This document shows, piece after piece, positions 1 through 64,000 of a stretch of 64,000 nucleotides of DNA. Position 1 is the stretch's first letter; each line of letters begins with the position of its first letter. The position numbers were made by a program, and so were the translations under genes. The stretch is from assembly GCA_000934665.2 (NCBI GenBank), contig KZ538220.1, positions 1 through 64,000 of the forward strand. Reading direction: 5' to 3'. The DNA comes from Catajapyx aquilonaris (lineage: Eukaryota). The notes under the pieces were generated by a model that was not told the origin of the DNA, searched no databases, and saw only the letters and a list, made by a program, of their open reading frames with translations.

Positions 1-315
1 GTTTCCATCAGAGACTGGGGCTTCATGGTGATGAATTATCCACCCTGCAGTCTGGACCTGGCCCAGAGTGACTTCGTCACCTAAAAAAGAACTTCTGAGA
101 CGTCATTTTGGCGCTGATAATGAATTGAAAATGGCGGCAGACCAGTGGATTGCAGACCAAACTTTGGAATTTTTTCAGGTGGGATCGGATCACTTTCAGA
201 CAAATGACGCAAATGCATTGAGATGAAGGGAGATTACATCGATAAAAAATGACATTGTGAGACTTGTAACACATGTCCTTCATACCTAGGTAGATAACTT
301 TTTGACCCTCCCTCG
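1..315 (+). mobile_element. Degenerate 3' end of a mariner transposon (transposase pseudogene fragment plus right TIR)
   Basis: Broken reading gives WGFMVMNYPPCSLDLAQSDF (mariner HPPYSPDLAPSD motif), FGADNELKMAADQWIADQTLEFF and KCIEMKGDYIDK*. It ends in AACTTTTTGACCCTCCCTCG followed by TA (316-317), a CGAGGG-type mariner terminus. Confidence 0.85.
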
Positions 316-1188
316 TAATTAAAATGCAAACCTCGTTATTAAAGTCTCCCACAGTTACGAAGAAAATATTCCGTTTATAACAGGAATGATAAGTTGCCAC
401 GACTGCGGAATGTATACTCGCTACTGAACCACAATATAACTTACAGCAGTTGGTGTAGTTTCGATGGCATCATCGATTTTCAGCTATGGTAATTATACAT
501 AATGTAGGGCAGTAATCACTTATATACATGCTAATAATTAGCTCATTGTTGTTGGAAAATTGCATTTATTACTAGACCTAATATTAGATGAAGCAGTCCA
601 GAAAGTTATATTCTTGCTTTCTGCAGGGAAATTATACAGTGTGGTTATGCCTGAAGCCATTCGCTACACCGTAAGGTGGATATTGTAAAAGTGTGTGCAG
701 TTGCAAACCCCATACCTCCCATGTACACTGTACAATAATGATTACTTGTAGATACAGTAGTTCGTGCGGGTACCTTAGGTAGCCTAAATGCAAGCCTAAA
801 TGTTAGCTTGACACTCAAAAAAATGCCCACCTCTTGATAGCATAAGGTACTGTAATGTGCATAAATATTGCATCAGGTGGTGGAAGTCTCATGCAAGTAT
901 GTTGTTTAAGTATCACGTAACTTCATCACAGGCCACGATTCCCGCAGGCTCTATAAAATACCCAAGACAACATGCACGTTATATTCAGTAATAAAGCCGG
1001 TCTTATGTTACAAGGCATATCTCACGTCCATGACTGTTCAGTAAGCTTACCGGCCTAGCTCTGCGTACAGGAAGGCTTTAAATGCCGTAAATAAAGCATT
1101 AAGTGTGAGGTCTGTACAATGCGGCTAAGTGAAAAGCTTTTTGAAGGAAGGAAAAAGTTACGCGTATGTATGGCACAAAAATGCAATT

Positions 1189-2817
1189 GAAGACCACAAT
1201 TCAATAAGGGCCAAATTGTGAAAATAGAAAATGTCCATGAAGCGAAAAAAAAACTATTTATTTCTGTTTCTGTTCATGGTAGGCAATTGAATGCCACAAT
1301 GCAACAAGGGCCCATCTGTCATTTTTTTCGGAAATGCTTTTATGGCGTATTGTACTTCCATTGGTGGATGACTGGATGTCCATCCGTATAAAATGCAAGA
1401 AGAGCCGAAATGTCACTAGTAATGCCTGAAAAAGGCTTCTAACCAGCGAAGGACTAAAACGCGATTGTCACTTTTGAAAAGAGCGATTTTAATGCGCTAC
1501 AAGTGTCCCGTGATTCGAAAATAGCAGTGATTTTTAAGCACGACGTGAATTTTGTCTAAGCGCTACTTCTACAGGAGATCTGGAGATGCGTCACTTTACC
1601 ATTAAACCAAAATATCTTTGACCTACGCCCTCTGGAAGTGGTCAAAAATGACCGCTACTTTATAAGGTGGCATGGGAGACCAAAAAACATTAAATTTAAT
1701 AAAATATAATGTGTAATTACTCTGAGGCATGTCTACTCTGGCTACTCTGTCTCCTGTAGGCCTATATCATAATCTTCATTAATTTTATCCTGTTTATTTC
1801 TCCATATTTGATCCAAAATGAACGATACAATGCAATAAGGGCCCCATTGTGAGCATTAAAAGTACTATTTTAAAAATAAAATATAGATTACATGTACATT
1901 TCAATGAAAGTGCTGTCAGATATTCATGTTGTACAGTAGTACATATCTGTCATTAGGTTTAGAGCACAATATTGCCTACCATGAACAGAAACAGAAATAA
2001 ATAGTTTTTTTTCTCTTCCTGGACATTTTCAATTTTCAGAATTGGGCCCTTATTGAATTGTGGTCTTCAATTTTTTCTAAACCTAATGACAGATACATGT
2101 ATACAACATGAATACCTGACAGCACTTTCATCGAAATCGGCATGTAATTTATATTTTATTTTAATACTTTTAATGCTCACAATTGGGCCCTTCTTGCATT
2201 GTATCGTTCCTTTGGCTTAAATATGGAGAATAAACAATCTCATCATAAAATTAATGAATGATTATGATATACAGGAGACATAGTATTCGCCTCAGAGTAA
2301 TTACACATTATATTTAATTAAATTTAATGTTTTATTGGTCTCCCATGCCACCTCGGTCTACCTTATAAAGTAGCGGGCATTTTTGACCACTCCCCGAGGG
2401 CGTAGGTCAAAGATTTTTGGTGACATGTAGACCAACAAGTCTACTTTATTTTCCACTAGGTTTAGCACTGCTCCTCAGAGAGGTACGCTCTAATTCTTGG
2501 TAAAGTAACGCGTCTCCTTTAGAAGTAGCGCTTAGACAAAAATCACGTCGCGCCTAACAATCACCGCTATTTTCAAATCGCGGGTCACTTGAAGTGTATT
2601 AAAATCGCGTTTTCAAGTGACAATCACGTTTGTCACTGCTATCGAGAAATTCCGTTTTGGTCCGTCGATAGTTGGAAGCATTTTTCAGGCATTACTAGTG
2701 ACATTTCGGCTCTTCTGGCATTTTATACTGATGGACATCCACCAGAGGAAGTACAATATGCCATAAAAGCATTTCAGTAAAAATGGACAGATGGGCCCTT
2801 ACTGCATTCTGGCATTC
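1189..2817 (-). mobile_element. Non-autonomous TIR DNA transposon, outer copy, interrupted by a second copy of the same family
   Basis: Ends GAAGACCACAATTCAATAAGGGCC and GGGCCCTTACTGCATTCTGGCATTC are flanked by AATT (1185-1188 and 2818-2821). Segments 1189-1288 plus 2073-2817 reconstruct the reverse complement of 1289-2068. Confidence 0.8.
1289..2068 (+). mobile_element. Non-autonomous TIR DNA transposon, inner copy (about 780 bp) with AATT target duplication, Sola1-like
   Basis: Imperfect ~25 bp TIRs GAATGCCACAATGCAACAAGGGCCC and GGGCCCTTATTGAATTGTGGTCTTC. AATT on both sides (1285-1288, 2069-2072). The superfamily is inferred only from the 4-bp AWWT TSD. Confidence 0.8.
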
Positions 2818-3777
2818 AATTGTTTTAATTATGCCTAAGCCAATATATTTTGTATTACATGCGTATGAATATTTTCCCCTTCTGGAGGCCATGCCTCATT
2901 TGACCTTGTTTTGCTAGGTTAGTATTTTGCATGGCGTGAAATAATAATTTTCTACTTCCATGCTCAGGTTACCATAATCAAATTCAATTTCATGTTTATG
3001 CACACAAAATGAGTTTTTATATGGCCCATAGTCTGTACCGTCTGTGTCAAGATAATAACGCAGTCTTGCTGATGCATCATCCATTGAAATGCCTAATTAT
3101 TTAGCTAGAATGTATTTGCATCAGACTATTTTCTATAGTCAGGATTACATGTCAAATCCCGAACGAAGCTTATAAACAGTAGGCCTAACCGAATGTCTAC
3201 AAAGCGCTTTTTAATTTGGCAAATCATGGTGCTATCCAGGCAACGTGTTACAAGTCTGTTTCAGACTCGGTTTACGACTGGAGGGAAATCGTCAGCATAA
3301 CTTTGTCATCCCTGGTGTATTTATCGTTATTGTGCTGGGAGAAAGGTACGAATAGAGGCCAGTTATTGCTTTTGGGACGATGGGGATGAAGACAGGTCCG
3401 AATCTAGTCACGTCCCAGGCATCCATTCCTAGCTTCTTCCACACAACGAAGCCTCCCAGGATCTCAGGACACGCACAAGTCCAATTTCCGCACTCCCATT
3501 TTCTGCAGACATATCAAATTTAACTATTTAGGCCTACGCTCACCCTTCCAGCCATTTCCTGCACAGAATTGAGATATTTCAACATATAAGACGAACAATT
3601 CTCTCTGTGCTCTTCGTTCTCGTGTGCTATTGATAAACCGCCTGGGAATTTCATCTGGAGCTAATAAAGTCCATTTGTTACAAATTTTCAAGGTACGTGC
3701 CGCAGTTTGTTTCACTTATTGTTAGTGGAAGGGAACAAAAAAAATAGAATGTTAGCTTTGTACAAAATCAAATCATA

Positions 3778-4215
3778 CTAGGAAATACCCTCGCTCCGCT
3801 CGCATATTCCTAGGGCGCAGGCCTAGAAAACCACTCGCTTCGCTCGCTCTTTTCTAGGTCTGCGGCCTGGGGTACCTATTCGGCGCACCATATCGCCGGG
3901 GGCGCCGGGGGAGGGTGTAACGTTAGCCCTCCAGCAGTCTTCGAACGGCCTGATTAGTGAGAAGTGAGAACATGTCTGTCCTGTGTCTGTCGTTCCATAA
4001 AGGGAACTGACTCTTAACAAACTTCACAGTATAGTGCCAACTAGGCAACAATACACACAACGAATGGACAGTTTCCCCGGCAACCCAACAGAGGAGTTGT
4101 TTACACCCCATGGTGCATGATTAGAATGCGGGCCAATGGGGAAGTGGCGGTAACAATATGCGGCGGACCAATCAAAGGGCTTGGTCAAACACCGCAAGGA
4201 TTTTAATATTATAGA
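3778..4215 (-). mobile_element. Non-autonomous Helitron
   Basis: On the minus strand it starts A|TCTATAATATTAAAAT (4215) and ends GCGAGCGGAGCGAGGGTATTTCCTAG|T (3778): 5' TC, 3' GC-rich subterminal motif plus CTAG, AT target, no TSD. Confidence 0.65.
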
Positions 4216-4218
4216 TTA

Positions 4219-4760
4219 CTAGCAGGTTTTCGTCGTTGCCCGGGTATGTTATGGTGGTAGGCCTATTTTAAGATTTCAACACAGTTTCAACAATTTCCTG
4301 TTTCTTGTTGTTGTTGTTGTTACGTTTTTTTCAATCGCCCTAACTCACGTTCTGCTGTAGGTAGAGCTTCCAAATTTTGAACACAGATCCCCACCATTGT
4401 GAATTGATTTCCTACCATTTACACTTTCACTTAATTCCTCTCCAAAACGTCGCAAAAAATTTAAACCCACCAAAAAATACGTCTCAATTTTTTTTCTCAA
4501 TAACTATTCGGAATTCGGTTTCTTCATCAAAGGGCCGAAAATGCAGTGGGATGGTGCGGATCTATGTTAAAAATATCGTAGTTCCCACTGCTACAGGATT
4601 GGAGCTGTGATTTTTTAACCTCGTATTTTTCTGTCATTAATTCATTTGTTCATGACGCCATCACCTAGAATTAACGTCAATACTATTTACCACCTCGCCA
4701 TATTGTTATTAGCCGAATGTTATCCTGCCGCTGGTGTGAACGCATTGCACTTATTACAGA
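4219..4760 (-). mobile_element. Second Helitron-like element in tandem with the previous one
   Basis: Minus-strand 3' end CCCGGGCAACGACGAAAACCTGCTAG|T at 4244-4219. The putative 5' end A|TCTGTAATAAG at 4760 is weaker. Confidence 0.45.
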
Positions 4761-4764
4761 TTTA

Positions 4765-5191
4765 CGGTTGAATCCGGATGTAACAGCCTCGGCTATAACA
4801 GACTTGGTTATAAAGGCTGTCCCGGCATGCTTCCATTAGGCACTGTGTATTTTCACTCCTGATATAACAGGCTCATTTTCGGGTATAACAGACCATTTCT
4901 TGGACCCTCGGTGGGAAAATACAGTATTGTTTTCCAGGTATAAAATTTGCAAAAAGGAGACGGCAGAAGGAAATTTCGGATAATTTGGTCCTGCATAATT
5001 TTCGGGTGAACCAATATTGCATTTGTGACAGATTTCATTAATCAGTATGTAGTCTAGTATAGTGCATAGTACAGCCATATTGAAATCAGAAATTTATGTT
5101 TTCGTTGCGTGACGATTCGGCTATAACAGACCTCGGTTATAACATACTTTTTCCGCAGTCTCTTGAAGTTTGTTTTCTCCGGATTCAACTG
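4765..5191. mobile_element. pogo/Tc1-type MITE with TA target
   Basis: TA|CGGTTGAATCCGGA ... TCCGGATTCAACTG|TA, with internal repeated CTCGG(C/T)TATAACA motifs. A second diverged copy lies at about 39070-39432. Confidence 0.75.
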
Positions 5192-5430
5192 TAGGCTACT
5201 CTTAAGCCAGACTAATTAAATCAGACTAACCGTTCGTTGGCTGGTAGCACTCGACTCGTTTTTTTTTACGACTATCTCTGTGAAAATAATTTTAGGGACT
5301 TCTAAGCGACGAAAATCGTCTCCAATGCATTCATAGTGCAGACTGTATAGTGTAGAGCATAAGTTACGTGTAGGCCTACTGTCAAAAAAGAACTGAAATT
5401 AGGGTATATAGTCTGGTGCAAAGAGCTTAA

Positions 5431-5681
5431 TAGTCTGGTGACCCCGGGTAAGCTATCCCGCGGGCAAACACCATGGCAACATATGTAAAAGGATAGCAGA
5501 AAACAACCAGTTACCCCAGGGGGCAACCTACCACGGGTCACCAGACTATATACCTTTGGTCTTTGGTCTGGTGACCCGGGGTAGCTTGACCCCTGGGGTA
5601 ACTGGTTGTTTACTGCTATCCTTTTACATATGCTGCCATGGTGATTGCCCCCGGGATAGCTTACCCGGGGTCACCAGACTA
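5431..5681. repeat. Two inverted copies of a ~118 bp mini-MITE forming a long palindrome
   Basis: Unit 5431-5548 (TAGTCTGGTGACCCCGGG...CGGGTCACCAGACTA) and its reverse complement 5566-5681 are separated by about 17 bp. An extra terminus fragment lies at 5402-5418. Confidence 0.8.
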
Positions 5682-5689
5682 GGGGCCTA

Positions 5690-6475
5690 GATCAAAAACC
5701 TTCCCTTCAGTAAAAAAAAAGAGAAGTAAGACCTCCGCGGCGGAATGAAGGTACTGAAACAAGGCAGGCGCAAGTAAGACCTTCACCAATTGATTTAAAC
5801 TGTACCATAGGTTTTACTCAAGCAATTCTCAGGTACGGTATGAAACGTCTCGTAAAGTGACTGCTGCAAACTATACTCAGAGCGGTAGGTAGGATTTTAT
5901 TATGAAAAGAAAAAAATGGGGGAAAAACTAAACTAACTGACTTGGTCCAATCGGAGAAGACCCTCTAAAATTCACCAATTAACGTTTACATGTGGAAAAA
6001 TTAAACGTCACAGTTAAAATCAGCATCTAAAAGGGGTGCCGATTCTGCATTAATGTTTCATGGCAATAATTCGCACCAATCGCATAGAAATTCAAGGTGC
6101 TTAATATTGAAGTTACTAATTTCATAAAACACTAATATGGAGTGGCTCATGGAAAATTAATGGGTGAAATTTTGGTCGTACTACTATTACTATTAACTAT
6201 AGGTCTGTAGTTACTGCTAACTTAGCAGTACCATTGCACTACACTGGTAGGCCTACTGCAAAGTTAGAAGTAACTAGTAGTACGACAGAAATTCCACAAA
6301 TTTGTTTTCAGAAAGGAGAATTCATGAGTAGTAAATTGGTAATTGCTTGAGTAAGACCTATGGTACAGCTTAAATCAATTGGTGAAGGTCTTACGTGCGC
6401 CTGCCTTGTTTCAGTACCTTCATTCCGCCGCGGAGGTCTTACTTCTTTTTTTTACTGAAGGGAAAGTTTTTGATC
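5690..6475. mobile_element. Non-autonomous element with ~140 bp TIRs
   Basis: 5690-5827 (GATCAAAAACCTTCCCTTCAG...TACTCAAGCAATT) is the near-perfect reverse complement of about 6341-6475. Flanked by TA on both sides. Confidence 0.8.
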
Positions 6476-6545
6476 TATCTATAAAATAATTAGGATGTCT
6501 GTGGGTTTGTTTGTTCGCTATAGAAATCCAGGGAATGCCCCTAAA
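6474..6545 (+). mobile_element. 5' fragment of a Helitron-like family also present at 40233-40690
   Basis: TCTATCTATAAAAT...GTTTGTTTGTTCGCTATAGAAATCCAGGGAATGC aligns by eye with TCTACTATCTACAAAT...GTTTGTTTATTCGCTAAATTCAGGGGAATGC. The 3' extent is unclear. Confidence 0.4.
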
Positions 6546-9500
6546 CCACCTTAAAACTGGCCTTATGGGTCATTGTGTAGGCTAATTATTGAAACCAATG
6601 AGCCAAAGTTTTCATTACCTGTAAAGAGGGTCAACCTGGTGTCAAGCGATCATTAATTGCATCAATTCCTGCCAGAGCCGGTGCTGTTTTACAGGTTGTA
6701 ATGTTAGGTGTCTATTGTTAGAGACAAATTCACTTAGATAAAAATAATAATGCAAGTGACTTTTCACACAATGGAATTCTCTTAGACACTTTTACTAAAT
6801 AATTATTATACATAACGGAAATATTATTATTTTATCAAATACGTGATAGCAGATTCAGCCTGTTAGGCGGAACACACGGAAAGTAAATCGGACCTGGGTG
6901 TATCAAAGTAGGACAGAGGAACATCAGAGAAGAAATCTGTGACATTTTCTGCCTATGGTTGCATCAATCGAAGATTTGATCGCGTGAAATTTTAATAAAA
7001 AATCCACTGACTTTAAAGGAGGGTGATTTATTGCGTAAGTTCGTTCACAATCGTAGATGGAAGATTGTAAGAGTGGAAATATAATTTTCCTCGGCGCTCA
7101 GAAGAACGTTTGACCGACAAGTAATCTGGGAAATTTGCAATTTAACAAGGGCGTAATTTTGAGAATGTTATGCAGATGAATTGCATGCTCACTAAGGGTT
7201 TTTTTTTTCTGTGGAAGTGTGATTTTTCAAGTCCAGCTGTGATTAGAATTTTTACTACTAAGATAAACCAGTTCAGCCTATAAATGAACTTGGGCAACAG
7301 CATTGGCAGAGACCCATAAATTTTTAAAAACAATTAAGCCTCGATCCATGTTAAATATTAGAACAATTTCATAATTACACTCAACAGTACAATTATGCTA
7401 TTGTCTTCCAAATAAAAATGATTGTCCCAAACATTCATAATTAGACCATAACAATATGATTTAAGCTAACATTATTTTAGTGCACAATATCCTGGCATGA
7501 TTTGTCCCATTCCGTCCTCTAAACAAGCCTCACTGTATTCATTTGCGTCGCCCTGTATGTAATTATTCCACCTAAAAACAAACCCCGTCATTGTCCCACT
7601 CAAAATATAAAAATCCGTCCTCAATTATTACAAATGAATGAAAACATGGGACCCATATCAAACCGCATTATACACATCAAGAAAATAATTGTGACAAACG
7701 TCCAAATCCACTGTCATCCTTGTGGTCCAAATTTGACAACTCAAATAATAACCGAGCCCCACCTTTCTCCATCACAGTGCCTACAAAAAGCTTCATTTTG
7801 AGCAGGCCACTTTATCGGAGAGGAACCCAGAAAAAGTTGAGAGGCAACATCAGCAGTGGGCGAAAAAGCGAAAAGAGGAATGAATCGTATAGGAATCCGT
7901 ATAGTATATATAGAGAGAGAACTCTGTGGGCCATATCCTTGGCCGGCCAAATCGCATCTGGCGATTCGATCAACCGGGGCGAACCCCACCCCTTTCGTTT
8001 TCCAGAGATAAATTGGCCGAGGAAGAAAACTTCCTTTCACATCAACCCCCCCCCCCCCCCCACCCCCATCTGCGTCCAATCTGCCCAGAACATACTGTAT
8101 ATACCGGACTTATTGGCCCAGCACCAATAACGTGTCCGAATTATGGCAAACATGTAACTTATCATTGGCTGATCCGCTCGATTTCTCACTTTTTAGGATT
8201 ATTTCGATACCTCCTTTTTAGTACAGGCTTATTAAAAGTGAAGATGAAACTGTCTCTTTGGAGATCTGCAGTTATTGGAAAAGATTTCCATTTCGAACGC
8301 GGCGGGATGTAAATTGAAAATGTCGCTTGCCTATACGTGCCATCACGAGATTTTTCTATTGGGAGATGAGCGGCTTGCCTTGCTTGGAGGCAAGGGATTT
8401 CGCTCAGAATTGATTTGAACGAATTCGCAAAAGTGTACAGTGCAGTAAGCAAGATATACTGTAATACACTGTTTCAAATCAGAAAAAATTACATTGAGCC
8501 TACTGACTGAAAAAAATTATTATGTAGGCCTACCCTATTATTACAGCATAATCCGGAATAAACCCACTGGACTAACCCTTACTCCAGCAGTAAATCATAC
8601 TTTCCCTTGCAACGTGGTCTAAATAATGCCAAAAATTCCGCTTGCTGAAGAATGTCGTAAAATGTGATTCACCGACGGCCTTAAATAACACTGGCACACT
8701 AAATAAAAAATCCGACAAGCTTTAAAGCATTGCATTGGCTTGACTACCACCAAGATTCCTCTTTCTTATACAATTTTTTTTCCTCCCCAGTATCGGGAAG
8801 ACCTCTCTTGTTCCTATATATATATATTGAGTATTGACTTCCAGGATTTAGGAAGGACCACCTGGAAAGATTCGTAGCTTTCCTGTCAAGCATCTAAATT
8901 TTTAATGATTTTCCAGGGTCTTAACATAGAAATTCCATTTGCAGTGGCATCGAAAAGGGCACTGAACTGTCACAAGATAACAACGCTGCATCGTACTAAA
9001 TCGCCTTCGGACTCGATACATTTTTTTTATTTTTAAGTGCAGACTGTAGAACAAATTTTTGCATCGGTTAGTTATTCCCGGACTTACTACTCCAAAATTT
9101 ATCCAGCAGAGGCCAGCACATGCCACGCAAAAATAAACACCGCCAAATTCAAAATCTCTGTACACAAAAGTGGTGAAGATCGATACATTGTCTCTGGCAA
9201 AAATTCCAGAGTCAGCGGTGATTATTCGGTCCCGATTTCTTCTCGGGGCCTTTCCAACATTTTCAGAATCAACTGATGAGAGTGAGCGGGGAATTGGATG
9301 AGTGAAAATCTGATCCTATGTGGAATCCGGTGACTGTCAATAACCTCGGTCTTTCCCCCTCTGCGACGTGCTCTGATTTAATTCCCTTTCTTCGACGAGA
9401 TCGGCTTAAGTGGCGAAAATTCCATAGATGACTATTTGACATTCACGTTTGATCCAATCTGGCAAACTTGACGAAAAGTTTTAAGATCCGTCGCGTTAAT

Positions 9501-12444
9501 ACCGAACAATGTGTGTCTCTTTTTCGCCCAAATGTTAATGAGACTCAATTATCGCACTAACATAGTACTGTGCTCGCCTCTAATTCACTATCACCACAAA
9601 CTCACCTGTGCAAACCATAATCAACACACTAACTTAATTTCAATTTCAAGCAGGGACTGTCTCAGGAGCATTGCACTGAAGTTGACATATCGACCTCATG
9701 CACCTGACCTTTTATGAGAGTACTCGACGCAAACTATTATTGGATATCGGTTGTGTTCATCAGCTTCCAACTCTTTTTAGCATTTCCGTGGTCTGTAATT
9801 GACTATAAATTTATTGAGTGAATTTATGTTTATCATGGGGCAGCCTGCGCGTTGCCAATTATTATTAATTCATAGTTAATACAGCCCATATAAACTGCTA
9901 GTCTGATCGCAATTGACGATAATTAACAGCGGATTTAACGCTCTACGAATTTGCATATTAAATGAAACCAATGTGACAATGGCGCCGGTTGTGGCAAAAA
10001 TACGGAGACCCCCAATGCAATGCAATTAGGCAATCGCGACTTAACAGGAAATTGGATGGTTCTGGTTGGCCAAATCAGTGGGATATTAATAATAGAGGTC
10101 TACCAAAAAGCTGCATGATGCATTTTGCCATTATTAATTATTATTTTAATCATATGTGCAGTGGCGTCCCTCCTGAATTTTATGTCACTTGCATGCGGAC
10201 AGCTGGTCATTCATTACATGAAAATGCTTATCATTGCGTTTGTACTCCACATGGGAAGTTCACAAATTCAAACATGCCTCTTGGCTAACCAGTGGCTGAA
10301 CATTAGCCATGAAATCCTCTACTCTCTACCAGAAACTCACTACTTAATATTTTAATATGACCTGAACAGGGCGAATGACTGCGGGCTAGGAGAGCGATAA
10401 CAATAAGTCGTAATTATATGCGTCCTTGCACACACCCCTACAGTATTTCACACTGCAACAGTTTTCTGCACAATTGTCTGTAAAAAAGGGTACCGTGACT
10501 GACAAGAGTTGTAAATATTTGAAACGGGCTTGTAACGAAGGTGCAACATAAAATGAATACAAACGCTGAGGGCACGGGCGTTGAACAACACACAATACAA
10601 CAAAATAATGTCTCCATTGTAATTACCACATGTTCATTTGAATTATGCACTAGAAATATTATGTTATAGTTGGAGCAATGTAAATGTGAGTCTATGCAAC
10701 CCAATAAATTCCGAATAAACTCGGCAGTTAAAACACCATGCAAATTTCTGTACAGTATGTAGACATTATAATGAATCGAATTTAAAACTCCTTGATCTTA
10801 AAAAACTACGTGCAAAACAACATATTACTTCATCAGCTCTAAAGCACTAACCTTTTTTCCATTATACTCAGCACGCAAGTCTAATTCTCTAGCTGGAAAC
10901 TTTACCTTGGAATACATTGGCCTATATACACTTCCCAATTCTCCCGCAGGAACGATCCCGAAGAAAAAAATCAGCCTTGCGTACTGAATGCATAAAGTGA
11001 ATTGGCAGAGAAAAGTATTAGATGCAAATAAGTTGCTCCTGACAGAGTAGCTGTAGGGAAATTGGACAAATAGTAAAAACCAGCTAGCATATTAAAGTTG
11101 GGAACAAAATAAATTCTACCTCTGTGGGTATATCAAGGCTAATTCAAGTTCCTTTTACCAAATAATTTATTTCTCAGGGTTGGAAACATAAGACGTCACA
11201 ATCACCACAAGAAATAGATTTATTATCATTGCTATAGAGTAAAATTAATGTCCTCTTGTAACGACTAATGGTCGTTGGGAACATTGCGGACGGAATTTAT
11301 CATGGTTTCTGTTCATTACGGTGATGTTGGTCTGATCGTGAGAAAAATGAGGAAAAAATACTTGTTACCCCCAAAAATTAATTTAAAATGTTCGGGTCAA
11401 TATTCCGTCAGCTCTAATACAATATTTTTTCCCAAATCCCTGGAATCCCTTGGGAATATTATTCCACAGGCGGTTAATCAATTAATCGCCGATGCAGTGT
11501 GTTATACGTGTCGAATATGGTGGAATTTAACCTCGGTGTTCAGCATCGATGGGAAAGTATGGGAAACACGTGGCATTAAGCGCATTACCAGATCAAAACT
11601 GTATATCGTGCTATGCGAGAAATCGCGTGTAAAGACGTGACCAACCGCGATAATACCATTTCGACTGCAGTGTCACAAATTAATACTTCACGATGTGAGT
11701 TGCTATTGATTCCTATACCAATATTACTTGTCATATTTCTTTTACTTGCGATCGAATTGATCCAATCAAAGAAGGAATACTTCACCAACTGCGATAAGAA
11801 ATACTTCGATTGAAAGCCCGATAAAAGTTCCGCATTCGACATACAGTATTTATAAACTGCTATAGTTAATCGACAGAAAAATTAATTTATTAATTACAAC
11901 AAAGCATAATTAATTTTTAAGGGTGCAGTAGCCTTTGGAACAACCTTGATATAACTGTAGAACCAGGAAAAATCTAGCTGATGCATAATTGCATATTTGA
12001 TTATAAACGTCATTAAAAAGTGCACTGTTGCATAATCCAAAATAATGTGCTCACACACATCGTTACCAAACACACATGCTGCAGCACTTCGTTGCCAACC
12101 ATTTTTTTCTCTCTACTCATTTCCAGCCCCCAGATCGATAGGAAGGTCGGAATTAAGCGAGCTTTTGTGCTCGGGTTTACAGTCTTTTCAACAGCAGTTC
12201 TCTACCCCCCAGTTCTTTTCTTCGAGTGGTTCCCGTACACTGTAAAAATCGACATTCAATCATCGACATTCAATCTGATAATAAATGACGACAGATATCA
12301 ATGACAAAAATTACACTCTGACTATTTATACTCCATTTGTCTCAATATGGCTTCGTTCAAAATGGTATTTTAAAAATTTGGTTGACAAGGAACCTGGAAA
12401 TAATTTGCGTGGGCGTAAAGGGTCTGGGGCGTGATACGTACCAC

Positions 12445-12483
12445 GAAGGAAGGAAGGAAGGAAGGAAGAAGGAAGGAAGGAAG
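12445..12483 (+). repeat. (GGAA)n microsatellite
   Basis: GAAGGAAGGAAGGAAGGAAGGAAGAAGGAAGGAAGGAAG seen directly. Confidence 0.9.
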
Positions 12484-15400
12484 AGAATAGAACGATATGA
12501 GCTCGGAAAAGGGATTTTACGAGGGCAAGGTGAATGAGCTGAGCTGCAGCAGCAGCACCGGTCCAGGCTGTAAATCAAAGGCCCTTCTTTCTCTCCCAAC
12601 ACTTTATGTCCACTTTCACCTCTTTTATTCCTCCGCCCTCACAAAACGACGCACAATTTCAGACGCAGCTCCTCCCCACCTTCCACCAAACCCTTTTATT
12701 TATTTTTATTTTTTTTTAAGTTGACAAAAAATATTAGCGTTAAATTCTCGGAACAGCCTTTTAGCACGAGTTGAATTACATCTTCGTCGCATATACTGCT
12801 CAACAGAAACGAGTTACGTCTTTGCTCTAACGGATTACCTATAAATAGCTCGATAGTAAACTATATATGCATACAGGAAGGGAAGTGATCAATAAACGTC
12901 TTATTCATATGCCTTCCGCACTCCCATGAATACTAAAAAGGCGACCTTCATCGTGAAACTATCCTTGAAAATACATCAATTCCGGAAGTAAAACATGACA
13001 TTGATTCGAGGTCACTTTAAATAATGTAGCACTTGCATGCAATCACGCTGAGGTCATTTGTAGGCCATCAGTTTCCTGATCGGGTGTTTCAAAAATCAGC
13101 TACATTCACTGAGAGAAAAGAGAGTACATCCCTCAAAAAATAGTCAATACGGGTACCACTATGTATTCTCTTTTAACTGCCGAGTGAATAATTGCAGTTA
13201 ACCTTGATTGATGGCAACCTGAAAATCAGTCCAATAATTAGCTGGGTCAGTTTACTCCCAACGCACTCGTACAATGCTGAAATAAACCTGATTTCAAAGG
13301 CAGTATTTTACCCAGACATGCTCAAAAAAAATTATGATGCTATGACTTCCGCTTCATTATTCATCTGGCCAATAGCTGAAACTATCTTGATTCACGCCTA
13401 CATTGAGTAGCCTACTTCATATGGCCTTAAATCATCATGCACTCTTTATTCATACGGCTCTCTCTGTGTCCGGTCCTTTCCACAATACACCGCATAAGCG
13501 CTACTATTTATGACCCTATGTATACCAAAGCTTGCTCTTCATTCCCCGAAAAAAAAACTCTGGTCATAATGTATGCAACATTAATTCTGGACGCTTTTCT
13601 ACCCCTAGAGCCATTAAAACTGTGGAAATTATTTCATGAGAGTAATTGAACTCGAAAAATGGTAGTCCAGCAACATGTGGGTCCACTGCCCAGTGTACTT
13701 CTCCAAAGCCAAATTATACGGGTGCTGGTGGTACATGAAGTTACTCATAAACCGCAGGGTGCTCATAATTAAGGTCGTAAATGGTAGAAAATTTCAGGCC
13801 AGTTGTGCCGAATTCTTTTATGCAAAGGTGTTTTCAAAAAATTAGTTCCACTCCATATACACGTCGTGGTGACAATGCGGTGTTGTGGAAATGTTCGCAT
13901 GTCTAGGACACACTGCAGAAGCTGCATACAGGAGCAGGAAGATATATCACAGGCAAAGTTAAGGCTGTAAATCAGAGTTAGTGGACAGGAGGCAGACATG
14001 GCAAGATTCCATTGTTCCTGCTGCAGTATAGAGGGAAGTGTAAACGGGAAGCTTTTCTTTCCCTCATTTACTATTCCCCTGGCTGCAGAAGGATGTTGTT
14101 TTCCTGGAGGGAAAGCTTTACAATATTTCTCTCCCGTTCTTGTACAGAGCAAGCAGAGCGCAGAATGAAAGTGCCAACTTGGACATCAATCTTGTTTTCT
14201 TTGCTTCACATGTTCGGAAAATGGGCAAATCTTCCATCACTCTCTAGTGGCTGCTGTGCCACATTTTAGAGTAGGCTTAATACACATGGAGTATTTTTAA
14301 AACCCCCGCTTCATACTTAGAGTTAAGCGGATTTGCATTTTGCCATCCATAAAAGTAGACCTCGGCGGTTCAACACTAAACCGCGCAAAAAATTGTCCAG
14401 CGGGCATTTACAGCCTATTTATACCCCATTGAGGCTGCCATTTGTTTTAATGTGGGCCATTTCTCCGCCCATAAACCACTTGGGCATAAACCAGGGTGAT
14501 CATGTTTTCTACCGGAAAAAACTATACGGGCCGAAGTCGATATCGACGCAAAAAAAAATATGAAGCACAGATTAGGCAGATCTTAATCTACATCTGATAT
14601 TCGCATCAGCTAATAATTAGAGTTAAAATTCAATCTTTGTCCAACAAGTTCGCATGAATTTTTAACTGAAATTATTATCGGCATTCTGGAGATGTACCGT
14701 ACCTATAAAATGTTTGCATCGGTCATACAAAGTAGCCCTACCTGTAGGGTCAAACGCTGGCTGAACACTCGAACTGACCAGTGTACTTCGAACCACTTGC
14801 CACACATGCATCCTCGATACAAAGTCCGCAGTGCACAAACTCCGATAATTAAATTTAAATGCTTATATCTTCTGCCACGGAATTGGCGGCTTCGTGCTGA
14901 CCCATGCACGGAAAGCAAAGGCAGAAGTCACTCACCGTGTCCTGTATTTCCTCTCGATTCCCTCCGGACACGTCATCTCGGTGTATACAGTGCAAACTCG
15001 ACACATTTTGCGCATTATTCACGGCCGGACGAATCAGCCCGCGAATTATTTTTTTTTGCCGCCATTCTACCGGGCGTGTTCATAAACTGGCATAACAGGT
15101 GGGTGTGACAGTTTTTATGCGAATGTCGCTAATTATTTTTTGATAATAATGAACTTAAATATGTGCATGTTGATCTTTAAATGACATGTGCCCCGTTTTT
15201 ATAGCTAGATTAGCTCGTTTTAAGGGAACAATCAAGTACACGGTCAGAAACAGAACGCGCCCAATTTGGCGGCAAAACGAACCGGAACGTTCCTTAATCT
15301 GCACCAAGGAACAACCCGATCCCACTAATAACAAACACATTTAAAAGTGACCAACCCGGATTAAATTCACTCTCATTTTAATCAGCCCCACTGCAAGGTC

Positions 15401-15768
15401 TGCTTCTAATTATCAATCATCTTGAGCGTGGGCGGGAACACCAGCGTCGTCGTGTGTCCAGCGGCAAATCCCGGTACCGAGTTACATTCAACTTTCTCTC
15501 GACGAAACCAACTTCGAACGACGTGCATTCGACACTGGACCGAATTGTCGGAGACTGTGGCACGCTCAGGTTTAATGCGAGCGTAATTGTCTGACGGAGG
15601 ACGACGCTCCTTTGCCTTTTTTTTAATCTTCCTTTTAAAAAACCATTTCTGAGAATCCTGCCTGTGTGATGACTATTTTTGGAGTCCTTTAATGAGATTT
15701 ATTTCCGCTCCTGGGCGACACCCCGTCGTTCCATTGAGGGACACAAAAAGGGAAGGAGACGGGAAGAC

Positions 15769-18700
15769 ATGGACGCCCTGGACGAGTTTATTCACAACCA
15801 GAAGAGGAGGATCGGAATGGACAAGCAGCACTTGACTAAATCCGTAAGGGTTTGTTCCGCTTGCGAGAGGAATGATTGGTATTGCACTGATTAATTGTAC
15901 TGAGGCTTTGGATAATTAATGGGGGGAAAGAACTGCAATGTGAGTGTCGCATGTACTTTGGCATGTGTCCAGGGATGCTTGCCGTTTGATTGCAATTAAT
16001 TGCGGGAAACAACATGATTGACATCACTGTAATTTTAACCTGCAGCATTCATTGATATCTATCTCATCAGGTCATACAATTGCGGAATTCCATGAAAAGT
16101 TGATAAATAGCTATTGGTCATCATAATCATATTTAACATCTCTCCCATCAGGTCACACACACTCTAAATTCCATGATGAATAACAATAGTAATAATAATT
16201 ATAAGCAAATAGCCTGTCCTGTCGGCAATCTGTTGTAACCCCCTCCCCACCCAATTATCTGCGATTACCTGACCAGGCTTCAGATTATTATTATTATTTT
16301 TAAATGTATGTGGTCATACGAGGATATTAAGGACCTCATCCTCAATATCCGCTGGCAACCCCATATCTGTTTGGGAAACACCGTGAAGATGATGATGATG
16401 ATAAGTAAATAAGAAATAACACTGGCTACTTCATTTTTAAAAAATGTAAACAATGATGTATGCAATTAATTACTATACAGTACATATTTCCATTAATATT
16501 CAAATTGCTGCATGTAAACAAGTGTGAAAGAAATGCCTGGCATCAATATTGATAATACTGGTCCCTATTATGTTATAATTAGTAATGGTGTTTACTTACT
16601 ATTGATTATTGTTTTCAGCTATTATTCAAAAGAAGGAAATAATTGACCAGGCTGGGGTGTGATATACTTCTAATTAATTAAAATCGCAGCTGCCAGCAAT
16701 AGGTGCTTGTTTGTAAGAAATAATTGCACATTGTCAGTGTCAGTCTGCCATTAAACCTTAATTATGTCACCTGCTGAAAGGCTCTGGCACAATTTTTGCC
16801 CTACTTGTGCCAACAAAAATCAAGTATTTCGGAAGTAAATGACACGCGTAAATCAGATGGGACCGTCTGGGGTTAAGGGTCGTGACTTGCGTGGCTTAAT
16901 GAGCAGATCGCATGCAAGCAATAAACTTGGGAAAGGAGGGTAAGGCCAAATATTGATCCCTCAGGATTGCCAGAAAAAAGGGGGTCGAGAGTGGGTGGGG
17001 GGGGGGGGGTGTTATTAAATGGGAGTAGGGGCCAAGGGGTGTGGGGGGTGGGGAAATTTCCTTTGCATGTCAAGCAAGAAACGCAAGCGATTCCAAAATC
17101 ACAGCGTCTCTGGTCGCTGCCTGATACGCCAAGGACTTGTGCATTTTCCTCCCCCTGTTTCTCACTAATTGTTTTTCATGCAGCTTTTTCAAGGACAATT
17201 TAATATTTGGTAAGTGTCAATTGATATTAACACTCACATTTCTCTGCACAGCTCTAAATAGCATAACCATGAAAACGGCACGTTGGGCAAAACATAATCA
17301 CTTGGCATTTTGTTAAATTTTCTCATTAGTATTCTAAGTGGCCAATATTTCATCAAAATCAGCAGTGGATTCCGTCATTGATTATGGCTCATACCCTCGT
17401 AAAACTACCTGTCAATCGACACCTCGCTCCGCCAAGGCCGCCCAGATGACCTATTACTATTGGGTGATTTGTAATACTTTCTTGCTAGTTATTGTTTTCC
17501 ACTAGCTCTTTCTGTAGGCAAGTATTTTGCGTAGTTGGTAATAGAAGTTATTTCATATCACATAAGAATACAGAACTTTCAATAACAAAATCAGTACTGA
17601 CTGTGGGCTATAAGAAAAACTTATCTTATAATTGGATTGGAGGCAATTTTCTCATTTGACTTCACATGCTTTGTAAACAGTAGGTAAACAGTCCCAAGCA
17701 TAAAGTTGGAGATGGCAGGGTGCTCTGCCAGTCTACGCCATTATGGTAATAAATACACACACCTAAAGCAGCTAACTTGGCCCAAAAAGAGTCCCATTAA
17801 TTTGAATCGGATAAAGGAAGGTCAGAGAAGTCCCGCAGGGTCTCCAACTTGATGCTCAGGGCTGTACATCACACACAGTACTTTGAATTATATTATGAAA
17901 GTTTTATTAAGAAGGGTAACATGTTACTGAAAGGAACAAAAGTAGCTATTGGTGGAGCACAAAAAAAAAAAATGCAAAAATGGCTTATTTGTGCCTCAAT
18001 GTAGTCTAACAAAGTCATCTTGTTTAATTGTGCAAGGGCTACTTTTTAAAAAATTGGTTTACTTTTTGCTACTGAAGCTTGGCAATCGGAAGGAATAGGG
18101 TGTGATGCCTGCTCTGTAATTGAATTTAGCTTGAGTAAATCTGATTTATGTGCCTTAACTCTGCTCTCAGGCTGATTCAAGTCAAGAAGTTAGTTGCTAG
18201 AGTATAAACCACCTGTCTTGAAAGAATAAAGGTACCGTACCTAATTATTGCAGAGTAACATTCAAAACTGATGCAATGAATGAACAAAGTTAAAATTTCA
18301 TTTAGCCTGAATTGCACCATTGCATTGGTTCGGGTTTTAAGGTGCATTGTTGCCAACATTGCAATTATAAATCTATTATGTGATATCTACCTATTATGAT
18401 TGTGATATGGCCAGGTTGCATTGCTTGCATTATGTCCTGAAACAGAAAAATATTGTTTATTATACCTACTGCAAACAGTTCAACCAGGCTTTAGCGTTAA
18501 GGGGAAATAACCCCGAATTTTTTAATTCCCTTCTGCTGAATAGGGGATAAGGATTCCCGATGAACCACTTTTTTAAAAATGACATGGAAACTACATGTTT
18601 TTGTCATAGAAGTTATGTAGGAGAGTAGGGGAGACCGGGGCACGATGGCACAGTCAAATTTTTGAAGAGGCTATTAGGTTCACGGGCATGATGCTTATGT

Positions 18701-21700
18701 GGTAGGTGCAGATAGACAGGCTCCACATTATGAGTACATCCTATTTTTTTAGTTTAATTGCAAAAGACTGTCGAAGGCAGTACCATTTTTTTGGTTTTTG
18801 ACCATTTGAGTAAATTTCCATTTTCCATGGGGTTTTCTTTTTTCTTCCGACGGAAGTGCTAGATGACCCAGCCAAATAATGCGTTTGCAAGGGAGAATAT
18901 CTGCCTACAAAATGACAGCATACATGGCCATTTAATATTTGTCACGCAAGAGTAGGAGGACTCGAAAGGTTTTAAAAATGCTTACGAGGCACGATGGCAC
19001 ATTTTGCTTGGGGCACGGTGGCACATGTCCCTACCAACCTTGGCGGTCCATGGCGTCTATGGCAGACAATGGCAGCCTCTACTCCCTCTCCCCTGTCACT
19101 TATGCGGGGCCCATGCACTTTCCCCAGTTTCCGGCGACTTATTTCTCCTTATTAGCTGGAGGACACGCTATGGTACCCTCCAGGCAAAATGTTCTGAATA
19201 TATTCGTAACATCTTTGTAATCTCGTGTAACTGCATGGATATGAATCGATAATGTGTTTGGAAGTGATTTTCATATTATTTCATTAGCCCTACCTTAGCC
19301 TTATATTACTGTGCCATTGTGCCCCGGGCACGGGGCATGATGGCACACGTGCAGAGACTTTTAAAATTATTTCTAGTGGATAGCATATCTAAAATGCAAC
19401 CACACAACAATATCACATATATTCTCAAATGTTTAAAGCATTTTTCAGTATAAAAACTACAGTGAATAAGTCTTAACTGGCCACAGAAAAAAATGAAATG
19501 TAAAAAGTGTGCCATCTAGCCCCGGTTTCCCCTACTGGTTGTTATTAGTAACAAATTTTTCTAACTAGCATGGAGTAAAATAGTTCTGGGTTAGCGCAAT
19601 TCATGCTATGTTAATTGCAATGTGTTCCCTCATGCAGCTTCCGGAAGTATCAGAGTGGCGGACAGAACAATCACGTGGGGAAGGTGAAGAGGAGCACGCC
19701 AACCGCTCCCTTCAACACCAACAGCATCTAAGCAAGTCAATCAAACAGCCTCTACTTGGAGAGGAACCACGGGCAAATCAACACCAAGGGTATCGAAACA
19801 AGTCACTCAGACCCCCTGTGTTTGAAAGGGAACCGCCAGCCAATCAACACCAAGAGTATCGAAACCAGTTAGTCAGACCTCCTGCGTTTGAATGGGAACC
19901 ACCAGTTAATCAGCACCAAAAGTATCAAAATAATTCAGATAAACATCCTGCATCTGAAAGGAAACCACCAGCAAATTGTGGTACTGGATTCATCCTTGGG
20001 GAGGACGGTGATTGGGCCAAACAAGAACAAAGACACAGGCAGTTCAACGAAGATCGTAAGAGAGAATATCAGGTATATCTTAGAGCCCAAGAGGAAAAGA
20101 GAGCACAGTTAGCTTGGGAGCGACGGAACCAGTGCAGGAGGCAGCAGGAACCAAACCCGATTGTGACAGTGGAGCCAAACAATGAGCCAGAAATGGTGCG
20201 CATTGGGGAGTACTCACCAAATAACTTCAGGCAATTTGAACCACTCTACGAGTATGGTGGGGATGTCTTTGCTGGGATGGGTGCATATGAGGAACAAAAG
20301 CGGCTGCTATGCCTTCAGAGGCAATTGGAGAAGCAGCAGCAGCAGCAGCAACTGCAACAGATGCAGCCGCAGCAACAACAGCAGCAGCAGCAACCGCCAG
20401 TTGCTAATAGGATTGATTATGACGAGCTGCTTCGGCGAAGAAAGGAGCAGGAGGATATGTATAGGGCAGAGGCAGACCCAACGGCCATGCTGAACTACCA
20501 TCAACCAGACATGCCAAAGGAACAAGACTGGAGCCAGCTGCAGCAGTCCCAACAGTGGGGCACACAACCAGCTGCATCTCAGCAAAGCACACAACCAGCT
20601 GTGTCTCAGCAAAGCACACAACAGCAGATGCATTACCTCCAGTCTATGCCTGGGATGTTCCGACTGCGACCACCAGTTGAGTACAGCGCAACTGGGATAC
20701 CTTTGCCTCGAGGTTAGTGTTTTATGGTCACTTAATTCACATCTAGAATAGCATACTTAATTTAGATTTTCATTTCAACTCCCAAATCCAACCCTTTATC
20801 CAATGAATTTATTTGGATGTTTACATACAGCTGGGAGGAGAGGTGGAAATGGTGAGTTGCAATTCCTGACCTAACCTGTTATCTACTTCTTGAGATAACC
20901 TGGTGTCATCCCAAGCAAATGCAACTCAAGACATGCAAGGGTGTGCTCATTACCTGCCTTGCTTCAATTACAAATATTCGTTAAGTCATACACAACTTGA
21001 AGCATGCATCTTACACACAGCCTCAAATCATGTTGATTATTGGTCAGGCCATAAAGGTATGTTCCGAAGCTCATGAGAATCAGTCAATATCATAGTCGTA
21101 GATATTAAAGGAGGGCCTTGATATCTATGGTCATGGTGAAAGAGTGAGGGAGAAGCCAATTCTTAAACCCCATTCATCCGTTGACTCTAAAAAGTCTCCA
21201 ATTCATGTCAAGACTAAAGTTATCATGAGATTGGGAACACAGCTTTACCTGGCTTTATTGAAGATTCCCCTAAATCGACCGTCTCAATCAGAGAATACTG
21301 CATTCAACATTGCTAGGCCCACAACTTGAGCCTGTGAGCAGGATTAATTAGGTGTAGTGGACCACTGCCACCAGCAAGTATCATGATGAACCAAGGCAGC
21401 AATTCCTCCTGAGTCCTAGACATAAATACGTATATTCCATTCCACGCTTTATTCTAGACTGACTTCACGTAACTATGTACACGGTTGTTGCTACAAAAAC
21501 CAACAAGGTGGCCAGACGGGCCACTACATAGGTTAACATGCACTTGTATCATTAAACTTGTACTAGCTCATAATCAACAAGAACGTTCAAAATTGACTGA
21601 AAGTATATTTGTTTACATCACCATAGAAAATGCAACAAAAGGAAAGCATCTTTCTGGAAATGTTCTCTAGTTGTTTACAAATGAAACTCTCTCATTTGAC

Positions 21701-24700
21701 TGCATTCATTCGTCACAGACAGGTATTGTAGGTCAATTCTCTTTATTTTTTTAAGTGTAGCCCAGCATAAACACTCCATTCATTTATTCCAGTTCAAGCT
21801 CTATTGTGCACTCCCATGTCGCATTAGAGAGTGCAAGACCAGTGTGAGGGACGCAAGGCTTTCTTACACCACTTACACTATCACATCATTACACTAAATT
21901 CTGACATTACTACACTGGCCAATAAATGAATAGACCTACTACTTTAAGTAGGGATTATATTGTCAGCCAAATTTTAAATATTGGGCCTTTACCGAAGGCT
22001 TTGCTTACTTGTTATGCTAAATGAAATTGCTTAAATTGTTGATCTTGTAAGTCAAAGTTAATCACCCCTTAAGTCTACCAGCATTGCTATTTCACTTGCC
22101 TCTACACCACTCATGTTTTGCATGCTGATATCTTACTCTAATGGCATGTTATGTCAGCATTTTTCACCCTGTATGATGCTCTAGTTTCATGTATGTGTCA
22201 CATGATGATGTGGGACTTGCTATGACTATGAATTTCTCAGCTCCAAGCCTAAGCGTGGAGGAGAAGTGTCGTCGGCAAGAAGCTTACAGGTTCGACCTAC
22301 AAACCCAGATGAAAGAACAGGAGGCGCGGAAAAAAAAAGAACGGGAGTTGGACATGGAGGTGGACGTAGGGGCCGGACCTAGAGCTGGACTGACCATCTT
22401 GGGTACAACTCGTACGGAGGCACCACAAGTGATGGCACCACAAGTGATGATGGAGCAACCAAGGGAGAAACCAGCAAATGGCACGCCAGGAGGAGTGTAC
22501 ACACCCAGTTTCATAGGGGATGGAGGAGGAAGACGGGCAGGTGCTACACCTCAAATGGGAGGCTTGGCTACAGCAACAAACCAGTCTCCTGCCACAACTT
22601 CAAGGTTGCCTCGTTTCAATGTGTGCCTGGTAAGAATACTATCACAGGCCACATGCTGTTGTCAATTATTATTTCTTCATTACTCTCTGCCTACCAGTAC
22701 ATGTAGCGGCTGATTTTGCGGTTACATTGTATCTTGTCATATAGAGTTGAATTTTTGTTTTGTAGAGAGCAGAGGAGTTGCCTGACCCGCGTGTGGAACA
22801 GGAAAGGATTCATGAAGAGCTGCGTGAGCAGATTGAGGAAAAGAAGCGTCTGGAGGCGAAGAAACGCGAACAGGAGCGAGAAGAGGAAGAAAAAATTCAA
22901 GCGAGAGTGCAGGAGGAACAGGAGAAGCTCAAGGCTGAATACCAAGCTGAGCAGGAACGAAGGCGACGGAAGGAGGAAGAAAAGCAGCGGACACTAGATG
23001 CAGTTTGGAGCATGCAGCAACATCTCCAGAAACAGGCTGTGCAGAGGAAGCAGGAGGAGATGCAAAGGAAGAGGGAACAGTCTGGTGGGATCAGGAAGGA
23101 GGAGCTATCCCTGCCAGCCCCACCCACTGGTTCACGGAGTCCTGTGGGATCACCTCAGCAAATTTCCATCCAGAACTCTCCGAGACTCTCAGAGAGAGAA
23201 GTTTCTTGCCAGAATCTCTCGCCTCGACCAAATCATCCTGTGGTCCCACCCTTAGCACTACCTCCAGAGCCACTCACACCTCGCTTCTACCAGACACCCC
23301 AGCCCACACCCCGCATAATCCAGACATCCCAATCCACACCTCATATGATCCAGACATCCCAATCCACACCTCGTATGATCCAGACATCCCAGCCCACATC
23401 CCAAATGATCCAGTCATTCCAACCCACCCCCCAAATGACGCAGTCATTCCAACCCACCCCCCAAATGATGCAGTCATTCCAACCCACACCTCAGATGACC
23501 CAGACATCCCAGCCCACATCCCAAATGACCCAGCCATTCCAGCTCACACCAGTATCAATCCCGCATCCTCCAAAACAAGGGTCTCCACCACTTCCAGCAC
23601 TTCAAATTGCCTCCGAACTAGGCATTCCGCCTCCCATGGCCCCCACGTATGTCACTCCTCGTCCCTCCCCTACAATTAACAACCAAGCTCCTGCGCCAGC
23701 ACCAGACCCTGTTCCTCCTCCTCCACCTCTTGCAGCCCTAACCCAAATTTCACCCCCAACTAATCCAGCCGTACTCAACAAACTTGGTCTGATGAGGCAC
23801 CACCTCTTGCTTATGGAGGAGCAGATGAGAAGATCCAAAGTACGTATGTTTTTGATTCATGATTCTTCTGGGATTGTGAAAGTAATTTAGTTACATCTAA
23901 CACGAGACATTCTGCAGCAAGTAGAGTATTACTTGCCTCAAGGCATGTTTGTTTCTTCCATCAGGAGTAATGTAAAATGGTATCATTTGCTCTCCTTTAC
24001 TCCTTCAACCATACAGCTCTTGATCTTTCAGTGCTTTTATAGTATGAATACACATCCACTAAATAAGTATTTTCTTTTAAAATAATCGATTATTTTCATG
24101 CCTAGCGTTCAAAATAACATTGCAGTAGTTTCACGTACTAGTAATATTGGATGCACAAGTTTTCAATCGATTTGAATGGGGATAAGGGAAGATTTGACAA
24201 TGTTGCTCCTAGGCAAGCTCTTAGCAAAATCAAAATGGCCTTTAAGAATGCCCAAGAGATGTTATAATCACTACCTGCATAACTCCATAATTGCAGGAAA
24301 TTTAGTATATCCATGTGGTGACAAGCTTTGTTCAACAGCAATAAAAAGGACTCGTCCTGAAGCTAGAGCCAAGACATTGGCATGACCTCCATCCATATCC
24401 TGTGAAGAACCAGATTTCAATCTTGAACCAAATCTCGACATGTGATTCTTATTCCACGTAGTTAATCCCTCGCAAGTGTCTCAATCTAGTGGAGCAAGTT
24501 CACGTTCACATTTTAAAAACAGATCTTGGTTCTGGTCTCCCTGTGTCCACTCCTTCACCCATGACAGGTATTCACTGCAATTCCCTCCTGCCCGAGAGTT
24601 GGATTCTCGTGGACTCTTTAAGAGTTGGGACAAACAGGCTCATGATCCTCTCCTATTTTCAACATTGACAGATCAGGCAAAAAGTGACATTTTGCCAGCA

Positions 24701-24861
24701 GCATGCAAAGTCCATGAAAATCCAACTCAAGAGTGGTACAGCACCATGCTGCCAGTAAAATACCTCAAAATGATTCATTTGTGTTGTAACTGACTTATGC
24801 CCATTCTTTTCAGGATGGTGTCATCATGAGTCCAAGAGCTATCCTTCATCCGAATATCTGA
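15769..24861 (+). CDS. CSPP1: Centrosome and spindle pole-associated protein 1-like (about 893 aa)
   Basis: Phase-consistent exons 15769-15843, 19638-20712, 20831-20851, 22241-22629, 22766-23839 and tentatively 24814-24861. The N-terminus MDALDEFIHNQKRRIGMDK resembles CSPP1 [20 protein letters not shown]. Coiled-coil blocks EDRKREYQVYL, QEAYRFDLQTQMKEQEARKKKERE, EELREQIEEKKR and VLNKLGLMRHHL occur in CSPP1 order. AATAAA near 25020. Confidence 0.75.
18628..19532. mobile_element. Non-autonomous TA-target TIR element (Tc1/mariner/pogo-type) in CSPP1 intron 1
   Basis: TA|GGGGAGACCGGGGCACGATGGCACA ... TGTGCCATCTAGCCCCGGTTTCCCC|TA. The GGCACGATGGCACA motif recurs internally near 18988, 19011, 19311 (inverted) and 19334. 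Confidence 0.85.
19745..19980 (+). repeat. Coding 60-bp (20 aa) tandem repeat in CSPP1
   Basis: About four units of PP(V/A)FE(R/W)EPPANQHQ(G/E/K)YRN in ORF 19608-20717. Confidence 0.8.
20333..20398 (+). repeat. CAG/CAA polyglutamine tract in CSPP1
   Basis: Encodes QQQQQQLQQMQPQQQQQQQQPP. Confidence 0.9.
23291..23550 (+). repeat. Coding 30-bp (10 aa) minisatellite in CSPP1
   Basis: About 8.5 units of Q(T/S)(S/F)Q(P/S)TP(Q/R)M(I/T), DNA unit CAGACATCCCAATCCACACCTCATATGATC and variants. Confidence 0.9.
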
Positions 24862-26087
24862 CAAGATGGATCCTACTTTCACACTGATGGTATGCTACTC
24901 AAGTCAACTGCTTCTAAATAATGTGACCCCATCAAGATGCAATAAGACCGGGGCTGAAAGTGCATTTATGTGACACTATCCTGCATTTGGTCTCTTGATT
25001 TACCTTTTGTCATTTTGAAAATAAACATTTTAAAATGTCAGATTTTAACTCATAAAATAAGGATGTTAACTGAAAATCCACAACTTCTTGTGCATAATTT
25101 CAATGATCCTGTTCCCACTCTTACGCCCGCCTCTGGCATCCCAGCCCTCCGCAACTGCTTATTCCGTGGTTTAATTACCCTGTATTGATCTACTCATGTT
25201 CCAAATAATCATGGCATATGGCCAAATCTCAGGCCTAGCGGCCAATAGGTTTTTTGCTTTGTCCATTGCATGCCCAGCTCTTAAATTTTCCTCGGCAGTA
25301 ATTATCCTTAAAATGTCCAAGGGTTCACTCCTTCAAGTGTAAATCTAATTACACGAGAGGCCAACCACCTCAATTTTCTACACTGCTAATCAGTGTCCAA
25401 ATTAAGACTGGAGTGCATGAATGGTACAAAACCACCAAGTAGTTCATTGTAAATATTGTTTCGAGTCCAGTCCCTTACTTACATGAGTAGATCACTCCGC
25501 AATGTCAGATTTTGTGCTTTACAGAACATTTTAATTACATCCAGTGGAGTGCAAGGTGCAGTACAAGTGAATTTCTGATTCATCGAACACCAGAAGAGCT
25601 AATCATCTGGTTTTGACACAGGTTATTGTACAGTACACACCTACTTGTAGCACTCATGAAAATAAGTGGACTGCAAGGATGAGGAATGGGTGAACAACAA
25701 TGCACCATCAAAAAAATCGCAATTATATGGGGGAAGATACTTTATTCTCCCAACATATGAACTGTACAAAGTGAAATTTTCAATTTTATAATATTCTAGA
25801 TTTAGTCTAGGCAGAACATGCTTTATGATGACCGTACTTCACTGGAAAAGTAATAAAAACACAATACTGAATGTGGCCAGTCAAAATACATGAAAATTAC
25901 TTCCAGCCTGTTGCTTGGAGGCTCAATTGTATGAATGCAAATTAGGTGTGTGGAAATAGAAAATGCAATCCACACAAAAAAAAATGTTCTGTCTGATCCA
26001 GGGACTAAACACAGCACCCCCAAGGTGCAAGGCTATGCTGCTAACTACACCACTATCATGTTGTAGGTGTTCAGAATTCGCAAACAG

Positions 26088-26310
26088 AGGGAGCGACGTA
26101 TGGTGGGGTAGTGGCTAACGTCACAGCCTTCCACTTCAGAGGTCCCATGTTCAATCCCCTGATCAGGGAGAGGGCACTTTTCATGTGGAAATAGTTTTGG
26201 GAGGTTATCTCTATGTGCTTGTAGGTTTTCTAGGGGTTCTCCCATTTCCTTCCAGTCCAAAAATATCTCTTCCCTTCTCATCCTCACCTATGCCAGATAG
26301 CCTTAGTTGC
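26088..26310 (+). mobile_element. tRNA-derived SINE with V-domain-like core (diverged)
   Basis: A box TGGGGTAGTGG, B box TGTTCAATCC, then GGTTTTCTAGGGGTTCTCCCATTTCC. Same family as 37896-38180. Confidence 0.7.
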
Positions 26311-26332
26311 TTTGGCTCCTCCAACCAACCAG

Positions 26333-26600
26333 AGGGGAGGTGGAGTGGCTCTGCGGTAACGTATGTGCCCACGGACAGAAAGGTCCCAAGTTTGATCTCA
26401 AGCCCAGGCTTTCCACCCCCTTCATCGCATGCAGGACTGGGTCATCTCTGGCTCCATCTTGGGTGAAACTCCTTGAAACAAACCACCCTGCTTATAATAC
26501 TCAGGTCTGGACACTCCCTCCCCTTTCGCAGGAGCTTACCTGCTCCCACCCTTACATAGGTGGGTTACCAATTAGGCACTGGTGCATTGACAGAAAATAG
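26333..26600 (+). mobile_element. Second, degenerate tRNA-derived SINE
   Basis: A-box-like TGGCTCTGCGGT and B-box-like AGTTTGATCT with tRNA-like spacing. The 3' boundary is uncertain. Confidence 0.4.
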
Positions 26601-27880
26601 ACCGTTATCCAGTAGCCATCTTGAATCAATTTGAAAGTCCGGCACCCACAGCAAATTGTGTGGGCGGCTATGACACTCCCAGGAACGAATTGCGGGAAAT
26701 TGCAACATTTCGCAAATAAGTGTAAAATGAGGCTTTGCTGGGACAGCAAGTTCATAGGCAGATTATATTCAACAAATATTCAACAAACAGTTTTAGAATT
26801 CTGATTCCGGGTGTCAAAATAGGTTCCACTGGCAACTTCCAGTACCGGTACTTCTGGTTTCCCGGATTCACTTTATCTGCCAAGGTCAGGTATACCGGCT
26901 GGTAACCATATGATTTAGATATTAGTTTCCTTAAATAACTACCAAAAGCCCTCAATTCTGTCAGGTACAAGCAACCACCCACACCCTGTTTCTCCCGGAA
27001 GTGTCATGGCCGGCCCGTGTGACCAAAGATTTTTCCAGCTTCAGGTTGATGGGGCTAGCGGCATTGAGTGAGGCCGTCATTTTCTCTGTCATTGCACTGG
27101 TGTCACTCCCCAGATCCTAACACAGTCAAGGAGTGTGTTTGTATACACACAGGTCTGCGACCCCCTAAACATGTTTCCATAAATGTGGGACTCCTAAGCA
27201 CAATCCAGAGCACATCTGAAAACATGCTCTGGATCATTGTGCTTAGGAACTGTAAAGCAACATTAGCAGCTAATCGGCAACTCACCACCTCCTTNNNNNN
27301 NNNNNNNNCCCTCCAGCAAAATGAAGGCCCATGCCACATACCTCGCAAGAAAGTCAAGCACTTCGTAGATTTATCATCAGCAGCAGCACCACCACCACCA
27401 CAATCCGAGATTTTCTCCCTAATTTGCATTAATACAACTGACCTGAATGAGAAACTTTTTGCAGTGATGGCCAGTGAGTTTACCAGGATTTTTTTTTCCT
27501 CTATTGTAATTGCACTAATGCAATTAAAGGCTACCATGTATCTACTTGCCGGCAATAAAGCATGATGCTTCCAGTTTGAACCCGAAATTTTTGCTAATGG
27601 ATCTCACAGCGATAGCATTTTTAGGGAACTGGACAGTCTTGTGAGACTACTCTGTGTTAAATTTATGCTGCCACCCTGCACAAGTAAGCTGCGACTGCAA
27701 TTTGCAGTATGATCAAGTTTTGTTTGTCCAGCCCACTGAGTTATTTGAACTGAACTCATAGCACTTGACCTTACTGCAAATTGAAACCACAGCTTGCTTG
27801 TGTGGGGCGGCAGAACAAGCACACTAATTTCACACACACATTTACTCTCACACTCTTACAACCACAACAAAAAGTATACA

Positions 27881-30800
27881 TTAAAATGCATATCGGGTTC
27901 GAACGTCCTCCAGCTTCTTTGAAACCTCATTTGGAGTGCGGTCAAGATCCTCCGCAATGCTCTTCTGCTTTGCAGGTTCCATCGAGTTGAACTGCTCACA
28001 TAAATCACCATCAATAACATTCTGCAAATAAGGCAAATAAGTGACATCCATTGATACAAACATGCAGCTCTACCAAAATTCCTTTAACTCACCTTGACAG
28101 GGTAATAGTAGGAGCGGAAAGAGAGATGGTCTCTCCCACAGAGTGGTGGGTTCTCCGACCTCATGTGCATCTCAAGATGCTGGAAGAAGTCATGGTCTTC
28201 ATGTGAGGTAAATGGGACCAGGATCCCAACAGTCCCTGACAGCGTGGTGTACACCAAGCTCTCATTTCCTCCTGGAATCAGGGTCACCTTCTGTAGAGTG
28301 GTTGGGGTCTCTCCACAATGGAAGTTGGACACTATGTCCACCTTCTGAGAAGCCCCATTCAGGAGGCCACGGTCCCACAGAGATTTGTTTCCAGTCGGAT
28401 CCTCATCTACCTCATCCGATATTCCTGATGGAAGCCTTAGCTGTCATGAAAAGCACAAAAAAAAACAAATTTCATAAATATTGAACATTAATGATTTCAT
28501 ATGAGTTGAATGCACGTCTCATGAATATTGCTGTAAATCTTGCATCAGATTTGAGTAAACGGGTTTAAAAAAAGTATAATCACACGGATTCATTTGAAGC
28601 GCAGGTATTGTAGTGGTCATCATTTGCAAGGACAGAAATAAAACAGCAAGAACTCCACTTGTGTTCTTCAACTCCCAACCTTATTAAAATCCATCTGCCA
28701 GTACTGAAACTCACCACAGCAATGTTGCCAAACTTGTCAGCTGCAGCAACAGTGTCGTAGTCCAGTACTGTGGAATGGGTAATCCATCTGGGATTGGTGT
28801 CATCTGCAAACACTATCAGCTGGTTCTCATGTCTCTTGTATCGAACGTAGTGCATACTCTCCTGCACGTCCGACACATAGACACGATGGCCCATGCCTTG
28901 GATGTTGACTATGGTGTTTGGGATATGCTGTGGAGAACAAACTGCATGATTATTTGTTCCCACTTCAATCATATAACATTAAAATGCATGCCAAGAGGTC
29001 AGCACTGCAGGACACATAATTTCAACAGCATAGTTCTGCCAAAGTGTTCATCACTCCTCTCGCTTTGTTATGTGATACAGCCTAATTGTCATCAGTTATC
29101 ATGCAATTTTCCAGCTCATTGCACCAACCTTATTCTCGCATTTCCTCAGCAACTTCTTCTTCCCATAGTCATACAGCCTGAGAAGCCTTCCCACCCCAAT
29201 AAGTACCCTTCCCTGGAAGGCACAAATTGCCTGTGGAACTTCATCCATGGGCGTCTTGTGAACCAGGTCCAGCTGCTGTCCCTCTGCTGCCACTCGGTAG
29301 GTGTAAACTGCTCCTCCTGCAACTATCTTTGGGTTCAACTGGTAATCCTTGGCGATCCCCACCAGAACAAACTGCTGGTCTGCTGGCTGGTTGGCAAATC
29401 TCACAAGAGCAATGCTGCCAACATAAATTGTTTCGAAATCAGTTCCAACATAACCAGACACCCCAACCTAAATTTTCCAAATAATTAGCTTGCATCAGAT
29501 TATTTTGGGTAATATAATAATCACAGGCACTCAGTGGAAGCGCGGATAAACTTTTCATCATTTGCAAGCAGTTATATTTTGGAGGTACAAATTTCCAATT
29601 AAGGAACTACACAGCAACAAAAAAATTAGTAAATACAGAGCTTCTGGCACTACATTCTAAATAATTCAAGCCCACGTATCAACAGGGGAAACTCAAGCTT
29701 ATAACATTCAATTACGGATGCATACCTGACTGCAGCCTCATTCTGTTCCAGTCGGATCTGTTGCAAAGTCTTCCCTTCTACAGGATCCATAACCTGAACA
29801 ACTGAGGCCCACATCCCAGAGCCTGCTTTGGGAGCACCAAATGTGCTCTCAGGAAGGTTTTCATTGAGAAAGGCCTCCGCCATCTCCCTAGCAAGCTCCT
29901 GCTCTTCCTCGCCAGCTGCCTCTTTCATCTCCTGCAAAATTCATTGTCTTATATTAGATTAAATCAAAATGTGTTATCAAGAACTAATATACGAGCATAA
30001 GCTGCACAGGCATCAGATATTTGGTTGTTCTAGTCACAGGCACTCATTTGAAGCGCGGTTTTGTCATCATTTGCAAGGTACAGCTATGCCTCAGCTTACA
30101 GTGTGAATGCCTATCAATATTTATTTTATAAGTAGACTGCTTACCTCAGCCATCTGCATTCTCCTACTGCGCTTAGTGTCCTCTGTGTATGCATTATGAT
30201 CAGTGAGGATGAGGTACAGGTTGGCTGACTCGGGATGCACCACAAACTTCCTCGGTGTGTACTCCAATGGAAAGCTGACTTGGTTGAACACAGCTCCTAA
30301 CTTCTCCAGAGCCAAGATTCGCAAGGTGTTAGTTGAAATGGCTACAATACCCTCTGGACACTGTTCTGATGAGAAACCAGATGCAAACTCCAAAGTCTCA
30401 TAGCTCAATGGTGTCAGGTGGAATCTGCTCTGGTAATAGTAGCTCAACCACGAACGACTTGACATGGCCAGAACGCTTTCATTCCCCTGCATCTTCACAC
30501 GAAATAGCTTCACAGGGCGTGAACCCAAGTACCTGGTGCGCGTGTCAGACAAGTCGCCTGAAACTGGATCCAAGACAGTACGTAGCAACACTCCATTTTG
30601 AAGCCCTATGTTTAAGTAGAGGGAGCCGCCACCAGTGCTTGCTTCATCTGATGACCCTTCACTGCCACCCATTTCAGCAATACATAGTGATTCAGCTGCA
30701 GCAGGCAATGCTTGCATACTGAGTGGCGTGAGGCAATCAAGCGGATCCAACGATATGATACGGACAGTATTGTCTGCAAGGCCAACAGCTAGAAATCGAG

Positions 30801-33800
30801 ACCGCTGCTCTCCCAGAGGGACATTAGCCAAAGCCATGCACACCACATCAGCAGTCATCTCTTTCCTCTCAGTATACTCATTCAGCTGGCCTGTGGGATC
30901 CATCTCGAAGTACACCAACTCCCCACCAGTCAGGGCAATCACAACCTGCCGTTGGTTGACTGCACATTTTAAAATTGTCTTCTTGCCAGGAGCCTTCCAC
31001 TCATTCACACGCTTATCAGCACGGATGTGACGAATGCCATCTGGGTAAACCTGTATTATCCCAGACAGAATTAGTGTGAGTGTCAAACAACCACCCCACA
31101 ATTTCCCTATTAATAAATTGACAGACCTGAACTAGAGCTTCTTCTCCCAGGGATGAGCATGACAATGTTGGTGTAGTGCCCAAAAATCCAGAGTCAGTCA
31201 CTTCTTCCACAGTCTCTCCAATGGACAGAACCAAGGTGGCATTGACGAAAGACACGATGATGTAAGCATCAAACTCATCTGCCAAAAGTTGGAAATTCAA
31301 AGATGATGGCATTAAACATTGCTGAAAATTCTGGGTCTTTGAAATGTGGAAAACTATTTCACTTATGAACCTTAAGGGTTACCAATTGATCAACCAGTAC
31401 ATTTCAACTTGAAATTAATCAAACTTTTACAATGTCACAAGCTCTGCTTTTAAGTTTTAAAATGCAATCAAATTTCTGGTTTTAGAGAATGCGGACAACA
31501 CTTAGCCTGAAATCAGAAATAAACGTACGGAGAATATATTTTCAAAGCATTAATCTATGACTTATACCATTTATATTACTACATTACTGACCTCATGTTA
31601 CGATCATCACACTGGACATGGCCTGGAAAGGAAATCTCTTTTGTGGTTTTACTGTAGTCATGGCCAATTTTTGCTTAAGCTTTTAAAAAATATTAGCATT
31701 CATACTCTAATAGATCAAGAATTCAGATACTATATGTATCAAGGACACCTCATGACATCTATTAATCTGCAATGCATCCCAAGCACTTTTAAGATTGTCC
31801 AGTTACTTAATTGCATTGAAATTGTTTCGGTTTTGACTCCTGTAAGTCACTCTCAGGTATTGAATTTTGAGAAATGCCACCAATTTCTTTGGGTCCAACG
31901 AAAATGAAATGTAGGACAGTAAGCCACGTACTAATAGTGAGTCACACATTCACAGCAGTTATGGCTAGATCATTTGTTTCTGGACAATCCATTTCACCTA
32001 TCAACACTACCAGGTAGCAACAGAGCTACTGTACAAATCCAACCTGTTCTCTAAAAAATACATCTGAGAAGGCCATTAAATAGGCTCTTACCATGACATG
32101 CATTCCAATAACAGTCCTGAACCTCAAAACTGACCATTCAATTATTCACCAATCTGGATTATGACTGACCTAATCTGATCAAGCTTCAATCACAGACACT
32201 AATTTTCATGTGTAAGCGAAACAATCACATACAGTGCAGATCACGAAGGTGTAACAAGGTGTCCTACACCACAACTTTAGCCTTTACTTTGATTAGTTTT
32301 CATGTAATTCAGGCCATGCACCATTATGAGCAAATAAATTGGTAGGTGGTAAGAGTGACATTCAATAAGAGAAATTCTTCTAAATTAGTTTAGCAACAAT
32401 AAATTCTAACATCTCTGGGAGGAAGAATATATATTTCCTGATTTATTTGAAAAGATGCAGCGCTCTCTAATCTCCAGTAATCAATAGTCTAATATTGAGA
32501 TGTGATCAGAGGTCATTTCAATTTCAGGGTACATCAAGAGTCTAACACGTACTATACCATCATCATTTCACAATCCAAAAATTTCAATTTACCAAATTCT
32601 CCTACTGCGTTTATCATGGTGCTCATTCAACTATACATGTGTGATGCAATTGATATTTCACAATCAATCGATCAATTTATTTAACCTCCTTGTATCAACA
32701 CAAGGAGGGACCCAACTCTTACATGATACCTCTAGCATCTTTCTAACAATTTATTTAAGGGACACTCCACTCAAAATACAAGTTGGTGTCTAAAAATCAG
32801 GCAAAAAATCCTGATTCCGAGAATGTGATCAGTTTCTCTCTGAGCCGAACGGTAGTCCGCGAAATAAATCTCAAAGTAGGCCGTCTGCAAACCCCCGGCC
32901 ACAGACCCGCTGCCCCTCCAGTCGCCCACACCTCCCCCCGGCCACCTGGCAGCTGCCTGAGGAAGTTGGATAACCGAATCTCTATCCACCACCCGTCACC
33001 ATCCGACCCCGAACTGCATTCCAAACTCGCGCTGCTGGATTCGGGTATGCAACTTCCTCAGGCAGCCGCCAGGTGGCGAGTACCCAACTTCCCCCGGTGG
33101 CCAAGGGTGAGGTGGGCGGCTCCACGCTCGATCAGAAGTCGAATTTATTCAGACTTTCGTCTCTTCCCCTGTCATTACCGTTCGCCTCAGAGATAAACGG
33201 ATCGCATTCTCGGAATCAGGATTCCTTGCCTGATTTTTAGAGGCCAACTTGTATTTTGAGTGGAGTGTCCCTTTAACAATTGCAGGTTGCAGTGGGGAGC
33301 AAGAGATAGTAAGTTAAGGTATTGTCATTACGAAATATTGTCGTGCCATTTAGCCACATGTCAAATAAAAATAAATTACATTCCATTGTTCTTCGTTCCA
33401 CATTGATATTTCACAATTCAATTGAATTGAACTTTTCACACCCTGCCTTATTTCCAATTGAGTGCCAGAAACAAGCGAAAAAGGACCTGTCAATATCGAA
33501 AATTGCAGATACACAAACAAGCTGCCATCAAAAAGCTATATTTTTAAATTGCTTTGGACAACTTTCTAGTAATAGTTGCAAACACCATCAGGTCAATCAA
33601 TATATTGGAGATGCAAGTCAACTCATTTTACCTTCCACCTTTGCCCATAACGGTTCTTAAATTCAACTGATTCAGAAATTTTCATACGTCGAAACCATCT
33701 TGTATTCCACATCTTAACCACACTAACCATAAGTGGCCATGGAACCATCCAATTTTTGAAAGCAACTACTTTCCAGCCACTTTGGTCCCCATTTAAGGGT

Positions 33801-36800
33801 AAAATCCATTCCTTAACCCCCCATGCCCCGTAAAACGGTCAGAAAATCAGTCTCATAAAGTAGAATATCTCAGTACAGGGTATGAATGGGAGCGAAATTT
33901 TACTAGGACACTCACCAAATATTCTAGAATCCTATAGATTCAACATATACCGGCAGAATCCATTTTTGCTGACTTATATGCATATAACTAACATGCTGGC
34001 ACAACAAAGGACTCCCGGACAATTTTTTAGAAATATAACGTCCCATCGGAATTTATTGCAAATTTTTTTTAAATTAATTTGGTATATTATCCCATCAATT
34101 GCATTAAAAATATTTCGTATTTACGAATAAAGTCTAATTTTAATAAATGCACAAACCATTGCTTACACTCAAGAGACGGAACTGGGACGATACTGCGCAG
34201 GCCGGGTGGATGGAGGTCAGGAGGGGGCGAAGGGTAGGGAACAGGTTTTCCTATTGAAAGGGTATGCCCTTGATGTCTGCAGGGGGTGGGGATGGACTGG
34301 TTTTGGGTTCTGGCTGCCCACGGGTAGAGAAGTGTTACAGTTCAATCTATGAACCCAGGCTGCTTCCACCTTGTTACCATCCGACTTGATGTACCGTATT
34401 ACCTCTCATAAAGCGGCATGCTGGTGTAGTTGAGGTCAACCAGTTTTTAGAAATGCATGATCTAGTGGCTATACCAGCATGGTATGCCGGTATAAAGCGA
34501 GGTTTACACATAAGTTACATTATCCTTTCCGATCTTGACATCTGCCCGAAAATTGAAAAGGCACCTTTTCCTAATAGGGTACCCGTATCATATATTGTGT
34601 TCAATTGCAGTGTCTGGCAATAATCTCCATTGAAGCAGTATGTTAGAGCAGGGGGGGCCCCTGTCAAAGCAGGCTGGTTACACACACTATATTTTTTATA
34701 TGCATTGTGCAACAGAACTTGCATATTCTCACAGCCTGTACACTCGCCCCTTTTCATGGTAACATTATTTTAGTACGGTACCAGAAGTATTCCAGAAAAT
34801 TTGGCAAGGATCAAAATTACCGAAATCTACCTTGGTTATTGCGGCATGCCAGCCACTCCAGGGTCGACCGGCATGCTGGTCGACCTCGTTTTATACCGGC
34901 ACTCTGCTTTATGAGAGATAATACTGTAATCCTTAGAACTTAGATGGTCTTGCAGCAGAAAGCAAACAGAGCTCCAATACCCAGCAAGAGACACTGGACC
35001 ATGCAACCAAATAAACTGGACTGCTAAAATTACTCACCATCGGCCCTCTTCTTCACTGTCCACACAGCATTTGGATTACCAGGAAGTTCTGAGACGGCCA
35101 TCTCAGACACTTCCAATCCATGACGCAAGACTCGGAGAGATGAACGAGGGCCCCTCCCACATAACATGTACAGCTGAGGTGTATCTTCATTTGCTAAAAA
35201 AGTACAAAATATTATAACAATGCACTAGATCATTGATAAATCCAAACTCACCCAAATCAGCAACTTGACAAGCAAGTATGGGAGAGAGTGACTCCATTTC
35301 ATCCACAAGAACAAGGTTCCTCAGAGGGCGTGGCCCGAAGAAAAAAGTGTCTCCCTCTTCCAGTGGCATGGCTGAACTAAACTCTGGTTCGTCATCGTCA
35401 TCCCCCAAATGGGCAATCTGATACAGGTAACTGCAAAAGCAAAATTGTCATGGTGTGAAGTACTTTCTGCATAGAACTGGCAGAAGTATCCTCCACTGTC
35501 AAATTAATTTAAAATTGTGGATATTTATGAGAAAGCGAGTAGACTGCAGCGAACAGAAATAATCCACACCCTAATAATCGAGAGTACAGTGTACACCATT
35601 ATCACTAATTACACCACTTGCATGGAACTGACTGCATGCCAACATTAGCAAAACGCATCCAGCACAAGTCTGTAGTTAAGTCATAAAGTCAGTCATGAAC
35701 CAACCTCAAAAAACAACGTTGATTGAGATTCATGTTGTAATAATCAACTTACTGGTTGCCGAACTCTGATGCAACAAACAGAAAGCCAGTCTTCAGGACA
35801 CACATTGAAGTTGCCACAGGTACAGTGTCGAAATACTTCAACTTGATTTCCGTGACCATGTCCTCATCAGTCTCCAATGTAATTTTAAATATGTCTCCTT
35901 GCTCAGTTTGGGTCAGGAAGAAAAACATTGATTTGGTCTTGTGTGTGGCTGAGCAAACAAATATCATGCCTCGCTCAGGATCATCCAGATCATTCTGAAA
36001 ATGATTTTCAAAAACATTAGCAGCTGCACTTCATCAAATAAGAGGTGGGGAAATGATCAAGTTTTCTAACATGTCATCACATGAGACGACTTTGGGATGT
36101 GATCAGAAGCAACATTTGATTTCAGGGTGCATCAAGAGTCTAACACGTACTATGCCATCATCACTTCACAATCCCTCATCTGTTTGCAAAAATGTTATCT
36201 CGCCTAATTAACTCACCCTTCTCCTTGGTATGGGGCACCTAATGTCATGCTGATCACCCAGGTTCTTGTATGTGATGTAGTTTTCAGAACAAATAAGGAC
36301 CCCACTAGGTCCATCATTCCCACCTGGGACAGATATCAAGAAATTGGCATGCTCATCCAATGGTTCATTGTACTTCCTCACAACATGATTCAGTCCAAGA
36401 TCCAACTCATAGAAAGTGAGGGTCTGTTGAGTCTTCTGGGCAGCTTCACCGGTGGGGTCAGTGTCAGCATCCTAGAAAAATTTCCTCATTACTTCTCTAC
36501 GCCACAAAGCAAATGATGGTTAGCAACAAAAGAAAGCGCCTTCATCAGTGAGTCGATCCGAAGTCTCATAGACATCAACGGTTCGGGTTTGGTCATCACG
36601 AAAGGATTCAAACAGTATCCAAGAGCAACTGAGAATAAATTCAACTAACCTCATAGTCAATCTCAAGGCAGGCAAACATGGGGTTTTCAAACCCAACATC
36701 TACACCGACCATGTGGTAGACCAATGTGTTGCTCTTGTGCGCTTCCAGAGGAGATGAAATGGTCAGCCTGGCCTGCGCATCTCGATTGAGGATGTACACC

Positions 36801-38135
36801 AACTTCTGCTTCTCAACTGCACCTGTAATAACAAGTCTCATTAGATACTTGTACATGTTTCAAAACCAAATGATTGCTTACCAATCATAACTGCTCTTCC
36901 CTTCGGATCAATGGCCAAATACTGCCCAGGAACAATTCTCCTGCAGCCACTCTTTCCGAACGTCTCCTGATGGACCTTCTCAAATACATTTTTGGCAGCA
37001 TTGTACTCCAGGATCACAATTCGGCCTGAGTCAGACCCAACAACAATGTAATCTGCAATCAGATTGGAAATCATCAGTGGGATTTTTAAAGTATACTGTA
37101 GTGCAGCTGTACTTCATAAATTGAACATATCATGTTATCACTTATATAGGCCTTTTAGCAAAACCAGGTCCAAAAATCACACGTGATAAGAGCAACATGA
37201 GGCACATGTTTGTAATAAAAGGACATACCAAGTGACCTTGGAGAGTGGTGATAACTACCATTGTGCTGGATTCATACTTTTTTTAGAATAATTAGCATAT
37301 CTGGTTGGGCACCTAATTCATTCATGAACATATAGAATCTTGCAGTGGCAACAGTTTTAAAGCCAGCAGACTGACGGGGAACATAGATGAATTTTTAAAC
37401 CAGCGCAAACCTGCATATTTTTGCAACAGTTCTGATCTGCCGGGAGTCTAAAATGCAACACTGGGTGTCATTTACGAAACTAGTGAAACCATTTTTTAAA
37501 AATCCCAGCAAGATCTGCCCTGGAGCCACCAGACGTGGACAGCATGAGATAATAAGAAAAGCGTGGTCACTACCACTTTTAAAAATCACTCCGGAGACAG
37601 TCCGCCATAGGGATGATTCACTTTTGGCACCTGGTGGGGAAAGGTCAGGTCCAGGTCCCTCCTCGTTCCAAAAAAATAATTTCAATGAGATCTGCCCCGG
37701 GGCCAGGCTAACAGATGTGAACAAATAGACCCCACTGACTGTGGGCAAATATAGGAGATTCCCGCGGGATGTTTGCATGACGCCATTTTCATGGCAGGCC
37801 TTGGCAGTTCGAGGCACAGAACTGGTCAATTTGCACGAACTGTGTTGCACTCATTGAAAAATTCATCTCTAGTTGACAAACCCTACCCTACAACCCGTGG
37901 GCAACACGGTGGCAGAGTGGTTAGCACCACAGCCTTCCAAGGTCCCGAGTTCGATCCCCGGGTCGCACAGAGGATACTTATGTGGAAAGCGTTTCAATGG
38001 GCTCTCTCCGTGTTCGCAGGGGTTTTCTCTGGGTTCTCCCATTTCCTCTCGCGATCAAAATCCATCACACCGCAGGCAATGATTAAAGTCGAATATTTAA
38101 AAGACGATACCCTAAGAGGCCCATCACGGGGTATC

Positions 38136-38180
<45 letters not shown>

Positions 38181-38429
38181 CCCTACACTACAACCAGACT
38201 TACCCTTGGTTCCTCCAGTGAGCCTGAATGCCATGAGCGAACGTATGATCCCGAAGACCTCAACGGTGTAGAGCACCAGCACCTTCCCAGTGTTAGGATC
38301 CGGCCTGAGCAGCTCCAGGATCTTCCCCCTGGAGACCACAACCTCCTGCAGCTTGGTCCCGGAAAAGTTCCCATGGACGGAGTGGGTGATCCCCGTCGCC
38401 CGCTGCAGGGTCAGATTGTACAGGTGCAT
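27881..38429 (-). CDS. SF3B3: Splicing factor 3B subunit 3 (SAP130), 1217 aa
   Basis: Coding exons 38429-38204, 37052-36882, 36822-36650, 36471-36217, 35994-35753, 35430-35252, 35193-35038, 31278-31127, 31050-30145, 29931-29726, 29414-29129, 28927-28715, 28440-28093, 28021-27881. All introns are GT-AG and the total is 3654 nt. Starts [13 protein letters not shown] and ends [12 protein letters not shown]. Confidence 0.98.
28539..28630 (-). ncRNA. Box C/D snoRNA, paralog a of a triplicated family (SF3B3 coding intron 12)
   Basis: CTTGCA stem, C box ATGATGA, guide TACCTGCGCTTCA, D' ATGA, C' GTGATT, D CTGA, closing TGCAAG. About 98 nt from the 3' splice site. Confidence 0.8.
28994..29060 (-). 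ncRNA. SNORD96: Box C/D snoRNA guiding 5.8S rRNA Gm75 (SNORD96 family), intron 11
   Basis: AGAGG stem, C box GTGATGA, guide ATGTGTCCTGCAGT complementary to 5.8S ACUGCAGGACACAU, D box CTGA, CCTCT. The D+5 rule lands on the G of UGCAGG. 66 nt from the 3' splice site. Confidence 0.88.
29488..29569 (-). ncRNA. Box C/D snoRNA, paralog b of the triplicated family (intron 10)
   Basis: GCTTGCA/TGCAAGC stem, C box ATGATGA, guide GTTTATCCGCGCTTC, D' CTGA, C' GTGATT, D CTGA. 73 nt from the 3' splice site. Confidence 0.85.
30010..30075 (-). ncRNA. Box C/D snoRNA, paralog c of the triplicated family (intron 9)
   Basis: C box ATGATGA, guide CCGCGCTTCA, D' ATGA, C' GTGACT, D CTGA, short GCA/TGC stem. 78 nt from the 3' splice site. 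Confidence 0.75.
32501..32572 (-). ncRNA. SNORD104: Box C/D snoRNA of the SNORD104/snR58 family, copy in intron 7
   Basis: TGTGA/TCACA stem, C box ATGATGA, guide GTACGTGTTAGACTC, D' TTGA, D CTGA. The guide pairs with LSU GAGUCUAACA and D'+5 is the C equivalent to yeast Cm663. Confidence 0.8.
32759..33272. mobile_element. Palindromic (foldback) MITE with TTAA target, Kolobok-like
   Basis: TTAA|GGGACACTCCACTCAAAATACAAGTTGG ... CCAACTTGTATTTTGAGTGGAGTGTCCCT|TTAA. About 95 bp outer inverted arms plus an inner inverted pair GCCACCTGGCAGCTGCCTGAGGAAGTTG / CAACTTCCTCAGGCAGCCGCCAGGTGGC. Confidence 0.85.
34394..34926. mobile_element. pogo/Tigger-type MITE with TA target in SF3B3 intron 7
   Basis: TA|CCGTATTACCTCTCATAAAGC ... 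GCTTTATGAGAGATAATACTG|TA, with internal inverted TGCCGGTATAAA(G)CGAGGT motifs. Confidence 0.7.
36098..36170 (-). ncRNA. SNORD104: Box C/D snoRNA of the SNORD104/snR58 family, copy in intron 4
   Basis: C box GTGATGA, identical guide GTACGTGTTAGACTC, D' TTGA, D CTGA, extended GGGATTGTGA/TCACATCCC stem. About 103 nt from the 3' splice site. Confidence 0.85.
36539..36605 (-). ncRNA. Box C/D snoRNA, unassigned family (intron 3)
   Basis: CCTT stem, C box GTGATGA, CCAAACCCGAACCG, D' TTGA, C' ATGAGA, CTTCGGATCGACTCA, D CTGA, AAGG. 67 nt from the 3' splice site. Confidence 0.8.
37896..38180 (+). mobile_element. Full-length tRNA-derived SINE (V-SINE-like core) with (ATT)n tail and 15-bp TSD
   Basis: A box TGGCAGAGTGG, B box AGTTCGATCC, core CTCTCCGTGTTCGCAGGGGTTTTCTCTGGGTTCTCCCATTTCCTC and (ATT)14 tail. 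TSD CCCTAC(C/A)CTACAACC at 37881-37895 and 38181-38195. Confidence 0.9.
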
Positions 38430-38837
38430 CTCCGCTACGTCTCACCACACTGAGAAAAGCAAGATGACTGGGGATTAGGCTAAGTAAGTCTCTCATACGC
38501 ACCACCACGTCTCGAGGCGTCTGCCCTTGAGGTGGGGCATGGTCGAGACGCGCTCACTTCCTAATGGCGAGTGCAGTTGGAACGCCCTGGCTTCCCCGAG
38601 AAGGGGGAACCAAGCCACACCGGCCGGCAAAGCGCAGCAACAAAGAACACTCACCGCTCAGGGTCTGCTTGAGGCACGGAGACGAGCCCCTCGCTTCCCG
38701 GCCGTCGGACGGGAGGGGAGAAGCGCCGATCAGCGTCCGGATGGCGGGTGATCAGGCTCGATTCGCATCACCGGGAGGCCGGAGCAAGAAGGGAGGAGAA
38801 GGAGCGACGACCCACCAACACTACTGCCATGATGCTG

Positions 38838-38875
38838 GTGACGTCACGAGACCCAAGCCAAGAGTGTGACGTCAC
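38838..38875. promoter_or_regulatory. Two palindromic CRE/ATF sites upstream of SF3B3
   Basis: GTGACGTCAC at 38838-38847 and 38866-38875 in a CpG-rich stretch upstream of the probable non-coding first exon (minus-strand donor GTGAGT near 38653). Confidence 0.5.
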
Positions 38876-39069
38876 AACCGGTGAGGCAGATAGCGCTGGG
38901 GTGCAGCAGAAAGAAGAAGGGCGCGGGTTCCAAAAAAATAGAAGAGTTCCGTAGAAAAGGTTTATTTGCGAGTTTATTTGGCTCAAAAAATGCGACACGT
39001 GTTTCTAGATGTGGCAATATTGGTGCACATACTTGTGAGAACGAAGCGTATATTATTTTATTCCGTATT

Positions 39070-39432
39070 TTTACTCCTGATATAACATACTCATTTTCAC
39101 TTCGACTCGGCTATTATGTCGGCTACCTATAACATGCCATTTCTTGGCCCCTTGAAGAGAAGATATGCTTTTTTCTGGTGTATATTTGGCGACAAGGAGT
39201 CGACAGAAAAAAAATCAGATATTTTTTTTGGGTCCTGCACAATTTTCGGGTAAGCTAATATCCCATTTTTGATGGATTTCATTAATCGGTATGTATGAGT
39301 GTACATTAGAGGCATATGGAAATCAAAAAACTCTCTGCATTCGTTGCAAAAGTGACGATTTGACTATAACAGACCTCGGTCATAAAATACTTTTTTCCGT
39401 GGTCCCTTGCAGTTTGTATCTGGATTCAACTG
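39070..39432. mobile_element. Truncated copy of the MITE at 4765-5191
   Basis: Shares ACTCCTGATATAACA, GGTCCTGCA(C/T)AATTTTCGGGT, CTATAACAGACCTCGGT and the GGATTCAACTG terminus. Confidence 0.75.
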
Positions 39433-39482
39433 CATTACAATTCAAAATATGCTTCAAACTTAAATATGCTTCATCGTGTTTC

Positions 39483-41113
39483 TCAGTAAACGAATGGAAT
39501 GAGTATCTTCCTGTCGCTTGGGAACTCCTTCTTAAGTCGTTCTCGATAGTACCTGAAATACACATAAAATATTGTTAATTGACAATTGCGAGTGGCCTTC
39601 CCTTCTGGTGGTATCTACTGCATCGTACCTGTGGTGATGATTGGCTCTTGTGCTCAAGAAGATGAGGCAGAAAATGCAGAAGTACATAGGGGCTGTCCCC
39701 CAGGCGGCCAGGGCCCATCCAATCCATTCAAGAATCTCGCAAGCATAGTTAGGTGCAACTAGCCAGTTGAAGAGAAAACCATGCGGAACCACATATCTGC
39801 GTCCAGATGTCTTGCGGCGAAGGTCACATATCACATGGTCACAGTATATGTTTCCACTCATTCCAGCCACCATTAGTGTGATGCCTAAAATAATTATTCA
39901 TTTGGAGCAGTGCATCAGCTGTTTGGTATGCTGTACATGATCCATAATAGGGTACACTGTACAGTACTAGGTTACAACCAGAAAAGTAATAATAATTTAG
40001 AAAACTTACCTACAATAAAACGAGGATCATAAAGCCAGTAGTCGGGGTAGCATCTCACCCGAGTCAGGTACACGCCTTGTGTCACACCATTTATGGTACC
40101 AAAGAAGAACATGGGTATTGCCGCAAGCAAAGGCGTTGGACTTGGATTAACCAAAATTTGTGGGTATATGAGGACCCTGAAAAATTAACACCATTGTAAA
40201 ATGTGAGCCGTATGTGGTTGTGTCTTAATCAATCTACTATCTACAAATTCTAGATTATGGGAAGTTTGTTTGTTTATTCGCTAAATTCAGGGGAATGCAC
40301 TTGCATCCCAGGGGCTCTACTATTTACGAGGAATTTAATGCCTCATGTTTCATATGCTAGTAAGGTCTGTGTTTACATGGTCACATGGACACATCCATTT
40401 ACCTCGATTTCCTGCCACCCATCGTATCACGTCTTTCTCTTTTACCATGCTCATACTCTCATTGCCATAAATTCCATGCATGAAGGATACAGCTACTGTA
40501 CAGTAGCTGGATGTGCTCACCAAGGCCACCTCAGATGAGGCAATGATGAGGTTTGAAGGTAAATTTAGCTAATTGTTTTCAATGCCAGTTTTAGGCATAT
40601 CGAGCATATGGATGAAGCATATAGTTTAGTGGTGCTTGTGCACCACAAAACTTCCGGGCATCGCCGGAGTTACTTATTGATGGAGACTAGTATTATCAGC
40701 TCTATCAAGAGCTAATAATGGCTCTATTGGTATGTATATTATCAAGAGGTATTATGAGATTATTTTAGAAGGCAAGACAGTAAGAACCTGTTGATGTAGT
40801 GAGCTGCAAAGAGGGTGATAAGAATCGCATTAGGAAGAGCCGATGCCCTGGTCGATCCTGATGCAAAAGCGAGTGCAACCGGGATGATGAATGAAGGACA
40901 CTCGAACAGCCAGGCCACACGTGCTGGGATTCTGGGTCCCATCCATCCAGCCACATAGCGACCATAAGGTGCAGGCATCAACTGGACCGAACTTGCGGAC
41001 AAAACGAAGAGCCCGAGAGCAACGCAGTCCAACTTCCAGGACAGATCCGCATCGGAATCAGACGCCGCAAACCCTCGAAGCGTAGAAAGGCCCGCCTCAA
41101 CAACGCCAGCCAT
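39483..41113 (-). CDS. SRD5A1: 3-oxo-5-alpha-steroid 4-dehydrogenase (SRD5A1/2-like), 272 aa
   Basis: Exons 41113-40788, 40176-40010, 39884-39629, 39552-39483 (819 nt). Motifs APYGRY, ARVAWLFECPSF, HYINRVLIYP, DPRFIVG, APNYACEILEWIGWALA, RANHHHRYY and RKILIPFVY*. Confidence 0.9.
40233..40690 (+). mobile_element. Non-autonomous Helitron in SRD5A intron 1
   Basis: A|TCTACTATCTAC start, GTTT repeats, 3' hairpin TCCGGGCATCGCCGGA (40653-40668), terminal CTAG|T. Confidence 0.6.
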
Positions 41114-41234
41114 GACCACACGCACTCTGGTGGCAGCACTGGGGGATGTTGGCCAACCTGATCGGGTTGCGTCTGAATAGATTTCCCGGCGATTCGGATG
41201 CAGCTAAAGTGAGACGCCGCTGTTTGGAAAAGAG
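41114..41234. promoter_or_regulatory. Compact bidirectional promoter region between SRD5A-like and PIGT
   Basis: Divergent ATGs at 41113 (-) and 41235 (+) are separated by only 121 bp. Confidence 0.7.
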
Positions 41235-43781
41235 ATGTTTCCGTTCTCAGGGCGGTCCGGCCCAGGGGCTGCCCTGCTCCTCCTGCCCCTACTGACCTCC
41301 CTGGTGCTACCAGTGGCAGAGGCCGGGTCGTTCAGCGGGAGGTACGGGGACTCCTTCGACGAGGAGCTGCTCCTGAAGCCACTGCAGAGCGGGCACCTCT
41401 TCGCTCACTTCCACTTCACCACCCGGTGGGACGCAGACGCACACGACGCTGGGGACGCCCGTGAGTTGGGGGGGGGGGGGGGGANNNNNNNNNNNNNNNN
41501 NNNNNNNNNNNNNNNNNTTGGGGGTGGTTGCTGCTGTGGCACTGAAAAGAGTCATGTCAAAGGTCGATGCAGATAGCCTGTGCTATCAATGATGGGAGAG
41601 AGAAAGAAAAAAAAGATAACAAGACAGATAAAATTATGTGTAGCAAAGCTGCAGCAGTTCAAATAATTCAGATGTATGTATGTTTCCCTCATTAAATTGG
41701 AGCTTTTGTTACAGTTGACCACTTTCATCTGTTCCCGCGGACGTTGGGGGAAGTGGCGGAGCATTTCAAGGTTCGTGAACTTCACTTGAGCCTGACTCAA
41801 GGGTTGTGGAGGCATCAGAAGTGGGGGTACCCAGTTGTTGATGCGGCCCCTGGAGCTGAGTTGTGGGTCTGGTTCAAGAAGGGGGCTAAAAAGTATGTAG
41901 GGTTGGGCTCGGCTCATTTTATGAGTTGTCACTAGTGAAAACGTTGTCATGATTTTTGTAGTGTCACGGAAACGTGGAATGACTTGACAAATGCCTTGTC
42001 CGGGCTTTTTTGTGCATCTTTAAACTTCATCGATGCAGCCAATAGTGTGTCACCTGAGCTGTCCTTTCGACCTTCTGGGGTCACTGGATCCCCATCAGAT
42101 GAGGATGCATCTCTAGTCAGATATGCCACCCTTCCTCGAGAAACTGTGTGCACTGAAAATCTAACCCCATGGAAGAAGCTTTTGCCATGTGACACCAGAG
42201 TAAGTGATTGACGTTACCATTAAAGTTGCTAATTATTATCGACGCACTTTTCATTTTACAGAGAGGATTGGCGACATTGCTGAATGCTCGTCACATATAC
42301 ACTGCCAACTACCACTCATTGGGTGTCCATTTAAGGCCAATATGTAGGGTGAGTCACTTGTTAATGGTATTTTAGTTGAATCAGTGGTTTGACATTTCTT
42401 TGTTGCTGGCAGGATCGCAAGTGCTTAGAATCCAGCCTTGAATTGACACAGACAGTGTCACTGGTGTTTGACATCTTGGCTTACAACCAAGGAAATCGTG
42501 ATTGGTCAACTAGGAAGGTGTTTGGATCTGCACTGCCCAGTGCATGCCCTTTGGCCCAATCGAGCAAGATTTTTGTCACCACCATCACAGATGGGGTAAG
42601 TTACAATACATTTAACAACGTTAAACCATCTCGTTAGCACCTTGTCACACCTTTCTCTCATTCCAGACAACCCATCCATTCACCCTGAACCCTCCTCCGA
42701 TGGAGACCATAACCTCTCATCGTGGCGGAACCCGCAATGAGTATGCCTCATACGACGTGGCATCCTTGTTGTCCCAAGGAGGGATGCTGAATGTTGCTGC
42801 TTCCTACTCCCCACCTTCCACCCATGTGCATGGACTACTCCCACTGCCTGTCCTTACTGCCAGCAGCTTCGTCTCAGGATCAGGGCTGTGGGGTGGACGC
42901 CTGGTAGTTGACATTGGAAACAATTACAGGCAGAGAAGCATCAGGGTTGCTGTGCTGCAAGTCCTACCGTGGTTTCTGAGGACATACCTGCATACTCTCA
43001 GTGTCAAAACCAGAGACAGGGATAACCCACCAGGTACGTGCATTGACCTGTTTGATTTTATAAGCATAACCTGGCTTCTCACAGTTCTAGTTCGCTATGG
43101 TCCATCACTGGACCGCTTGCGACCCACCCGGCTGGAGCTGGTCCTGGATCTTCCTCCACAGTCATACACCAGGGTGAGCCTTGACTTTCACCGGGGGTTC
43201 CTGAAGTGGCTTGAGTATCCACCTGATGCAAACCATGGGTTTTATGTCCCACCTGCTGTTGTGTCAGCTGAGTTGCCAGGGGCCAGAAATTTCACTGGGC
43301 TCCCACAAGATGGCAGTACCATTGCTGAATGGTGAGCCTTTGTGGTCTTTGAATTGACTTATAGTGATTTTTCAAAAACAGGCTAACGCTGACAAGGGGC
43401 ACAATTTTTCCACAGTTTCAATGCATCTCGCAGCTCCTACTTTGTCCGCCTTCGCACTGAGCCGTTGTTGGTGTCGTTACCCACCCCTGACTTCAGCATG
43501 CCCTACAATGTCATCTGCCTCACTTGCACTGTCGTTGCTCTTGCGTTTGGTCCCCTGCACAACATCACAACAAAGAGGTGAGTAAGCACTTTTATAAACA
43601 CGAGAATGGGAACTACCTTTTTTCATTTTGCGTTGGCAGCTTGGTCTTGCGAGATGCATCTCGCAAGCGCAATGTGGTAGTTCAAGCCACCACATGGATC
43701 AAGCAAAGGTTTTTGGGAAAGAAGGATGAGAAAGCGGACGTAACAGCAGAAAAAAAGGAGCAGGAGAAAAAGCAACTGTAA
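41235..43781 (+). CDS. PIGT: GPI transamidase component PIG-T, about 609 aa
   Basis: Exons 41235-41460, 41715-41892, 41962-42199, 42262-42348, 42413-42595, 42667-43033, 43085-43331, 43416-43577, 43640-43781 (1830 nt). Signal peptide, [43 protein letters not shown] and [21 protein letters not shown] at 43789. Confidence 0.95.
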
Positions 43782-45160
43782 CCATTCCAATAAAATCAGT
43801 ATTGACACTGGTGATTTTCAAGGCCTTTATTAATGTTTTCATTAATGGTTTCATGGCACATGCTAATTTATCAGGAATCTGTTACCTCTCCGATACCAAT
43901 ACTTGACATGCTGCATCCATTTTTTTTTAAACATGATGCAGCTGGCATGTAAATATCCTATTCGATGCAAACTCTGAGCTTCATTTGCCCGAGTAATGAA
44001 TAAACTGTCATCTTATAAGTCTCTTTTTATTCTTCAAAAGTACACAAGTCCATTGTTATTACTAATCACACTCACTTCCACATTCTCACGCTCTTTCTCT
44101 CATGCTCTCGCCCTCAACATTTCAAAAAATATAACTGCATTCCCCAGATGTTTACCTGTCTTCATTTTAACTTGTTCGTTCCAGAGTATCAATCAACCAA
44201 TCACTAAGGAATGGGTGTCAGGGAATGATTGAGATTAACACACACACACTGAAAAAAAATACTTCACTTGCTTTTTTTTTTGTCCAGTACAAAAATATCA
44301 ATTTTTTTTCCTTGCAAGAGGGGGCATATTGGAAATGGTCTATTTAATACAAGGGAGGATTTAGACTAATTGTTGTGGGATCCCAATCATTTTGTAAGGC
44401 ACGTTTTATCTCTATTTTTAAGGAGTAGTGTTGCAGGGTCAAGTTAGCTGAAGCGTCAAAAATGCAACTTTTAAAGGGGAGAGTTTGAGGCTGGGAAAAG
44501 GGGTTAACAAGTCACACATACTTTTTTTGGCTTGAAAAATATCTGACTGGGGTGGGGAATGTGTGAGATGCAACTTCTATTGCGGTTCTTTTTTAAATCG
44601 ATTGCTGCTTGCAATTATGCACATTTTTTTTTTCTCGTTCAACATGATCCTTGAAACATTAGGGACAATTGACTTATTTGGGGACAGTAAGAGATATGCC
44701 CTCACAGGTGGCAGCACTGGCCTACATAAAAAAATAACAGTATAATAATTATTTACAACAATAATAGCACAACATTGTAGTTAACTTCAACTTCTCTGTA
44801 ACAGTTAATCTCTTCCTACTTTAGTTAAAATGTATGGCAACAATAAAGCCGTGAAAAATATGAGGAGAAATTGCGTGTACTGCCACCTGCCGAGAAGTGC
44901 ATCCCACGTTATGTACAAAAACCAGCACATTTTTTTGCAATTTTTTTCGGCAGTTTTTTGTCAATTTTTTTTTTGTGGTAGTTTCCACCATTTTTCTGCT
45001 GAATTGGTTTGGGGGCGAGGGGGAAAGTTGGAATTGTTACAAACACAGTCCATGGAACCTTCCCATTCACCTCATTAAATTAACTTCCTCAACACGTCCC
45101 CAGCACCAAATGTCAAGGTATAAAAAGTCCCGATGAGTGAAAATCCTGAGTGCTTTTTGC

Positions 45161-48100
45161 TCATAGAGACCCAAGGGCAGACACCAGGGCAGCCCCTAGT
45201 AAGCAGAGCAGAGCTGGGAGGATTGGCTGAAGAGTGGAGCTTCCTCCTCCACCTCCATCTGTGATTGGCCCACCGTCCGTCCTGCTGCCACCCTCACCTT
45301 CCCCTTCACCCCCAGTCTGGCCCCTAGGCCGAGTCCTGCACTCTTCGCTGCACTCGCTACCCTCACAAATGTCGCAGAGGGTTGCCTTCACTGGCTCATA
45401 GAAAGCCCGCGCTCTTCTCGCTGCAAAGAGAACATCATGTTTGCACCATCACTAGTGATCTGGATGCCAATAATACCCTACCCCAAAATTGCCATTACAA
45501 TTATTCTAACTTAATGAGCTTATAAAAATACCAGCATTACAAAAAAAGTGAATTCAGACTACTTACAGTTGTCGTAATAGTCGTACACCACGACTGGAAC
45601 TGGTTTTTGCTTTGCCACTTGGAATGTCCTGTATGCAGACACTGTCGGGCATATCTCACGACGTGTCAGCTGCAATGCCAGAGAAACTCAGTAGTCAAGT
45701 ACACCATTCCAACAAACAGCAGTGGCTAATCAACACCTACCTGGTCAAAGTAGAGCACAACCTGGGTGTCTCCTTCCTGTGTGTCTACTCTCTTTATGTC
45801 TGGATGACTGTTTCTAAGAGATGGCAGTGAGTCTTGGTCCACTGTGTATCCAGAGGGTAAATCAACCTCCATAACCGCCATGTTGCTCTGGTTCCCTCCG
45901 TCTCCTCCGATAAAGTGGGTACAAACTGTGACCTTCATCTGGTTCTGATCAGCGCTTTTGTCCAGTTGCGGGTCAAGTGAAAAGAGTGGCCAAGCACCTA
46001 CCACTGCAAGATTATAGATTGATTCAACCTGCACCACTGCAAATCCACTCCCTTGTGCCTCAACCTCAACTGTTTTGGTGTCTGCTGGCAGCTCAAACTT
46101 CTGCAACACCATTGCATTGTCACGAGTCACTTCAACCTCCCGAGATGATCCGCCATATCCAAGCCTGACTTTCATTGAGCTGGTCCCAGATCCCATTCGT
46201 TCTGCCAGTTTTGCCAAAGCATATATACCAACTACAGTGTCCTGTGTTGAAGAAAATCCACCTTGTGCATTGCGTTGAGCCACAAGCCAGCGCATTATGG
46301 GGAGGGCGTCAGATATGAGGTCACGCTCCACGTAGGTGAGAAGGGCATAACTAGTCATCTCAACATCAACTGACTTGGTAAGTGAATGCCATGGGTTGCT
46401 CTCTTTTTCCTCTGCTGATATACGCTTGGACCACCATTTCATCTCCCCATCAGCTGTCACATTTGCCTTATCTTCCAACAAGTTGAAGGCACCTAAGCTT
46501 GCTGGATGCTGTGCCAACTGAAGTGCGTATGCCACTAGAGCGATTGCATATGGATCCTCAAGGCCATCCAGCTGGCGTACCAAATAGTCAGTTGCCCTGT
46601 TACGCGCCGCAGTAAGTGCAGGTGTGGCTATTTCACGTGATTGCAGGAATGCAATTAAGGTGTAGGCTGTGAGTGCCAGGCCCTTAGCAGCTCCACCTTG
46701 CATGTCAGTGTGTGAAACCTTCCCAACCTCTGGGAATGACCCATTGGCAGCTTGTTGTCGTGATAGCCACTCAAGTGCTCCTTCAAGGACTGCAGGATCA
46801 ATTGACAAGTGTGGACGAGCCTGGTAAAAGCTGCGAGCAACAAATGCAGTGAGCCAGGTTGAGCCATTGGGATCACTCTGTCCAAATGCACTGAATGATC
46901 CATCATTCCTTCGGTAGGTGAGCTCACGTTGATATCCAGTCTCCATGAAGCGGAGAGACTTTGCTCTGATAGCAGGAGTCAACTGACGTGTCTTCTGGAG
47001 GTACTCTGTCACCACAATGTTGGGGACAAAATTGAGCATGTTCTGTTCTCCACACCCAAATGGCATGCGAAGAAGAGAATCCAGGTTGTTCACTGCTGGT
47101 CCTAAAAGATCTCCTGCCACGGCCACTTCAACTCGGGATGAGCCTGGGACAGCATTTGGAGGTATCTCTACTGGTACAGAGCTTGAGAATGATCTTGAGT
47201 TGCGGAGATCAACCAATACAGCCTTGTTGACATGCTGGGGCTGGCCTTCAGACTGCAAGAGAGTCACAAACATGTTAAAATCAGGTTGCTAATCATACCG
47301 CATTTGTTTCTCCATCAAGAATGACATCAAGTTGGCTTTCATGTTAAAATTTATGCAAAGATCTACAAGTTAACATCAGCCAATAACATGCCACATGGTT
47401 AATGTAAAGGCAATAAATTTCTACATATTAGTGATCATGACTTTACCTTGACACGAAGCTGCCTGAGAACGGCGTCACCAGCCAGTGAGCTAGTGGCTGT
47501 CACTTTGATATCAATGTGCCCAATAACCTTGGGAGTGATCATGAATGAAACAGATGCTCCATCACCTGCCTTAACCAGGACTGACTTCATGCTAGACTCA
47601 CTCCTCCCTGCAAAAATTTCATACAGACATTACTGGTACATTCAAATCAGACAGGCCTAATAGAAAAGCAGGACATACTGGACTGCCTGTCCACCTCGTT
47701 GCTCATCTCTGTGAACTCAAATTCTTCATTTGCATTCTCCAATGTCACCTGAGCTGTCACATCCTTCTTCATGTAGTTGAACACTACAGCCTGAATAGCA
47801 ACTACCTCTCCCCGGATCACTGAGTATGGCAAGTTCAGTGAGACAAAGAAGGGTCGGAAAACTTGCATCTGTTGGTTCAAAGCAGTGTAAGTACACGAGG
47901 AACGATTAAAACAGTGTCTTTAAAATTATGCAAAAGGACAAACCTTCGTCGGGCTCTCCATGACTCCAAGTCCATGTTGGTTATCAAGTGCAAAAGCAGA
48001 AATGACCCAAGAAGTGATGGTATCTGGAGCCTTCTTTGTGATAGTAGCATGTCCATCATAACTGGATATATTTTAATGGTGTTTATGGGAGGGCAGGAAG

Positions 48101-51100
48101 GAAAAGAATTACCATTAGTTTCAAATTCATTCATGAGGTAAAAGTAACAACATAAATATGTTAGGAGAGGAATGAAAGGTCACAAAAGTCCCCAGCTAAC
48201 AATTTGTGGCAGAATTAGCTGGTAAATATTAAAACGTTAAAATCCCATCAGTCACAGCCTGGGAGTTAGGATGATAATAGGTGAGCAGCTGAAAATAATG
48301 TGAGTGGCAATGAGTTAGTTTAGCACTTTTTAATGTTGCTGTAAAAAAAAAATCCGCGTGATATTATATGTAGATTATTGCAGTCCTGGAATCCAACCCA
48401 CAAGATTATTGCATATAAAAAAATAATGTGTTAAAAATGTGGCAAAATGTGGGAAATTTTGGGGCATGATTCCCCAGGGCCTCATTTATTTGACTGCAAG
48501 TGAAAGTCTTGTTTGACAGCCAAATCCACCACCAAAAGCATATTTCATAGCTAAATTATGCCATTCCAGACTTGGTGAATAAAAAAGTACAGGCCTCATC
48601 AAGACCCAAAAATTCACTGAGATATATCAATTTTAAAAATTTAACAATCAAACTTTTGTACCATAGTCTGGAATGTCCAGAAGCAGTAGTGTGTTATGGT
48701 CTACCCTACCCCACATCAATGTCTTCAAAGATCCAAGTTTCAGGAAAGTGTGTCCGCACTTCAATGTCAGTAGACAAATCGGGTATGCCGCCTGCATTTG
48801 GCGGTATTGGCACTCCTTCTGCTTCTGGCATTGGTGCATTCATAAATACTCTATCTTCTAGAGCGCCATCATATTCATATGCTGCAAACAAAATGGCAAC
48901 CATTCTAGTTCTGTGAGCAAGCCGTAATCTCTCTGCCTAATTGAGGACACCCTTTCATTTAGGGAATGACATACCAGTCCAACCCACACCAGAGAACCCA
49001 ACACCCAAGCAAGCAGCAGTGCAAAGGGACAGGGTCATGGGATGGTCTTCTTGGTAGGAAATAGTATGTAACTACCGAATGGTGACATTTTCAAAGAGCC
49101 AGGTGGGGGGCAGGTCTCTCAGTAGAAACACTCTGCGATTGTTGTATGTTGGAACAGGTAGTCGTGAAAATGCATATGGCCCTGCTAGTGGTGGCCTAGT
49201 CGATGGTCTAGGCCCTGGCCGAGGGGTCAGATCTGGCCTTATAAGTGGAACTACGGGCGCTGGAATTGGAGCTTCGCCTGGCTTCTTCTGCCTCAATGGG
49301 TTGTCCTCCCAAGGGTTCCTCTTCAGTGGGGGGAACACGCCTGCACACACACACATACATGTGGAGGAAAAGGAGGGGATGGAAGAGAGTGGGAATTAGT
49401 GGTGAGTGACCAAAGAAAGAAATCACATGCTATATACATGCCTCAAGCCTGCACATTCACATAGTCATTGTCGCACCCTCAATCACTCGTATGTACAGAC
49501 CGGTACAGATCACCTAAAAATATTGACCATACGTGTGCAACAATGCTAAGTTTCAAATGTGTAAGCCAATCCATTATATTACTGTACATTCAATATTCAC
49601 AAACTTCTGGAAATCAAACAGAAAAAGCCTGAAAGAGAACTTGTTCATTAGGCTATGATTTTGAGGCCCTGAGGAGTAAGGAAAATTCCTATGGATATTA
49701 TTCGGTGCACCTAATGTGGTTTGGGATGGGATGGCAACAGTCATATTCACACTCATCTACTCTACCCTATTTCATCCACCATCTCCCAGATCCAGGTTTC
49801 AGGAAAATCTTTGCGAACGCCTCCTCCTTGCAGATGCCTCGACACCTCACGCTGCTCCGAGGCTTCTTCCACAGCATCAGCAAAATCATTCAGACGTGCT
49901 CTCAAGCCCACTGGTTTGGAAGGGATGGAGGTATATGGCACAACACAAGAGGGACATTACTACCATTCTAATCGTACAATTGCAGCTTTTCGTCAATATT
50001 CCTATTCTTCAAATTTTGTCAGGCGTATCGTTTACATACTAAAGCAAATAATTGGCAGTGTGATGATTAAATATGCGAGTAAACACATTTTAATACAGGT
50101 GAAACTAAATTAGTTTCATGCTTATCTGGCTCAAACCCCATTACTAAGATAATTTTAGCAACTAATCCACAATCTACGCAATTCATAGGTGTATGTAAGG
50201 AGAAAAATCCGTCAAATTGCTCACCATAAATTAATAAATCTTATGCCTACTTGAAATTGTGACTCGTTTGTGTAAGTGACACTAGTGTTAATGGCAATTT
50301 CAATGAAATTTTCATAGTTGAATATTCCCAATTTGGATGCTCAAGACAGTCTCTACTACATACATAACATTTACACAAAACTGGCCCACACCAAACAATC
50401 ACACATAACCCTCATTCATAACGAACATTCTCACAGCACCAAACCCATTAAACCAGCAACTGTTAAGAAAGTCATTAGTGACATTCAGAAGATGAGTGCA
50501 TCACCTAAGAGAAAGAGCATTCTTATACAAAATATTAAATATGAAAGTTCAACGATCAAGGCATAAGCTGTATTCAATCTGCAGAACTCTTTGAAAACAA
50601 TGAAATTTCATTTCTGCAATTGGAAATTGTTTCTGACATACACACTCATCAGACTATCAAGTGTGGTAATTTTATATTATGGTTTCATCCTAATCATACT
50701 TGTGAAGGAGTAGATCCACAACATATTGTGCATGCTATAAAATCAAAATTCTGTGAACATAATTTTGCATTAAGTATTACACACATGAAGATACTTATTG
50801 TGAACCACCAAGTATTTCCAGATTGAATACAACTGACATTAATGGTACTTCACCATTTTCTCCCAATAAAAGTAACTTGCAGAAAACTGGATCCCCTTTA
50901 CACAGTATGACTGCAAGTGCAAGAATTATTTTACAATCATATGCTTATAACCAACTCACTGCCACAAAATTGAAACATCTTGTTGTCTGGGGGAAGTCAA
51001 GATCAGTCTCAAGAGAGAAGGAGAAACGGAAGATGAAATGGAAATCAACAGTTGTATGATAAGAGTGTTGCTCATGTTTTGTTCGCGAGGGAGAAGAGTC

Positions 51101-54100
51101 GTACCCAACATCAACCGTGTCCCAGAGCCAGGTCTCAGGAAAGTGCAGACGGAGTTTGGGAGAAGCGAAGGGAGAATCGACCTGATCTCCTTGCATCCCT
51201 CCAAAAGCACTGGCACCGGCACCTCCAGCAAAGGCAACAGCCTCCATCGGAGAGTTGGACCGGTAGTACACTTTAAAATATTTAGGGCACTCCTTTCACT
51301 AAAATGCTCTTCTTTAACTTCATCATGCTTGTAAAAACCTTCTGACCTCAAGAGTCATTTTCATATTCCAATCTCTCCTAAATTTATTCTCAGGTCCAAC
51401 CGAAGATATATCCTATTTAACTTCATCATCATTAAACATGCTGTTGTGCTATTACCAAGATGAGGCGAGGTCAACCTTTGGCTCACACCAGAAACTGCTC
51501 AACACTTGAGCGGAGGCAAGGGGGTTGGGAATCAGGATTCTATTTGTCACCAGGGATGTTAAGAGCTAACAAAAATTTTTTTTAAATGCACACAATCTAT
51601 GTACAGTGTACACCACTAGGATGCAGTGACCTGGAGGGACAAAACTACTCAAACAACTGGAGCTCAATCAAAATTACATGTGACACTTCCACACTGTGAC
51701 AGCTGAGGCTACAGAGCTGGAGAAATTGCATTAAGAGAGTGATAAAAAAAACAAAGCTCACAAAAAATGACAACCATCAAAATGAAGGCAGTTGCCTTTC
51801 CCCTTCACCACAACTGACATGAGAAGGAAACCCAAGTTAGTGCGATAATTCTGCCACAAACTATGAATATCACATGAATACAGGATGTCTAGGATATGTG
51901 GGGTACAAATTATAGGACGTTTCTTTCATTAACCTCTAAGTATCAACCACATTTATACTTTCAGTGACACAAGAACGGCTAATAATTCAACATGCATAAG
52001 CGATATCCTACAAACCATGCCAGAAGAATTAATTATCCCTTCTACTATGCAGAGAAACATTCAACTTTAGTCACGACATACAGAAACATTGCACAGAAAA
52101 TATGATGAACAGCCAAAACTTCAAGAGAGAGTACCAGCAATGAATCATGAAAGCAATTGCCAAAACTGGCTAGAGATGTAAATGTATGTGATGTAAGCTT
52201 ATCAATGTGCAGCAATTGATAACATAAATGTAGGCTCAAAAGGAGCAGCTTCAAAGGTCAAAATGAGAAGCAAGCTGAATGATGAGCAGGTATCACATGC
52301 ACTCCACATGATTGTACAGAGTTCTGCTGCATAAATAAGTTCTTGCAGATGCATATTACATCCAATCAAATCTATTTCCCACTGTAAATGTATCATGCTT
52401 GTCATGCAGAAGTGAATACAAGGTGTCCATAATTCGCATGTCACATCCACACAAGGTTTGTCACTGCAGTGCACAGAGTAAATGGGTCCCCCTGTCCACA
52501 CCCAGTGATGTGCGACCTACCCCGCAGTCAACCCAGTCCACAGCCAAGTCTCTGGGAAAAGCCTCCTGAGATGCACGGGGTTTTCTTCCCCTTGCATTCC
52601 CCCTGACTGTGATGTGGCCCTCTCCTCCAGGGGGTCCCTTTCCTTCCCGCCTCTTAAGGCCGTCTTCATCCTGGCCCCCTCTGGCGACTTCGGCCAGAAC
52701 ACCCTCCGAGGCATGGGGGCGTCCAACACACGACCATGACGCAAGTAAACTGTGGTGCACACCCCCCAAAAAAATGCCACGGAAGAATCCCAACAACCCC
52801 CAACAATCGATCAGAGTGGTTCGGTAGTACACATGAATACACTGGTGACATAAAACAAGTACAGGACAGGGGAAAGACCAAGGAGCAGAATGAACACAAG
52901 ACTCCTGCCTCCAGTCAATAGCCCAAAAAACATGTCATTTCACAGAATGTTCAAGATTTGTTTGCTTAAAGTAACCTATGTGCTCAATCCAATCGTAAGC
53001 TTATGATAGTTCTCCTGCCTTACTTCTGAGTAACACATAATTAGTTGTGACAAAAAAAGGTTTGTACTCACCAAATGGGTAATGCTCATAAACAAAGGCA
53101 TTGGTGAGGACTACTACTCCAGCATTCTGAAAATAAAAAGTAAATATGTGAGCTTATGCAGTCTGTTTAAAATGCTTTGCTCCTAAAAGCACTGCTCATC
53201 TTAAGCTGTACATCTCAATTCAATGAGATGGGTTCCAATTAGTTCTGATTGCCAGGTACCTGAAATACTTCTCCGGCAGTGGAAGACCCTGACCAATACA
53301 CAAGGGAGCGCCTCTTCCTCTTCTCGATTCCTCTCATCCAGGGCAGATAGTCTGGTCTTCGGCCCCCATCGTAAGATTCCAATTCTTCCAACACATCGGC
53401 CTGGGTGATGTCATTCCCACTCTTCAGGAGCAGGACACTCTGGTCTATTCCAAGAACCCCAACGTAAGAGCCTGGCTTGGAACTTATATCCACCTGCACC
53501 TCCTGGCCTGGCTCTGCTTGTCCTGGCTTCACATTTACATCCACCTAACAATTAAGATCAGTATTAGCTACGTCAGCCTATTCATTGAAAATTGGTGGCT
53601 ATTCCGCAAATTTGCAGTGAAACTCACGAAATTCTGGAATGCTCCCTGGACATCAAAATCAAGTGCATCTGCTACAACCTCTCCATCTTTGCGGACATGG
53701 AAAACAACCACTCGAGCCCTAGGGGCCATTGAACCAAGTGCCAGGAAGGAAAAGGAGCTCGTCATTCTCCCTCCAACATCAACAGTCCTTGCAAGTTGGA
53801 CATCTCCTCGCCCAACCACATGGAATGTGTATTTGTTCAGGGGAACAGTTGAGTTAACTTGTATTTCCACCTCTCGGTTCACCTGCATTGACACATGGCA
53901 TGATCAACAGGTCCTAGTGTACCCATGCATAAAGCTTAGGCTATGTTGCACCAGCCCAAGAATCAGGTACAAGTCATCCAGGTTTGCCTTTTGTCACTAA
54001 TTGTTAGGTTCATTAATAACAAGGGCAAATCCATATCTGAACTTGAATCTTGGACTAGTACAACAGGCTCTTAGTGAGAAAGATACTTACAGTTGGAACA

Positions 54101-57100
54101 GCAGTTTTAAGTACTGCCTGTATGTATGTGTTCGAAGGTGAGTGTGCCCTTTCAATATGAGAGAGCCACTGGTTGAGCTCCAAGTAGGTTGCCTCGACTC
54201 CAAACCCATGCACATTCTCATCCAAAGGTGGGTAGAACTCAAGCTCTATCAGTCCATTCTTGGGGATGCGGTACTGGGTGCTGTTGTACTCCTCCAGAGT
54301 GTAGGAAAAGCCATGCTTCACAACAACCATGTTCTTCTCATCCTGAACTGGCTTGTCATCTTGGTAGGCTACTTTCAACTGTGAAATTGCAAGGATACGT
54401 AAAATTTTTAACTCTGTGACTATACCATGAACATATGATGTGCAAGCCTTATTTGAGAAGATACTGTAATTCAGCCTTCCAACTGAAAATTTCAAGCACT
54501 TAACAAAATGGTGCAGTTCTTTGCATTTTACAAGAGCTGTTTATGTAACAAAAGCCCATTTGTAAAATAATCTTGCCCACTCCCTGCTCCAGAGACTCCG
54601 CTAGTAGACTTGCACTGCATTGCAGAGAATAAAATACTCACGAAAGCAGTGTACTTGAGCCCAGGCTTAAAGTTGTCTGTGGTCTTGATGAACTCAAACT
54701 TGTAAGGGTACTTGTGAACTATGAGAGTTGCGGACACATTTTGCCTGCGCCCAGTAAGAGCCTCCTTCACAAAGACATCAAAGGTGACGGGCCTGTGGAA
54801 GTCAGTGGCTAGACGGAGATCCTTCACCAGGTCAATCTCCACAGTTGCCTTTCCGTCCAAGGGGAGGACCTTTCGGAAGGGCTCAGAGAAAACCGGCTGA
54901 ATGTAAAGTGAGTGGTAATTGGGATACACAGCTAGAGTTGCCTCTCCTTTCACTGGCTTCCCGTAAGTGTATCTACAAAAAAAATGTCAAGGGTGAATGT
55001 GTCATCTCATAAACACATGGTTCTTGTCTCTCTAAAAAATCCTGCAATAAATACTTCACCCACTTTGCACGGATGGTGGCCACAATCTTAGGATCCTGAA
55101 AAGTGGCATATGGCGGCAGATCAATGGTGACCTCAAACTTGGGCAGCACATATTCAGCCACTTCAAAGCTCTTCGTAAAGGTCTGGCCCAAAACGTTGAC
55201 AGTCAATGTCCAATCCCCGAGGACAGGCTCGTTGGACAAATGTAGCTCCGATGCGAACACACCCTTGTGGGTGAACACACGGTTCCATTGCTTCACCCTA
55301 TTGCCCTTCCCGTCCTGTCAGGAAGAGAAAGTTGTCCTATCAACCAAAACTACAAAGTTGGGTACCAAACGTGCTTAATCATTTCTGAATGGAACAGTGA
55401 GCAGCACAACAAAAGGCCCTATGATCTTTAATAACTGATGTAAAATAAAGACAACAGATTATGCAACAACAGGAAATTGATACAGGTCCCACTCTTGATA
55501 TAATAAGGGCACGCATGCACATAAAACCCGCTAGGGTGTTGCAATACTGAATTGTCTGGTGCAAGTACGGTAAAATAATTATAGTGATTCACTAGGTCAA
55601 GTTTGTTGACCTACTGCCCTAATAAGGATTCCACTCTATTGTTCCCTCCAAAAAATCCCCAGCAACATCACTCACAGTCACAAACACATCCATGGCGCCG
55701 GTGACACTCGGCCTCAGGTAGGGATTGACCATGATGACTCGAAACTGCACCGTCTGACCTGGCTTGTAAATGGCCTTGTCCGTCTGCACAAAAACCGAGT
55801 AGCTCTTGTGTACATACTCCAGCTCAGTCGAGTTTTCGAAGATCATCCCACGTATGCCCTTGACAGTCAGGTTGTAGGAACCAGGCCCAACGTTGCCCAT
55901 CTGGATAACACAAGAGGTCGAGAAGGTCAGGTTCATGCCCTTGCTACAAGACTGGTAGTTTTTCTTTCTTCTTTTTTTTTTTACCTGCAGCTTAATAATT
56001 GAGGTCGTCTCTGGCAAGACCGTGACCTCCTGGCTGTTTCGAAGGGAACCCCCTCCCGCCTGTACTCCTTCTACGGCCACCATCATGGTCACTGAATCCT
56101 GCACTCCATGTGTGCTGACCCCCACATGGTAGTCCAGGTCAGGGCGTACCACTTTGGGTGCCACCACTGTATAAATCCTGCAAATAAACGCATCTTCAGA
56201 ATCTACCCTCAGGTAACCCTCCCCAGAATGTGTGCTCATATTAGGGCATCCACAGTGGGTGTTTTTCAGAAGTGGTTGACCCGAGTGTCAGCAAACTCCA
56301 TCAGCTATAAGGGGAAGCCCACGTCTATAGCAACCTGGTCCAACAACTTTGCATATCAGAAGCGACGACCCGAATCCAGTAGATTAGCCCAAGCGTGAAG
56401 GAACCGAATAAAAGAAAGTCCCACAAAGAGACGGCCACTTTTGATTACCAAACCGCCTTTTGCAACGTCTGTCATCCCCCCACGCACCAGCATCTAGTTT
56501 TTCCTTTCTTCGGCTGTTCGGCAAAGTGTGTGGACCTCCGGAGCGTTGACCCCTTCAATATATACCAGGTGGTGGCAGTCACCTTCACATACCCTCCAAT
56601 TTTGGGCCGGTAACTCAACAAGTAGTATCCGCAACAATATTTGCTCCCAGACAGCCACCCCAAAAATAATAATAAAAAAAACCGTCATAAATTATAAAGC
56701 ACCTATCGATCCACTACCGCCACAACCGTAAACGCAGTTATGCAACTCTCCAAAAACAACGCGGGAAATGACCTACTCGGGGAAGCACCTCCAAGAAACC
56801 AACGGAAATACCCGAATTGTTGTATACTCTGGGTATTCCCCCCCTCTTCTAGTAGAATGCTGGTTGAACCGGAGGCGTGATGAGCGGCCCATTTCACAAG
56901 TAGGCCATCCCCCTCTCTGTATATATACATGCAGGTTTGTGCTCTCATCCACAATGAATATTCCGCCCAAACTCATGACGTACGTACCGGATGAATCAAC
57001 TGGTCAATACAAAATTGAGCAAAAATATTTAGCCGAAAACTGGGGAGTGCCGCATTGCACCTGCACAGCATTGAGCGGGGTTGGTAAAAAAAAAAAAAAA

Positions 57101-57657
57101 AAAGATCCGATTACATACACGTTCATTGAAGCGCGGCCAATGCGCCGTAAATGATGTCACCTTTTTTGACAGGCCCGGTTAACGCCGACAGTTAATTAGC
57201 TCCGATGCAATGTGCGTAGGTGTCGACATACATATAAGGAAGGTGAAGGCCGTTGCGTCATCAGCCGGATTCAGCCCCACCCGCGTTGTTTTTTTTTATC
57301 AAAAAAATCATACAAGTTAGGCTCCCGGTTTAAAAAAAAAAAAAAAAGCGTATAGTGATAGTCTGCTGGCAGGATGCCCTCGCTCTAGCTCTTATCCCCG
57401 CTGCAGATCGATAGTTTTGGGCGGTGGCCCCCCCGTGCTGGTGCAAAGTGCCGACGCCGACGCCCCCGACGACTCCGACGCCAACCAAACGCACCCCCAC
57501 CTCCTCTACTACCCTGCTTGTACGCCTGCTACGTCAAACATCACGCATCCTACGCACGCTGACCTGTGCGTGTCACATATTATGATTCTTACCCTTCGCT
57601 GTTGACGCATGACGCAAGCGCCAAGGTGCATATGGCGATCCTCCAAAAGGTGTCCAT
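45161..57657 (-). CDS. CD109: CD109-like / insect-TEP-type thioester-containing protein with GPI-anchor signal (about 1478-1518 aa depending on bait exon)
   Basis: Constant exons 57657-57593 (signal peptide MDTFWRIAICTLALASCVNSEG), 56177-55985, 55900-55676, 55314-55064, 54972-54642, 54378-54091, 53882-53628, 53544-53260, 53126-53072, [one alternative exon], 48061-47944, 47868-47679, 47607-47447, 47252-45741, 45669-45567, 45420-45161. Motifs QTDKAIYKPG, EYVLPKFEV, RKRR, PDTITSW, thioester GCGEQ, His in GKVSHTDM, VYDYYD, Cys cluster and hydrophobic C-terminus. Confidence 0.95.
48710..48881 (-). CDS. TEP alternative bait exon A5 (172 nt)
   Basis: tgcag|CA...GG|gtaggg. Encodes AYEYDGALEDRVFMNAPMP...EVRTHFPETWIFEDIDVG. 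Confidence 0.85.
49076..49340 (-). CDS. TEP alternative bait exon A4 (265 nt, Pro/Arg-rich)
   Basis: tgcag|GC...CG|gtagtt. Encodes GVFPPLKRNPW...TRPPLAGPYAFSRLP...LLRDLPPTWLFENVTIR. Confidence 0.85.
49766..49910 (-). CDS. TEP alternative bait exon A3 (145 nt, absent from the ORF track)
   Basis: accag|TG...GG|gtagag. Encodes VGLRARLNDFADAVEEASEQREVSRHLQGGGVRKDFPETWIWEMVDEIG. Confidence 0.85.
51105..51270 (-). CDS. TEP alternative bait exon A2 (166 nt)
   Basis: taaag|TG...GG|gtacga. Encodes VYYRSNSPMEAVAFAGG...KLRLHFPETWLWDTVDVG. Confidence 0.85.
52521..52749 (-). CDS. TEP alternative bait exon A1 (229 nt)
   Basis: cacag|TT...GG|gtaggt. Encodes VYLRHGRVLDAPMPRR...VHLRRLFPETWLWTGLTAG. Confidence 0.8.
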
Positions 57658-60600
57658 AGTCGTCTGGAAAAGAATGGGGAATTCACATTATTAAGTTGCA
57701 CACAGGCTCACATGCAAAAGTGGGCAGCCATGGTCACTCCAAGGAAAAGGCCTCAAGACCCACGCACACCTTTGTTACTGATATATGACCTTAAATTACA
57801 GGAAAAATATCTGTCTCCCAGTCATACAACCAGCCCTAAGGCCCTGGTGTAAAATCATCCTAGGAATTCACCAAGAACAGTGGCCTTTCATACAACCGGC
57901 CCTAAATTGCGCAGCTTTCCCTCTCCACGTCCAGAAATGGCAACGTAAGCGGCCACCACCAGTCCCGTCGCCCCCTGAATCATTAATCAACAACACTGCA
58001 GCCTAGACATCATTAAGCCGATTTTCGCACACTAAAACGAGCGCAGATGTATGTCAAGTGCGCCCAAACACAAGAGCCCCACGTGGTGACCGATTCATTG
58101 TTGGTTATGTGCACCATACCTGCGACAGCTCCGAAGTGACCTATGTGGGTTGCGAGTTATAAAACTTATATGGTTTTGAAGCAATCCCGGATGGCCCGCT
58201 CAAGTGTGAAGTACCCCCGCGTGATTGCAAAAGAGCAGGTGCAATGAGTGAGGGAAAAGCCCATACCTCGTCCTTGGGGCACTTCCGAGGCACCACCATA
58301 TACACGCGGACACCCCAACAAACTCCGATCCTCTTACACAACTTTCCAGTGCTGCATGACATCATCCGGGAATCGTGTGTGATTCGTACGTGTGTGTGAC
58401 ATTTCGGACCAATTCTAACCATTATCAGGGTGTTAGAAGGAGACGGAATTGCGTCAGATTAATGTACAGTGCTTGTACAGTACAAATAAAATGTCGGTGC
58501 TGTCATCCAATTGCATGACCCTGCTGCGTATCCGCAAAATTGTGGTGGAGGAAGCTATAGAAAAGTTGTGGTTACGAAAAAAGGTTCAAGGTCTAGCACC
58601 GAGTCAATACCGATTCTTGTCTTTGATTTAGAACAACCTGACATCCATATATTTGAGGGGGGGTTGGTCCTATTTTTAAACCAGCCCAGTCAATGTTCCC
58701 GGTTTCGCCTATTATTCTACCAAAATCGAATTCCACTGCAGGGGTATGTCCATCCCACGGGTCGAATTGAAGGTCAAAACATGGTCACCTACACAGCCCA
58801 AACGGAAATAGACGCGTAGCCACAACAACATGAATAGTAATGAAGATGCTTGAATGCAAAGTCCCAGAATTGGCCCAATTGGCCTTGGCCCTGACTCGAA
58901 ATTGACCTTTCAACCTTCCAAAGTCATCTTCTGCTGCCGTCAGCAACATAAGGACGCAACGGAGGTCATCGACACCACTTGGTACGTTTCTTCTTTTCAA
59001 AAGTTCGATACGCCAAGTTTTCTTTTTCGTCGCCCTTTCCCCGGAAGAAGTCCCGTTCCATCATCCTGAATCTCTCTAGAATATATTTGTTACATATACA
59101 ACCCTGTGCCAAATGTAACATCATTTCTGAGAATTTTCTGCGAGAGAAAAAAAAAGAGTCATGTGCTTAATTACTACGAAGGCCTCCGACGGGGAATTTT
59201 TTAAACAAATTTCTTTTCCGTTGGTCAGCATTGGTTTCGGTCCAACGCACCGCTTTTCATGTCAGCAGACATTGTTACACGCGCATGTCAAGAGTGCTTC
59301 CTGCTCACATGTAAAATGATACTGGGAATTTTTCAGCTGACCAAAGAGTCGTCATCCTTCCTCCAGATTCTCCAGAAGACCAGAACACCTCACTATTTGG
59401 TTCAACAATGACTCCCTTATTGCCGGTACCGGTGGCTGGTAATCGCAGTGGGTTTTAGGCTATCATCCGTCGTGATGTCACGGTCATACATCGCTCGAGG
59501 GGTTGTGATAAATCACCGGAATTACTTCTCAGAAACAAGTGCTTGAAAAGTTGTGCAATATGTGGGTTTGGTTCATAAGGTTTCCGGTCACTTCCAGTCA
59601 CGGAAACTGTACACTAATACTGCATCGTAATTGAAGAAAATGAGTCTGACATGCTACCTTTCGTAAGAAGGAAATGTTAGGAAAACACTTTTTTTTTCTA
59701 TTTTTCACAAACAGCCTATAATTTGTGCCTGAATGAAAAACTCATTTCCAATTAATCGTGATTGCGTCACCTACTTTTTTCCCCAGCCTAATGACCCCGC
59801 TTCTAATCCATGCACGTGCAAATATTTGCCCTGTATCATTACCTCAATAACAAACTATCCCAACCAGAGTGATTTATCATTGTATGACAACAAGTTACAC
59901 ATTGCTTATTTCGCTAGCGGTTGATGTGTTTTATCGCCGGAAACGGTCATGTCCATCACTTGTCCTATAATCACTGTGGAATTACTGTACATCCCTTGTT
60001 AAATTAAGCCGCACTTTCCAAAGTCGAGTCACTCAGGCTAAAAAGAGCGCCATGAATCATCAACATTTCCCGCGTATTTTATTAACAGGCTTACGAACTA
60101 TCTCCCCAAAGCCATAACTCAGTCCTACAAATATTTATGCTGTACTTGACTGCAAGATGTACAGCAGTGATTCACTTCCTCGTTCGTCTGGTGCTGACAT
60201 AACCACCATGCTAGACTCACGAAGTTCTAGTATCAATCAAAAATTCGCAGAAACTGGCACGCCATATACGCGAAATTTTTTCCAATTATCCTCCAATCTA
60301 CGTCAGAGAGAAAATGAGACCGCATACTCCTAATTAAAAAAGGGCTGCCATAATAACCGAATGGTTTTAAAATAAGCCGTGTTCCACGTGCAGCAAAAGT
60401 AGGACAAACGGTTTTCTCCCGGACTCCTTCATTTCCCTCCGACTCAAAACTGTCTCTACAAATTCCAAGAAAAGGCGCCTTTCAAACTAAATTGAGCCTT
60501 GAATAATGTAGCCCTCAAGGTTAACTATGCCAGGAGCTCGAAATCAGGTGACAACAATCCCGGAGAAATGTTGGGGGGTACGGAATGCTCTCTTTTTTTT

Positions 60601-62221
60601 TTCCTTCCATTGAGGGACATCGCCTTGACCTGGTGCAAGCAGCATTGGGCCAACCTAACGGGCCAGGGCTGGCTCATTTGCTTACTTTCGTGGGCCAGAC
60701 ATCAGGACGCAACCGGGAAATCCCTTCTGGGACTTGCTTTCACACTGATGTCTAGCAACTTGCTATATGGCCAGTTGCATCAACAAAAATTAATTTTAAA
60801 AATATACATATATCCATAGGAAGAAATATACAACGGAAAAATAGTCNNNNNNNNNNNNNCCCCCCCCCCCCCCCAGAGGAACCTGTTTCGGCACAGTTGG
60901 ACAGGAACATGTGACGTGCACAACGGTGAAACAACCACTATTTCCTCTCAGATTCGTCCGTGTTAAATCACCGTCTCGGGACATTTGTCAGCAGCAAAGA
61001 GATACTGTGAAATTTGTTTTATCCTATTGCTTAAGCTCCACCTTCTTCCCAGCAAGTTTGCTCGAGACGTTCACTCTGCAGGTTCATTGTTCCAGCACTG
61101 TAAGTCCGGAAAGCATCACCCTTCCAAAAATTGGGCATTTGGCTCCCTGCCATTCCCTCCCATCGTAACAGCGTACTCAGGTCCTAAAACGTGGAGTATT
61201 AACCTCCGTACCCAGAATCGCAAGTGAATTCGCACTTCCAAGAACAGTCTGACCATATATGGACAGAACTATAGTGTCCGCCCACGCATCATTTCCACCC
61301 ACATACGCACATACCTGTATGTCCCTGCACTCCGATTGTTGACAATAATGCTGGGAGGCATGACCCAGAAATAAGTGTGTCTCGGCCCCTGACACAACTC
61401 CGTTACCGCCGATATTTTTTTCGCACATATCCGCACGCGAAAAAATTATGGGCCTGTCATACAATGGCGTACTGGCAGACGGTGCAATTGCAGGACGTAC
61501 TGGTGCCAACAATTCGGGTTGACATTTTCTAAATTAGTGTTTTTTTTTTAAATAGAAAAGGTGCCTGGTCCTCTCTTTTTTTTTAACTCCCCAAAAAGTG
61601 GAAAAGTCGGAAATATCGAACCGGCCACCCCCCCCTCTCCCCATCAGCAGCCTCGTCCCCAATAAGGGAACGGGGGTGGGAGGGTGGAAGGACCGGGCGG
61701 GGGCTGGGGTGGGGCAAAAAGGTGGGGCCAAAACCCGGGCACAAACCCGGGGGGGAAAAACACATCCGGATTTTTTCTTCTTCTTTAAATCCCCCCCCAA
61801 AAATGTGACACGCACCGACGACGACGCACCCCTCGTACCCTGAAGTGGGCAGTCCCGCAAACAAATAAAACTAATGATCCAGTCCGTGCGTACCTGCTGG
61901 ATGAGTATGGCCCAGGAGCGTCTCCTGGTGCGTTGTCCGCACTGTATCACTGGTGATGTCGATGTATGACCAGCACACAGAGTACCTGTCAACCTGCCCG
62001 GGCGAAGTAGCCTCGCAGACTGGCGGAGAGTCTCCTGCACCGCCTGCACCGGGCGGCTCCTGCGGGCGACGACAGGTGGCGGGCGGGCTCTCTGGCCTGG
62101 TTCCAATGGGATCAGGCAGATGGCGGCACCGGACGGGGAGAGATTAAATCCAACATGGCGGCCCGCATGTGATGATTGAACTTGCTGCAATTGAAGGGCT
62201 TGCGCTGGTTCTTTGGGCGAA

Positions 62222-63916
62222 ATGGATGTGACTCCGGAGGTGGAGGATGGCCCGGCTAATGAGCTGGGTTTGAGGGCTCTCAGGGAGCATTTTGGACAGG
62301 TACGTGACACTGTGCTCGTGGCAAACCATTAAGGTGGTGATAACAGTGAGACAATGGAACCAACTATTAAGTGTAATAATTACTACACTGTACTCCCTAT
62401 TATCCAGGTGCGGATTATCCGTGCATTGCCAAAAAAAAATGTTCCAAATATAAGTCCAAAGGAATGTCAGTATGTCTCGCTAACAGAGGAGTTTTTCTGC
62501 GAGACAAATTATTAATAATCTGTAGTAAATGTTATTATTGCGATAACACCTTAAATATCTCAAGCAGCATACACTCTGTACCAGCTCAGCTGGTACAGAG
62601 TGTATGCTGCTTGAGATATTTCCAGCTCTGTACAGTATGTACCTCTGAATAGCTCATTTTTATGGTGTCCACTGTCCAGGACCATTTTTTTATTACCCGT
62701 GCTTTACCGATGCATTAATGGCATGGATAATCAAGAGTACAATGTAATTACTAATTACGGCTACTACCAGCTACACTAAACCATGTGAAAATTAGCTCCA
62801 GCCTCCCTCTAGTACTATACTGGTGATGCTGACACATTTGTTGTTGCAGAGATTGGACAAGAATGAGGAGGATACAGCGCACTGGAATAAGCTTCAAGAG
62901 GAGTATGTCTCACTGGGGGAACGACTGAAGACGCTGCCGGATGAAGTGAGCTATGACATAATGGTGCCCATTGGGTCCAAGGCATTCATGCCGGGACAGA
63001 TGGTTCACACTAATGAGATCCTGGTTTTGCTCGGGGACAACTGGCTGGTTGAGAGGTCAGCAAAGCAAGCAGGAGAGATTTGTCAGCGGAGGATTGAATG
63101 TCGGTTGTGAATTGTTGCAACTGGTGGTTCAAGGATTGACACAAAGCTTGTTTTTTTGTATCAGATTGTGATCAGCATCTGAAGAAACTGGCTGATGAGA
63201 AGTCGATGATTGAGTCGTGGTTGGAGCAGACAGAGAGGGTTCGTGAAGAGGTGACATCAGAGGGTGACATTGTCGAGATACGTGAAGAATACGATGAGGA
63301 ACAGGAGGAAATTTGGAAAGGTACTTTTCCCACCTTGAATAGTGCTTTACAGGGGAAGGCGTGGTGGCCGAGATGGTAACGTCTCGGCTTGCTGAGCGGA
63401 AGGCCCCGGGTTCGATCCCCGCCCGGGATTTTCCTTCCGCCTGCGTCAGTGGGTCTCTGCCCGTGCCTAAGAAGGCGTCTTGGCAACCTAGCCTTCTGGG
63501 GGACTGCACATGACCCATTTCCGACATTGCACTTGCACCTGTGTCCCCTCCCCAAAAAATCCCTATCCTTACCTCATGTCCGTTCATCCTTGCACCGGAG
63601 TTAGAAGAAAAAATCAGAAAATTGAAGAAAAAATGGTGGTATTCCACCCCCCTATAAGGGCCTATGACCATATCACGGGGTAATGTTAAAAAAAGAAAAA
63701 AAAAGGAATAGTGCTTTACAACTACTAAATAACCCCATCTTTCTTTGAATAAACAGAGCAACATGCGCAAAGAGTGAAGGAGTACAGAAGAAAGCTGGCA
63801 GAAGAAAGGAATGCAGAGGACCAAAAGAGTGGCCTGAAGATCAAAACATTCGATGAGCTTCTGGAACGAGTTAACCACCTGGAAATGGTGGAGGAAATGG
63901 AGGATGAACTAGCATG
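62222..63916 (+). CDS. URI1: Unconventional prefoldin RPB5 interactor (5' part, continues beyond the window)
   Basis: Exons 62222-62299, 62850-63099, 63165-63320 and 63757-63916 are in consistent phase. Motifs LKTLPDEVSYDIMVPIGSKAFMPGQMVHTNEILVLLGDNW, SAKQA, DIVEIREE and DELLERVNHLE. Confidence 0.93.
62386..62744. mobile_element. pogo-type MITE with TA target in URI1 intron 1
   Basis: TA|CACTGTACTCCCTATTATCCA ... TGGATAATCAAGAGTACAATG|TA. A similar terminus (ATAATCGAGAGTACAGTGTA) occurs at about 35574-35593. Confidence 0.7.
63352..63705 (+). mobile_element. Full-length tRNA-derived SINE with A-rich tail and perfect 15-bp TSD
   Basis: A box TGGCCGAGATGG, B box GGTTCGATCC, A-rich tail. TSD GAATAGTGCTTTACA at 63337-63351 and 63706-63720. 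Confidence 0.92.
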
Positions 63917-64000
63917 GTGAGCCAGTATTTTTGGTGTGTAACTATTTGCAGCAGGAATACAACACATATGGGAATGTAAAGCTACTTATCACATATGCTG

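Follow-up and report, generated by a model that had tools for sequence, protein, structure and literature searches.

The closest described systems are the SF3B3 genes of the fruit fly and of vertebrates. In D. melanogaster, Sf3b3 (FBgn0035162) hosts six box C/D snoRNAs, all of them expressed, namely CD26a/b (Me28S-C788a/b), CD32a/b (Me28S-G3113a/b), CD34 (Me5.8S-G74) and CD43 (Me28S-A771) (PMC11014333 Tables S4, S6). CD26a/b are two guides for Cm813, the SNORD104 site, and CD34 is a guide for 5.8S-Gm74, the SNORD96 site (PMC11014333). Among vertebrates, chicken SF3B3 carries two copies of the SNORD111 type, GGgCD58 in introns 3 and 6 (PMC2653536). The preliminary description of this DNA assigned SNORD111 to human SF3B3 and SNORD96 to another host; in agreement with it, human SF3B3 is given as the host of SNORD111A/B (PMC6124571) and GNB2L1 as the host of human SNORD96A (PMC7812721). 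The SNORD111 site, 28S Gm3923, is listed only for human and Xenopus (PMC11014333 Table S4).

Here we describe the SF3B3 locus of Catajapyx aquilonaris, which lies in a stretch of 64,000 nucleotides (contig KZ538220.1 of assembly GCA_000934665.2, positions 1 to 64,000), hereafter the window. We consider it likely that SF3B3 is a multi-snoRNA host in this species also, with one sense-strand box C/D snoRNA in each of seven introns; these snoRNAs would be made from the spliced-out introns and are predicted to guide 2'-O-methylation of rRNA.

The host gene and its intronic cassettes

The exon borders of SF3B3 were placed by tblastn with a termite SF3B3 query combined with junction fitting. The joined exons form an intact open frame of 1217 aa that is 84-86% identical to insect SF3B3 over its full length, and the 14-exon model bears out the proposed identity of the host. 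Contigs of run X5, which behave like cDNA and can show splicing but not small RNAs, join exons 14-13-12 and 10-9 exactly at the modelled borders, confirming the removal of introns 9, 12 and 13. The gene and its cassettes, each named after its intron, are as follows.

27881..38429, minus strand: coding region of SF3B3, the host gene, with 14 coding exons and 13 GT-AG introns
36539..36604, minus strand: i3, box C/D, 66 nt, in intron 3, with C box GUGAUGA, D box CUGA and a 5-bp terminal stem
36098..36170, minus strand: i4, box C/D, 73 nt, in intron 4, with a SNORD104-type D' guide and D' box UUGA
32501..32572, minus strand: i7, box C/D, 72 nt, in intron 7, a paralogue of i4 with the same SNORD104-type guide
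30002..30083, minus strand: i9, box C/D, in intron 9, family B, with C box AUGAUGA, D' box AUGA and D box CUGA
29488..29569, minus strand: i10, box C/D, 82 nt, in intron 10, the best member of family B, with a 7-bp stem and D' box CUGA
28992..29062, minus strand: i11, box C/D, 71 nt, in intron 11, with a 7-bp stem and a SNORD96-type D guide
28539..28630, minus strand: i12, box C/D, 92 nt, in intron 12, family B, with a 6-bp stem and D' box AUGA

The cassette-bearing introns measure 178 nt (intron 3), 222 nt (intron 4), 3759 nt (intron 7), 213 nt (intron 9), 311 nt (intron 10), 201 nt (intron 11) and 274 nt (intron 12). The four short introns, of 59, 58, 76 and 71 nt, hold no cassette, in line with what had been noted for the very short introns, and none was found in introns 1 (1151 nt) and 5 (322 nt).

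A strict scan for RUGAUGA followed by CUGA 40-140 nt on, with a stem of at least 4 bp, gave eight matches on both strands of the window (128 kb). The single plus-strand match lies at 22-124, and the seven on the minus strand are all within SF3B3. Six of these seven are listed cassettes; the other, a second match in intron 4 at 35968-36087, extends into exon 5 and was rejected as false. Thus, the claim that introns 3, 4, 7, 9, 10, 11 and 12 each hold one sense cassette is supported by the strict scan for six, while i9, whose stem next to the boxes is too short for the scan at 3 bp, was read directly. The sense strand of the SF3B3 introns (6,895 nt) holds six strict matches, whereas 300 dinucleotide shuffles averaged 0.18 and never exceeded 3, so that none reached six. 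The antisense strand of the same introns gave no strict match, and relaxing the criteria for introns 1, 5 and 7 brought up i7 alone.

All seven cassettes have an exact C box (RUGAUGA) and D box (CUGA). The terminal stem is 5-7 bp in six; in i9, the exception, 3 bp and 6 bp are separated by an internal loop. The preliminary description had credited every cassette with a full set of boxes. This holds for the C and D boxes and the stems (7/7) but not for D', which is degenerate in i4 and i7 (UUGA) and in i9 and i12 (AUGA), while i3 has no usable D' guide. With one cassette per intron, all on the sense strand, the layout is regular: the distance from the cassette 3' end to the 3' splice site is 67 nt in i3, 103 nt in i4, 70-78 nt in i9, 73 nt in i10, 64 nt in i11 and 98 nt in i12. 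The range for these six, 64-103 nt, is close to the earlier estimate of about 66-103 nt; i7 is an outlier that ends 1222 nt before the 3' splice site. Alignments sort the cassettes into four sequence families (i4/i7; i11; i9/i10/i12, termed family B; and i3 alone), of which i4/i7 and i9/i10/i12 have multiplied between introns, as had been proposed.

Predicted guides and their rRNA targets

The Rfam check that had been suggested came out negative: at gathering thresholds there was no match in the whole window, and none of the seven cassettes reaches a gathering score. With thresholds of 40-55, the best partial scores are 32.5, 26.5, 20.3, 19.2 and 16.8 bits. Other matches were set aside, a SNORA15 match at 35887-35990 lying within exon 5 and the mir-550 and MIR7125 matches being long inverted repeats unconnected with the cassettes.

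The rDNA on which guides were scored (L002, L055 and L229) is metagenomic or contaminant eukaryotic sequence, not the species' own. Searching metagenomes for the SNORD104-site motif turned up 113 loci, mostly non-rDNA, with L002 and L026 usable as full or partial rDNA units; L229 is one eukaryotic rDNA contig found with a 27-nt 28S pattern. A scan of the genome contigs with a 14-nt 5.8S motif yielded 115 chance matches, none with 5.8S context. When 24 box-adjacent candidate guides were scored on L002, only three beat all 30 shuffles, the D' guides of i4, i7 and i10, and their targets all lie in conserved rRNA cores. The D guides of i4, i7, i9, i10 and i12 and both i3 guides did not exceed shuffles at any rRNA site of L002, and L229 offered no convincing target for them. 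Judged on the reference rRNAs, i4, i7, i10, i11, i12 and i9 (10 bp) have a candidate antisense element of at least 10 nt that ends beside D or D' and puts its target nucleotide opposite position 5; i3 has none.

The i4 and i7 cassettes score 20.3 and 19.2 bits with SNORD104 (RF00289; SNORND104; snR58 in yeast), short of the gathering score of 40. Both have a 12-nt guide core in common with the SNORD104 consensus at an equal spacing to D', and should therefore address the same target cytidine, although their D' box is UUGA and not CUGA. On L002 they form duplexes of 15-17 bp with position 5 on 28S C907, the C of ..GGAGTC.., which has A at -17 and -14 like the published Cm813/Am796/Am799 trio (PMC11014333 Table S4). 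The two cassettes are predicted guides for the 28S cytidine known as fly Cm813, human Cm1327 and yeast Cm663. Identity between the two is limited to the RNA and a few flanking bases, and the flanking bases common to i4 lengthen the terminal stem of i7. In human, the SNORD104 host differs from SF3B3.

With the SNORD96 model (RF00055; gathering score 43), i11 scores 16.8 bits, at an E of 0.56 for a search over 91 nt, and the spacing from CUGCA to box D equals that in the SNORD96 consensus. The best duplex of its D guide is on L055, scored without a shuffle control, where 13 pairs place position 5 on a 5.8S G homologous to G74 of the L002 5.8S. The guide does not beat shuffles on L002 because the 5.8S of that unit differs at the site. 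This cassette is a predicted guide for 5.8S Gm74/75, the SNORD96 site (Gm74 in fly). A 10-nt match between i11 and 28S beside the C box is not in register and could be expected by chance. The SNORD104-type and SNORD96-type guides named in the preliminary description are recovered, through sub-threshold Rfam scores together with guide duplexes on reference rRNA.

Family B (i9, i10 and i12) belongs to no named family. The guide core is retained in all three paralogues with the same box spacing, and the 3' halves have diverged. The D' guide of i10 pairs at the adenosine of ..GAAGCGCGGG.., with 14 bp on L002 and 15 bp on L229; i12 pairs at the same adenosine with 11 bp on L002, where its score of 27 compares with a null maximum of 30, and with 13 bp on L229. 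With the 10 bp of i9 on L229, the three are in register on one adenosine of that contig (15, 13 and 10 bp for i10, i12 and i9; L229 was scored without a shuffle control). The SNORD36C/snR47 site is 13 nt 5' of this adenosine, on which the family B D' guide is predicted, from this pairing, to place a 2'-O-methylation. The published list of methylated positions for fly, human, yeast, Arabidopsis, Xenopus and Dictyostelium does not include this adenosine (PMC11014333 Table S4); since it is not a known methylated position, the guide could be non-functional. The D guide of i10 resembles SNORD100, but no 18S duplex was found for it.

The remaining cassette, i3, is classed from its sequence as an orphan box C/D guide with no family or rRNA target found. 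In a search of 86 nt at E<=10 it matched no eukaryotic snoRNA family; the only snoRNA row was archaeal sR18 (9.7 bits), which, like a RydC row (11.5 bits), is meaningless. Its guides were not above shuffled controls on reference rRNA.

Biogenesis and alternative readings

From established snoRNA biology, the snoRNAs would be made from the spliced-out SF3B3 introns: the core snoRNP proteins would assemble on the C/D kink-turn during splicing, after which the lariat would be debranched and exonucleases would trim the intron down to the protected snoRNP. Box C/D snoRNAs as a class accumulate as discrete RNAs of 60-100 nt that are bound by fibrillarin, Nop56, Nop58 and Snu13. A distance of 64-103 nt to the 3' splice site is a known favourable position, and six cassettes sit there; i7, at its much greater distance, probably depends on its lengthened terminal stem.

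The gene structure, the excess of motifs over chance, the paralogy and the guide complementarity to reference rRNAs are observed, whereas we infer that the snoRNAs are expressed and processed and that rRNA is methylated. One alternative is that the cassettes are chance box matches, or recently retroposed snoRNA copies unlinked to splicing. Box motifs are short, and none of the seven passes Rfam thresholds. However, the strict count was never attained in the shuffled introns, the cassettes are all sense-strand, one per intron and at a fixed acceptor distance, no A-rich tails lie beside them, and two of the guides match sites that are served from the same host gene in fly; we regard an origin by chance or retroposition as highly improbable. 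A better case exists for the possibility that only part of the set is functional and that some copies, i9 above all and perhaps i3 and one duplicated copy, are decaying paralogues that keep their boxes without forming a stable snoRNP or guiding. Given that i9 is the weakest member of family B, with a split stem (3 bp next to the boxes, a loop, then 6 bp), an AUGA D' box and a 10-bp guide, it may indeed be decaying. The want of a family and a target for i3 points the same way, as do the D guides of the paralogues, which differ mutually and none of which has an rRNA target above shuffles; moreover, the fly data of Sklias et al. include annotated C/D snoRNAs that are not expressed (PMC11014333). 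Against this, all seven keep exact C and D boxes and a terminal stem, six of the seven remain at the favourable distance from the 3' splice site, and the family B guide core survives in 3/3. We therefore hold partial function to be a serious possibility, if one of less than even probability, and continue to prefer a full set of seven intron-encoded snoRNAs.

A separate question is whether the family B cassettes might be genuine orthologues of SNORD36C/snR47, directed at the universal 28S Am (fly Am2598, human Am3703, yeast Am2220), with our register in error. The best family-specific Rfam match of i10 is plant snoU36a (RF01302), of the SNORD36 clan, with whose consensus it has a 14-nt antisense guide stretch in common, directed at the same 28S segment, and the conserved Am is just 13 nt from the family B target. 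The snoU36a-type scores, 26.5 bits (i10) and 16.6 bits, fall short of the gathering score of 45; snoZ196 gives i10 32.5 bits against 55. In i10 the D' box is 3 nt further on than in snoU36a, which moves the predicted target from the G at +16 (Gm2237 in Arabidopsis) to the A at +13. The register was checked with 15 modified bases from the literature, fitted to seven reference 28S sequences: with the SNORD36C-site A placed 12 nt upstream of the paired stretch, 15/15 landmarks match, and elsewhere at most 8/15 do. That A thus falls outside the family B duplex, away from the target expected of the SNORD36/snoU36a clan, the box spacing is equal in all three copies, and in fly the Am2598 site is served by CD18 in RpL7A. 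An orthologous relationship appears very unlikely to us, and we retain the +13 adenosine as the predicted target.

SF3B3 as a snoRNA host in arthropods and vertebrates

The window provides a second arthropod data point for a host that carries snoRNAs in flies and vertebrates, and a concrete case for gain, duplication and retargeting of intronic snoRNAs inside one conserved host. It also contributes one predicted new rRNA methylation site, that of family B, which is testable, and, as none of the seven cassettes is annotated by Rfam at default thresholds, it illustrates the under-calling of arthropod C/D snoRNAs.

In the preliminary description the host role was taken to be old and the cargo to have been exchanged. 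The host role may be old or may have been acquired more than once. Vertebrate SNORD111 is absent from all Rfam tables at E<=10 for the window cassettes, and no in-register duplex was found at the Gm3923-equivalent region of L002. Exchange does not hold for the SNORD104 and SNORD96 types, which are shared with fly (PMC11014333). On the strength of predicted guides, these two types are cargo conserved within arthropods, not exchanged. Since published tables show both the fly and the vertebrate SF3B3 cargo, an old host with changed cargo could already be read from them; the multi-snoRNA role of SF3B3 is on record, and our finding, though real, is for the most part an ordinary one. Its modest novelty lies in the three copies of family B, with their unlisted predicted target, and in the orphan i3. 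We tentatively suggest, as a reading that may well prove wrong, that family B is a lineage-specific guide for 2'-O-methylation of the 28S A of the conserved ..GAAGCGCGGGUAAAC.. and that, with the orphan i3, it marks SF3B3 as a long-lived snoRNA 'nursery', in which SNORD104 and SNORD96 types are kept across arthropods and the rest turn over by intron-to-intron duplication and guide retargeting.

Set beside the vertebrate gene, the locus has the same host and, likewise, paralogous C/D snoRNAs in different introns, of which vertebrates have two. The SNORD96-type guide lies in SF3B3 in the window and in fly, in contrast to GNB2L1 in human. The likeness to fly Sf3b3 goes further: the same host holds multiple intronic C/D snoRNAs, six in fly and seven here, with families duplicated within the host, and both genes carry two SNORD104-site guides and one 5.8S Gm74 guide, so that these two guide types travel with SF3B3 in both the window and the fruit fly. 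The window yielded no guide for either the SNORD58 site (Gm3184) or Am796/799; where the remaining cargo in fly is of SNORD58 type and SNORD126/18 type, that of the window is instead the three-copy family B and an orphan.

The SF3B3 host gene and its introns

The cassettes are hosted by SF3B3, which encodes splicing factor 3B subunit 3 and lies on the minus strand of the window. In a protein search a single exon matched SF3B3 of many animals (E down to 1e-251), a termite SF3B3 query gave 14 coding blocks from 38429 to 27884 by tblastn, and junction fitting yielded a model of 14 coding exons and 13 GT-AG introns with an open reading frame of 1217 amino acids. Among the best of 120 retrieved proteins, full-length identity to insect and other arthropod SF3B3 is 84-86%, which agrees with an arthropod source. 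In contigs of X5, a run whose kind is not on record, the exon joins 14-13-12 and 10-9 coincide exactly with the fitted borders, so that removal of at least introns 9, 12 and 13 is seen; across these same exons, window and DNA run X1 are collinear.

The long introns 1 and 7 are filled by interspersed repeats. In parts of them (32441-33511, 34226-34939 and 37796-38152) the summed contig depth in the DNA run is 7,000-47,000, with many variant letters and joints, against approximately 35-40 outside. Intron 7 also contains a long GC-rich hairpin or inverted repeat (32942-33077, minus strand) with a weak mir-550 match (32.3 bits, gathering score 81); DNA-run word depths around it are in the thousands, which makes a high-copy repeat or MITE, and not a microRNA, the most likely reading. 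A simple triplet repeat in intron 1 near exon 1 (38130-38189), one plus-strand frame of which is a tyrosine run, was treated as a repeat and skipped in the read layout. The SF3B3 stop codon lies at 27881, and just past it is a near-perfect hairpin of approximately 120 nt (27680-27801, plus strand). It matches miRNA models of plants and animals weakly (MIR7125, 28.7 bits, gathering score 100) and probably represents an inverted-repeat element within or close to the 3' UTR. The window also holds three short N runs, which are assembly gaps (27295-27308, 41485-41517 and 60847-60859).

Box C/D cassettes in seven introns

The cassettes, named after their coding introns, are as follows.

Box C/D cassettes of SF3B3, with the distance from cassette 3' end to acceptor
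36604-36539, minus strand: i3, intron 3, 67 nt
36170-36098, minus strand: i4, intron 4, 103 nt
32572-32501, minus strand: i7, intron 7, 1222 nt
30083-30002, minus strand: i9, intron 9, 70-78 nt
29569-29488, minus strand: i10, intron 10, 73 nt
29062-28992, minus strand: i11, intron 11, 64 nt
28630-28539, minus strand: i12, intron 12, 98 nt

A strict scan of both strands of the window (RUGAUGA, then CUGA 40-140 nt downstream, with a terminal stem of at least 4 bp) gave eight hits, seven of them on the minus strand and all of these within SF3B3. Six of the seven are entirely intronic (i3, i4, i7, i10, i11 and i12); the other, 35968-36087, extends into exon 5 and is false as a cassette. The intron 9 cassette escapes the scan because its box-adjacent stem is interrupted after 3 bp by a short internal loop, beyond which six further pairs form. 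The sense-strand introns total 6,895 nt and contain six hits; 300 dinucleotide-preserving shuffles of them gave 0.18 hits on average and never more than 3, and the antisense strand of the introns gave no strict hit. These cassettes are real features. The sole strict match outside SF3B3, at 22-124 on the plus strand (103 nt, 5-bp stem), may be due to chance.

Exactly one cassette was found in seven of the nine introns of at least 178 nt, and none in introns 1 and 5 or in the four introns of 58-76 nt; a relaxed scan of introns 1, 5 and 7, allowing one mismatch in box C with a stem of at least 5 bp, added nothing further. The preliminary description had counted seven cassettes, one per intron, with the very short introns empty, and in every countable respect this is borne out by the strict scan together with the reading of the i9 stem. 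It had also placed six cassettes near the 3' splice site, for which we measured 64-103 nt.

Co-transcription with the host, splicing-coupled snoRNP assembly, debranching and trimming are established snoRNA biology. What is observed directly is where the cassettes sit in the introns, on which strand, with which boxes and stems, and their complementarity to the reference rRNAs; by analogy, the snoRNAs would be co-transcribed with SF3B3, snoRNPs would assemble on the C/D motif in a manner coupled to splicing, and debranching and exonucleolytic trimming would follow. A favourable intron position was reportedly defined by Hirose and Steitz in 2001. Cassette i7 lies far from the acceptor, inside a 3.8-kb repeat-rich intron, and probably depends on its extended stem.

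Families and predicted guide targets

Alignment places i4 with i7, which are near-identical across the RNA and in the few adjacent bases by which the terminal stem is lengthened, with unrelated wider flanks. In i9, i10 and i12 (family B) the 5' half is common (stem, box C, D' guide core, D' and C') and the 3' halves are unlike in sequence and length; i3 and i11 are singletons. With two paralogous groups and two singletons there are four families, and two have multiplied between introns, in agreement with the proposal made from the sequence. In the suggested check against Rfam, no gathering score was reached anywhere in the window, and the permissive matches share guide elements. These matches were SNORD104 for i4 and i7 (20.3 and 19.2 bits, gathering score 40), SNORD96 for i11 (16.8 bits, gathering score 43, E 0.56 in a 91-nt search) and, for i10, snoZ196 (32.5 bits, gathering score 55), SNORD24 (27.9, 41), snoU36a (26.5, 45) and SNORD100 (25.2, 58); i3 had no useful family match in this search. 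A 12-nt guide core is common to i4, i7 and the SNORD104 consensus, and a 14-nt guide stretch to i10 and snoU36a. By score, none of the seven cassettes belongs to a curated Rfam family, and the parts that match are guide elements.

Targets were sought on eukaryotic rDNA loci from public contigs, which are not the species' own rRNAs. One of these, L002, is a complete unit (18S 2620-4912, 5.8S 5307-5465, 28S 6056-10333). The unit (2620-10333 of a metagenome contig) has a long 18S of 2293 nt and a 5.8S unlike the animal type at the Gm74/75 site, and its source is clearly not an arthropod. All 24 NTGA-preceding stretches in the seven RNAs were scored against L002 with 30 shuffles each, the only locus with shuffle controls. 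Only three beat every shuffle, namely the D' guides of i4 and i7 (36 each, null maxima 29 and 28) and of i10 (34, null maximum 28).

Under the position-5 rule, said to go back to Kiss-Laszlo et al. in 1996, the i4/i7 guide falls on C907 of the L002 28S, inside ..GGAGTC... With adenosines at -17 and -14, C907 shows the pattern of Drosophila Cm813, Am796 and Am799; according to the entries in Table S4 of Sklias et al. 2024 (PMC11014333), Cm813 is human Cm1327 (SNORD104) and yeast Cm663. The i11 D guide fails on L002 (30 shuffles) because the L002 5.8S differs at the site. Its best duplex across L055, a locus with an animal-type 5.8S, has 13 pairs, scored without a shuffle control, and position 5 is on the G homologous to G74 of the L002 5.8S; fly Gm74 is entered in the same table as human Gm75 (SNORD96A/B). 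The guides predict 28S ..UGAAGCGCGGGUAAAC.. and 5.8S ..CUGCAGGACACAU.. in the species' own rRNA. In i3 the C and D boxes are exact, the stem is 5 bp long, a C' box (UGAUGU) can be recognised and the spacing is ideal; it has no D' guide of useful length, and its long D guide has no in-register target on L002 or L229, a further reference locus.

The partner of the i10 D' guide is ..AAGCGCGGGTAAAC.. in 28S domain IV. For placement, 15 bases given in the published table as modified in some species (yeast 2197 to 2337) were slid along seven 28S references; a single offset accommodates all 15, and the next best fits 8. At this offset, the adenosine of the SNORD36C/snR47 site (yeast 2220, fly 2598, human 3703) is found 12 nt upstream of the i10-paired stretch. 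That adenosine is outside the duplex, and position 5 is the second A of AAGCG, at +13 (yeast 2233, fly 2611 by simple offset). In the 28S of L229, where TG precedes AAGCG, all three guides meet this same A in canonical register, with duplexes of 15, 13 and 10 bp (scored without a shuffle control). Family B is therefore very unlikely to be a SNORD36C orthologue. The D' box is CUGA in i10 and AUGA in i9 and i12, with identical spacing in all three. In the fly, the SNORD36C site is attributed to CD18 in RpL7A (PMC11014333). As far as the Table S4 entries go, the +13 adenosine is methylated in none of six species, +16 is Gm in Arabidopsis, guided by a plant U36a-type RNA, and human and Xenopus have Gm at +20 (SNORD87). 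The best description of family B is that of an unnamed family whose predicted target is so far unlisted. All three copies retain the guide core and have diverged elsewhere, which speaks for selection on the guide. This predicted new 28S target is the one modestly novel lead.

Comparison with known SF3B3 hosts

The preliminary interpretation was largely right. The human gene is indeed a SNORD111 host, copies A and B lying in separate introns as guides for 28S Gm3923 (PMC6124571), and SNORD96A sits elsewhere, in GNB2L1 (PMC7812721). In chicken, introns 3 and 6 of SF3B3 hold one copy each (PMC2653536), and the Gm3923 site appears in the Table S4 entries for human and Xenopus only (PMC11014333). 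For D. melanogaster Sf3b3, Table S6 of the same study lists six expressed C/D snoRNAs, crediting Accardo et al. 2004 and Huang et al. 2005: CD26a and CD26b (28S-Cm813), CD32a and CD32b (28S-Gm3184, the SNORD58 site), CD34 (5.8S-Gm74) and CD43 (28S-Am796/799). Given these published sets, SF3B3 is already on record as a multi-snoRNA host. The proposal of an old host with exchanged cargo is fair for vertebrates against arthropods, but SNORD104-type and SNORD96-type guides are common to the fly; it is readable from published tables and so is not new. The data are compatible both with inheritance of the host role and with a strongly expressed housekeeping gene having been recruited repeatedly, and do not separate the two. 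The arrangement in the window is a further case of a documented kind: a two-copy SNORD104-type guide and a SNORD96-type guide are common to this arthropod and fly Sf3b3, and the difference is confined to the remaining cargo.

Follow-up and report, generated by a model that had tools for sequence, protein, structure and literature searches.

What might be specified on the ribosome by three short, related elements lying in neighbouring introns of a single splicing-factor gene? This question is raised by a 64,000-nt window (the whole stretch of Catajapyx aquilonaris DNA analysed), for which a first-pass annotation had proposed a triplicated box C/D snoRNA family guiding 2'-O-methylation (Nm) of large-subunit (LSU) rRNA. 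Judged from the DNA sequence, through which they are known here, the three elements (c1, c2, and c3) are paralogous box C/D snoRNA genes on the minus strand. We put at roughly 60% the probability that these paralogues, encoded in introns of Sf3b3 (splicing factor 3B subunit 3), direct 2'-O-methylation of 28S A3716. What is new is the target A, for which methylation is predicted; the kind of gene is a familiar one.

Each of the three copies carries a C box AUGAUGA, of the class form RUGAUGA, near its 5' end and a D box CUGA near its 3' end, at the positions and on the minus strand originally reported, with c3 now widened slightly to 30008-30078. Based on sequence, boxes, and MFE fold, c1 (28539..28630, minus strand, 92 nt) is composed of a 5' stem (28624-28630), the C box (28617-28623), a D' guide (28594-28616), a D' box AUGA (28590-28593), a C' box GUGAUUA (28577-28583), a D-associated region (28549-28576), the D box (28545-28548), and a 3' stem (28539-28544), with a terminal stem of 6 bp in the MFE fold. 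On the same grounds, c2 (29488..29569, minus strand, 82 nt) comprises a 5' stem (29562-29569), the C box (29555-29561), a D' guide (29535-29554), a canonical D' box CUGA (29531-29534), a C' box GUGAUUA (29518-29524), a D-associated region (29499-29517), the D box (29495-29498), and a 3' stem (29488-29494), folding with a 7-bp terminal stem. The shortest copy, c3 (30008..30078, minus strand, about 69-71 nt, from boxes and fold), has its C box at 30064-30070, D' guide at 30048-30063, D' box AUGA at 30044-30047, C' box GUGACUA at 30031-30037, and D box at 30013-30016. Its inner terminal stem is just 3 bp, with an outer stem made with the intron flanks; i.e., c3 plus 25-nt flanks folds at -28.3 kcal/mol, with the external stem GCAUAGCUG paired with CAGCUUAUGC. 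The D'-C' spacer is 6 nt in c1, c2, and c3 alike. The D' box is non-consensus (AUGA) in two of the three copies (c1 and c3); an assigned zebrafish guide has the same AUGA variant as its box D.

Paralogy of the copies is apparent in what they retain. The C-box motif TGCAAATGATGA has three exact occurrences in the 64-kb window, every one inside c1-c3, and at ≤1 mismatch there are 4 matches in the window vs 0.98 expected from shuffles. The guide core GCGCTTC, set 2 nt before NTGA, holds an identical register in all three copies, and the contrast drawn initially between kept and diverging parts also stands: the invariant parts are the boxes, stem, and guide core, whereas the flanks and the D-associated region cannot be aligned. 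The latter region measures 28 nt in c1, 19 nt in c2, and 14 nt in c3, with no conserved guide in this half of the three copies.

Because a MAFFT alignment of the full-length copies misplaces the 3' end of c3, only the 5' halves were modelled in searching for further copies. This sequence-only model returned just c1-c3 in the window at E≤10 (matches that arise by construction) and no fourth copy. Two candidates for a fourth copy were rejected: position 47723, with 1 mismatch to TGCAAATGATGA, falls within the coding sequence of another gene, while position 57128, where CCGCGCTTCAATGA is flanked by an A run and a T run, lacks a C box and goes unmatched by the 5'-half model at E≤10. Three metagenome loci with TGCAAATGATGA, a 2-16 nt gap, and CCGCGCTTC were judged to be chance matches, each being without an NTGA D' after the core and without a matching D box and stem. 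By eye, one of these pattern matches looks coding and the other two are the same GC-rich stretch.

The host gene lies on the minus strand at 27881..38441 (approximate extent, from C-terminal to N-terminal exon). The product of its exon ORFs has a match to human SF3B3 (5o9z_w) with E 1.3e-173, contains the Pfam domains Beta-prop_RSE1_2nd and CPSF_A, and is 84-86% identical to its SF3B3 counterparts in many animals. Together with a further box C/D element (element X, below), c1, c2, and c3 are distributed one per intron over four consecutive Sf3b3 introns, on the sense strand. Contigs from a second sequencing run of the same organism (X5), which cover exons only, have all four introns spliced out exactly at GT..AG ends. 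The c1 intron (28441..28714, minus strand, 274 nt, GT..AG) is bridged by an X5 contig joining 28440 to 28715, and that of c2 (29415..29725, minus strand, 311 nt) by one joining 29414 to 29726. For c3 (intron 29932..30144, minus strand, 213 nt), the X5 contig joins 29930 to 30144, and a cut 1 place rightward gives GT..AG. From the 3' end of the element to the following exon there are 98 nt for c1, 73 nt for c2, and about 78 nt for c3, and a spacing of 73-98 nt is close to the one reported to favour the processing of intronic C/D snoRNAs in mammals.

Between the c1 and c2 introns, an intron at 28928-29128 (splicing again confirmed by an X5 contig) contains element X (28992..29062, minus strand), which has a C box, a D box, and a 7-bp stem but is not one of the c1-c3 trio; 64 nt separate its 3' end from the downstream exon. 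The D guide of this element, UGUGUCCUGCA, would place 5.8S G75 at D+5 and so predicts Gm75 (fly Gm74). Zebrafish SNORD96, paired to 5.8S AAUUGCAGGACAC, has G75 as its target, and fly CD34 shares with element X both this predicted 5.8S site (fly Gm74) and Sf3b3 as a host. No Rfam match was obtained for element X. As a 5.8S G75 guide by prediction can go unmatched in this manner, absence from Rfam says little in this lineage.

The window contains no rDNA. With the zebrafish LSU alignment and the human sequence standing in for C. aquilonaris 28S, the D' guides of c1, c2, and c3 were found complementary to UGAAGCGCGGGUAAAC, a conserved 28S motif shared by the two LSU types of zebrafish, as had been proposed, through 13, 15, and 10 contiguous pairs, respectively, where guides of this class have an antisense of at least about 10 nt. 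The c1 duplex spans positions 2-14 from D' with one G-U pair (-24.9 kcal/mol), and the c2 duplex spans positions 3-17 with one G-U pair (-26.6 kcal/mol); neither energy was reached by any of 2000 shuffled guides. That of c3, the shortest of the three, spans positions 2-11 at -20.2 kcal/mol, an energy reached by 1 of 2000 shuffled guides. In every copy, guide U5 is opposite the same nucleotide, so that D'+5 falls on the second A of GAAG as first predicted. This A lies within 28S GAAGCGCGG and corresponds to A3716 in human numbering (position 3716 of human 28S being an A), yeast A2233, and fly about A2611. The distances given for it at the outset were likewise right, with the target 7 nt 5' of G3723 (SNORD87) and 23 nt 5' of A3739 (SNORD46/snR63); the site is presumably near an intersubunit bridge. 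Both C-to-U differences between copies retain G-U pairs, as had been pointed out, whereas the selection read into them is only weakly suggested, there being just two such events. In c1, the D-associated region also pairs with the adjacent GUAAACGG (-15.3 kcal/mol).

By analogy with their class, c1-c3 would each be expressed and trimmed from the intron lariat after splicing, as a C/D snoRNP with bound fibrillarin, Nop56, Nop58, and Snu13. The antisense upstream of D' would then pair with pre-28S (U)GAAGCGCGGGUAAAC on the 5' side of helix 69 (H69), whereupon fibrillarin would methylate the 2'-OH opposite the fifth guide position from D', i.e., the second A of GAAG. The D-associated half of c1 may lend "extra" pairing to the adjacent GUAAACGG. 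Counted against this proposal are the AUGA D' boxes of c1 and c3, along with the 10-bp duplex and 3-bp inner stem of c3.

The same proposal must also be set against existing methylation maps. As the first-pass annotation had suggested for human, methylation at the predicted A is absent from the human site table; it is also absent at the equivalent A from zebrafish, Drosophila, and Arabidopsis RiboMeth-seq tables and from the predicted chicken list. As the animal appears to be an arthropod, the relevant comparison is that with Drosophila and not with vertebrates; the fly map, the only arthropod map compared, displays no Nm between Am2598 and Am2634 and thus none at the equivalent site, which counts against methylation. 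No SNORD with the c1-c3 antisense was present in Supplemental Data 4 of PMC7668251 (zebrafish) or in a zebrafish snoRNAome supplement, and a fly supplement, in a file that may not include snoRNA sequences, contained neither the antisense nor the target motif. Literature searches found no mention of Am3716, 28S-A3716, LSU-A3716, Am3737, 28S-Am3737, or 25S-Am2233, and none of A3716, A3717, A3737, and A2233 is named in a review.

The absence of a Drosophila Nm at this position would also fit c1-c3 being genuine, expressed C/D snoRNAs that leave the predicted A unmethylated, acting instead as orphans, pre-rRNA folding chaperones, or guides for some other RNA. We regard this as unlikely. Precedents exist: many predicted guide-target pairs in Arabidopsis are without experimental confirmation (145/244), and the zebrafish "SNORDX", although highly expressed and equipped with plausible rRNA targets, yielded no methylation. 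The unconfirmed Arabidopsis predictions, however, mostly concern weak interactions, unexpressed snoRNAs, or guides without a D/D' box, whereas the duplexes here are long (13 and 15 bp in c1 and c2), adjoin D' (canonical in c2), and maintain the same register in three copies.

Quite improbable, in our estimation, is that at least one copy, above all c3, is a decaying duplicate without processing to a stable snoRNA, in a family perhaps on its way out. Such decay would be compatible with the short inner stem and duplex of c3, its GUGACUA C' box, and its AUGA D' box, and the lack of the site in Drosophila might suggest loss of the family. However, the guide core and perfect C and D boxes persist in all three copies while the surrounding intron has diverged beyond alignment, and c3 retains both a strong external stem and an intron spacing like that of c1 and c2.

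The initial failure to place c1-c3 in a known family was borne out, with 0 gathering-level Rfam matches across the whole window. The best sub-threshold score was that of c2 to snoZ196 (32.5 bits vs a cut-off of 55), and permissive scans gave only sub-threshold, box-driven matches. Very unlikely is that the family is not new and belongs in the U36/snR47 clan as an animal homologue of its plant U36a type: c2 does match snoU36a (RF01302) and the model consensus UUUAUCCGCGCUUC is identical to the c2 antisense, with Arabidopsis U36a variants being assigned to 25S Gm2237, but this match is below threshold (26.5 bits vs a gathering cut-off of 45), c1 and c3 have none at E≤10, the 3' guide for Am2221/Am2220/Am3703 is missing from c1-c3, and their D' is 3 nt further away, selecting another nucleotide. 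Moreover, since the conserved target forces it, the antisense identity between c2 and U36a is no evidence of common descent.

Returning to c1-c3 as Sf3b3-encoded guides for A3716, we give even odds to the broader proposal of an arthropod lineage with 2'-O-methyl-A at A3716, in the 3' strand of the helix preceding H69, laid down by a three-copy family that arose in Sf3b3 and independently reached the plant U36a antisense with D' shifted by 3 nt. If real, the methylation would add a lineage-specific Nm to a functionally dense part of the LSU, between Am3703 and Gm3723/Am3739 and next to H69. It would also illustrate a route to new sites, namely duplication within an old host gene combined with the gain of an antisense against an rRNA stretch that is accessible and universally conserved. 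Plants (Gm2237) and this animal would then carry methylation on different nucleotides of one exposed pre-rRNA segment, a natural "register shift" in guide evolution. Such knowledge is incremental, as RiboMeth-seq of new species routinely finds such sites; in zebrafish, for example, it yielded 10 sites and 5 new SNORDs.

Among known systems, the closest by antisense is plant U36a (Rfam RF01302; Arabidopsis U36a-1/-2/-3). Its 5' (D') guide shares the 14-nt antisense UUUAUCCGCGCUU(C) with c2, the rRNA stretch that it pairs with being likewise identical (AAGCGCGGGUAAA); the c1-c3 antisense is thus not unprecedented. In Arabidopsis, 25S Gm2237 (MethScore about 0.99) and Am2221 are assigned to U36a variants. 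In the U36a model consensus, D' is 3 nt closer to the antisense than in c1-c3, so that D'+5 falls on At G2237 (human G3719), 3 nt downstream of the A selected by c1-c3. The plant family also possesses a second (3') guide, for Am2221 (= Am2220, Am3703), which the animal c1-c3 do not; this 3' antisense of the snoU36a model is deleted in the alignment to c2 and absent from the D-associated regions of c1-c3.

Two further families guide methylation on either side of the c1-c3 target. Upstream by 13 nt, on the same strand, is the conserved Am3703 (yeast Am2220, fly Am2598), guided by SNORD36/snR47/fly CD18, which belong to the same Rfam clan as snoU36a (CL00051) but have an antisense and a target unlike those of c1-c3; the SNORD36 host in zebrafish and chicken is rpl7a. 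Downstream by 7 nt is the target of SNORD87/HBII-276 (28S Gm3723), whose D' guide pairs with an overlapping part of the rRNA, GCGGGUAAACGGCGGGAGU. The Gm3723 site is found in human, in zebrafish, and in the chicken prediction, with none listed for Drosophila. SNORD87 has no Rfam match in the window, and its listed zebrafish and chicken hosts are genes other than Sf3b3.

With respect to the host, Sf3b3 is known to carry snoRNAs in human, chicken, and zebrafish (SNORD111) as well as in Drosophila (six C/D snoRNAs). SNORD111/111B (28S Gm3923) is SF3B3-hosted in vertebrates and, like c1-c3, present as several copies in different introns; however, its target differs, and the chicken copies occupy introns 3 and 6, as opposed to the introns of c1-c3 towards the gene's 3' end. 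Three Ensembl snoRNAs lie in zebrafish sf3b3, one overlapping the SNORD111 homologue. SNORD111 has no Rfam match in the window, nor does a SNORD111-type guide UCAUGUCUCUUC (antisense to 28S GAAGAGACAUGAGG, Gm3923) occur there in a snoRNA context: this guide has 3 matches at ≤2 mismatches vs 6.4 expected, none exact, the closest (28827-28838, + strand, 1 mismatch) falling within an Sf3b3 exon and those at 23857 and 63574 outside Sf3b3. The Drosophila cargo consists of CD26a/b (28S-Cm813), CD32a/b (28S-Gm3184), CD34 (5.8S-Gm74), and CD43 (28S-Am796/799); unlike c1-c3, none of these six is assigned to the A3716 equivalent, though in both flies and C. aquilonaris the introns concerned contain one snoRNA each and copies are duplicated. 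Sf3b3 would accordingly stand as a snoRNA host across animals with turnover of its cargo, which is SNORD111 in vertebrates, a different six in flies, and yet another set in C. aquilonaris.

Three paralogous box C/D snoRNA elements lie on the minus strand at 28539-28630 (c1), 29488-29569 (c2) and about 30008-30078 (c3), where the first-pass annotation had placed them, with sequence, boxes and folds in agreement. Each copy consists of a 5' stem and AUGAUGA, then an antisense of 16-23 nt, D', a 6-nt spacer and C', and lastly a variable region, CUGA and a 3' stem; c1 and c3 have AUGA as their D', c2 has CUGA. Across the alignment, the 5' stem and C box are unchanging, as is a GCGCUUC core with NUGA 2 nt after it; also kept are the D box with its 3' stem and C' (GUGAUUA; GUGACUA in c3). 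Neither the flanking intron sequence nor the D-associated region (28 nt in c1, 19 nt in c2, 14 nt in c3) can be aligned. MFE folds give terminal stems of 6 bp in c1 and 7 bp in c2; the inner stem of c3 has 3 pairs only, and c3, when folded together with 25-nt flanks, gains an external stem (-28.3 kcal/mol). Exact copies of the 12-mer TGCAAATGATGA number three across the window, one per element; with ≤1 mismatch there are 4 matches (vs 0.98 expected), the fourth being rejected as an extra copy since it is coding sequence of another gene. R1, a sequence-only model of the three 5' halves, recovered c1, c2 and c3 (by construction) and no fourth copy in the window at E≤10. At 57090-57170 (minus strand), upstream of a TEP-like gene and flanked by an A run on one side and a long T run on the other, CCGCGCTTCAATGA resembles the guide and D' of c3; this stretch is without a C box, was not picked up by R1, and may be either a chance resemblance or a decayed copy.

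The host gene is Sf3b3, on the same strand as the trio: one of its exons encodes a product that matches the PDB sequence of human SF3B3 (E 1.3e-173), and Pfam recognizes the RSE1/DDB1/CPSF1 propeller and CPSF_A. Because contigs from a second sequencing run of this organism (X5, from a study other than that of X1) splice out four successive introns, all with GT..AG ends, Sf3b3 is transcribed and spliced as annotated here. These minus-strand introns, at 28441-28714, 28928-29128, 29415-29725 and 29932-30144, hold c1, a neighbouring box C/D element outside the trio (X), c2 and c3, respectively. Each trio member sits in its intron with no companion, its 3' end 98 (c1), 73 (c2) or about 78 nt (c3) from the next exon, a layout also seen in X, for which an established site is the predicted target.

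Element X (28992-29062, minus strand; C box GUGAUGA, D box CUGA, 7-bp stem) ends 64 nt before the exon, its intron lying between the c1 and c2 introns. Its D guide UGUGUCCUGCA is complementary to 5.8S AAUUGCAGGACAC, with D+5 (the position opposite the fifth guide nucleotide from D) being G75 (fly G74), the same G as for zebrafish SNORD96; the Drosophila guide for 5.8S-Gm74, CD34, is Sf3b3-hosted too. Element X has no match in Rfam, and since this holds even with a known predicted target, the lack of an Rfam match weighs little in this lineage. Two more 5' Sf3b3 introns carry a near-identical paralogous C/D pair (32501-32572 and 36098-36170, minus strand) with the antisense ACGUGUUAGACUC followed by UUGA, which we take to pair with 28S GAGUCUAACACGU, +5 being the C of human Cm1327/fly Cm813; the fly Cm813 guides CD26a/b likewise reside in Sf3b3. 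A further C/D-like element (36539-36604, minus strand; GUGAUGA ... CUGA, 5-bp stem) lies in an intron of Sf3b3, by our reading of the sequence about 65 nt ahead of the following exon. With X and further C/D-like elements in its introns, Sf3b3 thus hosts multiple snoRNAs, much as its fly counterpart does, which further carries CD26a/b, CD32a/b and CD43. Inside an Sf3b3 intron there is a local repeat (32759-33196) with similar ORF fragments on both strands and a sub-threshold mir-550 match (32941-33078), which looks like a repeat or transposon remnant. About 80-200 nt past the Sf3b3 stop codon, a long, nearly perfect hairpin (27680-27801, plus strand) gives sub-threshold microRNA-model matches (MIR7125, 28.7 bits vs 100) and is probably an inverted repeat, not a known miRNA.

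For guide-target pairing, duplexes were computed against zebrafish early and late LSU rRNA (...AAUUCAA(C/U)GAAGCGCGGGUAAACGGCGGGAG...), with position counted from the zebrafish SNORD36 (A3703) and SNORD87 (G3723) rows. The second A of GAAG is thereby A3716 in human numbering, which the human numbering table confirms (3716 is A, 3719 is G). Contiguous pairs number 13 in c1 (positions 2-14 from D', 1 G-U, -24.9 kcal/mol), 15 in c2 (positions 3-17, 1 G-U, -26.6 kcal/mol) and 10 in c3 (positions 2-11, no G-U, -20.2 kcal/mol); shuffled guides did as well in 0/2000, 0/2000 and 1/2000 trials, respectively. The D'+5 rule, as the first-pass annotation had proposed, points to the second A in all three copies, with a U there opposite A3716 of the zebrafish motif. 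Also borne out was its observation that C/U differences between copies retain G-U pairs, as both of the two lie opposite G and keep the wobble; the selection read from this is, however, only weakly hinted at, because there are two events only, both transitions. No antisense is common to the three D-associated regions. That of c1 (28549-28576) contains CCGUUUAC, complementary to 28S GUAAACGG (-15.3 kcal/mol) directly 3' of the main duplex; the same match is 6 bp only in c2 and lacking in c3. Such extra pairing was reported for nearly half of Arabidopsis Nm sites, and could possibly compensate for the shorter primary duplex of c1; with a chance of about 1% for an 8-nt match of this type (a rough estimate), we treat it as suggestive only. 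In the secondary structure, the predicted target presumably belongs to the 3' strand of the helix just before H69 (E. coli about A1890), close to an intersubunit bridge and the E-site tRNA.

Yeast is not known to carry Nm at A2233. The human RiboMeth-seq table (Krogh 2016, supplement file 2) runs through consecutive rows 3697, 3703, 3723 and 3739, with neither 3716 nor 3719 present, which agrees with the initial expectation of no human methylation at this A. Zebrafish has the same four sites (Supplemental Data 4), and the chicken list, which is predicted only, gives 3207, 3213, 3233 and 3249. The Drosophila 61-site map places Am2598 and Am2634 in the region (matched to human 3703 and 3739 through their spacing and conservation codes) and no site between them; the Arabidopsis sites listed for the region are A2215, A2221, G2237 and A2257. 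None of six names for the site occurs in any paper of the literature collection searched.

Judged by their sequence, the three elements constitute an unannotated and probably lineage-restricted family of C/D snoRNAs, for which a new Nm site is predicted; new sites and SNORDs of this kind turn up whenever new species are profiled. On the best reading, which is the standard one, the RNAs would be processed from spliced Sf3b3 introns and, as expected of their class, assemble into C/D snoRNPs, pair with pre-28S through the D' antisense, and direct fibrillarin to methylate the A3716 equivalent. That c1-c3 are genuine snoRNA genes is very probable, and for the full reading, predicted methylation included, we estimate a probability of roughly 0.6. 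This caution arises because predicted guide-target pairs often fail (145/244 in Arabidopsis, with an example in zebrafish also), because the one arthropod map, that of Drosophila, is without the site, and because D' is AUGA in two of the three copies.

Regarding the organism, the SF3B3 exon has no match closer than 86% in a collection of 5.8 billion protein sequences, with insects, vertebrates and molluscs alike at 80-86% identity. A thioester-containing protein gene (TEP/CD109/alpha-2-macroglobulin-like; about 45700-56300, minus strand) has a 520-aa exon with a GCGEQ motif; among the best 120 matches of this exon, the 91 that name an organism are all insects or Daphnia (55-60% identity). From these two match lists, rather than a tree, we infer that the animal is an arthropod and that the collection contains no close relative.

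From yeast positions and a comparison with the yeast sites in the Dictyostelium table, we take Arabidopsis numbering to be yeast+1 here, and Gm2237 would therefore lie 3 nt downstream of the predicted A. Methylation at Arabidopsis Gm2237 is complete (MethScore about 0.99), with U36a variants as the guides assigned to it. In the Rfam snoU36a consensus, UUUAUCCGCGCUUC is followed directly by UGA, such that the antisense is the same as in c2 and D' is 3 nt closer, which accounts for the G as target. Filing the trio under the U36 family was rejected, as the snoU36a match is far below threshold (26.5 vs 45 bits) and the second guide of that family is missing; moreover, convergence is expected to yield identical antisense where the target is universally conserved. 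Sequence comparison thus indicates that the closest precedent for the trio is a plant guide that pairs with this rRNA stretch in a different register. Of modest interest are this register shift versus plant U36a and the way a conserved host gene has turned over its snoRNA cargo.

Follow-up and report, generated by a model that had tools for sequence, protein, structure and literature searches.

What does a row of five short exons, each ending in nearly the same motif and otherwise unalike, contribute to the product of a thioester-protein gene? The question arises in a window of 64,000 nucleotides from the Catajapyx aquilonaris genome (contig KZ538220.1, positions 1 to 64,000), the minus strand of which carries a thioester-protein gene that runs from 57657 to 45161 and comprises, in our gene model, 20 coding exons including the five cassettes. 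The constant exons, in transcript order, are the following.

57593..57657, minus strand: exon 1, first coding, with ATG at 57657 and donor GTAAGA, encoding the signal-peptide-like MDTFWRIAICTLALASCVNSEG
55985..56177, minus strand: constant exon 2 (MG1)
55676..55900, minus strand: constant exon 3 (MG1/MG2)
55064..55314, minus strand: constant exon 4 (MG2/MG3)
54642..54972, minus strand: constant exon 5 (MG3)
54091..54378, minus strand: constant exon 6
53628..53882, minus strand: constant exon 7 (A2M_BRD, first part)
53260..53544, minus strand: constant exon 8 (A2M_BRD, second part)
53072..53126, minus strand: constant 55-nt exon upstream of the cassettes, NAGVVVLTNAFVYEHYPF plus one base, ending in phase 1, with boundaries TCAG and GTGAGT
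47944..48061, minus strand: constant 118-nt exon downstream of the cassettes, with boundaries CCAG and GTTTGT, where the Pfam A2M match starts (...APDTITSW...)
47679..47868, minus strand: constant exon, with an alternative donor 47675 used with acceptor 47603
47447..47607, minus strand: constant exon
45741..47252, minus strand: single 1512-nt exon with GCGEQ, the whole TED with its His, CUB2 and the first part of the receptor-binding/MG8 domain
45567..45669, minus strand: constant exon (MG8)
45161..45420, minus strand: last coding exon, with the Cys-rich iTEP signature CDICEGSECSEEC, a Gly/Ser-rich stretch, the hydrophobic tail ILPALLCLLGAALVSALGSL and the stop

For exon 47868-47679 the donor and acceptor can be placed in two ways, with scores of 335 and 333. 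Pfam matches along the minus-strand ORFs from 56287 to 45729 occur in the order MG2, MG3, A2M_BRD, A2M, TED_complement and A2M_recep. The thioester GCGEQ is intact, within RMPFGCGEQNM of exon 47252-45741 (residue 927 of the A2 isoform), and is common to 120/120 homologues in the best 120 database matches listed, all of which are arthropod CD109-like/TEP proteins; no protein near-identical to the window product was found in the protein databases searched. The closest solved structures are those of human CD109 (8s3o, E 1e-102, and 9fx2), followed in the PDB ranking by Anopheles TEP1 (E about 1e-84 to 2e-84), A2ML1, A2M and C3. In the solved-structure alignment GKVSHTDMQGG of the window protein is paired with GRVIHSELQGG of human CD109, with a His at the catalytic position; lying ~110 residues after the thioester, this residue is presumably the catalytic His, as in C3 and TEP proteins. 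The hydrophobic N-terminus encoded by exon 1 aligns with the leader that precedes YT[IV]VAPK in homologues, and the C-terminal Cys-rich insect-TEP signature is present, with ATLCDICEGSECSEEC aligned to ATLCDICEGEDCS of homologues. On these sequence grounds we assign the gene to the CD109/insect-TEP branch of the alpha-2-macroglobulin superfamily, and we regard it as likely that the five exons form the cluster of bait-segment cassettes in an arthropod thioester protein of single-copy type, from the orthologue group known in insects and Daphnia as TEP2 or 'CD109 antigen-like'. The host resembles a pancrustacean outside the insects.

Five candidate exons of 229, 166, 145, 265 and 172 nt, all GT-AG flanked, 3n+1 long and with FPETW-type ends, had been proposed between the two constant exons, and both the coordinates and a motif scan agree with that proposal.

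52521..52749, minus strand: cassette A1, 229 nt, basic, GC 0.61, end RRLFPETWLW, variable part lineage-specific
51105..51270, minus strand: cassette A2, 166 nt, start VYYRS, of the common 'YYR' type of arthropod orthologues
49766..49910, minus strand: cassette A3, 145 nt, charged, end KDFPETWIW
49076..49340, minus strand: cassette A4, 265 nt, Pro/Arg-rich, TRPPLAGPYAFSRLP...RVFLLRDLPPTWLF, of a deeply conserved type
48710..48881, minus strand: cassette A5, 172 nt, acidic, end THFPETWIF

An AG acceptor, a GT donor and a 3n+1 length are found in 5/5 cassettes, the acceptor of A2 having a poor pyrimidine tract (AAATATTTTAAAG). Six-frame translation of 47000-54000 yields five occurrences of [FL]P[EDP]T[WF], all on the minus strand, and the looser patterns [TSAI][WF][LIMV][WFY] and W[LIMV][WFY] gave no extra open-frame candidate between 53071 and 48062. 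The cassettes have a GC of 0.45-0.61, against 0.35-0.47 for the six introns. All-against-all comparison and a search for direct repeats limit homology among the cassettes to their last 11-29 residues, those around FPETW, where A4 is the most divergent (LPPTWLF). Computed composition upholds the chemical labels first given to the five exons (basic, Gly/Ala-rich, charged, Pro/Arg-rich and acidic for A1 to A5), with net charges of +4 for A1, -5 for A3, +7 for A4 and -11 for A5, 24% Gly+Ala in A2 and 24% Pro in A4.

The reading frame bears directly on how many cassettes a messenger can carry. Exon 48061-47944 begins with the third base of a codon and needs two bases from the exon before it; every cassette, being 3n+1 long, bridges phase 1 to phase 2, and the thioester domain is therefore in frame only when a single cassette is included. 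Each of the five single inclusions is open throughout (1506, 1485, 1478, 1518 and 1487 aa for A1 to A5 in the gene model), while 27/27 combinations of 0, 2, 3, 4 or 5 cassettes meet a stop between residues 699 and 770, which bears out the original prediction for zero, two or three cassettes and covers also the combinations of four, on which that prediction was silent. The cluster thus fits a mutually exclusive design: the flanking exons and phases are the same for all cassettes and the frame is kept by one cassette only. In the proposed splicing of the pre-mRNA, one cassette of the tandem row would be joined at one end to the 55-nt exon 53126-53072 and at the other to exon 48061-47944. Transcripts that lack a cassette or contain more than one would run into an early stop and would be likely targets of nonsense-mediated decay. 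Each cassette is predicted to be expressed and used in Catajapyx aquilonaris.

In exclusive splicing of the docking-site/selector kind, exemplified by Dscam exon 6, a selector beside each variable exon is complementary to a single docking site in an intron. No RNA-pairing signal of this kind was found when both flanking introns were scanned with ungapped 14-mers, a scan that gapped or longer structures could escape: the observed value was reached in 200/200 and 72/200 shuffles, and the best docking/selector candidate had duplex energies no better than shuffled controls.

Orthologues vary at precisely this position. In Aedes aegypti, where AAEL008607 has been named AaTEP2 (PMC3983052), nine RefSeq isoforms have both flanks in common and a different cassette each, nine in all, and the Armigeres and Uranotaenia isoforms (10 and 17, respectively, among the matches listed) likewise differ at the cassette position and have common flanks. 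The five exons of the window sit exactly where these isoforms vary. A Daphnia-like contig, L003, contains the same 55-nt upstream exon (L003:89-143) and five AG/GT-flanked 3n+1 cassettes in the order seen in the window, with the YYR type second, the RPPLAGP type fourth and the acidic W-x-F type fifth; at the level of sequence, the architecture of the cluster is conserved between the two. An mRNA-like contig, L001, has one uninterrupted ORF of 1471 aa that is 55.7% identical to the window isoform and includes exactly one cassette.

Aligning the cassettes across species, as had been suggested, succeeded in part: the A2 and A4 types are recognizable in other arthropods, whereas A1, A3 and A5 match at their FPETW end. 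A2 shows 41-46% identity over ~61 aa to hymenopteran cassettes. For A1, A3 and A5 the motif region alone matches the 120 listed homologues, with the exception of a cockroach cassette to which A5 shows weak similarity over 48 aa. Against L003, A4 aligns with X4 at z 11.5; among A1, A3 and A5 only A3 reaches z 4.5, with X3 and at a low score.

The A4 type is found at ~60% identity over 55 aa in 23/120 listed homologues (insects). It hardly varies among Hymenoptera, Hemiptera and cockroaches, and RPPLAGPYAFSR...TWLF also occurs in a barnacle, cockroaches and a termite; in a stick insect the A4-type cassette has one substitution, RPPLEGP. A search of the A4 cassette against solved chains gave no match at E up to 10. 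This pattern points to A4 being under purifying selection, not bait diversification. The A4 type is kept from the barnacle and the Daphnia-like contig to insects and is therefore a poor fit with a purely pathogen-driven hypervariable bait, so the idea that the five isoforms form a repertoire for pathogen proteases is plausible for A1, A3 and A5 and unsuited to A4.

GPI-anchored proteins begin with an N-terminal signal peptide and end in a hydrophobic stretch that no cytoplasmic tail follows; before this stretch come small residues at the omega site and a short spacer. The window protein ends ...GGGGGSSTLQP-ILPALLCLLGAALVSALGSL-stop, with a Kyte-Doolittle value of 2.44, and C-terminal hydropathy is at least 1.6 in 96/120 listed homologues and 1.24-1.55 in 20 more. 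The tail resembles a GPI signal, in line with the anchor named in the original prediction, and a GPI anchor on the cell surface is plausible. In human CD109, a furin site between TED/CUB and MG8 lets the protein leave its anchor. In the alignment the human furin-site insertion (RRRR) before MG8 corresponds to a gap in the window sequence, and since it is without counterpart there, the CD109 release mechanism may not apply.

We envisage that each cassette would form a variable, probably exposed bait stretch, after which the R..FPETW(L/I)(W/F) strand would re-enter the macroglobulin fold. Bait cleavage would cause a conformational change. The analogy here is with other monomeric alpha-macroglobulins and with human CD109, which the available text of PMC12927315 describes as a monomeric, GPI-anchored protease inhibitor triggered by bait cleavage. 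The GCGEQ thioester, with the His at the catalytic position, would then form a covalent bond with the attacking protease or with a surface close by. The protein is probably held at the cell surface via a GPI anchor. The isoforms may differ in protease specificity. They are not equivalent: A4 is an ancient, strongly constrained cassette, probably meant for an endogenous protease or a conserved partner, A2 is the widespread default type, and the fast-evolving A1, A3 and A5 plausibly broaden the range of proteases sensed.

How many of the cassettes are in use, and singly or in series, can be weighed from this material. That cassettes are combined, two or three at a time, is suggested by some database models: 4/148 homologous protein models (P0025, P0125, P0142 and P0170) have tandem cassette ends. 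Their source labels are 'uncharacterized protein', 'hypothetical protein' and 'unnamed protein product', every multi-exon combination in the window stops within ~120 codons, and each RefSeq isoform has one cassette, as has the mRNA-like L001; we consider serial inclusion highly improbable. The expectation that automated annotation would miss most of these exons holds in part: RefSeq lists 9 to 17 isoforms in the three mosquitoes, whereas the four ab initio models place cassettes in series. It might also be that only A2 and A4 are functional alternatives and that A1, A3 and A5 are remnants of tandem duplication, seldom or never spliced in, given that A2 and A4 are the only cassettes with clear orthologues in other arthropods and that most non-mosquito species, in the matches listed, have few isoform numbers (X1-X4). 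However, A1, A3 and A5 keep an open frame, the 3n+1 length, the AG/GT sites and the end motif, the loss of which would be expected in unused exons, and their GC is exon-like; L003 likewise retains five intact cassettes, and the protein models of D. magna and D. pulex employ two different cassettes that are neither A2 nor A4. This makes disuse of A1, A3 and A5 unlikely, though less so than serial inclusion.

A harder question is what the isoforms are for. The set could be something other than mainly an anti-pathogen repertoire: its isoforms might fit a surface protein with a housekeeping role, a protease inhibitor or an adhesion protein, to particular tissues or stages (for example epithelia, cuticle or moulting), with variable exons drifting under weak constraint. 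The near invariance of A4 in Hymenoptera, Hemiptera and cockroaches and its retention in crustaceans point to an endogenous partner; the accessible text of PMC12927315 has human CD109 targeting host proteases and signalling, and that of PMC11765297 reports Drosophila Tep2 exon choice shifted in neural tissue. On the other hand, the cassettes other than A4 diverge beyond recognition even between the window and L003, mosquitoes have 9-17 cassettes (among the isoforms listed), a multiplication usual for host-pathogen interfaces, and pathogen-dependent isoform induction is cited for scallop CfTEP and shrimp A2M-2 in the part of PMC7016707 available. A mainly housekeeping role is less likely than not. 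We tentatively propose, as a possibility, that a five-slot array has kept its number, order and phases between two distant lineages (window and L003), that slot 4 is ancient, pan-pancrustacean and strongly constrained with a conserved, probably endogenous partner or protease, and that the remaining slots are free to evolve as baits that face pathogens. If true, this would be a mixed 'fixed plus hypervariable' design within one immune gene, of which no description was found in the searchable literature, several key papers lying outside that search.

The cassette arrangement itself is already known from Drosophila Tep2, mosquito TEP2, Daphnia TEP2, scallop CfTEP and snail BgTEP2/BgCD109. Drosophila melanogaster Tep2 (CG7052) is, like the window gene, a thioester protein of the insect-TEP/CD109 branch, and published descriptions give it alternative exons for the hypervariable/bait segment, one per mRNA; the available text of PMC7016707, PMC2685406 and PMC11765297 confirms this alternative splicing, which the original prediction had invoked. 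As far as these texts go, five bait-region splice variants are given for Tep2, a number that coincides with that in the window, and PMC11765297, in which Tep2 is named the CD109 orthologue, measures its exon choice as a mutually exclusive event. The nearest relative of the window protein in the tree is Daphnia TEP2 (Dappu-TEP2; D. magna 'CD109 antigen isoform X3'; SH-aLRT 100, 58% identity), for which the portion of McTaggart et al. 2009 available notes 'additional putative coding exons' at the cassette position together with the thioester and catalytic His. The Daphnia-like L003 differs from the window in that the variable parts of the cassettes are unalignable except for A4/X4, and in that its TED is intron-split whereas that of the window lies in a single 1512-nt exon. 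Mosquito TEP2 (Aedes aegypti AaTEP2, Armigeres and Uranotaenia) shares with the window gene the family, the cassette position, a hydrophobic C-terminal tail, a similar end motif, R..FPE(T/S/A)W, and an A4-type cassette (P0116, P0109), but its cluster is much expanded, with 9, 10 and 17 cassettes (isoforms listed) against five. In molluscs, a different phylum, Chlamys farreri CfTEP and Biomphalaria BgTEP2/BgCD109 are described in the accessible part of PMC7016707 as having tandem mutually exclusive hypervariable exons, each with a conserved C-terminal part, and BgCD109 as combining exclusive exons with a predicted GPI anchor; the mollusc genes have 35-43 exons, compared with 20 coding exons in the window. 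Human CD109 has, like the window protein, a GCGEQ-type thioester and a His at the catalytic position; the available text of PMC12927315 describes a single bait-region sequence for it and mentions no cassette array, whereas the window gene has five cassettes.

The gene lies on the minus strand and was modeled with 20 coding exons, from a signal-peptide-like first exon at 57657 to a stop at 45161. Splice sites were chosen with guidance from cockroach, termite and Daphnia homologues, and one junction is ambiguous (47679/47607 or 47675/47603). Pfam analysis of 150 stop-to-stop ORFs of the minus strand placed MG2, MG3 (MG, macroglobulin domain), A2M_BRD, A2M, the thioester domain (TED), CUB2 and the receptor-binding domain in this order from ~56.3 kb to 45.7 kb, one 1512-nt exon (45741-47252, minus strand) carrying TED, CUB2 and part of MG8. 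The GCGEQ motif is intact, and the nearest solved structures are human CD109 (PDB ID: 8s3o, E 1e-102; 9fx2), then Anopheles TEP1 (E 2e-84), A2ML1, A2M and C3, in keeping with the original prediction of a TEP/CD109-like protein. A His of the window protein aligns with the His of CD109 VIHSELQGG and is presumably the catalytic His. An 84-nt intron (55901-55984, minus strand) is in frame and stop-free within the long ORF 55622-56287, a naive reading of which would add ~28 spurious residues to MG1. On the plus strand, 18 ORFs of at least 60 aa gave a single, sub-threshold Pfam match, and an Rfam search of 44500-58500 gave zero matches.

Two constant exons enclose five putative alternative bait-region exons (cassettes), termed A1 to A5.

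Exons of the bait region
53126-53072, minus strand: upstream constant exon, 55 nt, stops one base into a codon
52749-52521, minus strand: A1, 229 nt, 3n+1, AG acceptor and GT donor
51270-51105, minus strand: A2, 166 nt, 3n+1, AG acceptor and GT donor
49910-49766, minus strand: A3, 145 nt, 3n+1, AG acceptor and GT donor
49340-49076, minus strand: A4, 265 nt, 3n+1, AG acceptor and GT donor
48881-48710, minus strand: A5, 172 nt, 3n+1, AG acceptor and GT donor
48061-47944, minus strand: downstream constant exon, gives the final base of a codon

The predicted coordinates, AG/GT sites and 3n+1 lengths all hold, as do the charge and composition labels proposed for the five cassettes. Six-frame translation of 47000-54000 gave five matches to [FL]P[EDP]T[WF], on the minus strand only, and two looser motif scans of the cassette region revealed no sixth cassette with an open frame. 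GC content is 0.45-0.61 in the cassettes versus 0.35-0.47 in the six introns. A1 (52521-52749, minus strand) is markedly GC-richer than the remaining gene, with GC 0.61 and GC3 0.71; the TED exon has 0.50 and 0.45.

Inclusion of a single cassette gives an open reading frame of 1506, 1485, 1478, 1518 or 1487 aa, whereas 27 of 27 combinations of zero, two, three, four or five cassettes hit a stop at residues 699-770; with four cassettes the count is restored but the frame is still not open. The rule that only one cassette per mRNA is productive, as originally proposed, therefore holds for the window gene. Two or three cassettes in series do occur in four of the 148 homologues with the downstream anchor (P0025, P0125, P0142 and P0170, labeled at source 'uncharacterized protein', 'hypothetical protein' or 'unnamed protein product'), and these are probably mis-joined alternative exons. 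The four models come from cricket, stick insect, oribatid mite and bivalve. A regex count of the motif overstates such cases, since 17 of 21 'multiple' hits, judged by eye, were PW[LIV]Y at an exon junction. Because ab initio models sometimes chain cassettes, gene models of the TEP/CD109-like family need checking. The expectation that automated annotation would miss most of these exons was thus partly right, as the four chained models illustrate, but RefSeq pipelines list many isoforms for orthologues of the window gene.

We considered whether base pairing within the pre-mRNA could select the cassette. A perfect 15-nt inverted repeat joins 48203-48217, in the last intron before the downstream constant exon, to 51846-51860 in the A1-A2 intron, and a second, partial copy (TTTGTGGCAG) lies just past A2 at ~50959-50979. 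However, duplex energies computed with a docking window of 46 nt fell inside the spread given by 30 shuffled docks, and the motif is missing from L003, a Daphnia-like metagenome contig, so that a docking/selector role for the repeat was rejected. A systematic 14-mer scan of both flanking introns for a possible docking site did no better than 200 shuffles. The cassette donors are GTAGGT, GTACGA, GTAGAG, GTAGTT and GTAGGG, four of the five differing from GTRAGT at +4, unlike several constant-exon donors, which match it there. Departure from GTRAGT at +4 is usual in alternative exons.

The same site varies in orthologues. Nine RefSeq isoforms of Aedes aegypti have the flanks ...AGAVIMTNANEQP and FSGEKTITKKVPDTITSW in common and carry, between these flanks, nine distinct segments, all finishing in R..FPE(T/S/A)W(I/L)W; 10 Armigeres and 17 Uranotaenia isoforms follow the same pattern. 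An older Aedes model, AAEL008607-PA, contains another cassette (...TRPPLAGPFAFSRIP...TWLFEN), and the AAEL008607 gene is named AaTEP2 in the methods of PMC3983052.

Individual cassettes differ in how far they can be traced. Among the 120 listed homologues, 23 match A4 (...TRPPLAGPYAFSRLPVPTYNNRRVFLLRDLPPTWLF), the best at 60% identity over 55 residues (E 2e-19), and a strict regex places the A4 type (an RPPLAGP-type cassette ending in TWLF) in 20 of the 120, from ants, wasps, bees, an aphid, a stink bug, a cricket and mosquitoes. A second search extended the type to a barnacle, two cockroaches and a termite; in a stick insect it occurs with a single substitution (RPPLEGP). A2 (VYYRS...) aligns end to end with the common 'YYR' cassette at 41-46% over ~61 residues. 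Judged by these alignments, A4 and A2 have deep orthologues. In the 120 listed homologues, similarity to A1 and A3 is confined to the FPETW end, and A5 has a single weak match, of 48 residues, to a cockroach cassette. A4 gave zero matches to solved structures up to E 10.

The contig L003 (5042 nt), one of five loci found by scanning metagenome contigs with the TED ORF, has one cassette end identical to that of the D. magna protein P0010. It shares the 55-nt upstream exon of the window (L003:89-143, NSGTVVLTNGYVQESMPF plus one base, donor GTGAGT) and, as in the window, has five cassettes (X1 to X5), each permitting a 3n+1 AG/GT exon, several with alternative in-phase acceptors.

Cassettes and downstream exon of L003
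L003:553-703: X1
L003:1193-1355: X2, YYR type
L003:1554-1722: X3
L003:2099-2348: X4, RPPLAGPYAFSRIP...LLRDPPPTWIF
L003:2892-3045: X5, acidic, FPEVWLF
start near L003:3571: downstream exon

The recognizable cassette types follow an identical order in L003 and the window. The variable parts of A4 and X4 are similar (score 110, z 11.5), and A3/X3 reach z 4.5 at a low score. Similarity of the variable parts gives no support to positional orthology of A1-X1, A2-X2 and A5-X5, with z values of 0.1, 1.3 and -0.5. The TED region, one exon in the window, is in at least three pieces in L003:4225-4986; the two lineages differ here by intron gain or loss. Another metagenome contig, L001 (4928 nt), consists of a single 1471-aa ORF, which aligned to the window isoform in one 55.7% segment and carries exactly one cassette; it reads as an mRNA-like or intronless copy.

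We searched proteins with the 520-aa TED ORF; 8000 candidates were scored, 2891 passed E 0.001 and 120 were listed. The listed matches are arthropod proteins with source names such as 'CD109 antigen-like', 'TEP1-F' and 'thioester-containing protein 1 allele R1-like', with a top identity of 60%. A second search, with exon 53544-53260, gave no well-covered match above 59% identity and a few short partial matches at 60-67% that span half of the query or less. In a quick maximum-likelihood tree (30 rows, root arbitrary) the window protein pairs with two Daphnia proteins, outside insects (SH-aLRT 100; 58% identity). The source animal is thus most likely a pancrustacean other than an insect, and the protein collections searched contain no close relative of it.

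The window protein ends in ...GGGGGSSTLQPILPALLCLLGAALVSALGSL, where a short spacer separates small residues from a hydrophobic stretch that forms the very C-terminus. The best 15 tail residues have a hydropathy of 2.44; among the 120 listed homologues the value is at least 1.6 in 96 and 1.24-1.55 in 20 more, and the tail is missing in four, which are fused or truncated models. The tail fits a candidate GPI signal, and the proposed anchor is probably right.

Two exon sets lie downstream on the same strand (39535-40184 and 36644-38441, minus strand), one with Pfam Steroid_dh (3-oxo-5-alpha-steroid 4-dehydrogenase) and another with the RSE1/DDB1/CPSF1 first beta-propeller; the close gene spacing suggests a compact genome. 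Upstream, open frames at 61537-62328 (264 aa) and 63132-63908 (259 aa), both minus strand, had no Pfam match at E 0.01. Assembly gaps (N runs at 27295-27308, 41485-41517 and 60847-60859) all fall outside the gene.

The original prediction read all five exons as sensors of pathogen proteases, which is too uniform given the strong conservation of the A4 type. This conservation casts doubt on the assumption that all alternative bait exons are fast-evolving pathogen sensors and hints at an isoform-specific function. The more useful by-product of this work is an A4-type exon whose conservation spans barnacles, water fleas, ants and mosquitoes; a full-text literature search returned no mention of such conservation across Pancrustacea, although it could still be published.

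Neither the gene family nor the mechanism is new, and several precedents exist. The sections of PMC7016707 drawn on here describe a Drosophila TEP2 bait exon yielding five isoforms and a shrimp A2M-2 with six variants. They also describe sets of mutually exclusive exons, numbering six in scallop CfTEP and 12 in snail BgTEP2, alternative bait exons in a BgCD109 with predicted GPI anchor, and predicted GPI anchoring of many invertebrate iTEP/CD109-like proteins. Excerpts of PMC2685406 likewise report five splice variants of Dm-TEP2 and 'additional putative coding exons' at the homologous site of Dappu-TEP2, and Tep2 splicing is measured as a mutually exclusive event in part of PMC11765297. In human CD109, a furin-site insertion allows departure from the anchored MG8 domain, according to the relevant part of PMC12927315, whereas the aligned window protein has no counterpart of this insertion. 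The window gene is a further member of this family, and a well-resolved crustacean-type case, with exact predicted junctions, of putative innate immune-receptor diversification through exon choice.
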